Positions 1 to 64,000 are shown, numbered from the stretch's first letter. The stretch is 64,000 bases of DNA from Chloroflexota bacterium (GCA_015478725.1 JADMIG010000006.1:19781-83780), one strand, 5' to 3'. Notes: generated from the letters alone by a model not told the origin. Numbers and translations are program-made.

Positions 1-313
1 CGGCCAGCCGATCCTCACGACGAACCACGTCGTCGGCGAGACCTGGACGTTCCTGCGCCGTCGCGACGGGCACCCGTCGGCCGTCGCCTTCCTCGACGCG
101 GTCGAGTCGACCGATTGGCTCACCGTCGTGCATGTCGAGGATGCGATCGAGCGCGAGGCTCGGGCCTGGCTTCGCCGCCACGATGAGCGGGTCTACTCGT
201 TCGTCGATGCCACGAGCTTTGTCGTCATGCGCCGGGAGCGCCTCCGGGAGGCGTTGGCATTCGATGGCGACTTCAGCGCGGCAGGCTTCGTCGAGGCTCG
301 ACCAGAGACCTGA
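1..313 (+). CDS. PIN-domain ribonuclease toxin (VapC-like), 5'-truncated at window edge
   Basis: Frame from nt 2 reads ...GQPILTTNHVVGETWTFLRRR...VYSFVDATSFVVMRRERLREALAFDGDF. This is the typical VapC C-terminal part (D-A-T/S acidic residue, AFDxDF). It ends at TGA 311-313. The antitoxin would lie upstream, off-window. Confidence 0.5.
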   Translation, partial: GQPILTTNHVVGETWTFLRRRDGHPSAVAFLDAVESTDWLTVVHVEDAIEREARAWLRRHDERVYSFVDATSFVVMRRERLREALAFDGDFSAAGFVEARPET

Positions 314-436
314 CGAGACGCACGTGGGTCGGGGAGGTCTTCGGCCTGTCCGTGGCGTTCGAGAACGACGACTCGGCCGTGTTCGACTTCGGCAACACGA
401 TGACCAACCTGCTCAAGATGACAGCGGCGCGAGAGC

Positions 437-1204
437 TCATCGAGCCTGCCGCGGTGGCGGGTCGCGAGGTCGGATCCCCGCGGCGACATCTGGGAGATCG
501 CGAAGTAGCAGTCGGCCGGGCAGCGTGAACACGCGTGCCCGAAGCACAGCCCGATCCTCGAGCTGCGTCGTCGTCTGGACGTCATACGCGGCCAGCGGGA
601 CCAGGTCGTTCGCTGGCAGGTACCGCCGGCCTGGGTCGCCGACGAGGACCCGCGTGCCGTTGGCCGCCGCTCGGCGGAGCCAGGGCAGGACACGCTGCGC
701 CAGTGGTCCCTCGTACCACGTATCGCCGGCGAGCAGCACATCGGCTTCGGGCGGGCCCTCGTCGAGGACGTCGCGACCGTTGAACCCCACCCGCACGCCG
801 TTCGCGCGGGCGTTGAGTGCCACCGCCGCTTCGGCGAACGGGTCGATGTCGATGCCGGTCGACCCGGCCGCGCCCAGGCGCATCGCCACGATCGCGCAGA
901 GGCCGGATCCCGTCCCGAGGTCGACCACCTGCTTGCCGCTCACCTCGTCCGGGTGCTCCTGCAGGAAGCGCGCGATCGCCAGCCCGCCCGCCCACGCGAA
1001 CGCCCAGAACGGGATGCGTGCGCCCGGGATGCCCAGCGCGGCTTCCGTCGCGCGCCAGACCGGCGTCACCTCGTCCGCCAGGTGGAGGCGGACATCTGCC
1101 ACGCCGTCGACCGGCCGGAGCCGCGTGTGGCGACCGACGAGCGCCCGGCGATGCGAGAGTGGGATGCGGCGCGCGACGTCGCCGATCTCGTGGCGGGTGG
1201 TCAT
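437..1204 (-). CDS. class I SAM-dependent methyltransferase (PrmA/Nnt1-like small methyltransferase domain)
   Basis: 255-aa ORF with the Rossmann SAM motif VVDLGTGSGLCAI and a DxD..AGDxWYE acidic patch. Confidence 0.7.
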   Translation of the reverse strand: MTTRHEIGDVARRIPLSHRRALVGRHTRLRPVDGVADVRLHLADEVTPVWRATEAALGIPGARIPFWAFAWAGGLAIARFLQEHPDEVSGKQVVDLGTGSGLCAIVAMRLGAAGSTGIDIDPFAEAAVALNARANGVRVGFNGRDVLDEGPPEADVLLAGDTWYEGPLAQRVLPWLRRAAANGTRVLVGDPGRRYLPANDLVPLAAYDVQTTTQLEDRAVLRARVFTLPGRLLLRDLPDVAAGIRPRDPPPRQAR

Positions 1205-1331
1205 CGCCGCGTAGCGTGCCAGACTCGGCGGCCGGCCGGATCAGCTTGCGTCGAACCGCAGGCTGAGCGCGACATGCCGCCGGAGCGTGTCTCCGACCGA
1301 CGCCGCGCCGATCGACCATGGTCGAGGTAAA

Positions 1332-1426
1332 TTCGGGTTCGGGTTCGGGTTCGGGTTCGGGTTCGGGTTCGGGTTCGGGTTCGGGTCAGGGCCCCGGGTT
1401 CGGGTTCGGGTTCGGGTTCGGGTTCC
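1332..1426. repeat. hexanucleotide microsatellite (TTCGGG)n, about 9 + 5 units interrupted by AGGGCCCC
   Basis: Directly visible tandem ttcggg units. They translate as GF/PN/RT dipeptide runs in the overlapping shadow ORFs. The repeat sits in the 556-bp divergent intergenic region between the methyltransferase (-) and the SDR (+). Confidence 0.9.
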
Positions 1427-1626
1427 TGCCAAACGGTCTCCAGGGCGGGCACTCGTCGCTGTTGCGTCGCTCCGATTGGCGGTCGCTGCCGAGGTTCGAG
1501 CGTGGGCGGCCGTGCGGAGATCATCGACTCATGACAGCGGACCGCCTGGTGGGCACCTGTCAAGAAGCCGGTGACGAACGCGCGGGTGAGGCACATCTGA
1601 CCGTGGATCCGCACGCGCGGGCCGGG

Positions 1627-1670
1627 CCGGCCTCCACGCGCCGGCCTCCACGCGCCGGCCTCCACGCGCG
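1627..1670. repeat. 14-bp tandem repeat (GGCCTCCACGCGCC) x3
   Basis: Three perfect direct copies are seen in the same intergenic region, about 90 bp upstream of the SDR start. Confidence 0.7.
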
Positions 1671-1760
1671 CCCCTGACGCCGCCTTCCAGGGCCGCGGCA
1701 ACGACCACGTCTCTCGCCGCACGCCGGCCATGGGTTCGGGTCGAGTACGCTCCTCTGAGC

Positions 1761-2525
1761 ATGGACGGCATCTCGTTTTCGATCGCGGGCCAGGTCGCGC
1801 TCATCACCGGCGCGACGGGCGGCATCGGCGCGGACCTCGCCGCGGCGTTCGGCCGGGCCGGAGCCCGGGTCGGCGTCGCCGGGCGTCGGTCCCACACGGC
1901 GGAGGCGGTCGTCGAGACGATCCGCGCGGCCGGTGGCGAGGCAACGGCGATCGAGCTCGACCTGACGGACCGAACCTCGATCGACGCGGCCGTGGGTCAG
2001 GTCGTCGCCACGTTCGGGCGGCTCGACATCCTCGTCAACAACGCGGGCCTCGGGACGAACCACGACGCCATCGACGCCTCGGAAGCCGAATGGGACGAGC
2101 TGTTCGCGGTCAATGTCCGCGGGCTCTTCTTCGCCTCCCAGTCGGCCGCCCGGCAGATGCTCGCCCAGGGGTCCGGTCGGATCATCAACATGGCGTCACA
2201 GGCGGGGCTCGTCGGCATCCCGCGGCATGCCGCCTACGCGGCGAGCAAAGCGGCCGTGATCGGGTTGACCCGCGTCCTCGCCCTCGAGTGGTCGCCGCGC
2301 GGCGTGACGGTGAACGCCGTCGCCCCCACCTGGGTCTACACGCCCGGCACCGCGGAACGACTGGACGATCCGGCCTTCCTCGCCTCGGTCATCGAGCGGA
2401 TCCCGGCGGGCCGCGTCGCCTCGACCGCGGATGTCGCGGCCGCCGTCCTCTATCTCGCCTCGCCGGCGGCCGCCATGGTCACGGGCACCGTCCTGACGGT
2501 CGACGGAGGCTGGACGGCGCAGTAA
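1761..2525 (+). CDS. SDR family NAD(P)-dependent oxidoreductase (FabG-like)
   Basis: TGATGGIG glycine motif, NNAG, catalytic Y..K (YAASKAAV) and the usual PG..xT C-terminal region; 254 aa. Confidence 0.9.
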   Translation: MDGISFSIAGQVALITGATGGIGADLAAAFGRAGARVGVAGRRSHTAEAVVETIRAAGGEATAIELDLTDRTSIDAAVGQVVATFGRLDILVNNAGLGTNHDAIDASEAEWDELFAVNVRGLFFASQSAARQMLAQGSGRIINMASQAGLVGIPRHAAYAASKAAVIGLTRVLALEWSPRGVTVNAVAPTWVYTPGTAERLDDPAFLASVIERIPAGRVASTADVAAAVLYLASPAAAMVTGTVLTVDGGWTAQ

Positions 2526-2561
2526 CCGGTCGCGGGCGACGCGGGCGACCCTGGCGCCCGT

Positions 2562-4664
2562 CTACGGCTTCGTGACGTCGGTGGCCGCGGTGACGTCCGT
2601 GGCGGCGGAGGCCGCCTTCCCGGTCGCGGCGGCGGACGCTTTCCCGGTCGGGGCGCCGCCCGCCACATCGGCTACGACCGGCAGGGCGCCCGCCTCGACG
2701 AGGATCTCGTCCAGGCGGCGCGCGTTGAGGACCTCGTGCGCGATCAGCTCGCTGGCCACGGCGTCGAGGGCGGCACGGTGGCGCTGCAGCAGGTCACGGG
2801 CTCTCGTTCGCGCCTGCTCGAGGAGTCCCGCCACGGCGTCTTCGATGCGAGCGGCGGTCGCCTCGGCGAACTCGCGCGGTGCCGCCAGCTCGCGGCCCAG
2901 GAAGGGGTGGGTCTCGCCCACGCCGTACGAGACGGGGCCGAGATCGTCGCTCATGCCCCACAGTCCCACCATCCGCCGAGCGAGGTCCGTCGCGGCCTTG
3001 AGGTCACTCTCGGCGCCGGTCGTGGGCTGCCCGATGACGACTTCCTCGGCAGCCCGGCCGCCGAGCATCATCGTCAGCCGCCCGAGCAGGTAGTCGCGCG
3101 GATAGTTGCGGCGATCCTCGTCGGGTCGCTGCTCGGTCACACCGAGCGCCCGCCCGTGGGGCGCGATCGTCACCTTCTGCACCGGGTCCGCTCCCGGTGT
3201 GAGGCGCGCCACGACGGCATGACCGCCCTCGTGGTAGGCCACGACACGGCGTTCCTCCGGGTCCACCAGCGGAGACTGGGGCGTGCCGAGCAGGACCTTG
3301 TCGAGCGCGGCCTCGAACTGCTCGGGCCCGACCGTTTCGCGCCCGTCGCGGGCGGCATGGAGGGCGGCCTCGTTGGCCAGGTTGGCCAGATCGGCGCCGG
3401 AGAAGCCCGTCGTCGCCCGGGAAAGCGCTGCCAGGTCCACCGAGGGGGCCAGCGGCAAGCCCTTCGTGTGTATCCGGAGGATCGCCTCGCGACCCGCGCG
3501 GTCCGGATAGCTCACGGTCACCTCGCGGTCGAAACGCCCCGGGCGCAGGAGCGCCGGGTCGAGCACGTCCGGCCGGTTGGTGGCCGCGATCACGATGACG
3601 TTCGTCCTGTCGTCGAAGCCGTCCATCTCGACGAGCAGCTGGTTGAGGGTCTGCTCGCGCTCGTCATTGCCACCGCCCAGGCCGGCTCCCCGCTGGCGGC
3701 CGACCGCGTCGATCTCGTCGACGAAGATGATGGCGGGAGCGGCCGCCTTGGCCTTGGTGAAGAGGTCGCGCACGCGACTGGCGCCGACGCCCACGAACAT
3801 CTCGACGAACTCGGAGGCGGAGATGTTGAAGAACGGCGTCTTTGCCTCCCCGGCCACGGCGCGCGCCAGCAATGTCTTGCCGGTTCCCGGTGGACCGATG
3901 AGCAGGACGCCGCGCGGCAACCGTGCTCCCAGGCGGCCGTAGCGCTCGGGCACCTTGAGGAAGTCGACCACCTCCGCGAGCTCGGCCTTCGCGTCATCCT
4001 CGCCCGCGACGTCCGCGAAGGTGACCGTCGGGTGCTCGACGTCATAGAGGCGAGCGCGCGAACTGCCGAACCCGAAGATTCCCTGCTGGCTGCGCTGCGC
4101 CTGGCGGCCCATGTAGACGATCACGCCGATGAGCAGGAGGACCGGGAGGATGCCGATCACGAGGCTGAGGAGGACGGATCCGCTGCTCGTGTTCCTGGCG
4201 GTGATCGTCACGTTGTGCGACTCGAGCAGTGGCAGGAGCGTCCGGGAGCCGGATGGGGGGATGACCGTCGTGAACGTCTGGTAGAGGGAAGGCGCCGTCG
4301 CGCCGGCGGCCGGGACGGACGAGCCTACCGCCGGGGAGGTTGCGGGGGAGGTCACGGGCGAAGCCCCTGGGCCGCTCGCCGGCGGCCACTGGATCGGGTG
4401 GACGAAGGTGCCCTGCAGGGCCTGTCCGTCGAACTGCACCGACGCCACCCTGTCCTGCTGGACCTGGCTCACGAAGGCCGAGTAGGGCAAGTCCACCGAT
4501 GAGCTCGTCGCCGGGAGCAGCAGCGTGGCGATGTTCCACAGCAGGAGGATCCCGAAGATGAGCCACCAGACCCGGTGCGGGATGATCGGCCGCGGCTGGA
4601 CCGGAGACGCGGGTCGGTTCGACCCGCCGGGGGCACGAGTCGGCGGCGGAGGCGAGCTGCTCAT
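2562..4664 (-). CDS. ftsH: ATP-dependent zinc metalloprotease FtsH
   Basis: Two N-terminal TM helices; AAA Walker A GPPGTGKT; SRH; the HEGGHA zinc motif. The internal start MSSSPPPP.. at 4664 overlaps the upstream stop (ATGA). The longer ORF reaching 4979 is probably an extension. Confidence 0.9.
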
Positions 4665-5605
4665 GACTGCTCCTGGCGATGGGACCTTGTGGCCGGGAAG
4701 AGGGAGCGAACGCGGCGCGTGGCTCGGACGAAGCTGCCGGCGGCGATGCCGAAGACGATCACCGCCACGAGCAGGAGACCGGCGTTGACGCTGTCGAGAT
4801 TCGGGATCGGGAGGCCCGTCGGCAGGCCGTGCTCCAACGGCGCCGCCAGCCCGGGGGCGAGGAGGGCGAAGAGCCCCCACGCGGTGAAGAGGAGGCCGCC
4901 GTACAGGAGCGTGTTGCCGGCGACCGAGCGCCCGACATAGGTCAGTGCGGCCGCCCCCAGCCCTCGCGACCGCATCCACGCCCCGATCGCGGCACCGGCG
5001 GCCGCCTGGACCAGCATGGTGCCGAGGCCGAACAGGAGGCCGGGCAGGAAGGCCACCCCGGCATTCGGCATCGCCGGGGCGATCCGCGTGTAGATGATGA
5101 GGGCGAATGCCCCGGTGCCCCAGCCGGCCACGAAGCCATGAACGAGCGTCATCCGCAGCGGCACCGGGCTCGTGCCCATCGCCAGCTGGCCGTCGGTCTC
5201 ATCCTGCTCGGCGACGCGGAGCAATCGATGGAGGAACCGCTCGAGCCATTCCGTGAGATGCAGTTCCCGGCCCCGCCAGAGGATGTACGCGCCGGATGCG
5301 GCCATGACCACGCCGACCACCAGGTCGATGGCGGCATCGAGCGATCCGTTCGCGAGGATCGGAGCCAGGGCGAGGAACGCCAGCTCCGACGCGATCGCCC
5401 GCTGGACGGTGAAGGCGGCGGAGAAGAGGAGGCCGGCCTGCATCCCGCGCCGGCCCGACGCCGCACCGATGGCGTAGCTCAGGGTGATCGGCCAGGTGTG
5501 CTCGTCGGGCGTCACCCCGTGCAGGACGCCGAGGAAAAAGGCGCTGAGCAGCAGCCCGCCGAACCCGGCGCCGGCCTGGACCGCCAGAGGATCCGTCGGG
5601 CTCAT
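4661..5605 (-). CDS. polytopic membrane protein, putative transition-metal transporter (NicO/RcnA- or DsbD_2-like, with HG..PDEH and HGFxAGWG half-motifs)
   Basis: 314 aa with about 8 hydrophobic helices and two His-Gly motifs in pseudo-repeat halves. The family assignment is tentative. It is translationally coupled to ftsH. Confidence 0.45.
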
Positions 5606-5734
5606 CGCGCGTCACATGCTCCCATCGCAACAACCATGGGGTCGGCGAACGCTGACGGGACGCGCGTCCCGGCCTGCGGTCGCCGCAGCGGGAGAGGTGG
5701 GACCCGCTGGAATCGTAGTGTAGGCTGCTGCTCC

Positions 5735-6556
5735 ATGCCAGACGATCACGCCACCCCCGACCTCGCAGCGATCAAGCAGCGCCAGCAAGCGACCTGGGCG
5801 AGCGGCGACTACCACATGATCGGGACCCAGATCCTGATCGTCTCGGAGTTGCTCATCGAGGCGCTCGACCTGCGCTCCACCGAACGGGTTCTCGACGTTG
5901 CCACCGGCAGCGGCAACGCGGCTCTTGCGGCAGCCCGACGGGGCTGCACCGTCGTCGGGCTGGACTACGTGCCGGCATTGCTGGAACGGGCGCATCGGCG
6001 CGCCGGGGTCGAGGGCCTTGAGGCCGAGTTCGTGGAGGGCGACGCCGAGGCGCTGCCATTCGACGAAGGCAGCTTCGACGTCGTCAGCTCGGTCTTCGGC
6101 GCGATGTTCGCCCCGAACCAGGAACAGACGGCGCGCGAACTCGCCCGCGTGTGTCGATCGAGCGGTCGGATCGGCCTCGTGGCGCACACACCCGAGGGCT
6201 TCATCGGCCAGCTGTTCAAGACGAACGCGAAGCACGTCCCGCCGCCGGTCGGGCTCCGCTCGCCGGTCCTCTGGGGGACCGAGGTACGGCTGCGTGAGCT
6301 CTTTGGCGACGCCATCGCCGAGATCCGCTTCGAGCGACGTCACTACGTCTTCCGCTACCGCTCGCCGGAGGCCTACCTCGAGTACTGGCGACGCTTCTAC
6401 GGGCCGACGATGAAGAGCTTCGAGGCCGTCGGAACGGCCGGTCGCGCCGCGCTCGAGACTGACCTGCTCGATCTCATCTCTCGCTTCAATCGCGCCGACG
6501 ACGGCAGCATGGTCGTCCCGAGCGAGTACCTCGAGACGGTGATCGTCAGGCGGTAG
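5735..6556 (+). CDS. class I SAM-dependent methyltransferase (Methyltransf_11/UbiE-like)
   Basis: The internal ATG at 5735 starts MPDDHATPDL... It has the VLDVATGSGNAAL motif I, a DAEALPFDEGSFDVV post-I acidic region and a C-terminal dimerisation-like domain. The 4679 start is a shadow extension. Confidence 0.8.
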   Translation: MPDDHATPDLAAIKQRQQATWASGDYHMIGTQILIVSELLIEALDLRSTERVLDVATGSGNAALAAARRGCTVVGLDYVPALLERAHRRAGVEGLEAEFVEGDAEALPFDEGSFDVVSSVFGAMFAPNQEQTARELARVCRSSGRIGLVAHTPEGFIGQLFKTNAKHVPPPVGLRSPVLWGTEVRLRELFGDAIAEIRFERRHYVFRYRSPEAYLEYWRRFYGPTMKSFEAVGTAGRAALETDLLDLISRFNRADDGSMVVPSEYLETVIVRR

Positions 6557-6839
6557 GCGCGCGAGGCGGTGCGGTCGGCGATGACCGCCCAATCCTGACA
6601 GTGAAGGCGACATGGTGGATCCGAAGCCCGACTCGAACGGACCAGCGTGCGCATGCCCGACCGAATCTCGGATCGCGCGCCATTTCGATTCGCGTCGGCG
6701 TCCGTCCGGTAGACGTGGGTCCCGACGAAGCCCGGCACCGCCAGGTCGCCGTAGCTCGCGATCAATCGCTGGAGTGCCTCGACGCGGTCGGGCTTCACCT
6801 TGGAATCCTCCCGCTCTGGAGACATTTCTCTGGCGCATC

Positions 6840-9293
6840 ATGACGGTTATGCGGCGCGATCTCCCATCCGGCACCGTCACGTTCCTCTTCACCGACGTGG
6901 AGGGCTCGACGAAGCTCCTGCACGAGCTCGGCGCCGAGGGGTACGCGGAAGCACTGGCCGAGCATCGCCGGGTGATCCGCGAGGTGTGTGCCGCGCACGC
7001 CGGGGTCGAGGTGGACACCCAGGGCGACGCGTTCTTTGTCGCCTTCCCGACAGCGCCCGGTGCGATCGAGGCGGCGCAGGAAGCGCAGGCGGGGCTGGCC
7101 TCCGGCCCCATCCGGGCGCGGATGGGTCTGCACACCGGCACGCCCTACCTGACCGCGGAGGGCTACGTCGGAGACGACGTCCATCTCGCCGCCCGGGTCG
7201 CGGCCTCTTCGCACGGCGGCCAGATCGTCCTGTCGCAGGCGACGCGAGCGTTTCTCGACGAGCGTTTCGCTCTCAGCGACCTCGGAGAGCACCGCCTGAA
7301 GGATTTCGCCGGGCCAGTCTCGATCTTCCAGCTTGGCGCGGATCGGTTCCCGCCGCTCAAGACGATCTCGAACACGAACCTGCCCCGCCCGGCCAGCTCG
7401 TTCGTGGGCCGGGAGCGCGAGGTCGAGGAGGTGGCCACGCTGCTCCGCGACGGCGCCCGTCTGGTCACCCTGACCGGACCCGGCGGTTCGGGCAAGACCC
7501 GCCTCGCGATCGAGGCGGCGGCAGAGCTCGTTCCGGGGTTCAGGGCGGGCGTCTTCTGGGTCGGCCTTGCTCCGCTCCGAGAACCGACGCTTGTTGCCGT
7601 GACGATCGCGCAGACGCTCGGCGCCAGGGACGGCCTGGCCGACCACATCGGGGAGCGCGAGCTCTTGCTCCTGCTGGACAATCTCGAGCAGGTGGTCGAG
7701 GCAGCCCCCGAGCTCTCCGCGCTCGTCGAGATCTGCCCCAATCTCAAGCTGCTCGTCACGAGCCGGGAGCTCCTGCGGGTCAGAGGAGAGGTCGAGTACC
7801 CGGTCCTTCCGCTCGCCGAGGCGGACGCGGTCGGGCTCTTCTGCGATCGGGCCGGAGCCGTGCCCGAGCGGACCGTCCACGAGCTGTGCCGCGCGCTCGA
7901 CAACCTGCCCCTGGCGCTCGAGCTGGCCGCCGCCAGAGCGAGCGTGCTTTCGCCGAAGCAGATCCTCGAGCGGCTCTCGGATCGCCTCGATCTGCTCAAG
8001 GGCGGACGAGACGCGGACCCCCGACAGCAGACCCTTCGGGCCACGATCGAATGGTCCTACGAGCTGCTCTCCAGGAAGGAGAAGGCCCTCTTCGCGCGAC
8101 TCGCCGTCTTCAGGGGCGGCTGCACGCTGGAGGCCGCCGAGGCCGTCACAGCGTCCGACCTCGACGCCCTCCAGTCGCTGGTCGACAAGTCCCTCCTCCG
8201 CCACACCGACGAGCGCTTCTGGATGCTGGCGACGATCCGGGAGTACGCGGCCGAACGACTCGAGGCCTCGGACGAGGCCGAGGAGCTGCGGCGGCGCCAC
8301 GCGGAGCACTTCCTGGCGCTCGCTGAGGCGGCGTATCCGAACCTGCGTGGCAGTCCTGGAGAGTGGCTCGACCGGCTACAGGCCGACCACGACAACTTCC
8401 GTGCCGCGCTCGACCGGCTCGAGGCGTCCGGCCAGACACAGCTTGCGTTGGAGCTGGCGGGAGCCCTGTCGCGGTTCTGGTACCTGAGAGGTCATCTGGC
8501 GGAAGGCCGGCGAGTTCTCGACAGCCTGCTCCGCGCGGATGAACGTCCGACGGCCGCTCGGGCTCGGGCCCTCAACGGAGCCGCCGTGATGGCGGCCAAC
8601 GGTGAAGACGTGGCGACGGGGAGACTTCGTGCCGAGGAGGCGCTCGCGCTTCATCGCACGCTCGGGGATGCGTGGGGCGCCGCGTACTCCGTATTCATGC
8701 TCGGAATGCTCGCGACCGAGGAGAGCGATTGGGCGACGGCCCTGCCGCTCTTCGAGGAGAGCCTGCGGGCATTCCGCGATCTCGGCGACGACCACTACAC
8801 CCTGCTCGCGACTGACGGGCTCGCGTGGATGTACTTCCAGCTCGGTGATCCCGAGCGCAGCCGGGTCCTCCACGAGGACGTCCTCCAGCGGGCACGGGCG
8901 CAGTCTGACGAGGCCGTCGTGGCGGTCCAACTCTTTCAGCTGGCGACGTTCGCCTTCGAAGAGGGTCGGGTCCAGGATGCCCTCGCGATGCAGAAGGAGT
9001 CGCTGCGCATCAATCGTGACCAGAACAGGCCTGGCGGGATCGTGGAAAACCTTTGCCTGTTCGCCGGCTACCTCGCCGCCGACGGGACAGCAGAGATCGC
9101 CGCTCGGCTCCTGTCCAGGGCCGAGGTAATGCGCGCCGAGATCGGCGGTGTCTCCTCGTGGGTCGCGGAGTTGAACGAGAAGACGCTCGCCACCCTCCAC
9201 GCCCGACTCGACGATGCCGCTCTTGCCGAAGCCTGGGACCAGGGCTCGGCCCTGACGGTCGACGAGGCGATCGCGCTCGCTCTTGACGCATAG
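6840..9293 (+). CDS. class III adenylyl/guanylyl cyclase domain - NB-ARC/AAA ATPase - TPR-like regulator (no C-terminal HTH)
   Basis: N-terminal cyclase motifs FLFTDVEGST..GDAFF..; Walker A GPGGSGKTRLA; hhhhDN Walker B LLLLDNLEQ; a long C-terminal helical TPR-like region. The architecture matches the M. tuberculosis Rv0386-type AC-ATPase regulators but lacks the LuxR HTH. Confidence 0.85.
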   Translation: MTVMRRDLPSGTVTFLFTDVEGSTKLLHELGAEGYAEALAEHRRVIREVCAAHAGVEVDTQGDAFFVAFPTAPGAIEAAQEAQAGLASGPIRARMGLHTGTPYLTAEGYVGDDVHLAARVAASSHGGQIVLSQATRAFLDERFALSDLGEHRLKDFAGPVSIFQLGADRFPPLKTISNTNLPRPASSFVGREREVEEVATLLRDGARLVTLTGPGGSGKTRLAIEAAAELVPGFRAGVFWVGLAPLREPTLVAVTIAQTLGARDGLADHIGERELLLLLDNLEQVVEAAPELSALVEICPNLKLLVTSRELLRVRGEVEYPVLPLAEADAVGLFCDRAGAVPERTVHELCRALDNLPLALELAAARASVLSPKQILERLSDRLDLLKGGRDADPRQQTLRATIEWSYELLSRKEKALFARLAVFRGGCTLEAAEAVTASDLDALQSLVDKSLLRHTDERFWMLATIREYAAERLEASDEAEELRRRHAEHFLALAEAAYPNLRGSPGEWLDRLQADHDNFRAALDRLEASGQTQLALELAGALSRFWYLRGHLAEGRRVLDSLLRADERPTAARARALNGAAVMAANGEDVATGRLRAEEALALHRTLGDAWGAAYSVFMLGMLATEESDWATALPLFEESLRAFRDLGDDHYTLLATDGLAWMYFQLGDPERSRVLHEDVLQRARAQSDEAVVAVQLFQLATFAFEEGRVQDALAMQKESLRINRDQNRPGGIVENLCLFAGYLAADGTAEIAARLLSRAEVMRAEIGGVSSWVAELNEKTLATLHARLDDAALAEAWDQGSALTVDEAIALALDA

Positions 9294-9445
9294 GTTGCGC
9301 GCGGGTCGATCGCTCTGGATCTTACCTGGCGCCATGCAGGGTTTTCATCGCTGCGGTCCCATCAGCGGGGTGGTAGCGTCGCGCCGGTGCACGCAGTCAA
9401 CAGTGCACCGGCGGGCACCCACGACGCCGGCCTGGAGGGGACGAG

Positions 9446-10531
9446 ATGAAGAGCGACCATCCGAACGGAAAGGGACAAAAGGCGGTCAGCAACGCGAAGG
9501 TCGCGCCCCGGAGGGTGGCCTCGGCCGCTCATCGAGCGCTGGATGCGGACCAGACGTCGGCTGATGCGGACCAGTCGTCAGCAGACGCCGACCAGACGCT
9601 CGCCGACACCGACCAGATCGCCTCGGCGTCCGACCAGACGAGCGCCGATCGCGACCAGCACGCCTCGGACCACGACCAGGCGGCCGCAGATCGCGAACGT
9701 GCCGCGCATCACAACCTGGACACCGCGGAGCAGAGCGCCTTCGACGCCTCGCGCAACGAGCGACAGACGGGATCCTTCGAGCGTCTCGGGAACCGACTCG
9801 ATCGTGCGGGCACGGCGCGCCACCGTGACGCGACCGCCAACGACCGAGATCGCATCGCGGGCGTTCGCGACCAGACTGGTCGCGCCCGCGATGCGCGAAC
9901 AGCCGTCCTGACCCGGGTCGGGGCCATGCCCGAGGCCTCCCTGGCGAAACGGCTCGAAGAGCTGCGTGCACGGGCCGCTGCCGATCGGGCGCGAGCGGCC
10001 GCAGATCGCGAGCGGGCAGCCGCGGACCGTGCAGCGTTCGCGCAGGAGCGGGCCCGCCTCGAGGCGGAGCTCCGCTCAGCCCACCTCGACGAGCTGACCG
10101 GTGCGTACCGCCGTGAGATGGGTCGACTCGCGCTCTCTCACGAGATCGACCGGGCGCGACGTTCGGACGGTCGGTTCGTCCTCGCCTTCGTCGACGTCGA
10201 CCGCCTCAAGGTCGTGAACGATCGCGACGGCCACGCAGCGGGCGATCGGGTCCTGCAGACCGTGGTGGACGCGATCCGCACGAGGCTGCGTTCCTTCGAC
10301 CCGATCGTCCGCTACGGCGGCGACGAATTCGTCTGCGGGCTCGGTGGGACGGATCTTGCCGAAGCGAAGCGCCGGTTCACCGCGATCGGCGTCGCGATCG
10401 AGGCGAACGCTCGCGTCGGCATCAGTGTCGGGTTTGCCGCGCTCGGGGAGGGCGACACCCCGGAGCAGCTTACGGAGCGGGCGGACGCTGCCATGCTCAA
10501 GGTCAAGGCCGTGCATCACGCGGTGACGTAG
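9446..10531 (+). CDS. diguanylate cyclase (GGDEF) with N-terminal heptad-repeat/coiled-coil region
   Basis: RYGGDEF active site and an RxxD-like I-site region. The N-terminus has about 7 repeats of xADxDQ(T/S) and RAAADRxRAAADRERAAADR. Confidence 0.85.
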   Translation: MKSDHPNGKGQKAVSNAKVAPRRVASAAHRALDADQTSADADQSSADADQTLADTDQIASASDQTSADRDQHASDHDQAAADRERAAHHNLDTAEQSAFDASRNERQTGSFERLGNRLDRAGTARHRDATANDRDRIAGVRDQTGRARDARTAVLTRVGAMPEASLAKRLEELRARAAADRARAAADRERAAADRAAFAQERARLEAELRSAHLDELTGAYRREMGRLALSHEIDRARRSDGRFVLAFVDVDRLKVVNDRDGHAAGDRVLQTVVDAIRTRLRSFDPIVRYGGDEFVCGLGGTDLAEAKRRFTAIGVAIEANARVGISVGFAALGEGDTPEQLTERADAAMLKVKAVHHAVT

Positions 10532-11783
10532 CGCGCTCGGCCGTGGCGAGCACGGCATCCGGCGTCCGGCGGCCGACCAGAAGATAGGTTCGCCGTCGGC
10601 CCTTCCCCTTCACCTCGATCTCACCGCGATCCTCGAACTCGTACCGCTCGCGCAGGCGCCGCTGGGTCCCTTCGGTCACCTGGATCCGGCCCGGCAGGCC
10701 ATGGGACTCCATCCGGCTCGCCGTGTTCACGGTGTCGCCCCAGAGGTCGTAGGTGAACTTGTGGCGACCGATGACCCCGGCGATGACCGGTCCGCTGTCC
10801 ATGCCGATCCGGATCGCGATGTCGATCTCGAGCACCGCGGCCAGATCGCTGAGCGTCGCCTGCATGTCGAGCGCCATCTCCGCCATCGCTGTGGCATGGT
10901 CTGGCCTCGGCTCCGGCAGCCCGGAGGCGACCATGTACGCGTCTCCGATCGTCTTGATCTTCTCCAGGCCATGGCGCTCGGCGAGCCCGTCGAAGGCGCT
11001 GAAGATCTCGTCGAGCACGCCCACCACCCGCTCGGGCTCGGTCCGCTCCGTGAACGCGGTGAAGTCGACGACATCGGCGAAGAGGACCGTCACCTCCTCG
11101 TGTGCTTCGGCGATGACGCCACGCTCGCGCTTGAGCCGTTCGGCGATGACTCTCGGAAGGACGTTGAGGAGGAGGCCGTCCGACCGCGCGAATGCTTCGT
11201 CCCGGGCTCGGACCGCGTACTGGAGCAGGGCGTAGGCGGTGAGCGACACGCCCGCTACGTTGAGGACGAAGAACGCGATGCGGACGCCGTCCGGGATCCC
11301 GGCCGGATGCGCCGACAGGGCCGGGTCGAGCAGACCCGAGAGCACCGTCAGGCCAAGGAACGCGACGAACCACGGAACGGACTCGTCGGCGGTGAAGAAG
11401 AAGAGCGTCCCGATCGCCGCCACGAGGGCCCACAGGCTGACCGCGCTCGAGGCGACGTAGCCGCCGAGCGTCCATTGGAGCGCGAACGGCAGGAGGGACA
11501 TCATCGTCGCCTGGCTGAAGCGGAAGAACGGATAGCTCTTCGTGCGGGCGAAGACGACGAGACTGGCCACGGAAGCGATCTGATAGGCGAACGGGATCGC
11601 GGCCGCCTGGACGAGGCCGAGGACCAGGTACGTCCCGACCCAGGCGACCGAGAGGACCGTGATGATCGCCGCGGCAAGGGTCAGGGCGGCCTTCTGGGCA
11701 CGGGTGGCCTCGGTGTCGTTCTCGGCGACGCCGAGGAACGCGAGGCGGCGCGCGGGCCGAATGAGGGACGATCCGAGCCGCAT
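10503..11783 (-). CDS. membrane-anchored class III adenylate/guanylate cyclase (6TM + CHD)
   Basis: Six N-terminal hydrophobic helices followed by VTVLFADVVDFT...IKTIGDAYM...GDTVNTASRMES cyclase motifs. Its 3' end overlaps the GGDEF gene by 29 bp (convergent). Confidence 0.85.
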   Translation of the reverse strand: MRLGSSLIRPARRLAFLGVAENDTEATRAQKAALTLAAAIITVLSVAWVGTYLVLGLVQAAAIPFAYQIASVASLVVFARTKSYPFFRFSQATMMSLLPFALQWTLGGYVASSAVSLWALVAAIGTLFFFTADESVPWFVAFLGLTVLSGLLDPALSAHPAGIPDGVRIAFFVLNVAGVSLTAYALLQYAVRARDEAFARSDGLLLNVLPRVIAERLKRERGVIAEAHEEVTVLFADVVDFTAFTERTEPERVVGVLDEIFSAFDGLAERHGLEKIKTIGDAYMVASGLPEPRPDHATAMAEMALDMQATLSDLAAVLEIDIAIRIGMDSGPVIAGVIGRHKFTYDLWGDTVNTASRMESHGLPGRIQVTEGTQRRLRERYEFEDRGEIEVKGKGRRRTYLLVGRRTPDAVLATAERATSPRDARP

Positions 11784-11865
11784 GCGCCGGAGTATGCGTC
11801 GCGCTGCCAGGCTCGGAACGCGCGACGGGACACCGAGCCGGCTCCGAACTTCCGCGTGACCGCGA

Positions 11866-13017
11866 TCAGACCAGCTCGAGCATCCCGACCCGGGCCGGCT
11901 CCGGGCGAACGGCGGACCCGCCGGCGCCGTTGGCCATCCGCTGCCGGCTCAGCGACAGGGCGAGGAGCGCCGCCCCCTGCGCCACCGCAGCTTCGTCGAG
12001 CAGCGAGGGCAGGAGCCGCGGCGGGAAGGGGACGCTCGAGCGGAGGCGGTCCGCCAGCGGCTCGACGAGCGCCGCCCCGTTCCGGGCCAGACCGCCGCCG
12101 ACGATGATGACCTGCGGATCGAGGAGCGCCGCGACGTTCACCACGAGCTCGCCGAGGGCGTTGACGGCCTCCGCGACCACGGCCCTCGCAACGGCGTCGC
12201 CCGCGGCGGCCAGATGGAAGACCTCCCGGGCTCCGATCGCATCGGACGATCCGTGTGTCCGATGCGCGTACCGGCTGGCGATCGCCCGGCCGGATGCCCG
12301 CTCCTCGAGCCGTCCCGGAGCGAAATACGCGATCGCCCCGGCGGCAGACGCCGCGCCGCGGAGCGGACGGCCGCCGACGATGATGCCTGCGCCCAGGCCG
12401 TATCCGAGGGACAGGAACACGACATCCGTGGAGCCGCGTGCCGCACCGACCGAGGCCTCGCCTACGGCGGCCAGGATGTCGTCGTTGTCGATCGCGACGG
12501 GCATGTCCAGCTCAGCGCCGAGCAACTCCGCGGCGGATGCGCCCTCGAGGCCCGGGAGGTCCGGCGAGAGGAGGACGATGCCCCTGCCGGCATCGACGAT
12601 CCCGGAGATCCCCGCCGCCGCCGCGAGGATCGGGCGGCCGTCGGCGCGGCGGGCGGCGCGGCGGGCGACCCGGCCGATCTCGCGGATGACGCTGGCCGGG
12701 TCGCGCGGGCGACGGACCTCGCCATGCTCCGTGACGACGAGCGTTCCCTCGAGGTCGGCGAGGCTGGCCCGGATCCGCGATCCGCCGGCGTCGATCGCGA
12801 GGAGGTACGCCGCGGACGCCTCGAGCTCGACGACCATCGGGGGACGTCCGAGCGGGACGTGCTCAAGGACTCGCTCGCGGACGAGTCCGCGCCGGCGCAG
12901 GTGGGCGACGGCCCGGCTGATCGTGGCCGGCGAGAGACCGCTCAGCTCGGCGAGCTCTGTCCGCGACGCTCGCTCGTGCTGGCGGAGGAGCTCGAGGACC
13001 GTGACCGCGTGATCCAT
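11866..13017 (-). CDS. ROK family transcriptional regulator (NagC/XylR-like)
   Basis: N-terminal winged HTH (RTELAELSGLSPATISRAV), then a ROK sugar-kinase-like fold with glycine-rich AIDAGGS. Confidence 0.85.
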   Translation of the reverse strand: MDHAVTVLELLRQHERASRTELAELSGLSPATISRAVAHLRRRGLVRERVLEHVPLGRPPMVVELEASAAYLLAIDAGGSRIRASLADLEGTLVVTEHGEVRRPRDPASVIREIGRVARRAARRADGRPILAAAAGISGIVDAGRGIVLLSPDLPGLEGASAAELLGAELDMPVAIDNDDILAAVGEASVGAARGSTDVVFLSLGYGLGAGIIVGGRPLRGAASAAGAIAYFAPGRLEERASGRAIASRYAHRTHGSSDAIGAREVFHLAAAGDAVARAVVAEAVNALGELVVNVAALLDPQVIIVGGGLARNGAALVEPLADRLRSSVPFPPRLLPSLLDEAAVAQGAALLALSLSRQRMANGAGGSAVRPEPARVGMLELV

Positions 13018-13067
13018 CTCCGTCCTTTCGACCCTGGCGGCGTGGATCGATCAGCCGTCCGCTCAGG

Positions 13068-14228
13068 CTATCCGAGGTACGTCTCGATCGTCCGTTCGAG
13101 GATCTCGACTCCCTGGACGATCTCACTGACAGAGACCCATTCGCCGGGGGTATGGAAGTTGCCGCCGAGGGCGCCGTAGCAGAGGGTGGGGATGCCCGCG
13201 CCCTGGGTGAGGCCGGAGTCGCACCAGGCGTTGAGCCCGATCGCCTCGAGCGGCCGTCCGAGCACCCGCTCGGTCGCATTCGCCAGCGCGTCGAGGAGCC
13301 GTTCGTGGCCGGCCGCCCGGAAGGGCTCCCGATCGACCCGCGCGATCACCTCGCCACGGAAGCCAGGGAAGCTCGACCGGACATCGTCGAAGATCGCCTC
13401 GATCTCCCGGATCCGGTCCGTCAGGTGCTCGCCCGGCTGCGTCCCGATCTCGATGCCGAGGACGCAGCGGGTCGGATACGTCGCGTAGTCCGTGCCGCCG
13501 GAGATCGTTCCGGTGTGGAACACGGTTCGCCCGTTGCGGCCACCGTCCCCCTGGCCGAAGCCAGCCCCATCGAGCTCATGGAGCCGCCGCACGACCTCCG
13601 CCATGTGGACGATGGCATCGATCCCCTGCCCTGGATCGGAGCCATGGGCCGCCCGCCCGTGGACCACGATGTCGAGCCAGCCGAAGCCCTGGTGTTCGAC
13701 GACGATCCTGTCGATGCCCTCCGGTTCGAGGATGAGAGTCGCATCCATCGGGTGCCCCGCGATGAGGTGTTGCGTGCCGATCGACGCGCCCTCCTCGTCG
13801 ACCGTGCAGGCGAGGACCAGATCGCCGGCCAGCTTCGTCCGCCGGCCGGCCAGGGCGCGCATCGCGAGCATGCCCATGGCGCACGAGCTCTTGTCGTCTG
13901 CCACGCCGATGCCGATGAGGCGATCGCCGTCGCGGACCGGAACGAGGGCTTCCTCGCGCCAGTTCGCGTAGCCGACGGTGTCCGAATGGGCGTTGAGATA
14001 GAGGTTCGGGCCGCCGCCTGAGCCCCGCAGTCGGACGATGACGTTCGGTCGGCCGGGCTCGACCTCCTCGAGGGTCGCCTCGACAGGCTCGAGGTCCGCG
14101 AACCAGTCGGCGATGTGGCGAGCCACCGCTCCCTCCCCGGCGGCGCCGGGGATGAGCCACGGCGTGACCGAATCGATCCTCACCAGGTCCGAGAGGAGCG
14201 ATTCGACGGCGGCGTCGGTGGTGGGCAC
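13068..14228 (-). CDS. M20 family metallopeptidase (ArgE/DapE/dipeptidase-like)
   Basis: HSDTV, GVADDK and the E..H metal-ligand pattern. The proposed real start is the GTG at 14228, preceded by AAGGAG with a 6-nt spacer. The ORF-track start at 14360 would overlap the upstream ATPase. Confidence 0.8.
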   Translation of the reverse strand: MPTTDAAVESLLSDLVRIDSVTPWLIPGAAGEGAVARHIADWFADLEPVEATLEEVEPGRPNVIVRLRGSGGGPNLYLNAHSDTVGYANWREEALVPVRDGDRLIGIGVADDKSSCAMGMLAMRALAGRRTKLAGDLVLACTVDEEGASIGTQHLIAGHPMDATLILEPEGIDRIVVEHQGFGWLDIVVHGRAAHGSDPGQGIDAIVHMAEVVRRLHELDGAGFGQGDGGRNGRTVFHTGTISGGTDYATYPTRCVLGIEIGTQPGEHLTDRIREIEAIFDDVRSSFPGFRGEVIARVDREPFRAAGHERLLDALANATERVLGRPLEAIGLNAWCDSGLTQGAGIPTLCYGALGGNFHTPGEWVSVSEIVQGVEILERTIETYLG

Positions 14229-14239
14229 GGGGGTCTCCT

Positions 14240-15280
14240 TCAGGCGAAGTGGCAGGCCACGGCGTGATCGCCGGGTCCTTCGAGGCGTGGGTCGTCCGTC
14301 TCGCAGCGAGACGGGTCGCCGAGCTCCCGGCGAAGCGGGCAGCGGCTCTGGAAGCGACACCCGCGCGGGATGTCGGTCGGCGAGGGAGCCTCACCGCTCA
14401 GGATCGTCCGGCCGGTCCGCTCACCCGGTTCGGGGATGGGCACGACGGACACGAGTGCCTTCGTGTACGGGTGACGCGGTCTGCCGATGACAGCATCCGT
14501 GGGTCCGATCTCGACGATCCGGCCCAGGTAGACCACCGCGATCCGGTCGGCGATGACCCAGGCAAGCGACAGGTCATGGGTGATGAACAGGTAGGTCAGC
14601 CCATGCGTCGTCCTCAACTCCAGCATGAGCCGCAGGATCTCCGCCCGGACCGACACGTCGAGCATCGAGACCGGCTCGTCCGCGACGACGAAATCCGGCT
14701 CCAGGACGAGGGTCGCCGCGATCGCGACCCGCTGCCGCTGCCCGCCCGAGAGATGGTGCGGATAGCGGCGCCCGATCTGCTCGGGTGGATGCAGGCCGGC
14801 GGCCGCGAGGGCCGCGTGGACGATCCGCCGGCGGTCCGCCTCGGCCGGAGCGAGACCGTGGATGATGAGCGGTTCGGCCACGATCTCGTACACCGTCTGC
14901 CGCGGATCGAGCGACTCGTACGGGTCCTGGAAGACGAGCTGGATCTTCTGACGGAGGCGACGCAGCGCGCGTCCCCGGACCCGGGTCAGATCCTGCCCGC
15001 GATAGATGATCTGCCCCCCTGTCGCTCGTTCCAGGTGCAGGAGGGCGCGGGCGATGGTCGTCTTGCCACACCCCGATTCGCCGACGAGGGCGAGGACCTC
15101 GCCCGGGAGGATCTCGAAGCTCACGCCGTCGACCGCCCGGACGACCCGGCCCGGGCGACCCAGGCCGCCGAACCCGCTCCGCAGGGGGAAGTGCACCTCG
15201 AGGTCCCGGATCGCGATGAGCGGTTCGGGTCGCGTCGCCGATGCGGACGCGGATGGTGCAGGCATGGATGTTTCACTCAT
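14240..15280 (-). CDS. oligopeptide/dipeptide ABC transporter ATP-binding protein (OppF/DppF-type)
   Basis: Walker A GESGCGKTT, LSGGQRQR signature, C-terminal oligopeptide-ABC extension. Confidence 0.9.
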   Translation of the reverse strand: MSETSMPAPSASASATRPEPLIAIRDLEVHFPLRSGFGGLGRPGRVVRAVDGVSFEILPGEVLALVGESGCGKTTIARALLHLERATGGQIIYRGQDLTRVRGRALRRLRQKIQLVFQDPYESLDPRQTVYEIVAEPLIIHGLAPAEADRRRIVHAALAAAGLHPPEQIGRRYPHHLSGGQRQRVAIAATLVLEPDFVVADEPVSMLDVSVRAEILRLMLELRTTHGLTYLFITHDLSLAWVIADRIAVVYLGRIVEIGPTDAVIGRPRHPYTKALVSVVPIPEPGERTGRTILSGEAPSPTDIPRGCRFQSRCPLRRELGDPSRCETDDPRLEGPGDHAVACHFA

Positions 15281-16262
15281 GGATGATCTCGGCCGGGACG
15301 GTTCCGCCGGCCGTCGCGAGGTGGCAGGCGACGGTGTGTCCGGCCGCCATGGGGCGGAGCAGGGGCGCTTCGACGCGACACCGCTCGATCGCGAGCGGGC
15401 AGCGGTCCGCGAAGGGGCACCCGGACGGCGGCTCGATGAGATCGGGTGGGTGCCCCGGGATCCCGGCCACGAACGCTCGATCGGCCCGGATGTTCGGAAA
15501 CGCGTGGAGCAGCGCCTGCGTGTAGGGATGCTTCGGGTTTCGGTAGACCTGCTCCGCGCTCCCCTGCTCGGCGAGACGGCCGGCGTACATGATGGCGACC
15601 CGGTCGCACGTCTCGGCGATCACGGACAGGTCGTGCGAGATGAGGATCATCGCCAGGCCCAGCTCCCGGCGGAGGTTCCGGAGAAGATCGAGGATCTGGG
15701 CCTGGATCATCACATCGAGCGCGGTCACGGGCTCGTCCGCGATCACCACCCGTGGTCGGCAGGCGAGCGCCATCGCGATCATCGCCCGCTGGCGCATCCC
15801 GCCGCTGTACTCGTGGGGATACTGGCGCGCCCGGTCGCGGGCAAGCCCGACGAGGTCGAACAGCTCGAGGACACGCGCCTCGGCGGCGGCCGAGCTCGTC
15901 GCGGGTTCGTGGTAGCGGATCGGCTCGCGGATCTGGGAGCCGACCGATTCGACCGGGTTGAGCGCGTTCATCGCGCCCTGGAAGACGACCGAGATGTCGC
16001 GCCATCGGCGGCGCTCCATGGCCCGCTCGCTGAGCGTCAGGAGATCCTCGCCGTCGAACACGATCTGACCGGTCACCGTCGCGCTCGCCGGCAGCAGGCG
16101 CGGGATCGCGAGTGCCGCGGTGGTCTTCCCGCACCCCGACTCGCCGGCCAGGCCGAGCGCCTCTCCGGGTTCGAGCCGCAGGCTCAGCCCATCGACCGCC
16201 CGGACCTCACCGTCCGAGGTGGCGTAGCCGACCCGCAGGTCGCGGAGCTCGAGCAGGCTCAT
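15273..16262 (-). CDS. oligopeptide/dipeptide ABC transporter ATP-binding protein (OppD/DppD-type)
   Basis: Internal start MSLLELRDL..; GESGCGKTT; YSGGMRQR; the C-terminal CPFADRC motif. The ORF-track extension to 17159 is the shadow of the permease gene. Confidence 0.9.
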   Translation of the reverse strand: MSLLELRDLRVGYATSDGEVRAVDGLSLRLEPGEALGLAGESGCGKTTAALAIPRLLPASATVTGQIVFDGEDLLTLSERAMERRRWRDISVVFQGAMNALNPVESVGSQIREPIRYHEPATSSAAAEARVLELFDLVGLARDRARQYPHEYSGGMRQRAMIAMALACRPRVVIADEPVTALDVMIQAQILDLLRNLRRELGLAMILISHDLSVIAETCDRVAIMYAGRLAEQGSAEQVYRNPKHPYTQALLHAFPNIRADRAFVAGIPGHPPDLIEPPSGCPFADRCPLAIERCRVEAPLLRPMAAGHTVACHLATAGGTVPAEIIHE

Positions 16263-17143
16263 CAGCGGATCCTCAGGCGCGGATTGACGATCCGATCGAG
16301 GGTGTGACCCACGAGCGTGAACCCGAGGACGACGATGACGATCCCGATCCCCGGCGGCAGCAGATACCACCACGCGCCGCGACCGGCGGCGCCGGCCTCG
16401 AAGGCGAAGTGGAGCATCGTGCCCCACGAGACGTGGACGGGATCTCCGAGGCCGAGGAAGGCGAGGGTCGCCTCGGAGAGGATCGAACCGGCGATGACGA
16501 GCACCGTGTTGGCGAAGACGAGGGGCAGGACGTTGGGCAGGATGTGGACACCGACGATCCGGAGGTCGCTCGCGCCGAGTCCCCGGACCCGCTCGATGAA
16601 GGTCCGCTCGCGAAGGCTCAGCACCTGGGAGCGGACGATCCGGGCCGTGGAGGCCCAGCTCGTCAGCCCGATCACGAGGATGATGATCGCCAGGCTCTGC
16701 CCGAAGAGGGCAGCCAGGACGATGATGAGGGGCAGGGTCGGGAGGACGAGGAAGAAGTCCGTGAACCGCATGAGGGCGGTCACCCCGACGCCCCGGAAAT
16801 AGCCGCCGACGAGGCCGACGATCGTGCCGACGATCATCGAGATCGCCGTCGCGAGGAGCCCCACGACGAGGGACACCTGGGACCCCGCGATGGTCTCCCG
16901 AAAGACATCCCGACCCAGCTCGTCCGTCCCGAGCAGGTGCGCGGCACTCGGGGGCTCGAAGATGCTCGCCGCCGTGGACCCGACCTGAGCCGGATCGAAG
17001 GGCAGCACCACCGGCCCCACGATGGCAGCCAGGATGGTCGCGGCGAGGAGCACCAGGCCGGCCCGGCCGAGCGGATCGGACCAGGCCAGGCGGGCGACCC
17101 TCGCCGAGTCGCGCCAGGCCCGGGCCCAGCGTTCGCGGTCCAT
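16262..17143 (-). CDS. peptide ABC transporter permease (DppC/OppC-type)
   Basis: 293 aa, 6 TM, EAA-like loop. Its stop overlaps the downstream ATPase start. Confidence 0.9.
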   Translation of the reverse strand: MDRERWARAWRDSARVARLAWSDPLGRAGLVLLAATILAAIVGPVVLPFDPAQVGSTAASIFEPPSAAHLLGTDELGRDVFRETIAGSQVSLVVGLLATAISMIVGTIVGLVGGYFRGVGVTALMRFTDFFLVLPTLPLIIVLAALFGQSLAIIILVIGLTSWASTARIVRSQVLSLRERTFIERVRGLGASDLRIVGVHILPNVLPLVFANTVLVIAGSILSEATLAFLGLGDPVHVSWGTMLHFAFEAGAAGRGAWWYLLPPGIGIVIVVLGFTLVGHTLDRIVNPRLRIR

Positions 17144-18117
17144 CAGACGTCCCGCACACGAGGGTCGAGGGAGTAGTAGAGGAGGTCGCTGGCCAGGTTC
17201 GTCAGGATGACGACCACGGCGAAGATGAAGAAGCTCGCCTCGAGGATCGGATAGTCGCGCTGGAGGACGGCGTCGTAGATCAGCCGGCCCATGCCGGGCC
17301 AGGAGAAGACGGTCTCGACCTGGATCGTGCCGCCGATCACGAGCCCCACGTACAGGGCGCTCGCGGTGGCGACCGGCAGGAGCGCGTTGCGGACTCCGTG
17401 ACGCCAGAGGATCCGGCGCCGGCTCAGGCCCTTGGCCCGGGCGGTGAGCATGAAGTCCTCGGTCAGCACGTCGATGAGCGAGCTGCGGGTGATGAGGACG
17501 AACTGGCCGATGTCGACGAGGACGAGGGTCAGGGTGGGCAGGACGAGGTGGCGGGCCAGGTCGACCGCGTGCTGGAGCGGCGACTGGACGAAGAATCCGG
17601 GAGCCCCCATGCCGGAGATCGGGAAGGCCCGGAAGTAGACGCCGAGGACGATGATGAGGATGAGGCCCGTCCAGAACGTCGGCAGGCTCCAGAAGAAGAG
17701 GGAGCCGATGACCGTCCCGGCATCGAGCCTGGATCCTCGTCGCGAGGCGGCGAAGACGCCGGCGACCACCCCGACGACGATGACGATGACCGTCGCCGCG
17801 GCGAGGAGCAGCACGGTGTTTGCGATCCGCTCGGCGAGGATGCCGAACACGGGCTGCCGGTAGGTGAGCGACATGCCGAGGTCGCCCGTCATGAGGTTCT
17901 TCAGGTAGATCAGGTACTGGACCGGGAGCGGCTGGTCCAGCCCGAACAACTGGTGGAGGCGAGCGATCTCCTCCGGCGCCAGGTGCCCGGACCGGGCGAG
18001 CAGGCGGATCGGGTCACCCGGCAGGATCCGGAAGAGGATGAAGTTGAACGTCGCGACGGCGTACAGGGTGAGCGCTACCTGGACGAGCTTCCTGCCCAGG
18101 TAGCGCCAGCGTCGCAT
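17143..18117 (-). CDS. peptide ABC transporter permease (DppB/OppB-type)
   Basis: 324 aa, 6 TM, BPD_transp_1 pattern. Translationally coupled to the next permease. Confidence 0.9.
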   Translation of the reverse strand: MRRWRYLGRKLVQVALTLYAVATFNFILFRILPGDPIRLLARSGHLAPEEIARLHQLFGLDQPLPVQYLIYLKNLMTGDLGMSLTYRQPVFGILAERIANTVLLLAAATVIVIVVGVVAGVFAASRRGSRLDAGTVIGSLFFWSLPTFWTGLILIIVLGVYFRAFPISGMGAPGFFVQSPLQHAVDLARHLVLPTLTLVLVDIGQFVLITRSSLIDVLTEDFMLTARAKGLSRRRILWRHGVRNALLPVATASALYVGLVIGGTIQVETVFSWPGMGRLIYDAVLQRDYPILEASFFIFAVVVILTNLASDLLYYSLDPRVRDV

Positions 18118-18142
18118 CGCGGGGTCGCGATCCGTGCCTGCT

Positions 18143-19852
18143 TCAGTGAGCCGGCGTGATCCTGAGGTAGTTGTCCCTCGTGAAGTTGAAGATGATGCCG
18201 CCCTTCACGTCCGTCCACCCCTGCCAGGTGTCCGTCCGGTAGGCCTGGAGCTTGTCCTGGTACCACATGACGATATACGCGGTGTCGCCGTAGTACAGCT
18301 GCTGCATCTGGTCGACGAGCTGCTTGCGGGCCAGCGGGTCCATCGTCGACGCCTGCTGGTCGTAGAGCGCGTCGTACTGCTTGTTGCAGTAGTAGACGTC
18401 GTTGTTGCCGCCGATCTGGCTGCACAGCGGGACACCGAGCATGTAGTCCGGATCCGGCACCCCCGAATCCCAGCCCCAGACGAAGATGTCCCAGTTCGGT
18501 GCGGCGGCGTTGTAGACGACATTGCTCAGGGTGTTCGAGTCGAGCGTCTGAAGGTCGAGCTTGATCCCGACCGCCTTCGCGGCATCGCGGAAGAGCTGCG
18601 CCGCCCGGACGTCGACGTCCGTGGTCGCGATCGCGATGAGTCGGAACTCGAGCAGCTTGCCGTTCGGTGCCTTGCGGATGCCCGAACTGTCGCGGGCCGT
18701 GTACCCGGCCTGATCGAGGATCTGGTTCGCCTTCGCGGGATCGGCGTTGAGCTGCTGAGCGGCCGGGATCGACAGGTGCCAGTCGCTCAGGCCGGCCGGG
18801 ATGATGGTGTCGCCCGGTTGCCCGTGGCCTGCCAGAGCGAGCTGGACGAGCTGATTCCGGTCGAGCGCGTAGCTGAGGGCCTGGCGGATGTTCCTGTCGC
18901 GGAGGAGCGGGTTGCCGAGCGACTTGGGGTCGCTCGATACGTTGAAGCCGATGTGGTGGAACGAGAACGACGGCAGGGATACCGTCTTGATGCTGCTGGC
19001 GCCCGCCAGTCCGTCGTAGATCGTCGGCGGGACCTGGGCGATGATGTCGATCTCCGCGTTCTTGAGGGCCTGGGCCATGACGTCGCCGTTGCCGTAGAGC
19101 ACCCAGGTGACCGTCGCCTCGCTCGGTGGCGGGCCCCAGAACGCCGGGTTCCGGCTAACCGTGATCGAGGCGCCCTTCTTCCACTCCGTGAACGTGAACG
19201 GCCCCGTGCCGATCGGCTTGTCGTTGCTGAATGCCTCGATCTGCTTGACCGTCATCGTCGACCAGATGTGCTTCGGGAGGATGGGGACGATGAGGGCCGG
19301 GTTGAAGGCCTGCGGCTTGTCGAAGGTGAGCACGACCGTCAGCGGATCCGGCGCCGCGACGGACTTCAGGTGGATGAGCCACTGCGCCCACTGGCCGAGC
19401 TGGTTGTCGTGGATCAGGTCATAGGTGTACTTGACATCGGCCGCGGTGAACGGCTGGCCGTCGTGCCAGGTCACCCCGGACCGAAGGTTGAGCGTCTCGG
19501 TCAGGCCGTCGGACGAATAGGAGTAGGCCGTCGCGAGGCCGGGTTCCGGCTTGAGGTTGAGGTCGTAGCTGAGGAGCGTGTCGTAGACGAGCTGGAGGAC
19601 CTCCTGGGCCTCTGTCGTGGTGAACGTCAGCGGGTTCATCGAGTCCGGCTCGGAGAGCCAGCCGACCCGCAGCGGCAGCGTCGAGGGTGTCGCCTGCGGG
19701 GTGGGCGCGGGCGATCCGACCGCTGCCGATGCGCTCCCGGCCGCGGGCGCGGCGCTGGTCTGCGATGAGGATTGCCCGGGAGTACTCGACCCGCAGGCCG
19801 CGACGATGAGGACGGTGACAAGCCCGAAGGCGATGCGAGTGGGTCCGCGCAT
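18143..19852 (-). CDS. ABC transporter substrate-binding lipoprotein, family 5 (OppA/DppA-like)
   Basis: The internal start MRGPTRIAFGLVTVLIVAAC carries a lipobox. The mature protein is about 540 aa and SBP_bac_5-like. A longer start at 19903 is possible. Confidence 0.85.
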   Translation of the reverse strand: MRGPTRIAFGLVTVLIVAACGSSTPGQSSSQTSAAPAAGSASAAVGSPAPTPQATPSTLPLRVGWLSEPDSMNPLTFTTTEAQEVLQLVYDTLLSYDLNLKPEPGLATAYSYSSDGLTETLNLRSGVTWHDGQPFTAADVKYTYDLIHDNQLGQWAQWLIHLKSVAAPDPLTVVLTFDKPQAFNPALIVPILPKHIWSTMTVKQIEAFSNDKPIGTGPFTFTEWKKGASITVSRNPAFWGPPPSEATVTWVLYGNGDVMAQALKNAEIDIIAQVPPTIYDGLAGASSIKTVSLPSFSFHHIGFNVSSDPKSLGNPLLRDRNIRQALSYALDRNQLVQLALAGHGQPGDTIIPAGLSDWHLSIPAAQQLNADPAKANQILDQAGYTARDSSGIRKAPNGKLLEFRLIAIATTDVDVRAAQLFRDAAKAVGIKLDLQTLDSNTLSNVVYNAAAPNWDIFVWGWDSGVPDPDYMLGVPLCSQIGGNNDVYYCNKQYDALYDQQASTMDPLARKQLVDQMQQLYYGDTAYIVMWYQDKLQAYRTDTWQGWTDVKGGIIFNFTRDNYLRITPAH

Positions 19853-19957
19853 GATCGAGTCTCCTCCTGCCGTGGGCCGGCGGTTCGCCGGAAGGTGCGT
19901 CATCGCGGGTGGGCGCCTGGTGTCGCTCCCGGCTCGACGCTGGACGATCGCCCCCGA

Positions 19958-21295
19958 TCAGCTTCCCAATGCGGGGCGGACGGCCGCGACGGCGCCTTCG
20001 AAGATGTCGAGCGTCTCCTCGATATCCGCGTCGGAGTGGACCGTCGAGACGAACCAGAGCTCGATGTTCGATGGATGGACGAGGACACCCCGGTCGATGA
20101 GGGCCCGGGCGAGCGCGGCGTACTTCGGCGAGTTGAGGTGCTCGGCTGCGTCGCGGTAGTCGACGATCGGCGTCTCGCTGAACCAGAACTGGAACATCGG
20201 GCCCACACCCTGCACGGAGACCGGCACGCCGGCCCGCTCGAAGATGCCGCGCATGCCGTCCATCAGCCGGTCGCCCCGCCGATGCAGGTCGTCGTGGACG
20301 CCCGGAGCGGCGAGCAGCTCGAGCGATGCGATCGTCGCGGACACGGCGACGGTGTTGGCGTTGTAGGTACCGGCGTGGAGGACCGCTCCGTCGGCGACCA
20401 GCTCCATGAGGTCGCGGCGGCCACCGAAGGCGGCGGCCGGGAATCCGCCCCCGAGCGCCTTCGCCATCGTCGTCAGGTCCGGGGTGACACCGTAGTACGC
20501 CTGAGCACCGCCGCGGGCGACCCGGAACCCGGTGATCACCTCGTCGAAGATGAGGACGATGTCATGGGCGCGGGTGATCTCGCGAAGGAACTCGAGGTAG
20601 CCGGGCTGGGGCGGGATGACGCCCGTGTTGCCCATGATCGGCTCGGTGAGGATCGCCGCGATCTCGTGCCCTCGCCGTTCCACAAGCTGCTCGACGGCAG
20701 ACTGGTCGTTCCACGGCAGGACGGCCAGGCTCGCCCCGATCTCCGGCGGGATGCCCGGCGTGCCCGGGATCGCCCGCGGCGAGTGGCGGAGTCCGGCCGC
20801 CGAGAGCGGCGGATGGTGGCTCCATTCGAGCTGGTCGGCCCAGCCGTGATACTGGCCCTCGAACCGCACGACCACGTTCTTGCCGGTCGCCGCGCGGGCG
20901 ATGCGGGTGGCGTGCAGGACGACCTCCGTGCCGGAATTCCCGAAGCGCACGAGCTCGACGGACGGGACGGCGTCGACGATCGCCGCCGCGGCCCTGGCTT
21001 CCATCTCGTACGGCAGGGCGAACATCGTGCCGACGCCCTGGATGGCCGCGGTCACGGCGCCGGTCATGCTCGGGTGGACATGACCGTGGATCATCGGCCC
21101 CAGAGCGAGCAGATAGTCCGTGTACCGATTGCCATCGACGTCCCAGAGGTGGCTGCCCTCACCTCGAGCGACGACCGGCGGGCACGGCAGCCAGCCTCCG
21201 ACCGGACCCCGGACGCCCGAGTTCACCCCGCCCGGGATGAACATCTGGGCTGCGTCGTACGCCGCCTCGGATCGCGAGATCTGGTGGATCGCCAT
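19958..21295 (-). CDS. class III (PLP) aminotransferase, glutamate-1-semialdehyde aminomutase-like paralog
   Basis: GGVNS motif and the PLP-lysine region. It is clearly paralogous to the bona fide hemL at 61329..62639. It sits at the head of the peptide transporter operon. Confidence 0.85.
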   Translation of the reverse strand: MAIHQISRSEAAYDAAQMFIPGGVNSGVRGPVGGWLPCPPVVARGEGSHLWDVDGNRYTDYLLALGPMIHGHVHPSMTGAVTAAIQGVGTMFALPYEMEARAAAAIVDAVPSVELVRFGNSGTEVVLHATRIARAATGKNVVVRFEGQYHGWADQLEWSHHPPLSAAGLRHSPRAIPGTPGIPPEIGASLAVLPWNDQSAVEQLVERRGHEIAAILTEPIMGNTGVIPPQPGYLEFLREITRAHDIVLIFDEVITGFRVARGGAQAYYGVTPDLTTMAKALGGGFPAAAFGGRRDLMELVADGAVLHAGTYNANTVAVSATIASLELLAAPGVHDDLHRRGDRLMDGMRGIFERAGVPVSVQGVGPMFQFWFSETPIVDYRDAAEHLNSPKYAALARALIDRGVLVHPSNIELWFVSTVHSDADIEETLDIFEGAVAAVRPALGS

Positions 21296-21492
21296 CTGGT
21301 GCGGCTCCTGCTGCGGCAGCGCCCGTCACGATGACATCCAGTTCCGTGCAGGCTGAACGGAAATGTAGATGGCGGCCGCCGGTTCGTCAAGGCCGGTTCG
21401 GCCGACAGGCCGGATCGTCCGACGCGCTCGGCCGCGACCGACGCGCCGCTCGGCCGCGACGGCCGCGGGCGGGGCGATAGACTCGCCCGGAC

Positions 21493-22857
21493 ATGGAGGA
21501 GGATCGCGTGACCCGGATCGAAGCGCTCGTTGACGAGGGACTCGGCAACTCGTCGTACCTGATCGACATCGGCGACCGGCGCGCGCTCATCGTCGACCCC
21601 GCCCGCGACATCGCCCCCTACCTCGCGATCGCCCGATCGTCGGGACTCCGGATCTCCCATGCCGTCGAGACCCATCTCCACGCGGACTTCGTCTCTGGAA
21701 GCCGCGAGCTGGCCGCGATCGGGGCGACGATCGTCGCGCCGCGCGAGGCGGACCTGGCCTTTCCGGCCACCGGTCTCGACGACGGCGAGACGCTCGATCT
21801 CGGCGGCCTCCGGCTCGAGGCGATCGGCACGCCGGGCCACACGCCGGAGCATCTCGGGTATCTCCTTCACGACGGGGATCGGCCGGTCGCGCTCTTCTCG
21901 GGCGGTGCACTCCTGCCGGGTGCCGTCGCGCGGACGGATCTCATCTCCCCGGCTCGCACCGAACCGCTCGCCAGGTCGCTGTACCGCGCTCTCCACGAGC
22001 GGATCCTCAGCCTGCCGGACGACCTGCCGGTGTATCCGACGCACGGCAGCGGGTCGTTCTGTTCGACGACGGCGGCCGGCGAGCGGACGACGACGATCGG
22101 CCGCGAGCGAGCCTCCAACCCGCTCCTCGCGGCGTCGGACGAGGACACTTTCGTCGCACTCCTCCTGGAGTCCTTCGGCAGCTATCCGACGTACTTCCGG
22201 CGCCTCCGCGAGGTGAACCGTCGCGGGCCGCGAGTCTACGGGCAGCTTCCGAGCCTCGATGCCCTCGACGTCGGCGGGATCGACCGGGCGCTCGCGGCAG
22301 GCGCCGAGCTGGTCGACGCCCGACCGATCACGGCGTTCGCCGCCGGCCATGTCCCGGCCTCACTCTCGATCGCGCTCCGGCCGGAGTTCGCCTCCTGGCT
22401 CGGCTGGCTCGTTCCCGCCGACCGGGCGCTCGTCTTCATCCTCGGGCCGGGCGACGACCGCCGCGAGCTCGTCCGGCAGGCCCTCGGCATCGGCCACGAG
22501 CGGCTCCTCGGCGAGCTCGCCGGCGGAATCGACGCCTGGCGCGACGCCGGGCGTCCGCTCGCCGCGACGGAGATCCTCCGCTCGCTCGATCCTGCCACCG
22601 TGCCCGTGATCGACGTCCGTCAGGCGGCCGAGTTCGCGACCGGCCACGTCCCCGGCGCCACCCCGATCGAGCTCGGCGACCTCGTCGGCCCGTCGCTCGA
22701 GGCGGTCCCCCCGAGCGCGGCGTTCATCTGCGGCCACGGCGAGCGGGCGATGAGTGCGGCGAGCCTGGCCGAGCGCTCCGGTCGCAACGCCGCGGTCTTC
22801 CTCGGTGGGCCAGAGCGCTGGGCGCGCCGGACGAGCCTGCCGCTCGCCCGCGGCTGA
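21493..22857 (+). CDS. MBL-fold metallo-hydrolase (persulfide dioxygenase-like) fused to tandem rhodanese domains
   Basis: HLHADFVSG (HxHxDH variant), the downstream His/Asp ligand pattern, and two rhodanese-like modules (second with active-site CGHGER). A GTG alternative start at about 21508 follows a GGAGGAGG Shine-Dalgarno sequence. Confidence 0.8.
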   Translation: MEEDRVTRIEALVDEGLGNSSYLIDIGDRRALIVDPARDIAPYLAIARSSGLRISHAVETHLHADFVSGSRELAAIGATIVAPREADLAFPATGLDDGETLDLGGLRLEAIGTPGHTPEHLGYLLHDGDRPVALFSGGALLPGAVARTDLISPARTEPLARSLYRALHERILSLPDDLPVYPTHGSGSFCSTTAAGERTTTIGRERASNPLLAASDEDTFVALLLESFGSYPTYFRRLREVNRRGPRVYGQLPSLDALDVGGIDRALAAGAELVDARPITAFAAGHVPASLSIALRPEFASWLGWLVPADRALVFILGPGDDRRELVRQALGIGHERLLGELAGGIDAWRDAGRPLAATEILRSLDPATVPVIDVRQAAEFATGHVPGATPIELGDLVGPSLEAVPPSAAFICGHGERAMSAASLAERSGRNAAVFLGGPERWARRTSLPLARG

Positions 22858-24206
22858 TGGTCGACCCGTCGCGAACGACACCCCTCACCCTGGGCCTCCG
22901 GGCGAATATCGGGCAGTTCTCCCTCCTCGTCGGGGTGAATGCCTTGGTGGGTGGGATGGTGGGCCAGGAACGGACCGTCCTGCCGCTGCTCGCCCGCGAT
23001 GTGTTCGGCCTCGACGCGCTCAGCGCGGTCCTCACGTACATCCTCGCCTTCGGGATCACGAAGGCGATCGCGAATCTCGCGGCCGGCGCGCTCGCCGATC
23101 GGTACGGCCGCAAGCCTGTCCTCGTCGCCGGCTGGCTCGTGGGCCTGCCCGTCCCGGTCATGCTCATCCTCGCCCCCTCGTGGAGCTGGATCGTGGCCGC
23201 AAACGTGCTGCTCGGCCTCAACCAGGGCCTCACGTGGTCGACGACGGTCATCATGAAGATCGACCTCGTCGGCCCCGCGCGGCGAGGTCTGGCGATGGGG
23301 CTCAACGAGGCGGCGGGCTACGGCGCGCTCGCGGTGACGGCCCTCCTCACCGGGCTCATCGCCGCCCAGGCGGGACTGCGGCCGGCGCCGTTCTTCCTCG
23401 GTCTCGCCTACGCCGGGCTCGGCCTGGGCGTGTCCGCGCTGTTCGTCCGAGAGACGCGCGGGCACGTCGCGCTCGAGGGCGCGGGGAGTGGGCGATCCGA
23501 CGCGATCGGACCGCGGGCCCCCGCCACCCCCTGGCGGTCCGTCTTCTGGCGGACGACCATCGGGAACCGGTCGCTCTCGGCGGCCTCGCAGGCGGGTCTC
23601 GTGAACAACCTCAACGACGGCCTCGCCTGGGGACTCCTGCCGCTCTACTACGCGGCGGCTGGACGGTCGATCGCCGAGATCGGCGTCCTGTCCGCCGCCT
23701 ACCCGGCGGTCTGGAGCGTCGGCCAGATCGTCACCGGCGCGCTGTCGGACCGGACCGGGCGGAAGCCCCTCATCGTGGGGGGCATGCTCGTCCAGGGCGC
23801 AGCCCTCGCGGCGATCGCGGCCACCACGTCGTTCGGGCCTTCGCTCGCCGCGGCCGCGGCCCTCGGTGTCGGTACGGCGATGGTGTATCCGACGCTGCTC
23901 GCGGCCGTCGCCGACGTCGCGGAGCCGGCGTGGCGGGGCTCGGCCGTGGGCGTCTATCGGCTCTGGCGGGACCTCGGCTTCGCCGTGGGGGCCATCGTCG
24001 CGGGAGCGATCGCCGACGCGGCAGGGATCTCGAGCGCCATCTGGGCCGTCGCCGCGCTCACCGCGCTGTCAGGCCTCGTCGTCCTCGTCCGGATGGATGA
24101 GACGCACGCTCGGCGTCAGGGCGCGGGCTCGACCGGGAGTCCGGCCGCGGCCCAGGCCTCGAAGCCGCCGATCACGTCGGTCGCCCGCGAGAACCCGAGG
24201 TCCTGA
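22857..24206 (+). CDS. MFS transporter
   Basis: 449 aa, 12 TM, motif A-like GALADRYGRK. Its start overlaps the upstream stop (TGATG). Confidence 0.85.
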   Translation: MVDPSRTTPLTLGLRANIGQFSLLVGVNALVGGMVGQERTVLPLLARDVFGLDALSAVLTYILAFGITKAIANLAAGALADRYGRKPVLVAGWLVGLPVPVMLILAPSWSWIVAANVLLGLNQGLTWSTTVIMKIDLVGPARRGLAMGLNEAAGYGALAVTALLTGLIAAQAGLRPAPFFLGLAYAGLGLGVSALFVRETRGHVALEGAGSGRSDAIGPRAPATPWRSVFWRTTIGNRSLSAASQAGLVNNLNDGLAWGLLPLYYAAAGRSIAEIGVLSAAYPAVWSVGQIVTGALSDRTGRKPLIVGGMLVQGAALAAIAATTSFGPSLAAAAALGVGTAMVYPTLLAAVADVAEPAWRGSAVGVYRLWRDLGFAVGAIVAGAIADAAGISSAIWAVAALTALSGLVVLVRMDETHARRQGAGSTGSPAAAQASKPPITSVARENPRS

Positions 24207-24652
24207 AGCGTCGCTGCCGCGATGCTCGAGCTGTACCCGTGTGCGCAGAAGAGGACGACCTGACGCTCCGGCGTCGCGAGGTCCATGTTCGCATGGCCGG
24301 AGCTCGGATCGAGTCGCCAGTAGAGGACCGAGAGCGGCACGTGGATCGATCCCGGGACGACGCCGAACTCTCGGCGCAGCTCGGCGCAGCGCGTGTCGAT
24401 GAGGAGCGCACCGTCGTCCACCACGGCGCGCTGTGCATCGGCCGGCTCGAGCCGGGCGAGACGGGCTCGGGCGTTCTCGAGGAGATCGCCGACCGTCCGT
24501 CGGGCCGGCGCGGATGGTGTTCGTGCCGATGCAGATCGCCTTGGTACCGAAGCGGCAGGTACGGCGCGCGATGGCGCCGTTCGTGCTTGCGGTGATCGGG
24601 TCTGTCGCGGTGATCGGGTCGTCACGCGTCGCGTTCCATGGCTGGGCGGCAT
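24116..24652 (-). CDS. single-domain rhodanese (sulfurtransferase), N-terminus uncertain
   Basis: The C-terminal 125 aa carry the rhodanese active-site loop FCAHGYSS and GGFEAW. The N-terminal 50 aa of the ORF are low-complexity Arg/Ser/Pro and may not be translated. It overlaps MFS convergently by about 90 bp. Confidence 0.65.
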   Translation of the reverse strand: MPPSHGTRRVTTRSPRQTRSPQARTAPSRAVPAASVPRRSASARTPSAPARRTVGDLLENARARLARLEPADAQRAVVDDGALLIDTRCAELRREFGVVPGSIHVPLSVLYWRLDPSSGHANMDLATPERQVVLFCAHGYSSSIAAATLQDLGFSRATDVIGGFEAWAAAGLPVEPAP

Positions 24653-24956
24653 GCCTCGGGTTCGGGAGGACGTTCCCCGTTTCTCGGGTCGCGCCGATTG
24701 TCGGCCCGCTCGTCAAGTCCCGCGGGCGGGGGGCGCGGGGCGGGCGGGGCCGGGCCCAGATCGGTGCATCGGTGGACCGTTCGCGAATGAAGCATCGTGG
24801 GCCGCGCGGGGCGGGCGGGCCAAGATCAGTGGAGGACCAAGATCAGTGGAGGACAACGATGCCCGACGCAGCGCCATATTCACGCCGGTGCTCGCCTCCG
24901 CGGACGTCGCCATCGCGATCGGGCGGGTGCCGGATGGGCGATCGAGGCCGTTCTGA

Positions 24957-25460
24957 TCACGGTTCGGCTGGGCGATCCGCGAACGGCGCCATCCGGCCGA
25001 CCGCGACGAGGAGGCCGTGGATGAGCGCCTCCGGCCGGGGCGGGCAGCCGGGCACGAGCACGTCGACCGGAAGGACGTCGCCGATGCCGTCGCGGCCCGC
25101 GTAGCTGCCGGCGAAGACACCACCGCTGATCGCACACGCCCCAACGGCCACGACGAGTCGGGGCGCCGGCATCGCCTCGTACGTCCGCAGGGCGGCTTCC
25201 TCCAGGTTCCTCGTCATGATTCCGGTGACGAGCAGCAAGTCCGCGTGGCGAGGCGAGGCGACGAAGTCGATGCCGAGGCGCTGGACGTCGTGATACGGGT
25301 TGAGCAGCGCGGCGATCTCCCAGTCGCAGCCGTTGCAGGAGCCGGTGTCGAGGTGGCGGACATGGAGCGAACGACCGAGCGTCCGCTCGATCGTCCGGCG
25401 GAGCCGCCGCGCTGCGACCAGCTCGTCCTGCGGAATGGCGTCGGCCGAAAAGCCCGTCAC
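24957..25460 (-). CDS. hycG: Group 4 [NiFe]-hydrogenase small subunit (HycG/NuoB family)
   Basis: GSCNGC, then VAVGACAISGG and PGCPP cysteine motifs of the NuoB/HycG 4Fe-4S subunit. 167 aa. Confidence 0.85.
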   Translation of the reverse strand: MTGFSADAIPQDELVAARRLRRTIERTLGRSLHVRHLDTGSCNGCDWEIAALLNPYHDVQRLGIDFVASPRHADLLLVTGIMTRNLEEAALRTYEAMPAPRLVVAVGACAISGGVFAGSYAGRDGIGDVLPVDVLVPGCPPRPEALIHGLLVAVGRMAPFADRPAEP

Positions 25461-25802
25461 CGCCCTGCTCTCCAGTCGCGCCGGATCGTGAGATCCGCCC
25501 GGTCACGGACGGCGAGCTCGATCAGTGGCCCGAGCCGGATCGCGCCGCGGGGGCAGGCCCGGGCACAGGCGCCGCAGACGATGCAGGCACCGGCATCGAG
25601 CGACCAGGCCGAACCATCGAGGCGGATGGCCCCGGTCGGGCAGGCGCTCACACACGAGGCCGAACCATCGCAGCGGACCGCGTCGAGCCTAGGCAAGCCT
25701 CGAGCCGCCGACGGAAGCTCGGGGGGATCATCGGGATAGCCGCTCGTGACCGGCCGCTGGCGAAGTGGACGAAGGAGGCGATCGAAGACGTCGAGGGGCA
25801 CG
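25457..25802 (-). CDS. hycF: 2x[4Fe-4S] ferredoxin subunit (HycF/NuoI-like)
   Basis: Two CxxCxxCxxxCP motifs (CDGSASCVSACP, CIVCGACARACP) and TSGYP. The proposed GTG start lies 1 nt after the large-subunit stop, and the gene's stop overlaps the hycG start. The ORF-track N-terminal extension is the shadow of hycE. Confidence 0.7.
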
Positions 25803-27332
25803 TCAGCGATCCGTGCAGGCGTAGCAGAGCTCGAAGCTCTTGTTGATGAGCGGAAAGTCGGGCACGAGGTTACCGGGGGCAGCGGCCGCGACCAGCGGCC
25901 AGTTCGCGAACGAGGCCGACCGCAGGTGCAGCCGGTCGACGGTCCCGCCGGAGCCCGCTCGAAGCCAGACCCACGACGTGCCCCGTGGGCCCTCGGCCCC
26001 GCCGATGGCGGTGTCGCCGAGCGCCGGCATCCGGACGGGCGGCTCCGCGATCGGCCCGCCGGGCAAGCGGCGGATGGCCTGGCGCACGAGCCCGAGCGAA
26101 TCGTGAGCCTCCTGGGCACGAACGTGGAACCGGGCGGCCACATCTCCCCCCGCAGCGGTGACCAGCCCGACCTCGACCTCGCCATACGCTGCGTACGGCC
26201 GATCGCGTCGCAGATCAGGCGCGAGCCCGCTGGCGCGGGCCGTGGGCCCGAGCGCCCCGAGGGCAGCGGCCGTGTCGCGGCCCACGACGCCTGTGCCATG
26301 GAAGCGGGCCATGACCCCCTCCGAGCGGACGATTGCGCGGACGGCTGCGGCGAGTTCCGTGCCGATCTCATCGAGGGCGTCCGGCAGCGCGGCGAGGCCG
26401 CCCGGATCGAGGTCCGTGCAGAGGCCCCCAGGGGCCACGATCCCGGTGAGATAGCGATGACCGGTGAGCGCATCGTTTCGCCGCAGGAGACGTTCCTTGA
26501 GCCAGCCGAGTCGCGCGACCGCCGACTGGAACCCGATTCCGGCGCAGATGTTCCCGAGATCGCCGACGTGGTTGTAGAGGCGTTCGAGTTCCGCGAGCAG
26601 GACCCGCGCCCAGCGGGCCCGTGGCGGGATCTCCGTTCCTGTCAGGTGCTCGACTGCCTGCGAGTAGGCCAGCGCGTGCGTGACCGTGCAGACGCCGCAG
26701 GCCCGCTCGACGATCGGGAGCGCCGCCCCGAACGAGCGACACTCGACGAGCTTTTCGAGGCCCCGATGGACGAAGAACAGCCGGGCGTCCAGGTGCAGGA
26801 CACGCTCGCCGATCGCCGAGAACCGGAAGTGTCCGGGCTCGATGACGCCGGCGTGGATGGGTCCGACCGGGAGCTGGTAGACACCCTCGCCGTGGACTTC
26901 GAACGGCACGAAACGACGCTCGGCGACAGGCGGCCGAGCGTCGGCCGGGACATCCTTGCGGAGCGGGTGGTAGCCGCGCGGCCAGCGCTCGTGAAGGACG
27001 AGCCGGCGCGGGTCCGGGTGGCCGAGCGGAACGATCCCGAAGAGGTCTTTCGCCTCGCGCTCGTCCCAGTGGGCGGCTGGAACGAGTGGGCTGATGGACG
27101 GGTAGGCGGGCTCGTCGTGCGGCAGCGCGGCACGCAGCCTGGCGAGTTCACCGTCCGGGCGAGCGACCACCGCCTCGATTGCCAGGCTGTCACCGCCGAC
27201 CGACCGCTCATCGAGCCCGACGAGCATGACGAACCGGCCGCCCACGTCGACGAGAGACCTGACGCGTTTCCCGAGGTCGTCGGGCGCGACCCACTCGAAG
27301 GTCGCGCTCGTCATCGGGAGAGGCTCAGCCAC
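25803..27332 (-). CDS. hycE: [NiFe]-hydrogenase large subunit, fused NuoC-NuoD type (HycE-like)
   Basis: N-terminal NuoC-like 150 aa (WDEREAKDLFGI). The L1 Ni-binding motif RACGVCTVTH is present. The C-terminal L2-like motif is ELCYACTDR (CxxCxxR). 509 aa. Confidence 0.85.
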   Translation of the reverse strand: MAEPLPMTSATFEWVAPDDLGKRVRSLVDVGGRFVMLVGLDERSVGGDSLAIEAVVARPDGELARLRAALPHDEPAYPSISPLVPAAHWDEREAKDLFGIVPLGHPDPRRLVLHERWPRGYHPLRKDVPADARPPVAERRFVPFEVHGEGVYQLPVGPIHAGVIEPGHFRFSAIGERVLHLDARLFFVHRGLEKLVECRSFGAALPIVERACGVCTVTHALAYSQAVEHLTGTEIPPRARWARVLLAELERLYNHVGDLGNICAGIGFQSAVARLGWLKERLLRRNDALTGHRYLTGIVAPGGLCTDLDPGGLAALPDALDEIGTELAAAVRAIVRSEGVMARFHGTGVVGRDTAAALGALGPTARASGLAPDLRRDRPYAAYGEVEVGLVTAAGGDVAARFHVRAQEAHDSLGLVRQAIRRLPGGPIAEPPVRMPALGDTAIGGAEGPRGTSWVWLRAGSGGTVDRLHLRSASFANWPLVAAAAPGNLVPDFPLINKSFELCYACTDR

Positions 27333-28812
27333 GTCCCCCTCCGAGCACCAATGCGACCTGCTCGAGCACAGCGGCGAGCGGCGAGGGTGTCCAGAGCCCC
27401 GCGACGACGACGGCGGTCAGGGGAACCCCGAGAAGGAACGCCCACCGACCCGCGGCAGGGCCGGGTTCCGGAATCGGCCCGGGCCGTCCGGCCGGCCCGA
27501 CCGACACCCGCATGACGTGGAACAGGAGGCCGGCGACTGCGAGGGCGAGGATCGCCGCCGCCGCTCCCGCGGCCAGGCCCCAGCCTGCCTGCACGCCACC
27601 CAGCAGGATCGCAACCTCGGCCGCGAAGACGCCGGACGGCGGCAGCCCGGCGAGCACGAGCGCCGCGACGACGAGCGCCCGTCCGTCCGCCGGCGAGCGG
27701 GCGAGACTGCCAGCCAGACGGCCGATCCGGCGGCTCCCCCGCTCGGCGACGAGGCGCCCCGCGGCGAGGAAGGCGGTCGACTTGGCCAGACCGTGGCTGA
27801 TCAGATGGAGGCTCAGCCCGAGCAGCGCCAGATGGCCCCCGAAGCCGAGCGCCAGCGTCGCCAGTCCCAGGTGCTCGATCGACGAGTACGCGAGGAGGCG
27901 CTTGATATCACCCTGGGCGACGATGAACGGGAGCGCCACAGCGAGGCTGAGGAGGCCGAAGACGACGAGGAGCGTCGAGGAGAACGCCGACCCGAGGGCG
28001 GCCGCCGTGACGAGGTGGAACCGGGCGAGCGCGTAGAGCGCGACCGCCAGCGCCGCGCCCGACAGGAGGGCCGAGATCGGGCTCGGGGCCTGGCTGTGGG
28101 CGTCCGGCAACCAGGTGTGGAAGGGCACGAGGCCGGCTTTCGTCCCATACCCGGCAAGCGCGAAGAGGAACGCCAGGCGGACGAGGCCCGGATCGAGCCG
28201 CGGCGCGATCTCCATCAGACGGGTCCAGTCAAGCGCGTCGCTCGTCTCGCCGAGCGCGCCGACCGACGAGGCGTAGAGGAGGAGGGTCCCGAGCAGGGCG
28301 AACCCGATCCCGATCGAGCCGAGGATGAGGTATTTCCAGGCGGCCTCGATCGCTGCGGGCGTGCGGGCGAAACCGACGAGGAGCGCCGACACGATCGTCG
28401 TCGCCTCGATCCCGATCCACACGAGCCCGAGGTTGTCGAGGAGCGGGACCGCGGCGAGACCGGCGGCGAACAGGAGGAGAAGTGCGTAGTAGCGGCCGGT
28501 GTCGTGCGGACGGAGGAGCCCGGCCGCACGCTCGTGAGCCAGGTGACCAGGTGAACCGGCCACCGCGATCGCGGCGACGGCCAGGACGAGGACCACCACG
28601 TACGCGCCCAGCGCGTCGACGACGACCTGGCCGCCGAACGCCCGGAGCGGGCCCTCGACGAAGACCCGCGCCGCGAGGAGGAGTCCCGCCGCGAGCGCCG
28701 TCACGAGACCGCCGCCCGCCAGGCGACTCGCCCGCCGATCGTCGGCGAACCAGGCAACGAGGCCGGCGATCGTGGGAGCGGCGACGATGAGCGCAACGAG
28801 CAGCTCCGTCAT
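27325..28812 (-). CDS. hyfF: hydrogenase-4 component F-like antiporter subunit (NuoN/NuoM family)
   Basis: About 495 aa, 14 TM, with the conserved WLPDAH and the GLAKS region of complex-I M/N subunits. Internal start MTELLVALIV at 28812. Confidence 0.8.
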   Translation of the reverse strand: MTELLVALIVAAPTIAGLVAWFADDRRASRLAGGGLVTALAAGLLLAARVFVEGPLRAFGGQVVVDALGAYVVVLVLAVAAIAVAGSPGHLAHERAAGLLRPHDTGRYYALLLLFAAGLAAVPLLDNLGLVWIGIEATTIVSALLVGFARTPAAIEAAWKYLILGSIGIGFALLGTLLLYASSVGALGETSDALDWTRLMEIAPRLDPGLVRLAFLFALAGYGTKAGLVPFHTWLPDAHSQAPSPISALLSGAALAVALYALARFHLVTAAALGSAFSSTLLVVFGLLSLAVALPFIVAQGDIKRLLAYSSIEHLGLATLALGFGGHLALLGLSLHLISHGLAKSTAFLAAGRLVAERGSRRIGRLAGSLARSPADGRALVVAALVLAGLPPSGVFAAEVAILLGGVQAGWGLAAGAAAAILALAVAGLLFHVMRVSVGPAGRPGPIPEPGPAAGRWAFLLGVPLTAVVVAGLWTPSPLAAVLEQVALVLGGGRG

Positions 28813-29486
28813 CCGCGCAGGTTCCGCAGGCGATCGGTCGAGGTGCTGCCGAGGACGTCGAGCATGCGGCGCGCATAGACCCACGCGACGACGACCGCGA
28901 TGAGCAGGTCGAAGAGCACGCCGAGTTCCACGACGAGGGGCATCCCATAGGTCAGCGAGAAGGCTGTCAGGGCGATCCCGTTCTCAAAGACGAGCAGGCC
29001 GACGATGAGGGACAGCGCCTTGCGGCGGGTCATGACGATGAGCAGGCCGGTGAGCACCTCGGCGATGGCAGCGGGCAGGCCCCGGCTCGCTGCGACGCTC
29101 GCCCCGACGAACGCCCCATCCGCGGCCACACTCGCGGCGAAGACGATCGCGACCGCCGCGACGAGGGAGGTGCGCGGACCGATCAGCGGGTGTCGCTCGC
29201 GCCGCACCGCCGAGCGCCGCAGGATCGAGCCGAGGACAAGCGGAACGACGAGACCCTTGACGACGATCGCGAGCAGCCCGCCGATCAGGAGGTGGCCGGC
29301 GCCAGTCGCCAGGCCGACGCCGAGGGCTGCGACGCCGGTGAGCGCCGATTGGATCGCCACGAGCCAGATCGACCGTCCGATCGAGCGGGTGGCGGCGAGC
29401 CCGATACCGAGCACGACGATCGCCGCCGCGCACGCGTCGACGATCTGGCTCGCCGTCCGTGGATCGAGGCTCATGCCGGCAACCAC
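28809..29486 (-). CDS. hyfE: hydrogenase-4 component E-like membrane subunit (HyfE/HycP)
   Basis: About 220 aa, 7 TM, NuoK-like segments. The start is at 29486 or 29474. Confidence 0.7.
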   Translation of the reverse strand: MVAGMSLDPRTASQIVDACAAAIVVLGIGLAATRSIGRSIWLVAIQSALTGVAALGVGLATGAGHLLIGGLLAIVVKGLVVPLVLGSILRRSAVRRERHPLIGPRTSLVAAVAIVFAASVAADGAFVGASVAASRGLPAAIAEVLTGLLIVMTRRKALSLIVGLLVFENGIALTAFSLTYGMPLVVELGVLFDLLIAVVVAWVYARRMLDVLGSTSTDRLRNLRG

Positions 29487-30433
29487 AGGCGGGTCGCGAG
29501 ACCGATCGCGGCGATGATCGAGGCAGTCGCGAGGAGGCCCGGCAGGGCGAGGAGGCGCAGCTTCGCGAGGGCGGCATCGAGCACGCCAAGAACGATCGCG
29601 GCCCCGACCAGCTTCGCGAGTGCGGCGCCGATCGCGATGACCAGTGCCAGCGGTGTCAGGTCGACCGCGGCGCCGAGCGGCAGGAATGCGGCGGCGAACA
29701 GACCCACCACGAGGACCAGTTTGAGCTCGGCCGCATACATGAGGATCGCCAGGCGCGGGCCTGACGCCTCGAGGAGCATCCCCTCGTGGATCATCGTCAG
29801 CTCGAGGTGGGTGTCGGGATTGTCCACCGGCTCGTGGCCGGTCTCGGCGACGGCGACGATGGCGTAGGCGGCGGCCGCGAGCAGGAGCGCCGGGGTGTAC
29901 CAGGAGATCCCCGAGGCGGCTCCGCGCGCCGCGATCGTGCCGAGATCGGTCGACCCCGCCGCCAGCGCGGCGCCGGTCAGCGCGAGGAGGAGCGCCGGCT
30001 CGACGAGGGTCGCGATCGCGACCTCGCGGCTGCTCCCCATCCCGCCGAAGGCACTGCCGGCGTCAAGCGCCGAGAGGGCGAGGACGAACCGTCCGAGGGC
30101 CATGAGACCGACGACCACGAGCAGGTCGCCCCAGCCGTCGAGGGGCGCACGGACCGCGACCATCGGCACGAGGAGCGTGGCCACGACAACCGTGGCGAGA
30201 ACGATCGCCGGCGCCGCCGCGGTCAGTGGACTCGCCGCGTCGCTCTCGACCGACTCCTTCGCCCACCATTTCGCGAGGTCCCGATACGGCTGGAGGAGGG
30301 AGGGTCCTCGGCGGTACTGGAGGCGCGCCTTGACCCGCTTCGTGATCCCCAGCAGGAGCGGCGCCACGAGGAGCGTGAGCGCCGCCTGGATCACGGCCGG
30401 GACGAGCGTCTGCACGACCGTCGGAGTGATCAT
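29471..30433 (-). CDS. hycD: formate hydrogenlyase subunit 4-like membrane subunit (HycD/NuoH family)
   Basis: Internal start MITPTVVQTL at 30433 (ATGA overlap with hyfB). About 320 aa, 8 TM. The ORF-track N-terminal 122 aa is an Arg/Pro-rich shadow. Confidence 0.8.
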   Translation of the reverse strand: MITPTVVQTLVPAVIQAALTLLVAPLLLGITKRVKARLQYRRGPSLLQPYRDLAKWWAKESVESDAASPLTAAAPAIVLATVVVATLLVPMVAVRAPLDGWGDLLVVVGLMALGRFVLALSALDAGSAFGGMGSSREVAIATLVEPALLLALTGAALAAGSTDLGTIAARGAASGISWYTPALLLAAAAYAIVAVAETGHEPVDNPDTHLELTMIHEGMLLEASGPRLAILMYAAELKLVLVVGLFAAAFLPLGAAVDLTPLALVIAIGAALAKLVGAAIVLGVLDAALAKLRLLALPGLLATASIIAAIGLATRLWLPA

Positions 30434-32451
30434 GCGTGGGCGAGCAGGAGGAGCGCGATGAGCGCCGTGACAGCGTACGCGAGATACAGCTGGAGGCTGC
30501 CGGACTGGAGGCGGCGGACGAGCTGCGCGGCATCGATCGCCGCACGATGGAGCGGCCGGTAGAGGCGCTCGTCGATCAGGTGGCTGACCTCGCCCCGGTA
30601 GCGGACCGTGCGCGCGAACGGCGTGCCGGGGTGGAACTCGACCGAGATCTCGCGCACCGGTCGCAGGACCGGCCCGAAGTACAGCCGGATGAGCTTCGCG
30701 TAGCTCGTCGCGGTGTATTCGAACGCGGGCTCGGGCACGATGCCGCACGTCCACGTCGCGGTCCGGCGGGTCTGCCGTCGGCGCACGCCGACGAGCCACG
30801 TGACGCCGGCGATGGCGACCAGGAGGACGGTGAGCGGCGCGGCAGCGTACACGGCGCCGATCCCGCCGACTGCCCCGGTCGCCGCGGCATGGGATCCCGA
30901 CCCGACAAGCTCACCCGCTACCTCGAGGATGACGCTCGACACCGGCCCTGCGGCGATCCCGACGCCGATGCAGGCGATGGCGAGGCTCGCCATGGCGGCA
31001 CCCATCGTTCGACCGGTCTCTCGAGCGCCCGCCGCTCCGGGACTGCGCGGCAGAGCGAGGAATGACATCCCGGTCGCCTTGACGAAGCAGGCGACCGCGA
31101 GGGCGGCGGTCAGTGCGAGACCCGCGACCGTGAGGAGCACCGCCGACCGCGCAACGAGCGACAGCGCGGGATCGCCGCCCGCACCGATCAGGCCCTGGAA
31201 CGTCAGCCACTCACTGGCGAAGCCATTGAGTGGCGGGAGCCCGCTGATGGCCGCGGCGCCGATCCCAAACGCGAGAGCGGTGACGGGCATCGCCCTGGCG
31301 AGTCCGCCGAGGACGTTGAGGTCCCGAGACCCGACAGCCGACTGGATCGAGCCGGCGGCAAGGAAGAGGACGGATTTGAAGAGCGCGTGATTGAGGGTGT
31401 GGAAGAGTGCTGCGGTGAGCGCGACCGCAGCGAGGGCGGTCGCGCCGTCACCGAGAGCCAGGATCGCGACCCCGACGCCGATCAGGATGATCCCGATGTT
31501 CTCGATGCTGTGGAAGGCGAGGAGGCGCTTGAGGTCGTGCTCCATCAACGCGTAGAGGACGCCCAGTACCGCTGACGCGACGCCGATCGCGAGGACGAGG
31601 AGGCCCCACCACTCCGGACCCGGGCCGAGCAGGTCGAGCCCGAAGCGGACGATCCCGTAGACACCGGCCTTGATCATCACCCCGGACATGAGTGCCGAGA
31701 CGTGCGATGGCGCGACCGGATGAGCCCTCGGCAGCCAGACATGCAACGGGATGGCACCGGCCTTTGTGCCGAAGCCGAGGAGCAGGAGCAGGAAGACGAT
31801 GTCACGTGCCCCCGGCGGGAGGCGCGCCGCGGCCTGGCCGAAGGCACCGAAGCTCGTCGAGCCCGCGGTCGCTGCAAGGATCGCGAACGCGATGATGAGG
31901 GCGGCCGTCGCGAGATGGGTCAGCGCGAGGTACAGGTAACCGGCGCGCGCGACATCCGCGCTGGGACGCGATCCGACGACGAGGATTGCCGAGCTCAACG
32001 CCATGATCTCCCAGGCGAACAGGAACGCGAAGACGTCGTCTGCGCCGAATACGAGCGCCAGGCTGGCGATGAACACCGGGTAGGCAGCGGCGGTCCGATC
32101 GCCCGAAGCGCCATGGGCCGTGTAGCCGATGCCGAACACCGAGCTCGCGGCGCCCGCGACACCGAGGACGACGAGGAACAGCCCGCCGAGCGGGTCGTAC
32201 CGGACGTGGATCAGGGCGAACCCGAGGACGTCGCCGGCGCTGGCGAGGAGCGGCGTCCCGGAGGCGATGACGCTCACCCCGAGACCGAAGATGCCGACGC
32301 ACGCCAGGGCCGAGAGCGACAGAGACAGGGCCTGCGGGTTCGCCCTCGAGCGCGGAGCGATCGCCGCGACGGTCGACAGCACGAGCAGCACCGCGACGGC
32401 GGCAAGGAGCGACGCATCAGCCGCTCCCCCGAGCGCGCTCGCGATCGACAC
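30430..32451 (-). CDS. hyfB: hydrogenase-4 component B-like subunit (HyfB/HycC; NuoL family)
   Basis: 673 aa, about 16 TM, with the conserved WLPRAH and HxxxHALFK. GTG start at 32451, preceded by GGTAGAGGA. Confidence 0.8.
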   Translation of the reverse strand: MSIASALGGAADASLLAAVAVLLVLSTVAAIAPRSRANPQALSLSLSALACVGIFGLGVSVIASGTPLLASAGDVLGFALIHVRYDPLGGLFLVVLGVAGAASSVFGIGYTAHGASGDRTAAAYPVFIASLALVFGADDVFAFLFAWEIMALSSAILVVGSRPSADVARAGYLYLALTHLATAALIIAFAILAATAGSTSFGAFGQAAARLPPGARDIVFLLLLLGFGTKAGAIPLHVWLPRAHPVAPSHVSALMSGVMIKAGVYGIVRFGLDLLGPGPEWWGLLVLAIGVASAVLGVLYALMEHDLKRLLAFHSIENIGIILIGVGVAILALGDGATALAAVALTAALFHTLNHALFKSVLFLAAGSIQSAVGSRDLNVLGGLARAMPVTALAFGIGAAAISGLPPLNGFASEWLTFQGLIGAGGDPALSLVARSAVLLTVAGLALTAALAVACFVKATGMSFLALPRSPGAAGARETGRTMGAAMASLAIACIGVGIAAGPVSSVILEVAGELVGSGSHAAATGAVGGIGAVYAAAPLTVLLVAIAGVTWLVGVRRRQTRRTATWTCGIVPEPAFEYTATSYAKLIRLYFGPVLRPVREISVEFHPGTPFARTVRYRGEVSHLIDERLYRPLHRAAIDAAQLVRRLQSGSLQLYLAYAVTALIALLLLAHA

Positions 32452-32466
32452 TCGGGTCCTCTACCT

Positions 32467-32495
32467 CTGTCTCGCCGTGATCACCCGCGAGACAG
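32467..32495. promoter_or_regulatory. 9-bp perfect inverted repeat (CTGTCTCGC ... GCGAGACAG) with 11-nt spacer containing GTGATCAC, in the hyf operon leader
   Basis: Seen directly in the sequence. It lies between the AT-rich -10-like island and the hyfB GTG start. It could be an operator or a 5'-UTR stem-loop. Confidence 0.4.
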
Positions 32496-32516
32496 AGATC
32501 GCGCGGTATCGGCCTT

Positions 32517-32560
32517 CTTAATTATATATTCCAAGTCTTGAAGTCTGCAGAACAAGTAGT
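32517..32560 (-). promoter_or_regulatory. AT-rich island with TATATAAT (-10-like) box; candidate promoter of the hydrogenase operon
   Basis: cttaattatatattccaagtcttgaagtctgcagaacaag is about 30% GC in a 70% GC context. On the minus strand it reads TATAAT about 70 nt upstream of the hyfB start. Confidence 0.4.
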
Positions 32561-32654
32561 GGACGAGGCGATCCCACGCGCCGGTGACCCGGCGACGGAG
32601 CGTCGGGCGCGGGCGGGGGCTCGATGGCGACGCCCTCGACAGGGCGCGAGCCGT

Positions 32655-33050
32655 TCAGCGCACGCGCCGGCGGGCGACAGTCGAGAGGTGAGGGCGCTCG
32701 CGATGAACCTGCCTTGTCGGGGTCGCTGGAGTCGGCGAGGGTACGGTCGCCGGTGCCGGTTTGCTTCGAAGCCGCAGCTGGTGAAGGGACCAGTCGATGT
32801 CGCCCTTTTCGGCCGGGGGCACGGTCGACCGGGCCGATCGAAGAACCTCGATCGCCAGCGGAGTTTCCCCGTTCGTGCCGGCCCGCTCGATGACGCGGAT
32901 CGCAAAAGCAGCCAGGGTCGGCTTGACGAGCCACGGCCGGACGCCCTCGATGGCCCGTGCTCCGTGGGCGGCGATCCGGTCGCGCCACTCGATGCGATGC
33001 ATGGGCGACGCCGTTTCCGCTTCCTGCAGCAACGCCGACAGTTCCATCAC
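32655..33050 (-). CDS. hypothetical protein (131 aa), possibly first gene of or accessory to the hydrogenase operon
   Basis: ORF MMELSALLQEAETASPMHRIEWRDRIAAHGARAIEGV... with consistently high GC3. It lies between the ArsR promoter region and the hyf promoter. No recognisable motif. Confidence 0.3.
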   Translation of the reverse strand: MMELSALLQEAETASPMHRIEWRDRIAAHGARAIEGVRPWLVKPTLAAFAIRVIERAGTNGETPLAIEVLRSARSTVPPAEKGDIDWSLHQLRLRSKPAPATVPSPTPATPTRQVHRERPHLSTVARRRVR

Positions 33051-33209
33051 GCCTCCGCGATCGAGTCGCCCCGCCGGGCTCTGCGGCCGGACGCACTCCC
33101 GTTCGAGATACTGAACATAAACTCCCAGGGTCCGGGCAACGCCTCCCGGACGACCCCTCCGGCGCGGTAGGCGCCACCGTCTGTCGCCCTCATTCTATCA
33201 CGTTGGCGA

Positions 33210-33225
33210 TTATCCTGCAAGATAA
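33210..33225. promoter_or_regulatory. imperfect palindrome TTATCCTGCAAGATAA, candidate ArsR-family operator
   Basis: 14 of 16 positions are self-complementary. It sits about 105 bp upstream of the ArsR start, in the divergent intergenic region. The local sequence is lower-GC. Confidence 0.3.
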
Positions 33226-33330
33226 CAGATAGACAATACATGGGCACGGTAGGATACTGCGCCCGAAGGCCCGGAAACCAGCCTCAGATTTGCGATCGGT
33301 GGGCCCAACCACAGAGGGACCTACGCGACC

Positions 33331-33705
33331 ATGGCACGCCAGGACTCCCGCGGCGATGACGCCGAGCGCCTCCGCCAGTTCAAAGCGGAGTTCTTCAAGG
33401 CGCTCGCACATCCGCTCCGCATCCGGATCCTCGAGCTTCTTCGGGGTGGTCCGCTGAGCGTGACGCAGATCCAGGAGGCGACCGGCGCGCCGGGATCGTC
33501 CGTGTCGCAGCAGCTCGCCGTCCTCCGCGGAAGGAATATCCTCGCCACCGAGCGCCGGGGCACCACGATCATCTATCGCGTCCCCGACCCCGAGTTGTTC
33601 GAGCTGCTCGACGTGGCACGGACGATCTTCAACACTCACCTGAGCGACACGATCGATATGCTGCGCCTGGTCGACAGCGAAGCGGCATCTGCCGGCGAGC
33701 GATGA
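33331..33705 (+). CDS. ArsR/SmtB family transcriptional regulator (no cysteines)
   Basis: 124 aa. The wHTH has ALAHPLRIRILELL...LSVTQIQEATGAPGSSVSQQLAVL. The protein has zero Cys, and His/Asp residues lie in the C-terminal helix. Confidence 0.9.
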   Translation: MARQDSRGDDAERLRQFKAEFFKALAHPLRIRILELLRGGPLSVTQIQEATGAPGSSVSQQLAVLRGRNILATERRGTTIIYRVPDPELFELLDVARTIFNTHLSDTIDMLRLVDSEAASAGER

Positions 33706-33829
33706 CCGCCCGCCCCGCGTCGGTCGTGAGGATCGCGCGGACGGTGGGACGAGAAGCTCTTGAACGTGCCGACGCCCGCCGAACTGCTCGGCGGGCGTCG
33801 GGCTGGGATGGTGCGAGTGTCGCGCCGGG

Positions 33830-34144
33830 TCACATCGCCGGGAACGTCTCGCAGACCTCGATCGTCGCCCCCGCCTCGAGGACCGGGCACCCCTTCGCAA
33901 GCGCGATCGCCTGATCCAGGCTGTCCGCCGTGATGACGCTGTAGCCGCTGAGGGAGCTCCGGCCGTCGCCGCTCACGGAGCCGTTCGAGGCGATCGTCTT
34001 CGCGGCGCCGATCGGGTTGCCCGGGTCCGTGACGGCATCGCCGAGCCTCCCGAACCAGGCGCCCCAGGCTTCCATGACCCTCGCCTGCTCGGCGGGTGTC
34101 GCCGGCATGCCGCCGCCGCGATAGGCGAGCAGATAGGTGGCCAT
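33830..34144 (-). CDS. YciI-like (YCII-related) small alpha/beta-barrel protein
   Basis: Internal start MATYLLAYRGG.., preceded by AGGAGG with a 7-nt spacer. About 104 aa with the typical YLL.Y...P..EE......W..W motif. The ORF-track start at 34315 is an extension. Confidence 0.6.
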   Translation of the reverse strand: MATYLLAYRGGGMPATPAEQARVMEAWGAWFGRLGDAVTDPGNPIGAAKTIASNGSVSGDGRSSLSGYSVITADSLDQAIALAKGCPVLEAGATIEVCETFPAM

Positions 34145-34395
34145 CGTCGAGTCCTCCTGTGTGGATGGGTCCAACACCGTAACGACGAACGACTCGGCCG
34201 AAATCGACATAGCGGTCGTCCGGGCCGATCGATCTCCCTGGCGACCTGTCGATGGGCACTGACGATCGTCGCCAGCATGCATGAAACGGCAATCCCGAGG
34301 TAACACACCGTTCATCGGACTACGGTCGACTTATGGGGTCCCCGTCACGCTTCGCCAGGGAGGATCCCCCGTTGCCTCAGGCACCTCGGCGTTCC

Positions 34396-35517
34396 ATGCC
34401 GACCCTCATCGCCGTGTTCGCAATCGTCGCCGGCGCATGCAGCGCCTCCGCGACGCCCAGCCCCGTCCCGACCGCGACCGCCGCGCCGCCGACGGCGCCA
34501 CCGCCGGCCACCGCCGCACACGCCGCGACCGCCCCGTCGACGCCGTCGGCGGCGCCGAGCGCAGCTCCGAGCTACGCCAACGTCCCGCTCATCGTCTACT
34601 CGGCCCAGGGCTATGACTCGGCGGTCGTCAAGGCATTCCAGGCGGCGACCGGCATCCCCACCCAGCTCGTCGACGACAGCACTGGACCCCTCCTCGTCAG
34701 GATCCAGGCAGAGGCGAACAACCCGAAGTGGGGCGTCCTCTGGGTGGACGGCGCCGAGGCGTTCGCCGCGCTCGACAAGCAGGGCATGCTGCTGCGGGGG
34801 TACGAACCGAACGTGCCCTTCAACGCCGTCGGGCGATCGCTCATCCCGGCCGACACGAGCTACATCCCGACCGGCGTCACGATGGCCGGCACGCTCGTCT
34901 ACGACTCGAAGGTCGTGACGGCACCGCCGACGAGCTGGAACGATCTGCTCACCGCTCCGTGGAAGAACGCGGTCGGGATGAACAATCCGTCTGTGTCCGG
35001 ACCGACGTATCCATTCGTCGCCGGTCTCATGAACTACGCGGGCGGCGTCAGCCAGGGTGAGGCGTTCTTCACCAAGCTCAAGGCGAACGGCCTCAAGGTC
35101 AACAACACCAACCCGGACACGCTCCACGAGCTCGAGACGAAGCAGATCAGGATCGCCCTGATCCAGAGCTCGGCCGGCATCGGCGCCGGGATCGCGAACC
35201 CATCCATCAAGACCGCTTTCATCGATCCGTCGACGCCCATCCCGGGCGTCATCGGCATCGACGCGAAGGCCTCCCCCGCGGTCATCGCCGAGGCGAAGGC
35301 GTTCGCCGCCTACGTCCTCTCGCCGGCCGGCCAGAAGGTCATGCAGGGCGGCGACCCGACCGGTGACTCGCTGTACTGGCCGATCGTCGACGGCGTCAGC
35401 GCCCTGCCACAGCTGCCTGTGCTGTCCACCGTCCCCGCCAAGGCGATCGATCCGTACACCTGGGGTCCCCTGGAGTCGACGATCAACAGGTGGTTCAGCG
35501 ACACGATCGTCCCATGA
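34396..35517 (+). CDS. ABC transporter substrate-binding lipoprotein, SBP family 1 (Fe3+/thiamine/polyamine type)
   Basis: Signal peptide MPTLIAVFAIVAGAC with lipobox, then a Pro/Ala-rich linker. A TTG start at about 34369, 7 nt after GGGAGGA, is possible. Confidence 0.8.
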   Translation: MPTLIAVFAIVAGACSASATPSPVPTATAAPPTAPPPATAAHAATAPSTPSAAPSAAPSYANVPLIVYSAQGYDSAVVKAFQAATGIPTQLVDDSTGPLLVRIQAEANNPKWGVLWVDGAEAFAALDKQGMLLRGYEPNVPFNAVGRSLIPADTSYIPTGVTMAGTLVYDSKVVTAPPTSWNDLLTAPWKNAVGMNNPSVSGPTYPFVAGLMNYAGGVSQGEAFFTKLKANGLKVNNTNPDTLHELETKQIRIALIQSSAGIGAGIANPSIKTAFIDPSTPIPGVIGIDAKASPAVIAEAKAFAAYVLSPAGQKVMQGGDPTGDSLYWPIVDGVSALPQLPVLSTVPAKAIDPYTWGPLESTINRWFSDTIVP

Positions 35518-37334
35518 CCATGGGGTCCGGACGGACCGACGCGGCGCCTGCCGGCCCGAGTGGCCGGCGGGCGTTCGTCGACCCGGACCTCGGGCCCATC
35601 GCGCGCATCTCCCGAAGTCGGGTCCTCGGTCGCATCGGGCGGCTCGGCCTGCCGATCGCGCTCTGGTTCGCCATCGGGGCGCTCCTCGTCGTCCCGATGG
35701 CGGCATTCCTCGTGCAGGCGTTCTCGCCCCGCCTCTTCGGGACCGGTCCTGAGTGGTTCACCCTGGCCAACATCGAGCACGCGTTCGGGGCGACCACCGT
35801 CGTCGGCCTCGTCGACTCGCTCGTCGTCAGCGTCGCGACGTCGCTGATCGCCGTCGTTGTCGGCGGTCTCCTCGCCTGGGGGGTCCACCGCACGGACCTG
35901 CCGGGCCGACGCCTCTGGCCGGTCCTCGTCTGGGTCCTCCTCCTCATCCCCTCCTTCCTCGTCGCCCAAGGCTGGGAGTACCTCCTTCAGCCGGGTGGCG
36001 TCCTCTCCCAGTTCGGACTCGATACATCCGCCCTGTTCACCGCCTTCTACGGGCCACTCGGCGTCGTCTTCGTCCTGTCCATGACCGCCCTCCCGTTCGC
36101 CTACATCACGATCTCGGCTGCGCTCCTCAACCTCGGCTCGGAGTTCGAGGAGGCGGCCCGGGTCCACGGCGCGGGACCCGTCGGGACGGCCCGGATCATG
36201 ATTCCGATCCTCGCCCCAGGCCTCCTCTCCGCGGCGGCGATCGTGTTCGCCGAGACGATGAGCGACTTCGGCGTGGCGTCCACACTGGCGGCCAGCGCCC
36301 ACTTCCCGGTCGCCACGTACGTCCTCTTCGAGGCGATCAACAACAATCCCGCGGATTTCGGGCTCGCCGCCGCGATCGGCTGGCTCCTCGTCGCGAGCGC
36401 GGCAATCCCGATCCTCGTCCAGGCATGGGCACTGCGAGGCCGGACGTTCGCCGTGGTCTCGGGTCGGACACGGATCCCGGCCCGGACCCGCCTCCGGCCC
36501 ACCACCAGAACCATCGCCACGATCGCAACGGCGGTCCTCTTCGTCATCGCCCTCGGCGCTCCCGTCCTGGGGGCCGTCGTCGCGTCATTGCTCAAGGACT
36601 TCGGCACGAGCTTCTCGTTCCAGGCGCTGACCTTCGAAAGCTATCGCCAGGTCCTGGCCGGCGATCTCGGTCTCGCCGACCCGCTCATCTTCTCGACGAG
36701 CCTCGCGGTGATCGCGGCGGTCGTCACGGTGGTGCTCGGTCTCGCCGTGGCGCGCCTGCTCACGTCGCGCGGCGGCGGGCGGGTGGGCCGGATCACCGAC
36801 CTCGTGCTGCTCGGGTCCGTCGCCCTGCCGGGGATCGTCCTCGCCGCCGGGTACATCTTCGCCTACAACCTGCCGGGCCTGACGAACCTTGGCCTCGATC
36901 TGTACGAGACGACGCCGCTCCTCATCATGGGCTACGTCGCGACCGCGCTCCCGCAACAGGCACGCCTCATGGTCGGGCCGGTCTCCCAGCTCCAGGAGTC
37001 GCTCGTTCTCGCAGCACGAGTCCACGGCAGCTCCGCGCTCGCGGCATGGGGTCGGACCGTCGTCCCGGTCCTCTCGCGGGTCCTCCTCTGGGGCGCCCTG
37101 CTGACCTTCGCCAAGACCCTCCTCGAGCTGCCGGTCTCGCAGCTCCTCTATCCGCCCGGATCGCGGCCGGTCTCGGTGGCGATCAACTTATACGTCTCCG
37201 GACTCCACTACGACACGGGCACCGCGATGACGGTCGTCGCCCTCGTCGAGGAGTTCGCGGTCATCGTGATCGCCCTCGGCCTGTTCCGACTCCTCGCCCC
37301 GCGCGGATGGCGCCGCGGCCTCGGTCCCACCTGA
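35514..37334 (+). CDS. two-domain ABC permease (FbpB/ThiP-like, 12 TM)
   Basis: Two BPD_transp_1 halves. The start overlaps the SBP stop (ATGA). Confidence 0.85.
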   Translation: MTMGSGRTDAAPAGPSGRRAFVDPDLGPIARISRSRVLGRIGRLGLPIALWFAIGALLVVPMAAFLVQAFSPRLFGTGPEWFTLANIEHAFGATTVVGLVDSLVVSVATSLIAVVVGGLLAWGVHRTDLPGRRLWPVLVWVLLLIPSFLVAQGWEYLLQPGGVLSQFGLDTSALFTAFYGPLGVVFVLSMTALPFAYITISAALLNLGSEFEEAARVHGAGPVGTARIMIPILAPGLLSAAAIVFAETMSDFGVASTLAASAHFPVATYVLFEAINNNPADFGLAAAIGWLLVASAAIPILVQAWALRGRTFAVVSGRTRIPARTRLRPTTRTIATIATAVLFVIALGAPVLGAVVASLLKDFGTSFSFQALTFESYRQVLAGDLGLADPLIFSTSLAVIAAVVTVVLGLAVARLLTSRGGGRVGRITDLVLLGSVALPGIVLAAGYIFAYNLPGLTNLGLDLYETTPLLIMGYVATALPQQARLMVGPVSQLQESLVLAARVHGSSALAAWGRTVVPVLSRVLLWGALLTFAKTLLELPVSQLLYPPGSRPVSVAINLYVSGLHYDTGTAMTVVALVEEFAVIVIALGLFRLLAPRGWRRGLGPT

Positions 37335-38548
37335 TGCAGTTCAGGCGGAGCGCCGGAGACCCGACGGGCCTGCAGCGGCACGATCCGCCGGCGGTCAGTG
37401 TGGAGCGCGTGACGAAGCGGTTCGGATCGAAGGTCGCGCTCGACAGCGTGACCGTGGACGTGCCGCCGGGCGCCTTCCTCGTGCTCCTCGGCCCGTCAGG
37501 CTCAGGAAAGACGACGCTCCTCCGCTGCGTCGCGGGGATCGAGCGACTCGACAGCGGCACGATCGCCATCGGCGGCCGGATCGTCGCGGACAGGGTCCGG
37601 CACGCGCCCCCGGAGCGGCGCGATCTCTCGATGGTCTTCCAGGACTACGCCCTGTGGCCGCACCTGACCGCGGTCGAGAACGTTCGCTTCGCGCTCCGGC
37701 GGCGGCGCCTTGCGACGGCCGATGCGGCACGGCGGGCGAACGAGATGCTCGAGCGGGTCGGTCTGGCCGGGCTCGCCGGACGGTACCCGAACGAGCTCTC
37801 CGGCGGCGAGCAGCAGCGAGTGGCCCTCGCGCGCGCGCTCGCCGCGAACACCGGCCTCCTCCTCTTCGACGAGCCGCTCTCGAACCTCGACGCCAACCTC
37901 CGGGAGCAACTCCGGGTCGAGATCTCGACGCTCGCTCGCGACGCCAACGCCACTTCCATCTACATCACCCACGACCAGAGCGAGGCGTTCGCGCTGGCCG
38001 ACGTCGTCGGCGTGCTGCACGGCGGGCGTCTCGTCCAGCTCGGCGCGCCGCAGGACATCTACTCACGGCCGGCGACGACGTTCGTCGCCCGGTTCACGGG
38101 ACTCGCCGGTGAGGTCGCAGTCGTCGTCGTCGGGGTGGACGGCGGCGGCGCGCCGCTCGTGAGGATCGCCGCGAGCGAGGGCCCGCCGATCAGTGCGCGC
38201 GCGACCGCGCCGGCGGCGACGGATGCGGCGGGCCGACTTCTCGTTCGACCGTCGGCGGTCCGTCTCGGACCGCCGAGCGAGGCGTGCGAGGCGGGCGACG
38301 GCCTCCGGGGCCGGGTCGCCGACGTCGCGTTTCGCGGTCGTGGCTACGATCACGCCGTCGTCCTCGCGAACGGGACGCGCCTCGTCGGCATCCACGACGA
38401 GCGTCCGTGGAACCGGGGCGACGAGGTCGCCGTGACCTTCGATCGAGCCGGCTGCTTCTTCTTCGCCGCCGGCTCCGACCCGGCGATGACACCGGACCAG
38501 TCCGTCCAGGCGAGCGCAGGGGCGGTGGTGCCTGCCCCCTCCCTCTGA
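37335..38548 (+). CDS. ABC transporter ATP-binding protein (FbpC/PotA-like with C-terminal TOBE-like domain)
   Basis: [35 protein letters not shown]; a C-terminal regulatory domain. It starts right after the permease stop. Confidence 0.85.
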
Positions 38549-38598
38549 CGCTCGACCGGAGCGCGGCCCCTGAGACAGCCCGGGCCCACAGCCCGCGC

Positions 38599-39561
38599 TT
38601 ACCCGAACCTGACGAGAGCGAGCGTCCCCACGACGACGCAGTAGATGGCGAACGGGGTCAGCGTGCGGGTCGTGAAATAGCGGGTGAGGAATCGGACTGA
38701 CAGGTAGGCGGCGATGCCCGCCGCGACACTGCCGGCGAGGATCTGGGTCCGCACGCCGTCGCCGTTCGGGCCGATGAGATCCGGCAGCTTGTAGACGCCG
38801 GCGGCGAGGATGATCGGTGTCGCGAGGAGGAACGAGAACCGGGCCGCATCCTCGTGATCGAGGCCGCGGACGAGGCCGGCGACCATGGTGATGCCGGACC
38901 GGCTGATCCCGGCGAGGAGCGCGAACGTCTGGGCGCAACCCACGATGACCGCGACGGGAAACCCGAGGGCACCGAGCCGTCGCTCGGCGGCCTCCTCGTC
39001 CGCGGACGCGCGCGCCGCCGACGATGCCGGACGCACTGCCGCCGATCCGGTCCGGGACGTCGGCGATGCGGCCCGGATCGCGCCTCGCGGCACGGCCATG
39101 TCGCGCCCCGAGGCTCGTCGCCTGAGCCACTCCCCGGCGGCGAGGATGATGCCGTTGACGACGAGGAACCCGGCCGCGAACAGCGGCGTCGCGAAGACGA
39201 CGCGGAACGTGTGCTCGAAGATGAGCCCGGCAAGCCCGGCCGGGATCGTCGCGACCACGAGGAGCCAGCCGAGCCGCGCCTCCGGCGTCTCGATCCGCCG
39301 GTCACGGAGCGAGCCGAGAACGCCGCCGACGATCCGGATCCACGTCCGCCGGTAGAAGATGAGGAGCGCGGTCGCGGTCGCGACATGGAGGCCGACGAGG
39401 AAGGCGAGGAAGTACGACTCCTTGGCGGATTGAGCAGCGACGACGTCCGTCCAGCCGAGGAGCTGCGGCAGGATGACCGAGTGCCCGAGGCTCGAGACCG
39501 GGAACAGCTCCGTGACCCCCTGGAGGAGGCCGAGGATGATCGCCTGGGGAAAGGTCAGCAC
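38599..39561 (-). CDS. uppP: undecaprenyl-diphosphate phosphatase
   Basis: GLLQGVTELFPVSSLGHS N-terminal motif and the C-terminal PxSRSGxT-like region. It contains a roughly 45-aa Ala/Ser/Arg-rich insertion. Confidence 0.85.
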   Translation of the reverse strand: MLTFPQAIILGLLQGVTELFPVSSLGHSVILPQLLGWTDVVAAQSAKESYFLAFLVGLHVATATALLIFYRRTWIRIVGGVLGSLRDRRIETPEARLGWLLVVATIPAGLAGLIFEHTFRVVFATPLFAAGFLVVNGIILAAGEWLRRRASGRDMAVPRGAIRAASPTSRTGSAAVRPASSAARASADEEAAERRLGALGFPVAVIVGCAQTFALLAGISRSGITMVAGLVRGLDHEDAARFSFLLATPIILAAGVYKLPDLIGPNGDGVRTQILAGSVAAGIAAYLSVRFLTRYFTTRTLTPFAIYCVVVGTLALVRFG

Positions 39562-40006
39562 GGATCACTCCTGAGATCGTCGGCGATTCGTTCGGCCGAT
39601 GGCCGGGAGAGCCTATCGCATGCGGACGGAGGAGCCCCGAATATCCCCGAGACGTCGCGGACCGCGGGGCGCCCGTGCGCGCGGGGTGCGGGGCGTCCGT
39701 ACGCGTGGACTGCGGGTGTGTCGGGTACGCGCGGGGTGCGTCATGTGCGCGATGTGTCGGCCTCGCGGCCGTGTCCGGGTGCCCGGCCGTGCGCGCTCTG
39801 ATCCATCCCCGGTCGGATCTGGCCTCGCACGCCCCGGCTGCTCGACGTTACGACGCACCGGGCGCGTAAGCGACGCTGCCGAGCCACGCCCAAGGCTGCG
39901 GGCAGTCGCCCAGCCGAGCGCGCCGGAACGCCCGGACCGCGCTCATGGCGAGAGCCGGCCGGCGCCTGCGATGGCACCGGCCGGCCCGGAGTGAGGTGGG
40001 AGGGTG

Positions 40007-40354
40007 TTACTGCTGGACGTTGGACTGGAAGTCGACGTTCTGGCCGCCGATGTCCGTGTGGCCGCCGGGGCCGTCCGTCTCGATGCCGGCCTTCGCCGCC
40101 GTCTCGGTGGCTGACTCTGCGGCGATCGTCGTCGACTCGGTGGCCGACTCAGCGGCGACTCCGGGCACGGTGACGTCCGGGGTCAGCTGATCGCCGAGCT
40201 GGCCCGTGCCGCCCGTCTGGGTGCTCGGTCCGACGACCGTCACGTTCGGCGTCGGGGATGGGGTGGGGTTGCCGGCGAACGCGATCCCGCCTCCGGAAAT
40301 CAGGAGGACGGCGGTTGCGGCGAGCGCCGGGGCGCGAAATCGATCGAGCTTCAT
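40007..40354 (-). CDS. small secreted repeat protein (signal peptide; AAESATE repeats)
   Basis: The N-terminal MKLDRFRAPALAATAVLLISGGGIAFA is a signal peptide. The mature part is Thr/Gly/Pro-rich with an AAESATESTTIAAESATE duplication. It is divergent from the two-component genes. Confidence 0.5.
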   Translation of the reverse strand: MKLDRFRAPALAATAVLLISGGGIAFAGNPTPSPTPNVTVVGPSTQTGGTGQLGDQLTPDVTVPGVAAESATESTTIAAESATETAAKAGIETDGPGGHTDIGGQNVDFQSNVQQ

Positions 40355-40490
40355 GGTGGATGCTCCACTTCGACGACCGGGGCATCTGCCCGATCTGGAG
40401 GTAGCCTGCTCCCCGGGTCGTGAGCGTTCGGTTAATCGGGAGCGGCCACCGATTCACGATCGATTCACATGAAGGGTGGATGATGACGTC

Positions 40491-41195
40491 ATGAAGATCC
40501 TCATGCTCGAGGATGACCAGCGCCTTCGATCGGTCGTCGTCCGCGGACTCCATCGCGCCGGTCACTCCGTCGAGGTCGCGGGCACCCTCGAGGAAGCGCG
40601 CTGGTTCCTCTCGGAAACGACCTCCGACGTCCTCATCCTCGACGTCATGCTGCCGGACGGCGACGGGTTCGGCCTGTGCGCCGAGCTTCGTGCCAAGGGC
40701 GACTGGACGCCCGTCCTCATGCTCACGGCGCGGGACGCGGTCACGGACCGGGTACGCGGCCTCGACGTGGGTGCGGACGACTATCTCGTCAAGCCGTTCG
40801 CATTCGCGGAGCTCGAGGCGCGCCTCCGGGCGCTCGACCGTCGCGGCACGAGCGAGCGTCCGCCGACGCTCATCGTCGGGACCCTCGAGCTTGATCCGGC
40901 GAGCCACCGGGCGACCCTGGGATCGCGGCGACTCGAGCTGACCGGACGGCAGTTCTCGCTGCTCGAGTTCTTCGCCCGGCGGGCGGACCAGGTCCTCCCC
41001 CGCTCCACGATCCTCGACCAGGTCTGGGACTGGGCCTTCGATGGCGACCCCCGGATCGTCGATGTGTACGTCCGCGCCCTCCGCCAGGCCCTGTCGTCCG
41101 GCCCGGGGGACCCGTCCATCGAGACGATCCGCGGCGTCGGATACACACTCCGCCCCGGCGGTCCCGCCGCCGAGCGCGAGCCCGCGCCATCGTGA
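40491..41195 (+). CDS. OmpR-family response regulator
   Basis: Receiver domain (MKILMLEDD..D..LMLTAR..K) plus a winged-helix trans_reg_C (RGVGYTL). Confidence 0.9.
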   Translation: MKILMLEDDQRLRSVVVRGLHRAGHSVEVAGTLEEARWFLSETTSDVLILDVMLPDGDGFGLCAELRAKGDWTPVLMLTARDAVTDRVRGLDVGADDYLVKPFAFAELEARLRALDRRGTSERPPTLIVGTLELDPASHRATLGSRRLELTGRQFSLLEFFARRADQVLPRSTILDQVWDWAFDGDPRIVDVYVRALRQALSSGPGDPSIETIRGVGYTLRPGGPAAEREPAPS

Positions 41196-41196
41196 C

Positions 41197-42579
41197 GTGA
41201 CGATCAGGGCGCGGCTCGCCGCGACCTACGCCGTGGGGCTCGTCATCACCGTCGCAGTGGTCGGCGCCCTCGTCTGGTGGCAGATGGACGGTGCGCTTCG
41301 AGCGTCGCTCGGGATGACCATCCAGACTCGCGCCGACGCCGTCCTCACCGCCGTCGAGAACGCCGGCCAGTCGGGACTCCAGAACACCGATCAGGCCGCC
41401 CCAGGCGTGTTCGCCGCACTCTTCTCACCGGCCGGAGTGCGTCTTGATGCAAGCGCGGACACGCCGCCAGGCATCCTCCCAGTGGCGGGCGTCCAGCAGC
41501 TCGGCGGCCGGCAGTATCTCGTCCTGACCACGATCGCCCAGGATGGGACGATCATCGTGACCGGCGCGGACCTCCGATCGATCTCCGATGCCGAGGCCGC
41601 GCTGGCCCGCGTGCTGGTCGGGGCGGGAGCGGCGACCGGAGCCGCGTCCGTGCTCGTGGCCTGGCTCCTCGCGCGGCGGGCGCTGCGACCGATCGACCGC
41701 CTCATCGAGTCCGCCTCCTCCCTCGGCCCGGACGATCTCACGCGGCGGCTCGACGCCCCGGACCGGGCGGACGAGGTGGGCCAGCTCACCGTCACCCTCA
41801 ACGGGATGCTCGACCGGATCGCTGAGTCCGTCGAGCGCCAGCGGCTGTTCGTCGCCATGGCGTCACATGAGCTGCGCACCCCGCTCGCCTCTCTTCGGGT
41901 GGAGCTCGATCTCGTCGATCGGGACGATGCCACGCCGGACGAGCTCCGCGACGCGCTCCGCCAGGCGCGGGGTGACGCGATCCGGCTCAGCGGTCTCTCG
42001 ACGAGCCTGCTCGAGCTCGCCGCCGTCGGCGTGGACGCGCGGGCGCTCGTCCTCGCGCCGGTCCGTGTCAACGAGCTGCTCCTCGGCGTCGTCCGAGGGC
42101 TGGACGGCCTCGCCCGTCAGCGGAGCGTCGAGGTCACCGTGGATGCGCCCGACGTCGTCGCCCGGGTCGACCGGACGAGGATCGAGCACGCCGTCGGCAA
42201 TCTCATCGCCAACGCGATCGTCCACGGCGGCAGCGGTGGCAGCGTCGAGGTCCACTGCCGCATCGAACCGGCGGCAATGGACAGGAGCCTCGTCGTGGAG
42301 GTCCTCGATCGCGGACCCGGCGTTGGGAGCGCACCGATCAGCGCCCTGTTCGAGCCGTTCCAGCAGGGTGCCGGGGGCCGGCATCGCGGCGCCGGGCTCG
42401 GCCTGGCGACCGTCGCGAGCGCGATCACGGCCCACGGCGGCACGTTCGGTGCGGCGAATCGCGACGGTGGAGGCGCGCGCTTCTGGTTCGCCGTGCCATT
42501 CAGCGACGCCGACCGGCCGGTCCCCGATCCGGTCCCTGAAGCCGCTCCCGGACCGGCGCCGCGATCGGCCCCCCGCTGA
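41197..42579 (+). CDS. sensor histidine kinase (2 TM, HAMP, HisKA, HATPase_c)
   Basis: GTG start 2 nt after the response-regulator stop. H-box SHELRTPL, N/G boxes (NLIANAIVHG, GxGLGL). Confidence 0.85.
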   Translation: MTIRARLAATYAVGLVITVAVVGALVWWQMDGALRASLGMTIQTRADAVLTAVENAGQSGLQNTDQAAPGVFAALFSPAGVRLDASADTPPGILPVAGVQQLGGRQYLVLTTIAQDGTIIVTGADLRSISDAEAALARVLVGAGAATGAASVLVAWLLARRALRPIDRLIESASSLGPDDLTRRLDAPDRADEVGQLTVTLNGMLDRIAESVERQRLFVAMASHELRTPLASLRVELDLVDRDDATPDELRDALRQARGDAIRLSGLSTSLLELAAVGVDARALVLAPVRVNELLLGVVRGLDGLARQRSVEVTVDAPDVVARVDRTRIEHAVGNLIANAIVHGGSGGSVEVHCRIEPAAMDRSLVVEVLDRGPGVGSAPISALFEPFQQGAGGRHRGAGLGLATVASAITAHGGTFGAANRDGGGARFWFAVPFSDADRPVPDPVPEAAPGPAPRSAPR

Positions 42580-42588
42580 CGGGACGCG

Positions 42589-43581
42589 TCAGGCGCGCGA
42601 GCGCTGGGCGAGGACGAACAGGGCGACCATCGATGGAACGACCAGGACGGCGCCGACGAGCAGGCTGATGAGGAGCGCGGTGAGGGTCGCCGGCGGGCCG
42701 GCCGCTTGGTCGATCGTCAACGAGCCCACGAGCAGATACGGGTACTGGGCCACCGCCCAGCCCCACAGAACCGCACCGACCGCGAGGCCGGCGGTGCCGC
42801 GGGCGAGGGCGAACCGGCGCCGTGCGAGGAGTGCGAGCGACGCGATCCCGGTAACGGCGGAAAGCACGACGAGCGGGAGCGCGCCGGCGGTCAGACCGGC
42901 GAACAGCGTGGGCGCATCGGCGTGGATGACGACGATGCCGAGGAGGGCGCCGGTGCCCACCGTCAGGCCGCTCGCGAGCGCCCGTCCCCGGAACGCCTCG
43001 ACGAGCGCGGCGTCGCCGGTCCGTCGAGCATCCGAGGTGAGGTAGACCGCCGCCAGAAACGCGCACAGGCCGACCGCGAGGACGCCGCCGAGCACGGACG
43101 TCGGGTTGAGCCAGCTGCCGATCGGATCGCCGGCCGCATTGCCGGGCGGCACCCGGCCCGATGCGACACCTCCCGCGATCGCCCCGAGGAAGAACGGTGT
43201 GACGATCGATGAAAGCCCGAAGATCATCCCGAAGCGGCGCCGCAGATCGGGATCCGCGACGGACTTCCGGAACGCGAACCCGGAGCCGCGGAGGATGATC
43301 CCGATGGCGACGAGCGTGAGCGGGATGTAGAGGGTCGACGCGACCGCGGCGAAGACCACCGGGAACGCGGTCCAGACCACGACGATGGCGAAGATGAGCC
43401 AGACATGGTTCGCCTCCCACACCGGGCCGATCGTGTCCTCGATGAGGTCACGGATCGCGGCGCCCTGACGGCGGCCGGCCGTCAGGTCCCAGAAACCGGC
43501 CCCGAAGTCGGCGCCACCGAACAGCGCATACGCCGTGAGGCCGGCCCAGGTGAGGAACAGGATGGCGTCGGCCGTGGTCAT
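42589..43581 (-). CDS. cydB: cytochrome bd ubiquinol oxidase subunit II
   Basis: Internal start MTTADAILFLTWAGLTAYALFGGADFGAGFW (CydB N-terminal signature). ATGA overlap with cydA. The ORF-track 5' extension of 96 aa is Arg/Pro-rich shadow. Confidence 0.85.
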   Translation of the reverse strand: MTTADAILFLTWAGLTAYALFGGADFGAGFWDLTAGRRQGAAIRDLIEDTIGPVWEANHVWLIFAIVVVWTAFPVVFAAVASTLYIPLTLVAIGIILRGSGFAFRKSVADPDLRRRFGMIFGLSSIVTPFFLGAIAGGVASGRVPPGNAAGDPIGSWLNPTSVLGGVLAVGLCAFLAAVYLTSDARRTGDAALVEAFRGRALASGLTVGTGALLGIVVIHADAPTLFAGLTAGALPLVVLSAVTGIASLALLARRRFALARGTAGLAVGAVLWGWAVAQYPYLLVGSLTIDQAAGPPATLTALLISLLVGAVLVVPSMVALFVLAQRSRA

Positions 43582-44915
43582 GACGGGGGGCCGTCCTCCG
43601 GCATCGCGGCGAGGGTCCGGCGGAGGACGAGGATCGTGCCGGCCGTGAGGGCGAGGTAGACGCCGATGAGGGTGAAGAACCCGATCGGGAGCCCGCGCGC
43701 CGCGGTCACCGCGTCCTCCACCCGCATGACCCGGTAGACGATCCACGGCTGACGACCGAGCTCGGTGACCATCCATCCGGCCTCCATCGCGACGACGGCG
43801 CCCGGGCCGGCCGCGATGGCGGCGAGGATGAACCGTCTCGAGCGCGGCATGTCCCGGCGTCGCCACCACGACCAGGCGAGCCAGGCTCCGAGGGCGAGGA
43901 GGCCGAAGCCGATGGCGACCATCACCTGGAAGGCGAGGTGGACCGGCAGGACCGGCGGCCGGTCAGCAGCCGGAACGGTGTCGAGGCCGACGACGAGGGC
44001 GTTCGGGTCGCGGAACGCGAGGAGCGACAGCCCGTCCGGGATCTGGAGGGCAAAGTGCATCGCGCCGTCCACCGGGATCCCGCCGATCGAGAGCGGGGCC
44101 CCCCGCTGCGACTGGTAGAGGCCCTCGATCGCGGCGAGCTTGATCGGCTGGTTCGTGGCGAGGAACTGGGCCGCCGCATCGCCGACGACGATCTGGGCCG
44201 GGGTGAGGATCGCGCCGAGGGAGAACGCGATGAGGAACCCCGTCCGATGGAGCTGCGAGGCCGGGTTCCGGCGGAGCCCCCAGGCGTGGGCCGCCGCCAC
44301 GCCGAACCCACTCACCATGAACGCGGCGAGGATCATGTGGGTCGTCTCGACCGGCGTCGCCGGGTTGAGGATCGCAGCCCACGGGTCCACGCCGCTGACG
44401 ACCCCGTTCGTCAGCGTGAAGCCGACCGGCTGATTGAGCCAGGCATTCGCGGTCACGACGAACCACGCCGAGGCGATCCCGCCCACGACGACCGGCAGGC
44501 CGGTGAGGAGATGGACGGTCGGCGGCAGGCGATCCCAGCCATACAGGTAGATGCCGATGAAAATCGCCTCGATGAAGAACGCGATGCCCTCGATCGCGAA
44601 CGGCAGGCCGAGGACGGAGCCGAAGGTTGCCATGAGGCGCGGCCAGAGGATCCCCATCTCGAACGAGAGGATCGTCCCGGACACCGCGCCCACGGCGAAG
44701 AGGATGCCGAGGATCTTGGCCCAGCGGTGGGCGAGCGCGTCGTAGACCGCGCCGCCGCCATGTCGGCTGCGGTACTCGGCGATGAGAACGAGCGTCGGGA
44801 AGCCCACGCCGAAGCAGGCGATGACGATGTGCCAGGCGAGGGAGAGCGCCATCTGGGCCCGGGCCGCCCAGAGATCCGGCTGGTCGACCGCGCTGAAGAC
44901 GTCGATGGCGTTCAT
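43578..44915 (-). CDS. cydA: cytochrome bd ubiquinol oxidase subunit I
   Basis: 445 aa, Q-loop, with the conserved His/Met heme-ligand context and GRQPW near the C-terminus. Confidence 0.9.
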   Translation of the reverse strand: MNAIDVFSAVDQPDLWAARAQMALSLAWHIVIACFGVGFPTLVLIAEYRSRHGGGAVYDALAHRWAKILGILFAVGAVSGTILSFEMGILWPRLMATFGSVLGLPFAIEGIAFFIEAIFIGIYLYGWDRLPPTVHLLTGLPVVVGGIASAWFVVTANAWLNQPVGFTLTNGVVSGVDPWAAILNPATPVETTHMILAAFMVSGFGVAAAHAWGLRRNPASQLHRTGFLIAFSLGAILTPAQIVVGDAAAQFLATNQPIKLAAIEGLYQSQRGAPLSIGGIPVDGAMHFALQIPDGLSLLAFRDPNALVVGLDTVPAADRPPVLPVHLAFQVMVAIGFGLLALGAWLAWSWWRRRDMPRSRRFILAAIAAGPGAVVAMEAGWMVTELGRQPWIVYRVMRVEDAVTAARGLPIGFFTLIGVYLALTAGTILVLRRTLAAMPEDGPPS

Positions 44916-44941
44916 CGCTCTCGAGCTCCGTTTCTGGGACG

Positions 44942-45775
44942 ATGCCAGCCTACACCGCGCTCGCCGTCACCGCCGTGAGGTCCGCCCGCTCCATGCCGCC
45001 CGCTGCCGCCGAGCCGACCGCGCGCGAGCGGCTGGCCGCGCTTCACCCACCGGCGGCGGATCCGTACCGCCGGCTCAACCCGCTCACCCAGGTCGTCGTC
45101 GCCGTCGGCGGATTCGCTGCCGCCCTTCTCGCCCCGACCCTGCTCGGTCCGCTGGTCGGCATCGTCGTGGTCGCCATGCTCGCGTCGCTCGCGGGTGCCG
45201 CCGGGCCGGTGAGACGGGCTGGCGCGATCTCGGGCCTAGTCGTCGGAGGGGTCGTGGCGGTCGTCGACGTCCTCTCCGGTCACGATGTGTCGACGATCGC
45301 CGGAGGACCGCTCGACGCAGGGCTACGCGGCGCGCTGGCCGGGATGAGCCTGCGTCTGTGGACCTCGACCGTCGACCTGCCGGCCCTTCGGCTCGATCTG
45401 GAGCGGCGGGGACTCCCCCATCGGGTCGCCGTCGGCCTCGTGGGGGTCCTCGGGGCGGGACCCGGCCTCGCCGAGCGGCTCGACGCGGTGACGGCCGCGC
45501 AGCAGGCCCGCGGATACGAGCGCTCCGGCGGTCGGCTCGGCGCCCTCGGTCGCGTCCCGGCGCGGGCGCCGATCCTTTTGCCGGCACTCGTCTCGACGCT
45601 GGCGAACCTCACCGAGCGGAGTCTCGCTCTCGAGTCGCGGGCGATCGGGCGGCCCGGTCGGCGGGCCACGCTCTGGACGCCCGCCGATCCGCTGGCCGAA
45701 CGCCTCCTCCGCTGGGCGATCGTCGTCGCGGGCGCCATCGGGATCGTCGTCCGGCTCCTCGGGATCGTGCGCTGA
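44942..45775 (+). CDS. ecfT: ECF transporter transmembrane (T) component (EcfT/CbiQ family)
   Basis: 277 aa, about 5 TM, with C-terminal ARG-containing coupling helices (ALESRAIGRP...). Confidence 0.75.
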   Translation: MPAYTALAVTAVRSARSMPPAAAEPTARERLAALHPPAADPYRRLNPLTQVVVAVGGFAAALLAPTLLGPLVGIVVVAMLASLAGAAGPVRRAGAISGLVVGGVVAVVDVLSGHDVSTIAGGPLDAGLRGALAGMSLRLWTSTVDLPALRLDLERRGLPHRVAVGLVGVLGAGPGLAERLDAVTAAQQARGYERSGGRLGALGRVPARAPILLPALVSTLANLTERSLALESRAIGRPGRRATLWTPADPLAERLLRWAIVVAGAIGIVVRLLGIVR

Positions 45776-46602
45776 TGCTCCACCTTCATTGCACGGCGTA
45801 CCGCTACCCGGCCGCGAGGGTCGCCGCTCTCCACGACATCGACCTCGCGATCCCCCACGGTGTGGTCGTGGGGCTGGTCGGACCCAACGAGAGCGGCAAG
45901 TCCACGCTCTGCCTCGTGGCGTCCGGGATGGCTCCGGCGGTCGTCGGCGGCGAGCTCGTCGGGCACCTCGAGATCGACGGCGAGTCGATGACCGGCCGGC
46001 CGCCACACGAGCTCGCGGAGCGGGTCGGGCTCGGGTTCGCGAACCCCACGACACAGCTGACGGGGCTCACCGCGACGGTCTTCGAGGAGGTCGCGATCGG
46101 ACCGCTCAACCTCGGGCTGTCCGCGACGGAGACCGTGGCCCGCGTGGACGAAGCCCTCGCCGCCGTGGGGATCGAGCGGCTCGCCGGCCAGAACCCGCGC
46201 CGGCTCTCGGGCGGTGAATCGCAGCTCGTCGCGATCGCGAGCCTCCTCGCGATGCGGCCGAGCCATCTCGTCCTCGACGAGCCGACCTCCGAGCTCGACC
46301 CGGCAGGAGCGCGGCTCGTCGCCGAAGCGCTCCACGCGGTCGCCCATGGCGGGACGGCCCTCCTCATCGCCGAGCATCGGATGGACCTGCTCGACGGTCT
46401 GTGCGACCGGATCGTCGTGCTCGACGGCGGAACGATCGTCCGGGACGGTCCGGCCGAGACAGCCCTCGCCGACCCCGGCCTCGCCGCGCTGGGCCTCGAA
46501 CGGCCCGCTCGCCATCGCATCGCCGACGCATCCAGGGCCGCCGGAGCCCCGCTCGACCCTGCCGAGCTCCGGTCCGCCCTCGGCGGATGGCCCCACCGGT
46601 GA
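45775..46602 (+). CDS. ecfA1: ECF transporter ATPase component A1
   Basis: GPNESGKST Walker A, LSGGESQLVAIAS, LVLDEPTSELD. Its start overlaps the ecfT stop. Confidence 0.85.
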   Translation: MLHLHCTAYRYPAARVAALHDIDLAIPHGVVVGLVGPNESGKSTLCLVASGMAPAVVGGELVGHLEIDGESMTGRPPHELAERVGLGFANPTTQLTGLTATVFEEVAIGPLNLGLSATETVARVDEALAAVGIERLAGQNPRRLSGGESQLVAIASLLAMRPSHLVLDEPTSELDPAGARLVAEALHAVAHGGTALLIAEHRMDLLDGLCDRIVVLDGGTIVRDGPAETALADPGLAALGLERPARHRIADASRAAGAPLDPAELRSALGGWPHR

Positions 46603-47423
46603 TCCCGGCGATCGCCCTCGAGGGGCTCGGGTTCGTCTACCCCGACGGTCATCGCGTCCTCGCCGCCGTCGACCTCGCGATCGGCGCGGGCGAGACGATC
46701 GCGCTCGTGGGCCAGAACGGGAGCGGAAAGTCAACCCTCGTCCGGCACCTGAACGGTCTCCTGCGATCCACGGAGGGGCGAGTGCTGCTGGACGGTCGAG
46801 ACATCGCCGCCGTGCCGGTCGCGTCCCTCGCCGCACACGTCGGGCTCCTGTTCCAGAACCCGGACCGGCAGCTCTTCGAGGAACGCGTCCGCGACGAGGT
46901 CGCGTTCGGCCCGCGCAATCTCGGCCGCCGCGGCGATGACCTCGACGCGGTCGTCGCGGACGCTCTCGAGGCCGTCGGTCTGAGCGACCTGGATGACGCG
47001 AACCCCTTCGTCCTCGGTCAGTCGCGGCGGAAGCTCGTCGCCCTCGCGTCCATCCTCGCGATGCGGACCCCGATCGTCGTCCTCGACGAGCCGACGACAG
47101 GCCAGGACGCCCGCGGCGTCGACCGGATCCGCTCCATCGTCCGCGGACTGGCCGCCGAGGGCCGGACGACGATCGCGATCTCCCACGACCTGCGGTTCGT
47201 CGCCGAGACCTTCGATCGGGTCGTCATCCTCCGCGACGGCACGGTCGCCCTCGACGGCACGCCAGCCGAGGTGTTCGGGCCGGAGGCGGGTCCCGTGCTC
47301 GCAGCGGCGAATCTCGAACCCCCGCCCGCCGCCCGCGTCGGGATGCACCTCGGACTCGGCAGCACGCCGAGCGAGGCGGACCTGGTCGCCAGGCTTGCCG
47401 CCCGGGCCGCCGCGGGGCGCTGA
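46587..47423 (+). CDS. ecfA2: ECF transporter ATPase component A2
   Basis: GQNGSGKST, LGQSRRKLVALAS, VVLDEPTTGQD. 16-nt overlap with ecfA1. Confidence 0.85.
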   Translation: MAPPVIPAIALEGLGFVYPDGHRVLAAVDLAIGAGETIALVGQNGSGKSTLVRHLNGLLRSTEGRVLLDGRDIAAVPVASLAAHVGLLFQNPDRQLFEERVRDEVAFGPRNLGRRGDDLDAVVADALEAVGLSDLDDANPFVLGQSRRKLVALASILAMRTPIVVLDEPTTGQDARGVDRIRSIVRGLAAEGRTTIAISHDLRFVAETFDRVVILRDGTVALDGTPAEVFGPEAGPVLAAANLEPPPAARVGMHLGLGSTPSEADLVARLAARAAAGR

Positions 47424-47524
47424 CCCCCGGTCACCCCGGCTGCCCTTATTGCGACGTGTTGTAAGAACGGGGTATCCTCACCGTCCGGACCGGCTGCCTG
47501 CCGGTCACGAAGCGGAGAGCCGGA

Positions 47525-48583
47525 TTGATCGCGACCGCCATGCGGATGGCGACCACGTCGAGCCCGTTGCGGAACCGGATCGTGGGGATCTACGCGTTCC
47601 TCATCGCGTTCACCGTGGCCTGCGTCGGCCTCCTCTTCGCCGTCGGAACGGCCTATCCGGCGCTCATCGGGGCCGGCATCCTCGCCTACACGCTCGGGCT
47701 CCGGCACGGCGTCGACGCGGACCACATCGCCGCGATCGACAACACGACGCGCAAGCTCATCCAGGACGGCCAGCGTCCGGTGACGGTGGGGCTCTTCTTC
47801 TCGCTCGGCCACTCGACGATCGTCATCGGCCTCTCCGTGGTCCTCGCGATCTCCGGTGCGATCGTCCACGACATCCCGGCGCTCCAGGATGTCGGAGGAC
47901 TCGTCGGGACCGCCGTCTCGGCCGCGTTCCTCCTCGCGATCGGCCTCGTCAACCTCGTCGCCCTCGTGGAGATCGGACGGCTGTTCCGGACCGTTTCCGG
48001 CGGCGGCAGCTACAGCGACGCGTCGCTCGAGGACTTCCTCGCCGGGCGCGGGCTCCTCGCCCGGATCTTCCGGCCGATGCTGCGGCTCGTTCGAAGGAGC
48101 TGGCACATGTACCCGGTGGGGGTCCTCTTCGGCCTCGGCTTCGACACGGCGAGCGAGGTCGGCCTCCTCGGCCTTGCCGCGACCGCCGGCGGCCAGGCCA
48201 TCCCAATCGGGTTCATCCTCATCCTCCCGGCCCTCTTCGCGGCCGGGATGATGACGGTGGACACGACCGACCAGGTGCTCATGCTCGGCGCCTACGAGTG
48301 GGCCTTCCTCCGCCCGATCCGCAAGCTGTACTACAACCTGACGATCACCTTCATCTCGGTCGTCATCGCCTTCCTCATCGGCGGGATCGAGGTCCTCAGC
48401 ATCGTCGCGGCGCGGTTCCGGCTCAGCGGCGGTGTGTGGGACTTCGTCGCCCACCTCGACTTCGAGATCGTCGGCTTCGCGGTCATCGCGATCTTCATCG
48501 GGACGTGGATCGTCGCGACGATCATCTATCGCCTCAGGGGCTACGACGAGCTCGGGGGCGATCAGCCCGGGTCGGCGGCCTGA
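47525..48583 (+). CDS. high-affinity nickel/cobalt permease, NiCoT family (HoxN/HupN/NixA)
   Basis: The NiCoT signature GLRHGVDADHIAAIDNTTRK in TM2, plus a second LGFDTASEV motif. 8 TM. Confidence 0.85.
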   Translation: MIATAMRMATTSSPLRNRIVGIYAFLIAFTVACVGLLFAVGTAYPALIGAGILAYTLGLRHGVDADHIAAIDNTTRKLIQDGQRPVTVGLFFSLGHSTIVIGLSVVLAISGAIVHDIPALQDVGGLVGTAVSAAFLLAIGLVNLVALVEIGRLFRTVSGGGSYSDASLEDFLAGRGLLARIFRPMLRLVRRSWHMYPVGVLFGLGFDTASEVGLLGLAATAGGQAIPIGFILILPALFAAGMMTVDTTDQVLMLGAYEWAFLRPIRKLYYNLTITFISVVIAFLIGGIEVLSIVAARFRLSGGVWDFVAHLDFEIVGFAVIAIFIGTWIVATIIYRLRGYDELGGDQPGSAA

Positions 48584-49047
48584 CAGGCGGCGCAGCGACC
48601 GACGATCGTCAGGTGCGAGAGATCCACCGCGAAGCCTCGACTCCGCTCCAGCGAGGCCATCGTCGCCGCGGCCTCGGCCTCGTCGATCTCCCAGCTCGCA
48701 CCGCATCCCTCACAATGCAGATGGCCGTGTTCGACCGCCGGTCGGACGTGGTATTCCTCCCGGCCGTCGGCACCATGGGCATGTCTGACGACGCCGAGCT
48801 CCTCGAATACACGGAGGGTCCGGTAGACCGTCGAGGGGGTCGTGAGCGGGTCGAGCGATCGGCAGCGATCGACGAGCTCGGCGCCGGTGATGTGGCCATC
48901 TGTCCGGTCGAGGACCTCGAGGATCTGGCGGCGCTGCGCCGTCCAGCGCAGACCCAGGGTCCGGAAGTGATCGCGGATCGCGGCAAGCGAGGGTGGCGTG
49001 GTGGCGTCCCGCGCCGAACCGGCGCCGCTCGGCCTTCGGACGGTCAT
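48562..49047 (-). CDS. Fur family transcriptional regulator (Nur/Zur-like)
   Basis: Start MTVRRPSG.. at 49047. Fur DNA-binding helix (TVYRTLRVFEELGVV), the HxH...HCEGCG...C..C metal sites. The ORF-track extension to 49623 is rejected. Confidence 0.85.
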   Translation of the reverse strand: MTVRRPSGAGSARDATTPPSLAAIRDHFRTLGLRWTAQRRQILEVLDRTDGHITGAELVDRCRSLDPLTTPSTVYRTLRVFEELGVVRHAHGADGREEYHVRPAVEHGHLHCEGCGASWEIDEAEAAATMASLERSRGFAVDLSHLTIVGRCAACQAADPG

Positions 49048-49679
49048 GTGGGACGTGCTCGGCGTCGCTGGACGTGCGTCGTGCATCGGGCGCGAGTATA
49101 GGGCTGGCCTGAGTGGCTGCCCGGTGTGGCTGCCCCGTGAGGGCGCCCGCATTCGGATGCCGGGCACCGAGTGCGCCAGGACGGCGCATATCCGCCCCGG
49201 GAGACGCTTACGCGAGATCGTGGCCCCATCGCGGGTCGGATGAGCCCCATCGGACCGGAGCCGCACGCACGGCACGACTGCACTCCGGGGCGCCTGAGCG
49301 TGGATCGGGCCTTCAGTGTTCCGTAACGCTCTCCCAGTGCGGTTCTGCGATGAAATCGCGGGCGCATCGGCCGTGGAGCTCAGCGGCGCAGCGGATCGGA
49401 ACCGCGAGGGCCGCAACGGAGTGGGAGGCGCGAGGGCCGAGAAGCGCCGAACATGGACGAGCGACGCGCCGGTGATCGGGCGTCGCTCGTCGTGGGAGCG
49501 CGAACGGGAGGAGGATCGTCCGCGTCGTATTCGGTTGTTCTTCAGTTGTCGGATGCATCGTGACACCCGGGACCTTGCGATCTCATTACGCCGCAGGGCC
49601 GGTCCCTCGATCAGAGCATCCAAAATCGGTGGGCGAGATATCTAGACATCATCTCTCTTGGTGGTGATACTTCCTCGGT

Positions 49680-50120
49680 ATGGATGCGGAACCGTCTGGA
49701 CGATCCACGGCCGGCATGCGGATGGGTCAGGCGGCCGAGATGGTCGGCGTCACGGTCGAGACGCTCCGCCGCTGGGAGGTGGACGGACGCCTCCGGGTGG
49801 AGCGCTCGGGCGGCGGCCAGCGTCTCGTCCCGCTCGCCGAGGTCTCGCGACTCATCGACGAACGACGGCGCGCGGTCGTGGATCGGCCGATCGTCGCCCA
49901 ATCGGCACGGAATCGGTTCCCTGGTGTCGTGACCCGCGTCGAGCGCGACGGCGTCGCTGCCGTGGTCGAGGTCGTCGCCGGCCCGCACCGGCTCGTGAGC
50001 CTCATGACCGCCGAGGCGGTCATCGAGCTCGGTCTTGCCGTCGGCGTCGAGGCGATCTGCGTCGTGAAGGCGACGAACGTCATCGTCGAGATCCCCGCGT
50101 CGCGCGAGCGCGGCGGATGA
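49680..50120 (+). CDS. MerR/excisionase-type HTH fused to TOBE (molybdate-binding) domain regulator
   Basis: N-terminal HTH (MGQAAEMVGVTVETLRRWEVDG). The C-terminal 70 aa are Mop/TOBE-like (NRFPGVVTRVERDGVAAVVEVVAGPHRLVSLMTAEAV..LGLAVG). It is translationally coupled to modA. Confidence 0.7.
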   Translation: MDAEPSGRSTAGMRMGQAAEMVGVTVETLRRWEVDGRLRVERSGGGQRLVPLAEVSRLIDERRRAVVDRPIVAQSARNRFPGVVTRVERDGVAAVVEVVAGPHRLVSLMTAEAVIELGLAVGVEAICVVKATNVIVEIPASRERGG

Positions 50121-50953
50121 GACACGGCCGGCGGATCGCCACGCTCTCCGCCGCAGCGCTGCTCCTCCTCGCCGGCTGCTCGGGCACCGCCACCGCACCC
50201 GGCAACGCCACCGCACCGGGCAGTGCCACGGCGCCACCGATCGCCACAAGCCTGACCGTCGACGCAGCCGCCTCGCTCGCGGGCGTCCTCGAAGCGGCGC
50301 GCTCCCGCTACGACGCCACCCACCCCGGGACGTCCCTCACGATCGACACGGACTCCTCGGCTGCGCTCGCGACGCAGATCGAGCAGGGAGCGCCGGTCGA
50401 CGTCTTCCTCTCCGCCGACACGACGAACCCGCAGGCGCTGATCGATCGCGGTCTCGCCAGCGGCGCGCTCGTGCCGTTCGCGGCCAACCTCCTCACGATC
50501 ATCGTTCCGACCGCGGATCCGGCCGCCATCCGGACGCCGGCGGACCTCGCTCGGCCCGGGGTCAAGATCATCGCGGCGGGCCCGGCCGTCCCGATCACCA
50601 GGTACGCGACCCGGCTCGTCGCGAACCTCGCCGCCCTGCCCGGGTATCCGGCCGGATTCGCCGCCGCCTATGCCGCGAACGTCGCGTCGAGGGAGGACAA
50701 CGTCGCCGCGGTCGTGGCGAAGGTCGCCCTCGGCGAAGGCGACGCGGCGATCGTCTACGTCACCGATGCGGCGACATCGCCCGGCGTGATCGCGGTCCCC
50801 GTCCCGGCCGCCGCGAACGTCCCGGCGACGTACGCGGGCGTCGTCGTGCGGGCCTCGCGAGATCTCATCGGCGCGCAGGCCTTCCTCGCCTGGTTCGCCG
50901 GGCCGGACGGTCAGGCGATTCTCCGCTCGTTCGGGTTCCTTCCGCCGCCGTGA
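50117..50953 (+). CDS. modA: molybdate ABC transporter substrate-binding lipoprotein
   Basis: Signal peptide with lipobox LLLLAGCSG. ModA-like fold (SAA.SL...DVFLSAD). Confidence 0.8.
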   Translation: MRHGRRIATLSAAALLLLAGCSGTATAPGNATAPGSATAPPIATSLTVDAAASLAGVLEAARSRYDATHPGTSLTIDTDSSAALATQIEQGAPVDVFLSADTTNPQALIDRGLASGALVPFAANLLTIIVPTADPAAIRTPADLARPGVKIIAAGPAVPITRYATRLVANLAALPGYPAGFAAAYAANVASREDNVAAVVAKVALGEGDAAIVYVTDAATSPGVIAVPVPAAANVPATYAGVVVRASRDLIGAQAFLAWFAGPDGQAILRSFGFLPPP

Positions 50954-51798
50954 GTCGAGCGCCCGCGCGACCCGGCCGGACATTCGCGTCGCGCCGGAAC
51001 CATGATGGACGAGCGATCATCACCCTCGCGGTCGTGCTCGGCCTCCTGCTCGCCCTGCCGGTCGCGACCCTCGTCGCCAGGGCGATCGTTGACGGCTCGC
51101 TGGCGGCGAGCGCGACGAACCGGGTAGTCCTCGACGCGCTGACCTTGAGCCTTGCGACGACCACGGCGAGTCTCGCCATCACCGTCGCCATCGGGCTCCC
51201 ACTGGCGTTCGTCCTCGCCCGCCGGCGGTTCATGGGTTCCGCGCTCCTCGAGACGGCGGTCGATCTGCCGATCGTCCTCCCGCCGTCCGTGGCAGGGCTC
51301 GCGCTCCTCCTCGTCCTCGGCCGGCGCGGACTCCTCGGGGAGCCGCTCGCCGGGGCGGGCATCGAGCTCCCGTTCACGACGGCTGCCGTCATCCTCGCCC
51401 AGGCGTTCGTCTCGGCGCCGTTCTTCATCCGCTCGGCGCGGGCCGGGATCGCGGCCGTCGATCGCGATCTCGAGGACGCGGCGCGCGTCGACGGCGCCTC
51501 CGAGGCCGGGGTCTTCCGGCAGATCACGATCCCGCTCGCCGGGCCCGCGCTCGCGGCGGGCCTCGTCATGAGCTGGGCCCGATCGCTCGGCGAGTTCGGG
51601 GCGACGATCATGTTCGCCGGCAATATCGAAGGGCGGACCCAGACGCTCCCGCTCGTTGTGTACAGCGAGTTCACCGGCGGCGCGCTCGGGCACTCGATCG
51701 CCGCCGCGGCGATCCTCGTCGTCGCCGCCTTCGGTGTGCTCGTCGCCGTCCGCGTGCTCCACTGGGGCCGCGTCCTCGACCTCCGCGCCCTCGCCTGA
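50950..51798 (+). CDS. modB: molybdate ABC transporter permease
   Basis: 282 aa, 5-6 TM, EAA loop (DLEDAARVDGAS..FRQITIPL). Confidence 0.85.
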   Translation: MSRAPARPGRTFASRRNHDGRAIITLAVVLGLLLALPVATLVARAIVDGSLAASATNRVVLDALTLSLATTTASLAITVAIGLPLAFVLARRRFMGSALLETAVDLPIVLPPSVAGLALLLVLGRRGLLGEPLAGAGIELPFTTAAVILAQAFVSAPFFIRSARAGIAAVDRDLEDAARVDGASEAGVFRQITIPLAGPALAAGLVMSWARSLGEFGATIMFAGNIEGRTQTLPLVVYSEFTGGALGHSIAAAAILVVAAFGVLVAVRVLHWGRVLDLRALA

Positions 51799-51846
51799 TC
51801 CGCTCGGGTAGCGCGGCGGCGGCCGGCCGGACCGGACTCGCGACCG

Positions 51847-53211
51847 TCAGTCGAGGGCGATGCGGAAATCGGCGCCAGTGCGGGCGCGCACCTCCTCCAC
51901 GGTGACCCCGGGCGCGAGCTCGATGAGGACGAGACCCGCGCCGGGTGCGACCTCGAAGACGGCAAGATCCGTGATCACCCGGTCCACGACCCCTCGGCCG
52001 GTGAGCGGGAGCGTGCACTCGCGGAGGATCTTCGGACTGCCGTCCTTCGCGACGTGGTCCATGAGGACGATCACCCGCCGCACTCCCGAGACGAGGTCCA
52101 TCGCGCCACCCGGGCCCTTCACCATCCGGCCCGGCACCATCCAGTTCGCGAGATCGCCGTTCTCGGCGACCTCCAGCCCGCCGAGGATCACCACGTCGAT
52201 GTGGCCGCCCCGGATCATCGCGAACGAATCCGCGCTGGAGAAGAAGCTCGAGCCGGCGATCGTCGTCACGGTCTGCTTGCCGGCGTTGATGAGATCGGGA
52301 TCCACGTCCGCCTCATCCGGGAACGGCCCGATGCCGAGCAGTCCGTTCTCCGACTGGAGGACGACCGTGATCTCCGGCGGGATGTGGTTCGCCACGAGCG
52401 TCGGGATGCCGATGCCGAGGTTGACGTAATCGCCGTCGTGGAGCTCCGCAGCGGCCCGGCGGGCCATCCGTTCGCGCGACGGCGAGGTGACGGCGGACAG
52501 GTCGGTCCCGGCGACGGTGCGGAACTCGATCCGCCGCTCGTACTTCGCCCCCTCGACGATCCGGTCGACATAGATGCCCGGCGTGTCCACCGCGTCCGGA
52601 TCGAGCTCGCCGACCTCGACCAGGTGCTCCACCTCCGCGACCGTGACCGTGCCGCAGGTGGCGATCATCGGGTTGAAGTTCCGCGCCGTGCGGCGGTAGA
52701 CGAGGTTGCCCGCACGGTCGCCGCGCCAGGCCTTGACGAGCGAGACGTCCGTGCGGATCGCCTCCTCGAGGACGTACTCGCGGCCATCGAAGACCCGCGT
52801 CTCGCGGTCGGCGGCGATGCTCGTCCCGATCCCGGTCCGGGTGTAGAAGCCGGGGATCCCGGCACCGCCCGCCCGGAGCCGTTCCGCGAGCGTCCCCTGG
52901 GGAACGAGCTCGAGCTCGAGCTCGCCGGCGAGCGCCTGGCGCTCGAACTCGCGGTTCTCGCCGACGTACGAGGCGATCACCCGGCGGACCTGCCGCCCGG
53001 CGAGGAGGAGGCCCATCCCGAAGTCATCGACCCCGGCGTTGTTGCCGACGATCGTGAGGTCGCGGACACCGCTCGCGACGACGGCAGCAATGAGGTGCTC
53101 CGGTATCCCGCAGAGGCCGAAACCGCCGGCACCGATGGTCATCCCGTCGTGGAGGAGCCCATCGAGGGCTGCCGCTGCACTCGGATGGACCTTCTCGCGG
53201 CGGCCGCTCAT
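51847..53211 (-). CDS. fused 3-oxoacid CoA-transferase (subunit A + subunit B in one polypeptide)
   Basis: Start [10 protein letters not shown] at 53211. The A-subunit region has FYTRTGIGT and SLVKAWRGD. The B-subunit region (from about aa 249) has [10 protein letters not shown] and the catalytic Glu context. The ORF-track 5' 350 aa is shadow. Confidence 0.8.
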
Positions 53212-53279
53212 CGCCGTATCGTCGCCGATTCGCCGACCGCGTGGAACACCGGGGCGCGCGTCCGGTGTCTGGTCCTCCG

Positions 53280-55010
53280 TCAGCCGTTGACCACCGCGAG
53301 GAACGGGAACGCCGCCCGTGGATCGAGGGCATCGAGATCCACCCGCCGGAGGTTCGGCGCGGCGGACGGTCGGGCGAGGAGATACCCCTGGGCGGCGGGG
53401 ACGTCGAGGTCGCGGAGCATCTCGAGCTGGGCCGGCGTTTCCACGCCTTCCGCGATCACGCCGGCCCGCCACCGCGCGGCGAGTTCGGTGAGGCTCCGGA
53501 TCACCTCGAGTGAGGCGGCGTTGCGGGCACCCGCCTGGATGAGGCTCAGGTCGATCTTCATGATGTCGAAATGGATCTGGCTGAGCAGCCGCAGCCCGGC
53601 GTTCCCCGCACCGACATCGTCGATGGCGATCCGGAAGCCGGCATCGCGGCAGGCGGCGAGCCGGCGGCGCACCGCGTCGATGTCGACGACCTCCTCGCGC
53701 TCGGTCAGCTCGAGGATGACCCGCTCGGGCGTGAGGCGACCTCGGCGGAGGAGCGCCGTGAGGAACGCCGGCGAGAACTCGGGCGACTCGACCGTCTGGG
53801 GCGACAGGTTGAGGCTGATCGACTGGTCGGGACCGAGGTCGCGGATCCCGTCGATGATCGCGGTGATGCACGCCCGATCGAGTTCGACGGACCGGCCGGT
53901 CGCCTCCGCGGCCGCGAACATCGAACCCGGGTCCGAGAACCCGGATCCGGGCGCCGGTCGCGTGAGGCCCTCGAACCCGATGACCACGCCGCTGTCGAGC
54001 GCGACGATCGGCTGATAGGCCGGCACGAGGAGGCCGGACCCGACGATGTGGGCAATCGCGGCGGACGCCTCGGCGAGCTGGCCGGCCGCGATCCCCTCGA
54101 TGTGGGCGACCGAGTCGTAGAGACGGACGTCCGTCCGTCCGCCGTGCTTCGCCTCGTAGAGCGCCCGGTCCGCGTTGGCGAGGAGCTCGGCTCGCGACAT
54201 GCCGTCCGCCGGCGCCGAACTGATCCCGCCGGAGAACGAGAAGCCGCGGGCGAAGCCAGCGCTCGGGCGGGGCTCGACGCACGCGGCGAGCAGTCGGCGG
54301 GCCACGACGAGGGCCTCCTGGGCGTTCGTGTGGGGCATGAGGATCGCGAACTCGTCACCGCCGATCCGGAACGCCCGGTCGGATCGGCGGGTCGCGGCGA
54401 CGAGGAGGTGGGCGAGCTCGACGAGCGTCGCGTCGCCGAGCGCGTGACCGGCCGAGTCGTTGATGAGCTTGAAGTCGTCGAGATCGATCGTGAGCAGCGC
54501 GAGCGGCGTGCCGTAGCGTTCGACGTCGGCGAGCGCGCGGTCGAACTCCTCGTGGAACGCCCGGTGATTGCCGAGCCGGGTGAGCGAATCCTCGAGCGCC
54601 GTCGAGCGCGCCTCCTCATAGAGCTCACCGTACCGATGGTTCTCGGCCTCGAGCTCCTCTGCCGGGCGAACGACGAGGTGAGCGAGGTAGAGGGTGAGGT
54701 CCACGCTACCGGCGAGGGCCAGGACGAAGGCGCCGAGCGCCGCGATCGGCGCCGACCGGACGAAGCTGCCGATCCAGCGGCTCGAGTCCGGCGCGACGAG
54801 GGTCCCGAGCACAGCGCCGACGATGAGCGCGATCGTCGCGGTCGAGCCCATGACGAGGGCGAGCCGGAACCTGATACGTCGTGCCTGTCTGCCGCGTGTC
54901 GCCCCCGGGAGCAGTTCGTGGACGGCGTGCGGGACGGCCCGGTCGTGCGCGGCGAGGATCGGGGTCCGGAGCGGTTCGGTATGGCTGGCCATCGAAGCGA
55001 GTTGTCCCAT
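53280..55010 (-). CDS. membrane-anchored GGDEF-EAL protein (diguanylate cyclase/phosphodiesterase)
   Basis: 2 TM N-terminal region; GGDEF ([10 protein letters not shown]); an EAL domain (EGLTRP variant of EALx[17 protein letters not shown]). Start at 55010 or 54992. Confidence 0.85.
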
Positions 55011-55192
55011 CGTTTCGATGAGACGGACAGTGTCCCTTCGTACCGCGGCCGGTGGGCCTTTCGGGTGACGCACCGGATGTGGAGGTCGCCGCGACCGCGT
55101 TCCGCGCCCATCCGATGTATCGTCACGGCCGACTTTCACGAGAACCTCGTCCCCGAGATCTCTCGGACCGCGTATCAGGAGGAGCCATCCGC

Positions 55193-56125
55193 ATGCGCCG
55201 CTGGGCACTGGGATCTGTTATCACGACGGCGGTCATCGTCGTCGGGGCCTGCTCGAGCGCGGCGACGCCGAGCCCGAGCGCCTCGGCCGCCCCATCCGCC
55301 GCCTCGGCCGCACCGAGCGCCGCCGCTTCAGCTTCGAGCGCACCGTCCGCATCCGCGAGCGCGGCGCCGTCGGCCGCCGCCATCGCGGTGCCGGCCAACA
55401 TCACGAGCGCCGGCAAGCTCGTCTTCTGCTCGGACATCTCGTATCCGCCGGAGGAGTCGTACGCCGCCGACGGGACGACCCCGCAGGGGTCGGACATCGA
55501 CATCGCGAACGAGATCGCCAAGCGCCTCGGCGTGAAGGCCGAGATCGACAACACCGGCTTCGGCGGGATCATCCCCGCCCTCAACGCGAAGAAGTGCGAC
55601 CTCATCATCTCCGGCATGAACGACACGCCGACGCGGGCACAGCAGGTCAGCTTCGTCGACTACCTCAAGGTCGGCCAGGGCCTCCTCGTCCCGGCCGGCA
55701 ACCCGAAGAACCTCCAGACGCTCGCCGACCTGTCCGGCCACTCGGTCGCGGTCGAGCTCGGAACGACGAACAAGGACGCCCTCGACGCCGAGAACAAGGT
55801 CCTCGTCGCGGCCGGCAAGCCGAAGATCGACATCCAGACGTTCCAGGCGGACACGGACGCGTTCAACCAGCTCAAGCTCGGTCGGGTCGACGCGTATTCC
55901 GGCGACTCGCCGGTCTGTGCGTACTACGCGGCCCAGAGCAACGGCAAGTTCATCGTCGGCGGCTCGCCGATCGCCCCGGCCCTGATCGGGATCGCGATCC
56001 GCAAGACGGACACCCAGCTGACGGCCGCGGTCCAGGCCGCGATCGACGCGATGTACGCCGACGGGACGATGAAGTCCATCGTCGACAAGTGGGGCATGAC
56101 GAACGCGGTCGTCCTCCTGAAGTAA
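55193..56125 (+). CDS. polar amino-acid ABC transporter substrate-binding lipoprotein (SBP family 3)
   Basis: Signal peptide with lipobox VVGAC, an Ala/Ser/Pro linker, SBP_bac_3 fold. Confidence 0.85.
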   Translation: MRRWALGSVITTAVIVVGACSSAATPSPSASAAPSAASAAPSAAASASSAPSASASAAPSAAAIAVPANITSAGKLVFCSDISYPPEESYAADGTTPQGSDIDIANEIAKRLGVKAEIDNTGFGGIIPALNAKKCDLIISGMNDTPTRAQQVSFVDYLKVGQGLLVPAGNPKNLQTLADLSGHSVAVELGTTNKDALDAENKVLVAAGKPKIDIQTFQADTDAFNQLKLGRVDAYSGDSPVCAYYAAQSNGKFIVGGSPIAPALIGIAIRKTDTQLTAAVQAAIDAMYADGTMKSIVDKWGMTNAVVLLK

Positions 56126-56226
56126 CAGGCGAGCCGGGCGTCCGCTCGGATACTCTTCCGTTCCATCAACGCCATCGGGTGGGCCGCCGGTCCACCCGAT
56201 GACCTGGCCCTTCAGACGAGCGTGCC

Positions 56227-57051
56227 GTGCACCCGCTGTCGCTCCTCGCCGATTCGTCGGGCCTGCAGTTCCAGTTCGACCTCCCGTTCTTCCTCAACTT
56301 CGTCTTCCATCCCACGCCGGCCCTCATCGGCGGGCTCGCGATCACGATCTACGCATCGATCATCGCCCAGGCGATGGGCGTCGTCCTCGGCGTCTTCTCC
56401 GCCCTCGCCGGGATGGCCCGCAATCGCGTGTTCCGGACGATCAGCCGGCTCTACGTCTGGTTCTTCCGTGGGACACCGGTCCTCGTCCAGATCTCCCTCG
56501 TCTACTTCGGGACGCCTTACCTGCTCGGCGGGTTCGACCTGTTCCCGAACCACGCCCTGCTCGGTCCCCTCGACCTCCGGGGGGCCGTCCTCGCCGGCAC
56601 CTTCGCCCTCGGCGTGAACGAGGGTGCGTACATGAGCGAGATCGTCCGGGCCGGCATCCTGTCCGTCGACCCGGGCCAGACGGAGGCGGCCAAGTCGCTC
56701 GGCATGACCTACGGGCTGACGATGCGCCGGATCGTCCTGCCGCAGGCCCTCCGGGTCATCATCCCGCCGCTCGGCAACGAGTTCAACAACATGCTCAAGA
56801 CGACCTCGCTCATGAGCGTCATCGCCGTCCAGGAGCTCTACGGCAACGCGTTGAACGTCTATTCGGCGTCGTTCAAGCCATTCGAGGTGTTCTTCGGGGT
56901 CGCCATCTACTACCTCGCCCTCACCTCGATCTGGAGCTTCATCCAGGGCCGTATCGAGCGACGCCTCGGGACGAGCTCCGTGCGGATCGATGAGCCGGGG
57001 CTCATGGCCCGACTCGTCGGCCTCCGCGGCCCGAGCGCCGGAGGTCGCTGA
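56227..57051 (+). CDS. amino-acid ABC transporter permease (HisM/GlnP type)
   Basis: GTG start. 5 TM. EAA loop [30 protein letters not shown]. Confidence 0.85.
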
Positions 57052-57869
57052 TGGCCGGAGTGGGCGGCGGCATCCTCGGCGCGATCGGCGGCGTGCCACG
57101 GCCGCCGACGGACGTCGTCGTGGACGCCAGGGACGTCGAGAAGCGGTTCGGCGCCCTCGCCGTCCTCAAGGGGCTGAGCATCCAGGTCCGGCGGGCGGAG
57201 GTCGTCGTCATCATCGGGCCCTCCGGATCCGGCAAGACGACGTTCATCCGCTGCATCAACCACCTCGAGAAGATCCAGGGCGGCCGGATCTTCGTGAACG
57301 GTCACCTCATCGGCTACCGCGAGGACGGCGGCCGGCTCGTCGAGGACCGCGAGGCGAACATCGCCCGCCAGCGCCAGGAGATCGGGATGGTCTTCCAGCG
57401 CTTCAACCTCTTCCCGCACATGACCGCCCTCGCGAACATCATCGAGGCGCCGGTCCGCGTCCGCGCTGTCCCTACCGCCGAGGCGACGGAGATGGGCCGG
57501 GCGCTGCTGGACCGCGTCGGCCTCGCTCACAAGGCGGACAGCTACCCGGCCCAGCTCTCCGGCGGCCAGCAGCAGCGGGTGGCCATCGCCCGCGCGCTCG
57601 CGATGAAACCCGCCCTCATGCTGTTCGACGAACCGACGAGTGCCCTCGACCCGGAGATGATCGGCGAGGTCCTCGAGGTGATGAAGGAGCTCGCCCGCGA
57701 AGGGATGACGATGATCGTCGTGAGCCACGAGATGGGCTTCGCCCGCGAGGTGGCGGACCGCGTGGTCATGATGGACGACGGCCAGATCATCGAGGAAGGC
57801 ACCCCCGAGCACTTCTTCACCAGCCCGCAGCACGAGCGGACGAAGACCTTCCTCTCGAAGATCCTCTGA
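57051..57869 (+). CDS. amino-acid ABC transporter ATP-binding protein (GlnQ type)
   Basis: [36 protein letters not shown]. Confidence 0.9.
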
Positions 57870-57898
57870 CGGCCCGCGGCCGTGCGTCGGCCCCGGCC

Positions 57899-58105
57899 GT
57901 GCGTATCGCCCGATATCGGCCTAACAGATGTTCGGTGCGAGGCCCTGCGTATCGCCCGACCCGACGGAGCGGCGCAACCCGTGACCGTGCGGCGGGCGGG
58001 ACGTGAGGAGTCGGGCGTCGATCCAGCCATCGGCCCTGTGGATATCCGGTCGCCTTACCTCCAGCCGGTCCCGCCCACCATCTGCCTGACGGATATCCGG
58101 TCGGG
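57899..58105. repeat. two pairs of short direct repeats (TGCGTATCGCCCGA x2; GGATATCCGGTCG x2) in a convergent 3' intergenic region
   Basis: Each pair is spaced about 45-47 bp apart. They sit in the 344-bp intergenic region between the glnQ stop and the hemH stop. Confidence 0.5.
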
Positions 58106-58212
58106 CGCGGCCACCGTGGGCCGCCGCTCGGCGCAAACCGCCGAGGGCGGCGTCGCCGGCCGCCGTGGCACCACGGTCAGGCGGATGACGACCCCCGGGG
58201 CGCGGCGAGCGC

Positions 58213-59169
58213 TCAGGGCGCGGGCACGGGCTCGGCGAGCGTCGCGGTCGCGACCGACGCCAGCGCGTCGATGAAACGCGGATCGGTGTTGAGCGACTCG
58301 ATCCGGGCGAAGCGGAGCCCGGCGGCCTCGGCCTGTTCGCGGGCCCCCACCTCCACGTCGTAGAGGATCTCGAGGTGGTCGGCGAGGAACTGGACCGGGG
58401 CGATGAGGACGGACTGGCGGCCCTGCGCTCGGAGCACCGGCATGAGGTCGGCGAAGTCTGGTTTCATCCACTCCCCCGGTTCATGCCCCGCGCTCTGCCA
58501 GCAGAATGTCCACCGCGCAGCCGCGAGGCCGGTCCGGCGGGCGACCTCCGTCGCGGTCGTCGTGAGCTGGGCGATGTAGTCAGGCTCCTCGTCGGCGACC
58601 CGGCGCGGGAGGCTGTGCGCGGTGAGCAGGACCGGGACCTCGTCGCGCTCGTCCGGCACGAACGCGGCGAGGGCGGAGGTCACCCGGGCGGCGAGGGCGT
58701 CGAGGAATGCCGGCTCCGTATGCCACGCGCCGGCGATGCGGACCTCCGGCGCCACCTCCCCGGCCGCGGCGAGCTCGACGCGGGCCGTGTCCACCGCCCG
58801 GCCGTAGCCACCCATGATGAGTGGCGAGTACTGAGGCGAGAGGATGATCCCCGCGACGCGGCGCACGCCGGCTCTCGCGAGCGCCCGGAGCCCGTCGACG
58901 ATCGACGGGGCCGAGAACCGCATCCCCGTCCGGACCACCGCTCGACCGCCGAGGTTCGCCTCCAGGGCGGCAGCCTGGGCGGCGGTGATCTCGACGAGCG
59001 GCGATCCGCCGATGACCCGGTAGCGGCGGGTGAACTCGGCCACGAGATCCTCGTCCGGCGCGCGCCCGCCGCGGACGGCACTGATGTACCGCGGCACGTC
59101 GTCGAGGGACCTCGGCGAGCCGTAGGTCATGAGGAGGACGCCGAAGCGATCGGGAGATGGCGCGGTCAC
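58213..59169 (-). CDS. hemH: ferrochelatase (coproporphyrin ferrochelatase)
   Basis: LLMTYGSP N-terminus and the VQFLADHLEILYD C-terminal motif. The proposed GTG start overlaps the hemE stop (GTGA). The ORF-track extension to 59463 is rejected. Confidence 0.85.
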   Translation of the reverse strand: MTAPSPDRFGVLLMTYGSPRSLDDVPRYISAVRGGRAPDEDLVAEFTRRYRVIGGSPLVEITAAQAAALEANLGGRAVVRTGMRFSAPSIVDGLRALARAGVRRVAGIILSPQYSPLIMGGYGRAVDTARVELAAAGEVAPEVRIAGAWHTEPAFLDALAARVTSALAAFVPDERDEVPVLLTAHSLPRRVADEEPDYIAQLTTTATEVARRTGLAAARWTFCWQSAGHEPGEWMKPDFADLMPVLRAQGRQSVLIAPVQFLADHLEILYDVEVGAREQAEAAGLRFARIESLNTDPRFIDALASVATATLAEPVPAP

Positions 59170-60296
59170 GGTCGATCCTTTCGGGCGGGGTCGGATGTCG
59201 TCATCGGGCTCGGACGCGCCGTCTGTTCGAGCACGAAGCCCGGACGCGCCGTCTGTTCGTGCACGAAGCTCGCGAGGTCGCGAAGGATGCCCGGATCCGT
59301 CCCCCGCGGAATCGCGTGGCCGAGGTTGAAGACGTGGCCGGGTCGGCCGCTCGCCTCGTCGAGGACGGTGCGCGCCCCGGCCTCGACCACCGCCCAGCCG
59401 GCGAGGAGGCGAGCGGGATCGAGGTTGCCCTGGACGCCGCGGCGGTCCCCGAGCCGCGCCCACGCTGCCGCCAGAGACTGGCCCGCGTCGATGGAGATGA
59501 CGTCGCCCCCGGTCGCGGCGACGTGGTCGAGGATCCCGGCCGAACCGGCCACGAAATGGATGGTCGGGACTCCCGCTGCGGCCGCGAAGAGCTCCGCCGT
59601 CGATGGCGCGACGCGCTCAACGTAGTCGGCCGGACCGAGCGTGCCGGCCCAGCTGTCGAAGACCTGGACGATCCGTGCGCCGGCCCGCACCTGCGCGGCG
59701 ACGTATCCGACGAGGGCGTCCGTGAGGCGGCGGAGCAGGGCCGCGAAGGCCACCGGCTCGCGATACATGAACGCCTTCGCCACGAGCTTGTCGCGCGACG
59801 GTCCGCCCTCGATGAGGTACGAGGCGAGCGTGAAGGGACCGCCGACGATCCCGATGACCGCCGCCCGGTCACCGACGTCGTGGCGAACGAGCCGGATCGC
59901 CTCCAGGATGGGCCGCAGGTCCGTCTCGGCGTCGATCGGGTGGAGGCGGGCGACGTCGTCCGCCGTGCGGATCGGCGCCGCGACGACCGGCCCGGCGGGT
60001 GTCAGCTCGAGCTCGATCCCCATCGCCGCCACCGGCAGCATGATGTCGGCGAACATCACCGCGCCGTCGACGCCGTACGCGTCGACCGGCATGAGGCTCA
60101 CCTGCGCGCACAGCTCCGGGGTCGTGGCGATCTCCTCGACTGAGCGCCGCTCGCGGAGCGCGAGGTAGGCGGGCAGGGAGCCGCCGGCCTGGCGCATGAA
60201 CCAGACGGGGGTCCGGTCCACCGGTTCGCGGCGACTCGCCGCGACGAGCCGCTCCGCCCCGCTCATCGGCACGCCGGCGACGCGGAGCGCGGTCAT
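59166..60296 (-). CDS. hemE: uroporphyrinogen decarboxylase, paralog 2 (carries C-terminal 10-aa in-frame duplication)
   Basis: PVWFMRQAGG URO-D signature 1 and GGPFTLASY. The C-terminus has FVHEQTARPG/FVLEQTARPS from a 30-bp tandem DNA duplication. Confidence 0.85.
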   Translation of the reverse strand: MTALRVAGVPMSGAERLVAASRREPVDRTPVWFMRQAGGSLPAYLALRERRSVEEIATTPELCAQVSLMPVDAYGVDGAVMFADIMLPVAAMGIELELTPAGPVVAAPIRTADDVARLHPIDAETDLRPILEAIRLVRHDVGDRAAVIGIVGGPFTLASYLIEGGPSRDKLVAKAFMYREPVAFAALLRRLTDALVGYVAAQVRAGARIVQVFDSWAGTLGPADYVERVAPSTAELFAAAAGVPTIHFVAGSAGILDHVAATGGDVISIDAGQSLAAAWARLGDRRGVQGNLDPARLLAGWAVVEAGARTVLDEASGRPGHVFNLGHAIPRGTDPGILRDLASFVHEQTARPGFVLEQTARPSPMTTSDPARKDRP

Positions 60297-61324
60297 CGGA
60301 CCGTCGCCGGCACGCGCGCCTCGTGGACGAGGTCGACGAGACGCCGGAGCGTGTCAGGTTCCGTTCCGGGGAGCACGCCGTGGCCGAGGTTGAACACGTG
60401 GCCCGGCCGGCCGGCCGCCTCGGCGAGCACCCAGCGTGCCTCGGCCTCCACCGCGTCCCACGGCGCGAGGAGCGTCGCCGGATCCAGGTTCCCCTGCACG
60501 GCCCGGTCCGGGACGAGCGTCCATGCAGCGCCGAGGGCGATCCGCCAGTCGATGCCGATGACGTCTCCGCCCGCCGCCGCCACGAGCGGCAGCATCCCGG
60601 CCGTGCCCGTCCCGAAATGGATCGTCGGGACGCCGAGGTCGGCGAGACCGGCGAAGAGCCGTCGGGTCGGCGGCAGGACCGAACGCTCGTACGCGAACGG
60701 CCCGAGAGCGCCGACCCACGAGTCGAAGATCTGGACCGCCTGCACGCCGGCCGCCACTTGCGCCCGAACGTAGATGAGGGTCATGTCGACGAGGCGGTCG
60801 AGCAGCGCTCCGGCGACGGCCGGCTCGGAGCCGATGAGCCGCCGGATCTCGGCGCCATCGCGCGAGCCGCGGCCGGCGACGAGGTACGAGGCGAGGGTGA
60901 ATGGCGCGCCGGCGAAGCCGATGAGGGGGACGGTCGATTCACGACGGACGAGCCGGATCGCCGCGAGGAGCGGCCCGACCGCGTCCTCGGCGTCGAACGG
61001 TCGGAGCGCCGCGACGTCGGCGGCGGTTCGGACCGGCCGCTCGATGACCGGGCCCACCCCGTCGACGATCTCGACGCCGATGCCGATCCCCGTCAGCGGG
61101 GTCGTGATGTCGGCGAAGAGGATCGCCGCGTCGACGCCGAGCCGGTGGACCGGCTGGAGCGTCACTTCGGCGCACAGCGCCGGATCGTGGACGATCTCGG
61201 CGAGCGTCGCCCGTGCCCGGATCGCCCGGTATTCGGGGAGCGAGCGACCAGCCTGTCGCATGAACCAGACCGGTGTCGCATCGACCGGCTCGCGACGACA
61301 GGCGCGAAGGAATCGATCGGTCAC
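60293..61324 (-). CDS. hemE: uroporphyrinogen decarboxylase, paralog 1
   Basis: PVWFMRQAGR and GAPFTLASY. About 55-60% identical to paralog 2 by eye. Probable GTG start at about 61324. The ORF-track 5' extension is Arg/Ser-rich. ATGA-type overlap with paralog 2. Confidence 0.8.
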   Translation of the reverse strand: MTDRFLRACRREPVDATPVWFMRQAGRSLPEYRAIRARATLAEIVHDPALCAEVTLQPVHRLGVDAAILFADITTPLTGIGIGVEIVDGVGPVIERPVRTAADVAALRPFDAEDAVGPLLAAIRLVRRESTVPLIGFAGAPFTLASYLVAGRGSRDGAEIRRLIGSEPAVAGALLDRLVDMTLIYVRAQVAAGVQAVQIFDSWVGALGPFAYERSVLPPTRRLFAGLADLGVPTIHFGTGTAGMLPLVAAAGGDVIGIDWRIALGAAWTLVPDRAVQGNLDPATLLAPWDAVEAEARWVLAEAAGRPGHVFNLGHGVLPGTEPDTLRRLVDLVHEARVPATVR

Positions 61325-61328
61325 CCGC

Positions 61329-62639
61329 TCACGCCCGGAACGCCGCCACGGCGGCGGCCGCGATCGTCTCGATCTCCGCCGGACCATGGGCGAACGAGAG
61401 GAACCAGGCCTCGAACTGGGACGGCGGGAGGAGCACGTCATGGTCGAGCATCGCGCCGAAGAACCGGGCGTAGGCCGAACGATCGGCGGTCAGGGCCTCG
61501 GCCGCGTCGATCGGGGCGGCGGACCGGAAGAAGACCGTGAGGAGCGATCCGACATGGCTGACGGCGACGGTGCGATCGGCGGCCGCAGCGGCGGCGGCGA
61601 GTCGCTCGGCGAGGTCCGCGGCCACGCTCTCGAGGTCGAGGTACCGCTCCGGCGTCAGCCGGTCGAGGGTCGCGATCCCGGCGGCCATCGAGAGTGGGTG
61701 CCCGGAGAGCGTGCCGGCCTGATACACGGGACCTTCCGGGGCGACGAGGCCCATGAGGTCCGACCGTCCGCCGTACGCCCCGATCGGCATGCCGCCGCCG
61801 ATGATCTTGCCGAGGACCGTGAGATCCGGTCGGACCCCATAGCGCGCCTGCGCGCCGCCGGGCCCCACCCGGAACCCGGTGATGACCTCGTCGAAGATGA
61901 GGATCGCGCCGTCGGCCCGGGTCACCTCACGAAGTGCCTCGAGGAATCCCGGCTCCGGCGGGATGACGCCGACGTTGGCGACGACGGGCTCGACGATGAC
62001 ACCGGCGATCCGCCCGGCGTGCTCGGCGAACGCGAGGGTGAGGGCGGTCGGGTCGTTGAACGGCAGGACGATCGTCAGCGACGCGACGTCCGCCGGGACG
62101 CCGGCGGAGCCGGGGATGGCGAGGGTCGCGACGCCCGAACCCGCCTCCACGAGGAGGCCGTCCGAGTGGCCGTGATACGCCCCGGCGAACTTCACGACGA
62201 GGTCGCGGCCCGTCGCGGCGCGCGCAAGCCTGACCGCGCTCATCGCCGCCTCCGTGCCGGACGAGGTGAAGCGAAGTCGCTCGAGCGACGGCATCGCCGC
62301 CAGGATCCGCTCGCCGAGCTCGATCTCGAGCGGATGGGTCGCCCCGAGGGCGAAGCCGCTGAGGGCGGCCTCGCGGACGGCCTCCACGACGGCGGGATCG
62401 CCGTGACCGAGGATCGCCGGCCCCCAGGCGCCAACGAGGTCGAGTAGTCGACGCCCATCGGCATCCCACACGTATGCCCCGGCGCCCCGCTCGAGGACGA
62501 CGGGCGCGCGTCCCACCGCGCGGAACGCCCGGACGGGACTGCTCACCCCGCCGGGGAACAGCGCCGCGGCCCGAGCCCGCAGCGCAGCCTGGCGGTCGGC
62601 GATCGGCGGAGCGGCGCCGTCCCGGACCGGCGTCGTCAT
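61329..62639 (-). CDS. hemL: glutamate-1-semialdehyde 2,1-aminomutase
   Basis: FPGGVSSPVRAF and the PLP-Lys region. It lies within the heme cluster. Confidence 0.9.
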   Translation of the reverse strand: MTTPVRDGAAPPIADRQAALRARAAALFPGGVSSPVRAFRAVGRAPVVLERGAGAYVWDADGRRLLDLVGAWGPAILGHGDPAVVEAVREAALSGFALGATHPLEIELGERILAAMPSLERLRFTSSGTEAAMSAVRLARAATGRDLVVKFAGAYHGHSDGLLVEAGSGVATLAIPGSAGVPADVASLTIVLPFNDPTALTLAFAEHAGRIAGVIVEPVVANVGVIPPEPGFLEALREVTRADGAILIFDEVITGFRVGPGGAQARYGVRPDLTVLGKIIGGGMPIGAYGGRSDLMGLVAPEGPVYQAGTLSGHPLSMAAGIATLDRLTPERYLDLESVAADLAERLAAAAAAADRTVAVSHVGSLLTVFFRSAAPIDAAEALTADRSAYARFFGAMLDHDVLLPPSQFEAWFLSFAHGPAEIETIAAAAVAAFRA

Positions 62640-63325
62640 GCGCCGAGGAGCTCGCGGAGCTCGTCCGGGCTCCGTCGGATCGCGAGGAGGATCGGCGTGT
62701 CACGGACGGTGGACCGGCGCGAGTCCGTTCCGCGGAGCTCACGCACCAGCTCGCCGAAGGCCGCCAGGTCGTCCGTCTCGTAGGCCACGAGGAAGTCCTG
62801 GTCGTCCACGCCGAAGGAGTAGGCGAGCGCCTGGCGGACGCTCGGGTACGTGTGGCCGACCTTCATGTGCTCGTTCATGACTCCCTGGCGCGCCTCTCGG
62901 GAGAGGAGGTACCAGTCGGTTGACTTCGTGAACGGGTAGACGATGAGGTACCGATCGCGTTCTCCGCCGATGAGCCCGGCCTCCTGGTCGGACGGCCTGA
63001 CCGCGTACTGCGATGCGGCCGTCCGCCCGATGAACGAGTGGCGGACGTCGCATGAGGTCCCGAGGCCCGAGAGGAGCGTCCGGGCGGCGGAGCGCTCGAG
63101 CGCATCGACCGTCTCCGACCACCGCCACAGGACGAGGTCGACGCCGGGTTCGAGGCCGATGCTCGAGTAGACGACGCTGCGGACGCCATCGCCGGCGGTC
63201 GCCGCCTCGGCGCCCTGGAACGCCTCGAGATCCGCGGAGCGCTGCGACGGCGGGCACCGTCGCCACTCGCGGGCGATGGAGAGCGCGAGCGCCTGGACAT
63301 AGACGTGCGACGTGGACTCGCTCAT
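62636..63325 (-). CDS. hemQ: coproheme decarboxylase / hydrogen-peroxide-dependent heme synthase (chlorite dismutase family)
   Basis: 229 aa. Cld-like motifs [16 protein letters not shown] and [11 protein letters not shown]. Confidence 0.85.
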
Positions 63326-64000
63326 CGTTCCTCCGACAACCAGGACGCGAGATCCGCGGCCGCGTACGTGATGACGATGCCCGCGCCGGCGCGGACGATC
63401 CCGGTGACCGCCTCGAGTGTCGCCCGTCGGCCGTCGAGCCAGCCCCGCTCGGCGGCGGCCGCGAGCATCGCGTACTCGCCGCTCACCTGGTAGGCCGCGA
63501 TCGGGAGGTCGAACCGGGCCCGGGCGGCCGCGATCTGGTCGAGCTGCGGCATGGCCGGCTTGACGAGGATGATGTCCGCGCCCTCGGCCACGTCGAGGGC
63601 GATCTCGCGCATCGCCTCGCGGCCGTTCGCGGGATCCATCTGGTAGCCGCGCCGGTCGCCGAAGGTGGGGGCACTGTCCGCCGCCTCACGGAACGGGCCG
63701 TAGAACGCGGAGGCGGCCTTCGCCGCGTAGGCCATGATCGCGGTCCCGAGCCGGCCGTCGCGATCGAGCGCGGACCGGATCGCGGCGACCTGGCCGTCCA
63801 TCATCGCGCTGGGGGCGACGATGTCGGCGCCGGCCCGAGCCTGGGCGACCGCCGCGTCGGCGAGCCGCTCGAGCGCAGGATCGTTGAGGACGGTCCCGGC
63901 GGCATCGATCGGGCCGCAATGCCCGTGGGTCGTGTACTCGCAGAGGCACGTGTCCGCGATGAGCGCGAGCGGCAGTTCGCGATCCCGCAGGGCGCGCAGC
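63322..64000 (-). CDS. hemB: porphobilinogen synthase (ALA dehydratase), 5' end beyond window
   Basis: The frame continues upstream of the 63804 ATG with no stop, through ...[16 protein letters not shown]... (the ALAD Zn/active-site motif). The C-terminal part has the YQVSGEYAM motif. Confidence 0.85.

Follow-up and report, generated by a model that had tools for sequence, protein, structure and literature searches.

Organization of the hydrogenase locus

We analysed a 64-kb stretch of DNA (referred to as the window) from an uncultured bacterium of soil or fresh water, represented by a Limnocylindria-type MAG; the host thus belongs to the Chloroflexota and is not an actinobacterium. Seven translationally coupled genes on the minus strand (24957–32451) encode a group 4 [NiFe]-hydrogenase, and an eighth gene, orf131, lies between hyfB and the gene of an ArsR/SmtB-type regulator. 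The genes are as follows.

24957–25460, minus strand: hycG-like small subunit with a NuoB fold, 167 aa (Pfam Oxidored_q6, E 8e-31)
25457–25801, minus strand: hycF-like subunit of the 2x[4Fe-4S] ferredoxin type, 114 aa (Pfam Fer4 families)
25803–27332, minus strand: hycE-like fused NuoC-NuoD [NiFe] large subunit (Pfam Complex1_30kDa, Complex1_49kDa and NiFeSe_Hases)
27325–28812, minus strand: hyfF-like antiporter-type subunit, 495 aa (Proton_antipo_M, E 7e-49)
28809–29474, minus strand: hyfE-like small membrane subunit, 221 aa (weak Pfam Oxidored_q2 match)
29471–30433, minus strand: hycD-like membrane anchor of the NuoH type, 320 aa (Pfam NADHdh)
30430–32451, minus strand: hyfB-like antiporter-type subunit, 673 aa, the first structural gene (Proton_antipo_M)
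32655–33050, minus strand: orf131, a conserved hypothetical protein, the eighth gene, between hyfB and ArsR
33331–33705, plus strand: Rv0081-type ArsR/SmtB regulator, 124 aa (Pfam HTH_5, NCBIfam NF033788)

The seven-gene group 4 operon described in the initial annotation was recovered in full, each ORF having the expected domains and the genes being joined by coupled junctions (three ATGA overlaps, GTGGCTGA with an 8-nt overlap, TGAcGTG and GTGA). The GTG start of hycF at 25801 is 1 nt past the stop codon of hycE. The peripheral arm consists of the fused NuoC-NuoD large subunit, the NuoB-like small subunit and the short two-cluster ferredoxin-like subunit. The membrane arm is made up of the NuoH-like anchor (Pfam NADHdh), two antiporter-like Proton_antipo_M proteins and the HyfE-like subunit, encoded by genes with overlapping stop and start codons. 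The ArsR gene was described earlier as divergent from this operon. It is indeed divergent, but its direct partner is orf131; as this gene intervenes, ArsR is 880 bp away from hyfB.

The large and small subunits have the metal ligands of a hydrogenase

The large subunit (509 aa, or 503 aa if translated from the ATG at 27314) has the sequence ERACGVCTVTH inside and ends with ELCYACTDR. Its L1 (C212/C215 in RACGVCTVTH) and L2 (C503/C506 in ELCYACTDR) ligands align to those of E. coli HycE and Pyrococcus MbhL, and all four cysteines are invariant in a 17-sequence alignment reaching E. coli-type HycE. Among the PDB chains, E. coli HycE (7z0s_E) scored 296 bits, CGVC being aligned with CGIC and CYACTDR with CYSCTDR, and MbhL scored much lower (163 bits); both outscored every complex-I chain.

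The small subunit was the only one in the operon to reach a curated NCBIfam cut-off (NF005012, 124 vs 116 bits). Its best PDB matches were Pyrococcus MbhJ (144 bits) and then E. coli HycG (133 bits), compared to 97 bits or less for complex-I NuoB. The four cysteines for one proximal [4Fe-4S] cluster are present, and the SCNGC, GAC and PGCPP motifs align with those of both MbhJ and HycG.

Public annotation implies something different: a complex-I-like 'Ehr' module without hydrogenase function, or a relic in decay. A Chloroflexi MAG protein with 100% identity to the large subunit bears the NCBI name 'NADH-quinone oxidoreductase subunit C', and the highest NCBIfam matches of the large subunit were NuoD models, the cut-off of no hydrogenase model being reached. 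Some of the proteins binned as group 4f have also been reported to be devoid of the Ni-Fe ligands. However, the four invariant Ni-Fe cysteines essentially refute this reading, and the higher scores of HycE and MbhL argue against it as well. Every reading frame of the operon is unbroken and coupled, GC by codon position is normal, and the family is both large (7393 proteins at E<=1e-10) and conserved. We consider a relic or an Ehr module barely credible at this locus. The earlier interpretation that the locus specifies a real hydrogenase rather than a remnant of complex I is supported.

Iron-sulfur and membrane subunits

In the HycF-like subunit, motif 2 is the canonical CIVCGACARACP, while motif 1 is CDGSASCVSACP, in which the second cysteine is missing. 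This three-cysteine motif 1 is kept across the Limnocylindria clade. Because of the loss of this cysteine, the electron input may differ from that of the known enzymes. The protein scored 76 bits against NF009053 ('formate hydrogenlyase iron-sulfur subunit'), below the cut-off of 204.

The membrane subunits also scored below the curated cut-offs of the hydrogenase models. HyfB matched NF005086 ('hydrogenase 4 subunit B') with 634 bits (cut-off 667), the best models for HyfF were those of 'hydrogenase 4 subunit F' (352 bits, cut-off 543), and HyfE matched NF008556 ('hydrogenase 4 membrane subunit') over its full length (E 1e-26, 94 bits, cut-off 136). The best PDB matches of HyfB (7z0s_C, HycC), HycD (7z0s_D, E 5e-44), HycE and HycF (7z0s_F, the best full-length match) were all chains of the E. 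coli formate hydrogenlyase, 7z0s.

The large subunit groups with an extension-less clade

The C-terminal extension is absent from the large subunit and from those of all the 80 related genome loci, whereas the E. coli-type proteins P0171 and P0179 continue for ∼30 residues beyond the position of CTDR. The lack of an extension suggests that no HycI-type processing takes place. As the protein ends exactly at the arginine where E. coli HycE is cleaved, its maturation would require the Hyp proteins but no endopeptidase.

In an NJ tree, the extension-less clade (the query together with Desulfosporosinus and Desulfitobacteriia homologues) was split from E. coli-type HycE and MbhL in 100/100 bootstraps. 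For D. orientis and D. hafniense, six-gene clusters have been reported as HydDB group 4f. Taking the position next to congeners of these published members as a proxy, the large subunit appears to belong to the widespread extension-less clade termed group 4f. An assignment to E. coli-type 4a was ruled out, since there is neither a C-terminal extension nor a HycB/FdhF partner and the Hyc/Hyf equivalog cut-offs were not reached. Most of the 80 genome loci have the gene order HyfB-HycD-HyfE-HyfF-large-(FeS)-small, the Fe-S gene being present in some of them only.

Partner genes and the direction of catalysis

As noted in the initial annotation, formate dehydrogenase, CO dehydrogenase and maturation genes are missing from the window: we found no hyp, fdh or cooS domain among the ∼50 ORFs covering the 64 kb, nor an FdhF gene or a HycB/HyfA connector gene. 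None of the Fdh, HycB/HyfA, CooS and hyp families was recurrent within 10 kb across 82 related loci. The window does contain a HoxN/NicO nickel permease (47525–48583), a Mop/TOBE molybdate-type regulator (49680–50120) and a cytochrome bd oxidase 10 kb from the operon.

These data bear on the possibility that the operon encodes the hydrogenase half of a true, FHL-2-like formate hydrogenlyase, in which a formate dehydrogenase encoded elsewhere would dock on the HycF-like subunit and formate would be converted to CO2 and H2 with ion pumping. Group 4f is predicted to be formate-coupled by HydDB and the papers citing it, and the best solved relatives of four of the subunits are E. coli formate hydrogenlyase chains. 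In Methylocystis, a seven-gene form of the 4f cluster has been reported to be induced at low pH together with formate dehydrogenases, and the molybdate-type regulator would also be consistent with such a partner. The absence of FdhF and of the HycB/HyfA connector from the window, and their failure to recur within 10 kb of the 82 related loci, argue against this. The HycF-like subunit is also short (114 aa, against 180 aa for the E. coli protein), and its match to the E. coli chain is confined to positions 7–106. We regard formate coupling as unlikely. In the absence of a linked HycB/FdhF module, ferredoxin or another soluble donor is the most likely source of electrons.

The enzyme might alternatively work mainly in reverse, the ion gradient driving H2-dependent reduction of ferredoxin in an Ech/Eha-like anaplerotic role, for CO2 fixation or other reductions in an aerobe. 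Group 4 enzymes, such as Ech, are reversible in methanogens. Limnocylindria/Eulabeiota genomes reportedly have few hydrogenases, which are largely of the uptake type linked to Rubisco, and the nearby cytochrome bd oxidase indicates a respiratory lifestyle. On the other hand, the operon has no linked pathway that would consume ferredoxin, and its M. tuberculosis counterpart is switched on in hypoxia, when reductant is in excess. The catalytic direction is not discriminated by any sequence feature. A mainly reverse reaction seems to us improbable.

The regulator is of the Rv0081 type

The ArsR protein has no cysteine, as was claimed earlier, and two histidines. Its best PDB match was Rv0081 (6jmi_A, E 5e-20, 74.7 bits, residues 11–112), followed by NmtR, which was 20 bits lower (54 bits). 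The SSxxSQQ recognition helix is common to ArsR and Rv0081, GSSVSQQL being aligned with ESSNLSQQL; Ser48, Ser49, Ser52 and Gln53 are the DNA-reading residues of Rv0081. D104/H106 of ArsR align with D86/E88 of SmtB, and the two further ligand positions (11 and 14 residues on) are occupied by Ile and Thr. Together with the lack of cysteines, this alignment shows that neither an alpha3 nor an alpha5 metal site is present. The residues of the SmtB metal site that were used here are well established, and are also dealt with in the Rv0081 work.

A pairing of a group 4 hydrogenase with an Rv0081-like regulator recurs across several phyla. An ArsR gene of this type abuts a related hydrogenase operon in 14 of the 59 complete loci, in five arrangements and from four phyla (Chloroflexota, Acidobacteriota, Rokubacteria and Bacillota); the co-directional arrangement occurs in 11 other loci, and the linkage is further seen in metagenome loci. 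It is difficult to account for such an adjacency unless the two are functionally linked. Many ArsR homologues with 50–60% identity lack a hydrogenase gene within 4 kb.

The putative intergenic control regions

Promoter-like and palindromic sequences are present in both the orf131-ArsR gap and the 203-bp orf131-hyfB gap. The features are as follows.

33209–33258, both strands: back-to-back promoter-like sites with a candidate ArsR operator
32521–32526, minus strand: perfect TATAAT, a candidate internal -10 element for hyfB, upstream of the leader
32465–32497, minus strand: hairpin in the hyfB leader, 11-bp perfect stem and 11-nt loop

The small orf131 protein is predicted to have a HEAT-like helical domain (residues 4–96) followed by a disordered basic tail; it has 201 homologues and no named family. 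In the gap between orf131 and ArsR we found two promoter-like sites, TTGTCT-16-GATAAT on the minus strand and TAGACA-17-GATACT on the plus strand, compared to 0.1 expected. The palindrome TTATCCTGCAAGATAA pointed out earlier at 33210–33225 is present but imperfect. The candidate operator, TATCTGTTATCTT (minus strand, 33231–33219), overlaps the -10 element of the divergent minus-strand promoter and was assigned from its resemblance to the M. tuberculosis Rv0081 operator, TATCTGATAAATTCTTC. It is the sole match to TATCT-N1-8-TCTT in the 64 kb (0.13 expected); of 100 shuffled sequences, 11 also had a match to this pattern. The relatives do not keep the palindrome as a whole; its left half, TATCTTGCA, recurs in them, with a mean best match of 10.25/14 vs 8.35 in shuffles.

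Upstream of hyfB, the TATAAT is kept at the same place in two relatives, L085 and L099 (TATAAT/TATAGT), and was missed by the promoter scan because of a poor -35 element. The inverted repeat that had been placed at 32467–32495 is slightly longer, its arms (32465–32475 and 32487–32497) being complementary at 11/11 positions, and the 3' arm extends into the purine-rich ribosome-binding region. Its minimum free energy fold has a z-score of only -1.24. The leader consensus of the window, L085, L086 and L099 has a 13-bp stem with two covarying pairs, and no Rfam family matched the hairpin.

Alternatively, the adjacency may not be regulatory for the hydrogenase: hyfB would have an independent promoter, and the control exerted by ArsR would be limited to its own gene and orf131, or would concern an unrelated regulon. 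Consistent with this, the 203-bp gap has a perfect TATAAT and a conserved leader, and no operator-like site was found near hyfB in the scan of the 64 kb for the TATCT-N1-8-TCTT pattern. Two relatives (L093 and L094) have the ArsR-orf131 pair without a hydrogenase structural gene within 4 kb, and in M. tuberculosis Rv0081 acts as a hub on many targets. However, the recurrence of the linkage in 14/59 loci from four phyla points the other way, and where the structural genes are absent they are replaced by hypFCDE, which adjoins the ArsR-orf131 pair in the close relative L093 in the order hypF-C-D-E. We find an independent hydrogenase operon distinctly unlikely.

Proposed function

We propose that the operon probably encodes an energy-converting, membrane-bound group 4 [NiFe]-hydrogenase of the extension-less Hyf-like clade 4f (Ehf), with an H2-evolving role and under ArsR control. 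Reduced ferredoxin or another soluble donor would dock on the HycF-like subunit, from which low-potential electrons would travel to the Ni-Fe site for the reduction of protons to H2, a direction that we infer from the absence of partner genes. The antiporter-like subunits would move H+ or Na+ outwards. When oxygen or other acceptors run short, the cell could in this way dispose of excess reductant and conserve some energy. The divergent ArsR, as a dimeric repressor devoid of a metal site, would control expression by binding to the TATC(C/T)TGCA-containing element over the -10 of the minus-strand promoter, which is likely to drive orf131 and, probably, the operon as well; just before hyfB there are a candidate second promoter and the leader hairpin.

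Comparison with known systems

The locus resembles the group 4f clusters (Desulfosporosinus orientis Desor_1265-1270, Desulfitobacterium hafniense ACL22288-93 and the Methylocystis seven-gene cluster), which have the same subunit set of six core genes with or without the Fe-S subunit, have no linked formate dehydrogenase either, and are functionally uncharacterised. The three cysteines in motif 1 of HycF distinguish the present locus from these examples, and outside the Limnocylindria group the nearest 50%-identity cluster shows an identity of only 59%.

E. coli Hyc (FHL-1, 7z0s) and Hyf (FHL-2) of group 4a also have a fused NuoC-NuoD large subunit, and the hyf order, hyfB-C-(D)-E-F-G-H-I, is the same as that of the present operon except for hyfD. 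The operon differs in lacking HycB/HyfA, FdhF and HyfD, and the identities are 35–38%. Ech and Mbh (groups 4e and 4d) resemble it in the likely ferredoxin-type donor on a small two-cluster subunit and in a large subunit that stops at the DR motif with no extension, MbhJ being the best match of the small subunit. Here, however, the large subunit is fused to NuoC, and HyfE accompanies two large antiporter-like subunits in the membrane arm.

The initial annotation regarded the locus as a mirror of M. tuberculosis Rv0081-Rv0087. This holds for the regulator, for which Rv0081 was the best structural match; both proteins lack cysteines and canonical metal sites, share SSxxSQQ and adjoin homologous HyfB, HycD, HyfE(HycP), HyfF(HycQ), HycE and NuoB-like genes, and an operator-like TATCT...TCTT element is present in the window. 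In M. tuberculosis, Rv0081 represses the Rv0081-88 locus. The architecture does not correspond exactly. The M. tuberculosis regulator is co-directional and is the first gene, whereas here it is divergent; the small subunit is encoded ahead of the membrane genes there (Rv0082) and comes last here; and the six structural genes of M. tuberculosis do not include HycF, while the present locus has a HycF-like gene and also orf131 before hyfB. The exact M. tuberculosis gene order occurs in four Rokubacteria loci (L047, L054, L076 and L077).

Gene content and setting of the hydrogenase operon

Seven reading frames run head to tail on the minus strand from 32451 to 24957, and the Pfam and NCBIfam searches assigned them as follows.

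30430-32451, minus strand: HyfB/NuoL-like antiporter subunit (673 aa)
29471-30433, minus strand: HycD/NuoH-like anchor (320 aa)
28809-29474, minus strand: HyfE-like small membrane subunit (221 aa)
27325-28812, minus strand: HyfF/NuoN-like antiporter subunit (495 aa)
25803-27332, minus strand: large subunit, a fused NuoC-NuoD that also matches the NiFeSe_Hases family (509 aa)
25457-25801, minus strand: ferredoxin-type two-cluster subunit, HycF-like (114 aa)
24957-25460, minus strand: NuoB-like small subunit (167 aa)

Coordinates, motifs and repeats reported in the initial annotation were all reproduced on re-reading of the sequence. Its description of the genes as tightly coupled is exact, as the six junctions read, in order, ATGA, ATGA, ATGA, GTGGCTGA, TGAcGTG and GTGA. 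Domain searches of the 64 kb also agreed with it that hyp, fdh and cooS genes are absent from the window. The G+C content is ∼70% across the window, and the composition is unbroken at the hydrogenase locus.

The flanking genes are unrelated to the operon. Below it lie an MFS transporter, an MBL-rhodanese protein, an aminotransferase and a peptide ABC system, and above it a YCII-like gene, an ABC importer, BacA and a two-component system. A formate/oxalate carrier role for the MFS transporter below the operon (22857-24206) was considered and rejected, as the NCBIfam matches of this protein are to generic MFS proteins only. Farther away, we observed the following genes for respiration and metal uptake.

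40476-42579: response regulator and histidine kinase pair, adjoining the cytochrome bd genes
42589-44915, minus strand: cytochrome bd oxidase subunits I and II
44942-47423: CbiQ-like gene and ABC ATPase
47525-48583: HoxN/NixA-family nickel permease (373 bits against the TIGR00802 cut-off of 333)
48562-49011, minus strand: Fur-family regulator gene
49680-50120: MerR-HTH/Mop-TOBE gene

The last four entries make up a metal-uptake cluster (44942-50120). In Mycobacterium tuberculosis, the cyd genes and rv0082-87 are up-regulated together on overexpression of the sRNA MTS1338. The window also carries a haem-biosynthesis block on the minus strand (58213-63999; ferrochelatase, two tandem uroporphyrinogen-decarboxylase paralogues and a HemL-like class-III aminotransferase), which is joined by a chlorite-dismutase-like (HemQ-type) gene in a matching Logan contig, L165. 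Nucleotide-second-messenger genes are dense at 6612-11783 and 53280-55208, where two adenylate/guanylate cyclase-domain proteins (one with TPR), a GGDEF and a GGDEF-EAL protein are encoded.

The 70% GC and the analogy with M. tuberculosis raised the possibility of an actinobacterial origin. This was ruled out, since a 100%-identical large subunit comes from a 'Chloroflexi bacterium' MAG and the named relatives at 75-83% identity are Chloroflexota or Candidatus Limnocylindrales; the M. tuberculosis-like look of the locus is therefore not owed to an actinobacterial host. Independent assemblies of two further sequencing runs contain the exact regulator protein and the same gene order. Other names in use for the lineage are Ellin6529, RIF-CHLX and Eulabeiota; published work has noted group 4 hydrogenases across that supergroup.

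The enzyme is a hydrogenase and not a complex-I relic

Among solved structures, the best relative of the large subunit is E. coli HycE (7z0s_E, formate hydrogenlyase; 296 bits), followed by Pyrococcus MbhL (163 bits); all the NuoD/NuoCD chains of complex I score below these two. In the alignment with HycE, RACGVCTVTH pairs with RVCGICGFAH, and the terminal ELCYACTDR with DPCYSCTDR. Across 17 aligned sequences with identities of 35-81%, C212, C215, C503 and C506 do not vary. The four cluster cysteines of the small subunit align with those of MbhJ and HycG, both of which outscore every NuoB, and the best solved matches of HyfB, HycD and the Fe-S subunit are chains C, D and F of 7z0s, respectively. 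From the conserved ligands and the ranking of relatives, we assign the enzyme as a hydrogenase and exclude a complex-I relic, in line with the Ni-binding motifs recognized at the outset.

An identical large-subunit protein (P0001) is present at NCBI, from a Chloroflexi MAG, under the misleading name 'NADH-quinone oxidoreductase subunit C'. Several other relatives carry the public names NuoC or NuoF, and this looks like a systematic misannotation of the clade in public records.

A probable 4f-like enzyme with a widespread gene order

Three discrete features set the enzyme apart from the group 4a Hyc/Hyf enzymes of E. coli. The large subunit has no C-terminal extension, stopping at the Arg after which HycE is processed; this extension is absent from every homologue recovered from the 80 genome loci, E. 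coli-type sequences being ∼30 residues longer. The window lacks both HycB/HyfA and FdhF, and neither is a recurrent gene within 10 kb of the 82 related loci. For none of the NCBIfam Hyf/Hyc equivalog models was the curated threshold reached.

In a neighbour-joining tree of large subunits (356 columns, rooted with MbhL), all 100 bootstraps separated MbhL and two E. coli-type sequences from the 90 extension-less ones. Among the latter are the sequences of the window, of Desulfosporosinus (L018) and of Desulfitobacteriia (L025). HydDB group 4f is the reported class of the six-gene clusters in Desulfosporosinus orientis and Desulfitobacterium hafniense, and also of a seven-gene Methylocystis cluster and an anammox enzyme. 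Because of this split and these labels of related clusters, the enzyme is provisionally filed as 4f-like. Cluster look-ups for distant relatives of the large subunit gave only generic names without subgroup labels, and a literature search for the HydDB label of Rv0087 turned up nothing usable.

The large-subunit family is big: a scan of 1.84 billion cluster representatives yielded 11,107 proteins at E≤0.001, of which 1,084 had E≤1e-30; the closest 50%-identity cluster representative outside the Limnocylindria group is 59% identical. We found the same gene order in Chloroflexota, Bacillota, Acidobacteriota, Nitrospirota, Verrucomicrobiota, Gemmatimonadota, Rokubacteria and Patescibacteria-labelled bins, as well as in Thaumarchaeota and Methanosarcinales. 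Many related loci lack the Fe-S gene and have a hycE-hycG gap of 70-140 bp; M. tuberculosis has this six-gene form. The whole operon occurs in two tandem copies in a Nitrospirota locus (L056, 4808-19841) and in Fibrobacteria (L061), and the HyfB gene is duplicated in two Vicinamibacteria loci (L031 and L033) and in L041. In Methanomassiliicoccus (L042), a second, more distant group 4 cluster adjoins the operon.

An Rv0081-like regulator recurs beside the hydrogenase genes

The product of the ArsR gene (33331-33705, plus strand) is 124 residues long and has two His and, as in Rv0081, no Cys. Its best solved relative is Rv0081 itself (6jmi; E 5e-20, 74.7 bits over residues 11-112), 20 bits above NmtR. 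The residues of Rv0081 that read DNA according to mutagenesis (Ser48, Ser49, Ser52 and Gln53) are conserved as GSSVSQQL, so that the Cys-less, Rv0081-like character proposed from the sequence holds. The alpha5 ligand set is absent: D86/E88 align with D104/H106 of SmtB, with Ile and Thr at the two remaining positions. The initial annotation placed this gene divergent from the operon. It does lie on the opposite strand; it is, however, 880 bp from hyfB, and another conserved gene, orf131, stands between them.

Linkage was counted in the 59 genome loci where the operon is complete and flanked on each side by 800 bp or more. An Rv0081-like ArsR lies within 1.5 kb of the operon in 14 of them. It is upstream of hyfB and co-directional in seven, downstream of the small subunit in two and divergent in one, while four, all Rokubacteria, have the exact M. 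tuberculosis order ArsR-small subunit-HyfB-HycD-HyfE-HyfF-HycE. The divergent placement seen in the window is shared by L001 and L002, whose large subunits are 80% and 76% identical to that of the window. Hydrogenase structural genes were present in 10/34 metagenome loci with an ArsR at least 62% identical, even though the contigs are short, and the gene arrangements vary here too, convergent ones included. Homologues at 50-61% identity are often unlinked (a hydrogenase gene is missing from at least 13 loci that extend 4 kb to either side). The ArsR-hydrogenase linkage is not a matter of chance in this one genome.

Candidate control elements

A promoter scan of 32400-33400 returned two sites, back to back, against 0.1 expected.

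33236 to 33209, minus strand: promoter-like site TTGTCT-16-GATAAT
33230 to 33258, plus strand: promoter-like site TAGACA-17-GATACT

The palindrome TTATCCTGCAAGATAA (33210-33225) picked out in the initial annotation takes in both the -10 of the minus-strand promoter and its spacer. In the Rv0081 operator as determined by experiment, TATCTGATAAATTCTTC, the contacts fall on TATCT and TCTTC. The minus strand at 33231-33219 reads TATCTGTTATCTT, the sole TATCT-N1-8-TCTT match in the 64 kb, where 0.13 are expected and at least one turns up in 11 of 100 shuffles. Across 28 related spacers adjoining ArsR, the best score for a match to TATCYTGCARGATA averaged 10.25/14 compared to 8.35 in shuffles, with p≤0.05 in 15; the left half, TATCTTGCA, is the main conserved portion. 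This site in the window is a credible candidate for the ArsR operator. A conserved 14-mer, CAGATAGACAATAC, was rejected as operator, being present only in the window and L001 and more likely to be a promoter -35 with its spacer.

A second control region precedes hyfB, with a perfect TATAAT (minus strand, 32526-32521) and a conserved leader. The leader hairpin (32465-32497) has an 11-bp perfect stem, and its 3' arm runs into a Shine-Dalgarno-like GGAGGU. In the window, L085, L086 and L099 it forms a 13-bp consensus stem that includes G-U pairs as well as two compensatory pairs; given four sequences, and a z-score of -1.24 for the single sequence, this conservation is only suggestive. An Rfam search for the hairpin or any riboswitch gave no matching family, and only two sub-threshold chance matches inside coding regions. 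On visual likeness, the CTGCAG-containing stretch 32543-32556 was considered as a further ArsR operator; neither the Rv0081-type pattern nor the palindrome search supported it. The conservation of the stem favours an RNA-level element over a protein operator.

orf131 accompanies the regulator

orf131 (32655-33050, minus strand) is a 131-codon frame, the NCBI form of which has 115 aa (IVW53_06455). Searches of Pfam and NCBIfam up to E 10 gave no match for it, and its 201 homologues are all 'hypothetical'. The first 90 residues contain 25 invariant columns; the Pro/Ala-rich linker that comes next is variable, and the basic motif at the C terminus is conserved. These homologues and conserved columns, together with calls in independent assemblies, rule out a spurious high-GC ORF. 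AlphaFold predicted with confidence a domain of five helices (mean pLDDT 84, >90 over residues 1-95), and a tail that is disordered; the predicted domain is HEAT-like, and the tail basic.

The gene is directly divergent from ArsR in 23 of the 34 close metagenome loci and in L001, and is absent from L002. In L093, where the ArsR is 79% identical to that of the window, hypF (C-terminal part)-hypC-hypD-hypE (4910-8370, minus strand) lies directly downstream of and convergent with ArsR, so that the ArsR-orf131 pair adjoins hypFCDE in place of structural genes. The lineage therefore has [NiFe] maturation machinery, and the pair tracks hydrogenase-related genes.

Relatives with a 550-655 bp ArsR-orf131 spacer have there an extra conserved ORF of ∼165 aa (motif PWA.ALNET/A...VTLL), which the window does not have and which matches nothing in Pfam up to E 10.

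L085 3344-3868, minus strand: ∼165-aa spacer ORF
L094 2676-3170, minus strand: the same ORF
L088 1074-1583, minus strand: the same ORF
L089 3194-3691, minus strand: the same ORF

Discussion

To the observed subunit inventory, metal ligands, gene coupling, kinship of the regulator and conservation of its linkage, we add a proposed working of the complex. Low-potential electrons would enter at the HycF-like subunit. Motif 1 of this subunit in the window is CDGSASCVSACP, in which the second cysteine is missing, likewise in L001, L004, L005 and L006; the Limnocylindria clade has C-x2-(S/N/G/D)-x2-C-x3-CP throughout, and the other clades CxxCxxCxxxCP. In classical ferredoxins, such a motif goes with a [3Fe-4S] or non-Cys-ligated cluster, and the sequence suggests one of these here. 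This lineage-specific three-Cys motif may bear on electron input.

As a HycB/FdhF module is linked in none of the 82 loci, the simplest reading is that a soluble donor such as ferredoxin feeds the HycF-like subunit; the main rival is a formate dehydrogenase encoded separately. Protons would be reduced at the Ni-Fe site, the direction of catalysis being beyond what sequence alone can give, and ions would be exported by the two antiporter-like subunits. By analogy with Rv0081, ArsR would repress the minus-strand promoter until released by a signal. The operon, the nickel permease and cytochrome bd together suggest a capacity to survive low-oxygen, reductant-rich episodes through H2 production.

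A bolder reading, which we consider improbable, is that ArsR, Cys-less and without a metal site, does not sense its signal alone, and that the lineage-restricted orf131 protein may be its co-sensor or anti-repressor. The two would then make up a two-protein switch of a kind not previously described, devoted to hydrogen metabolism and travelling together beside structural genes or hypFCDE, and the three-Cys HycF and leader hairpin would mark a lineage-specific 4f variant with its own electron input and translational control.

Our finding corrects a public annotation that calls a [NiFe] large subunit a complex-I subunit, and concerns a type of enzyme, 4f-like, that occurs widely among phyla of soil and sediment (Chloroflexota, Acidobacteriota, Nitrospirota, Verrucomicrobiota, Rokubacteria, Thaumarchaeota and Bacillota). 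Added interest comes from the breadth of the regulator-enzyme pairing and from the conserved partner gene, orf131. Comparison of the many natural variants of the pairing could yield the signal, the operator and the electron donor.

In M. tuberculosis, which has a hydrogenase of the 4f type under the control of Rv0081, this regulator represses Rv0081-88 and is a hub of the hypoxic response. The regulator-hydrogenase pairing recurs in at least four phyla besides that of M. tuberculosis, and in five gene arrangements, which argues that control of a group 4f-type enzyme is the ancestral job of Rv0081. The 4f-like hydrogenase and the Rv0081-type regulator are both of known kinds, and the window adds another member of each.
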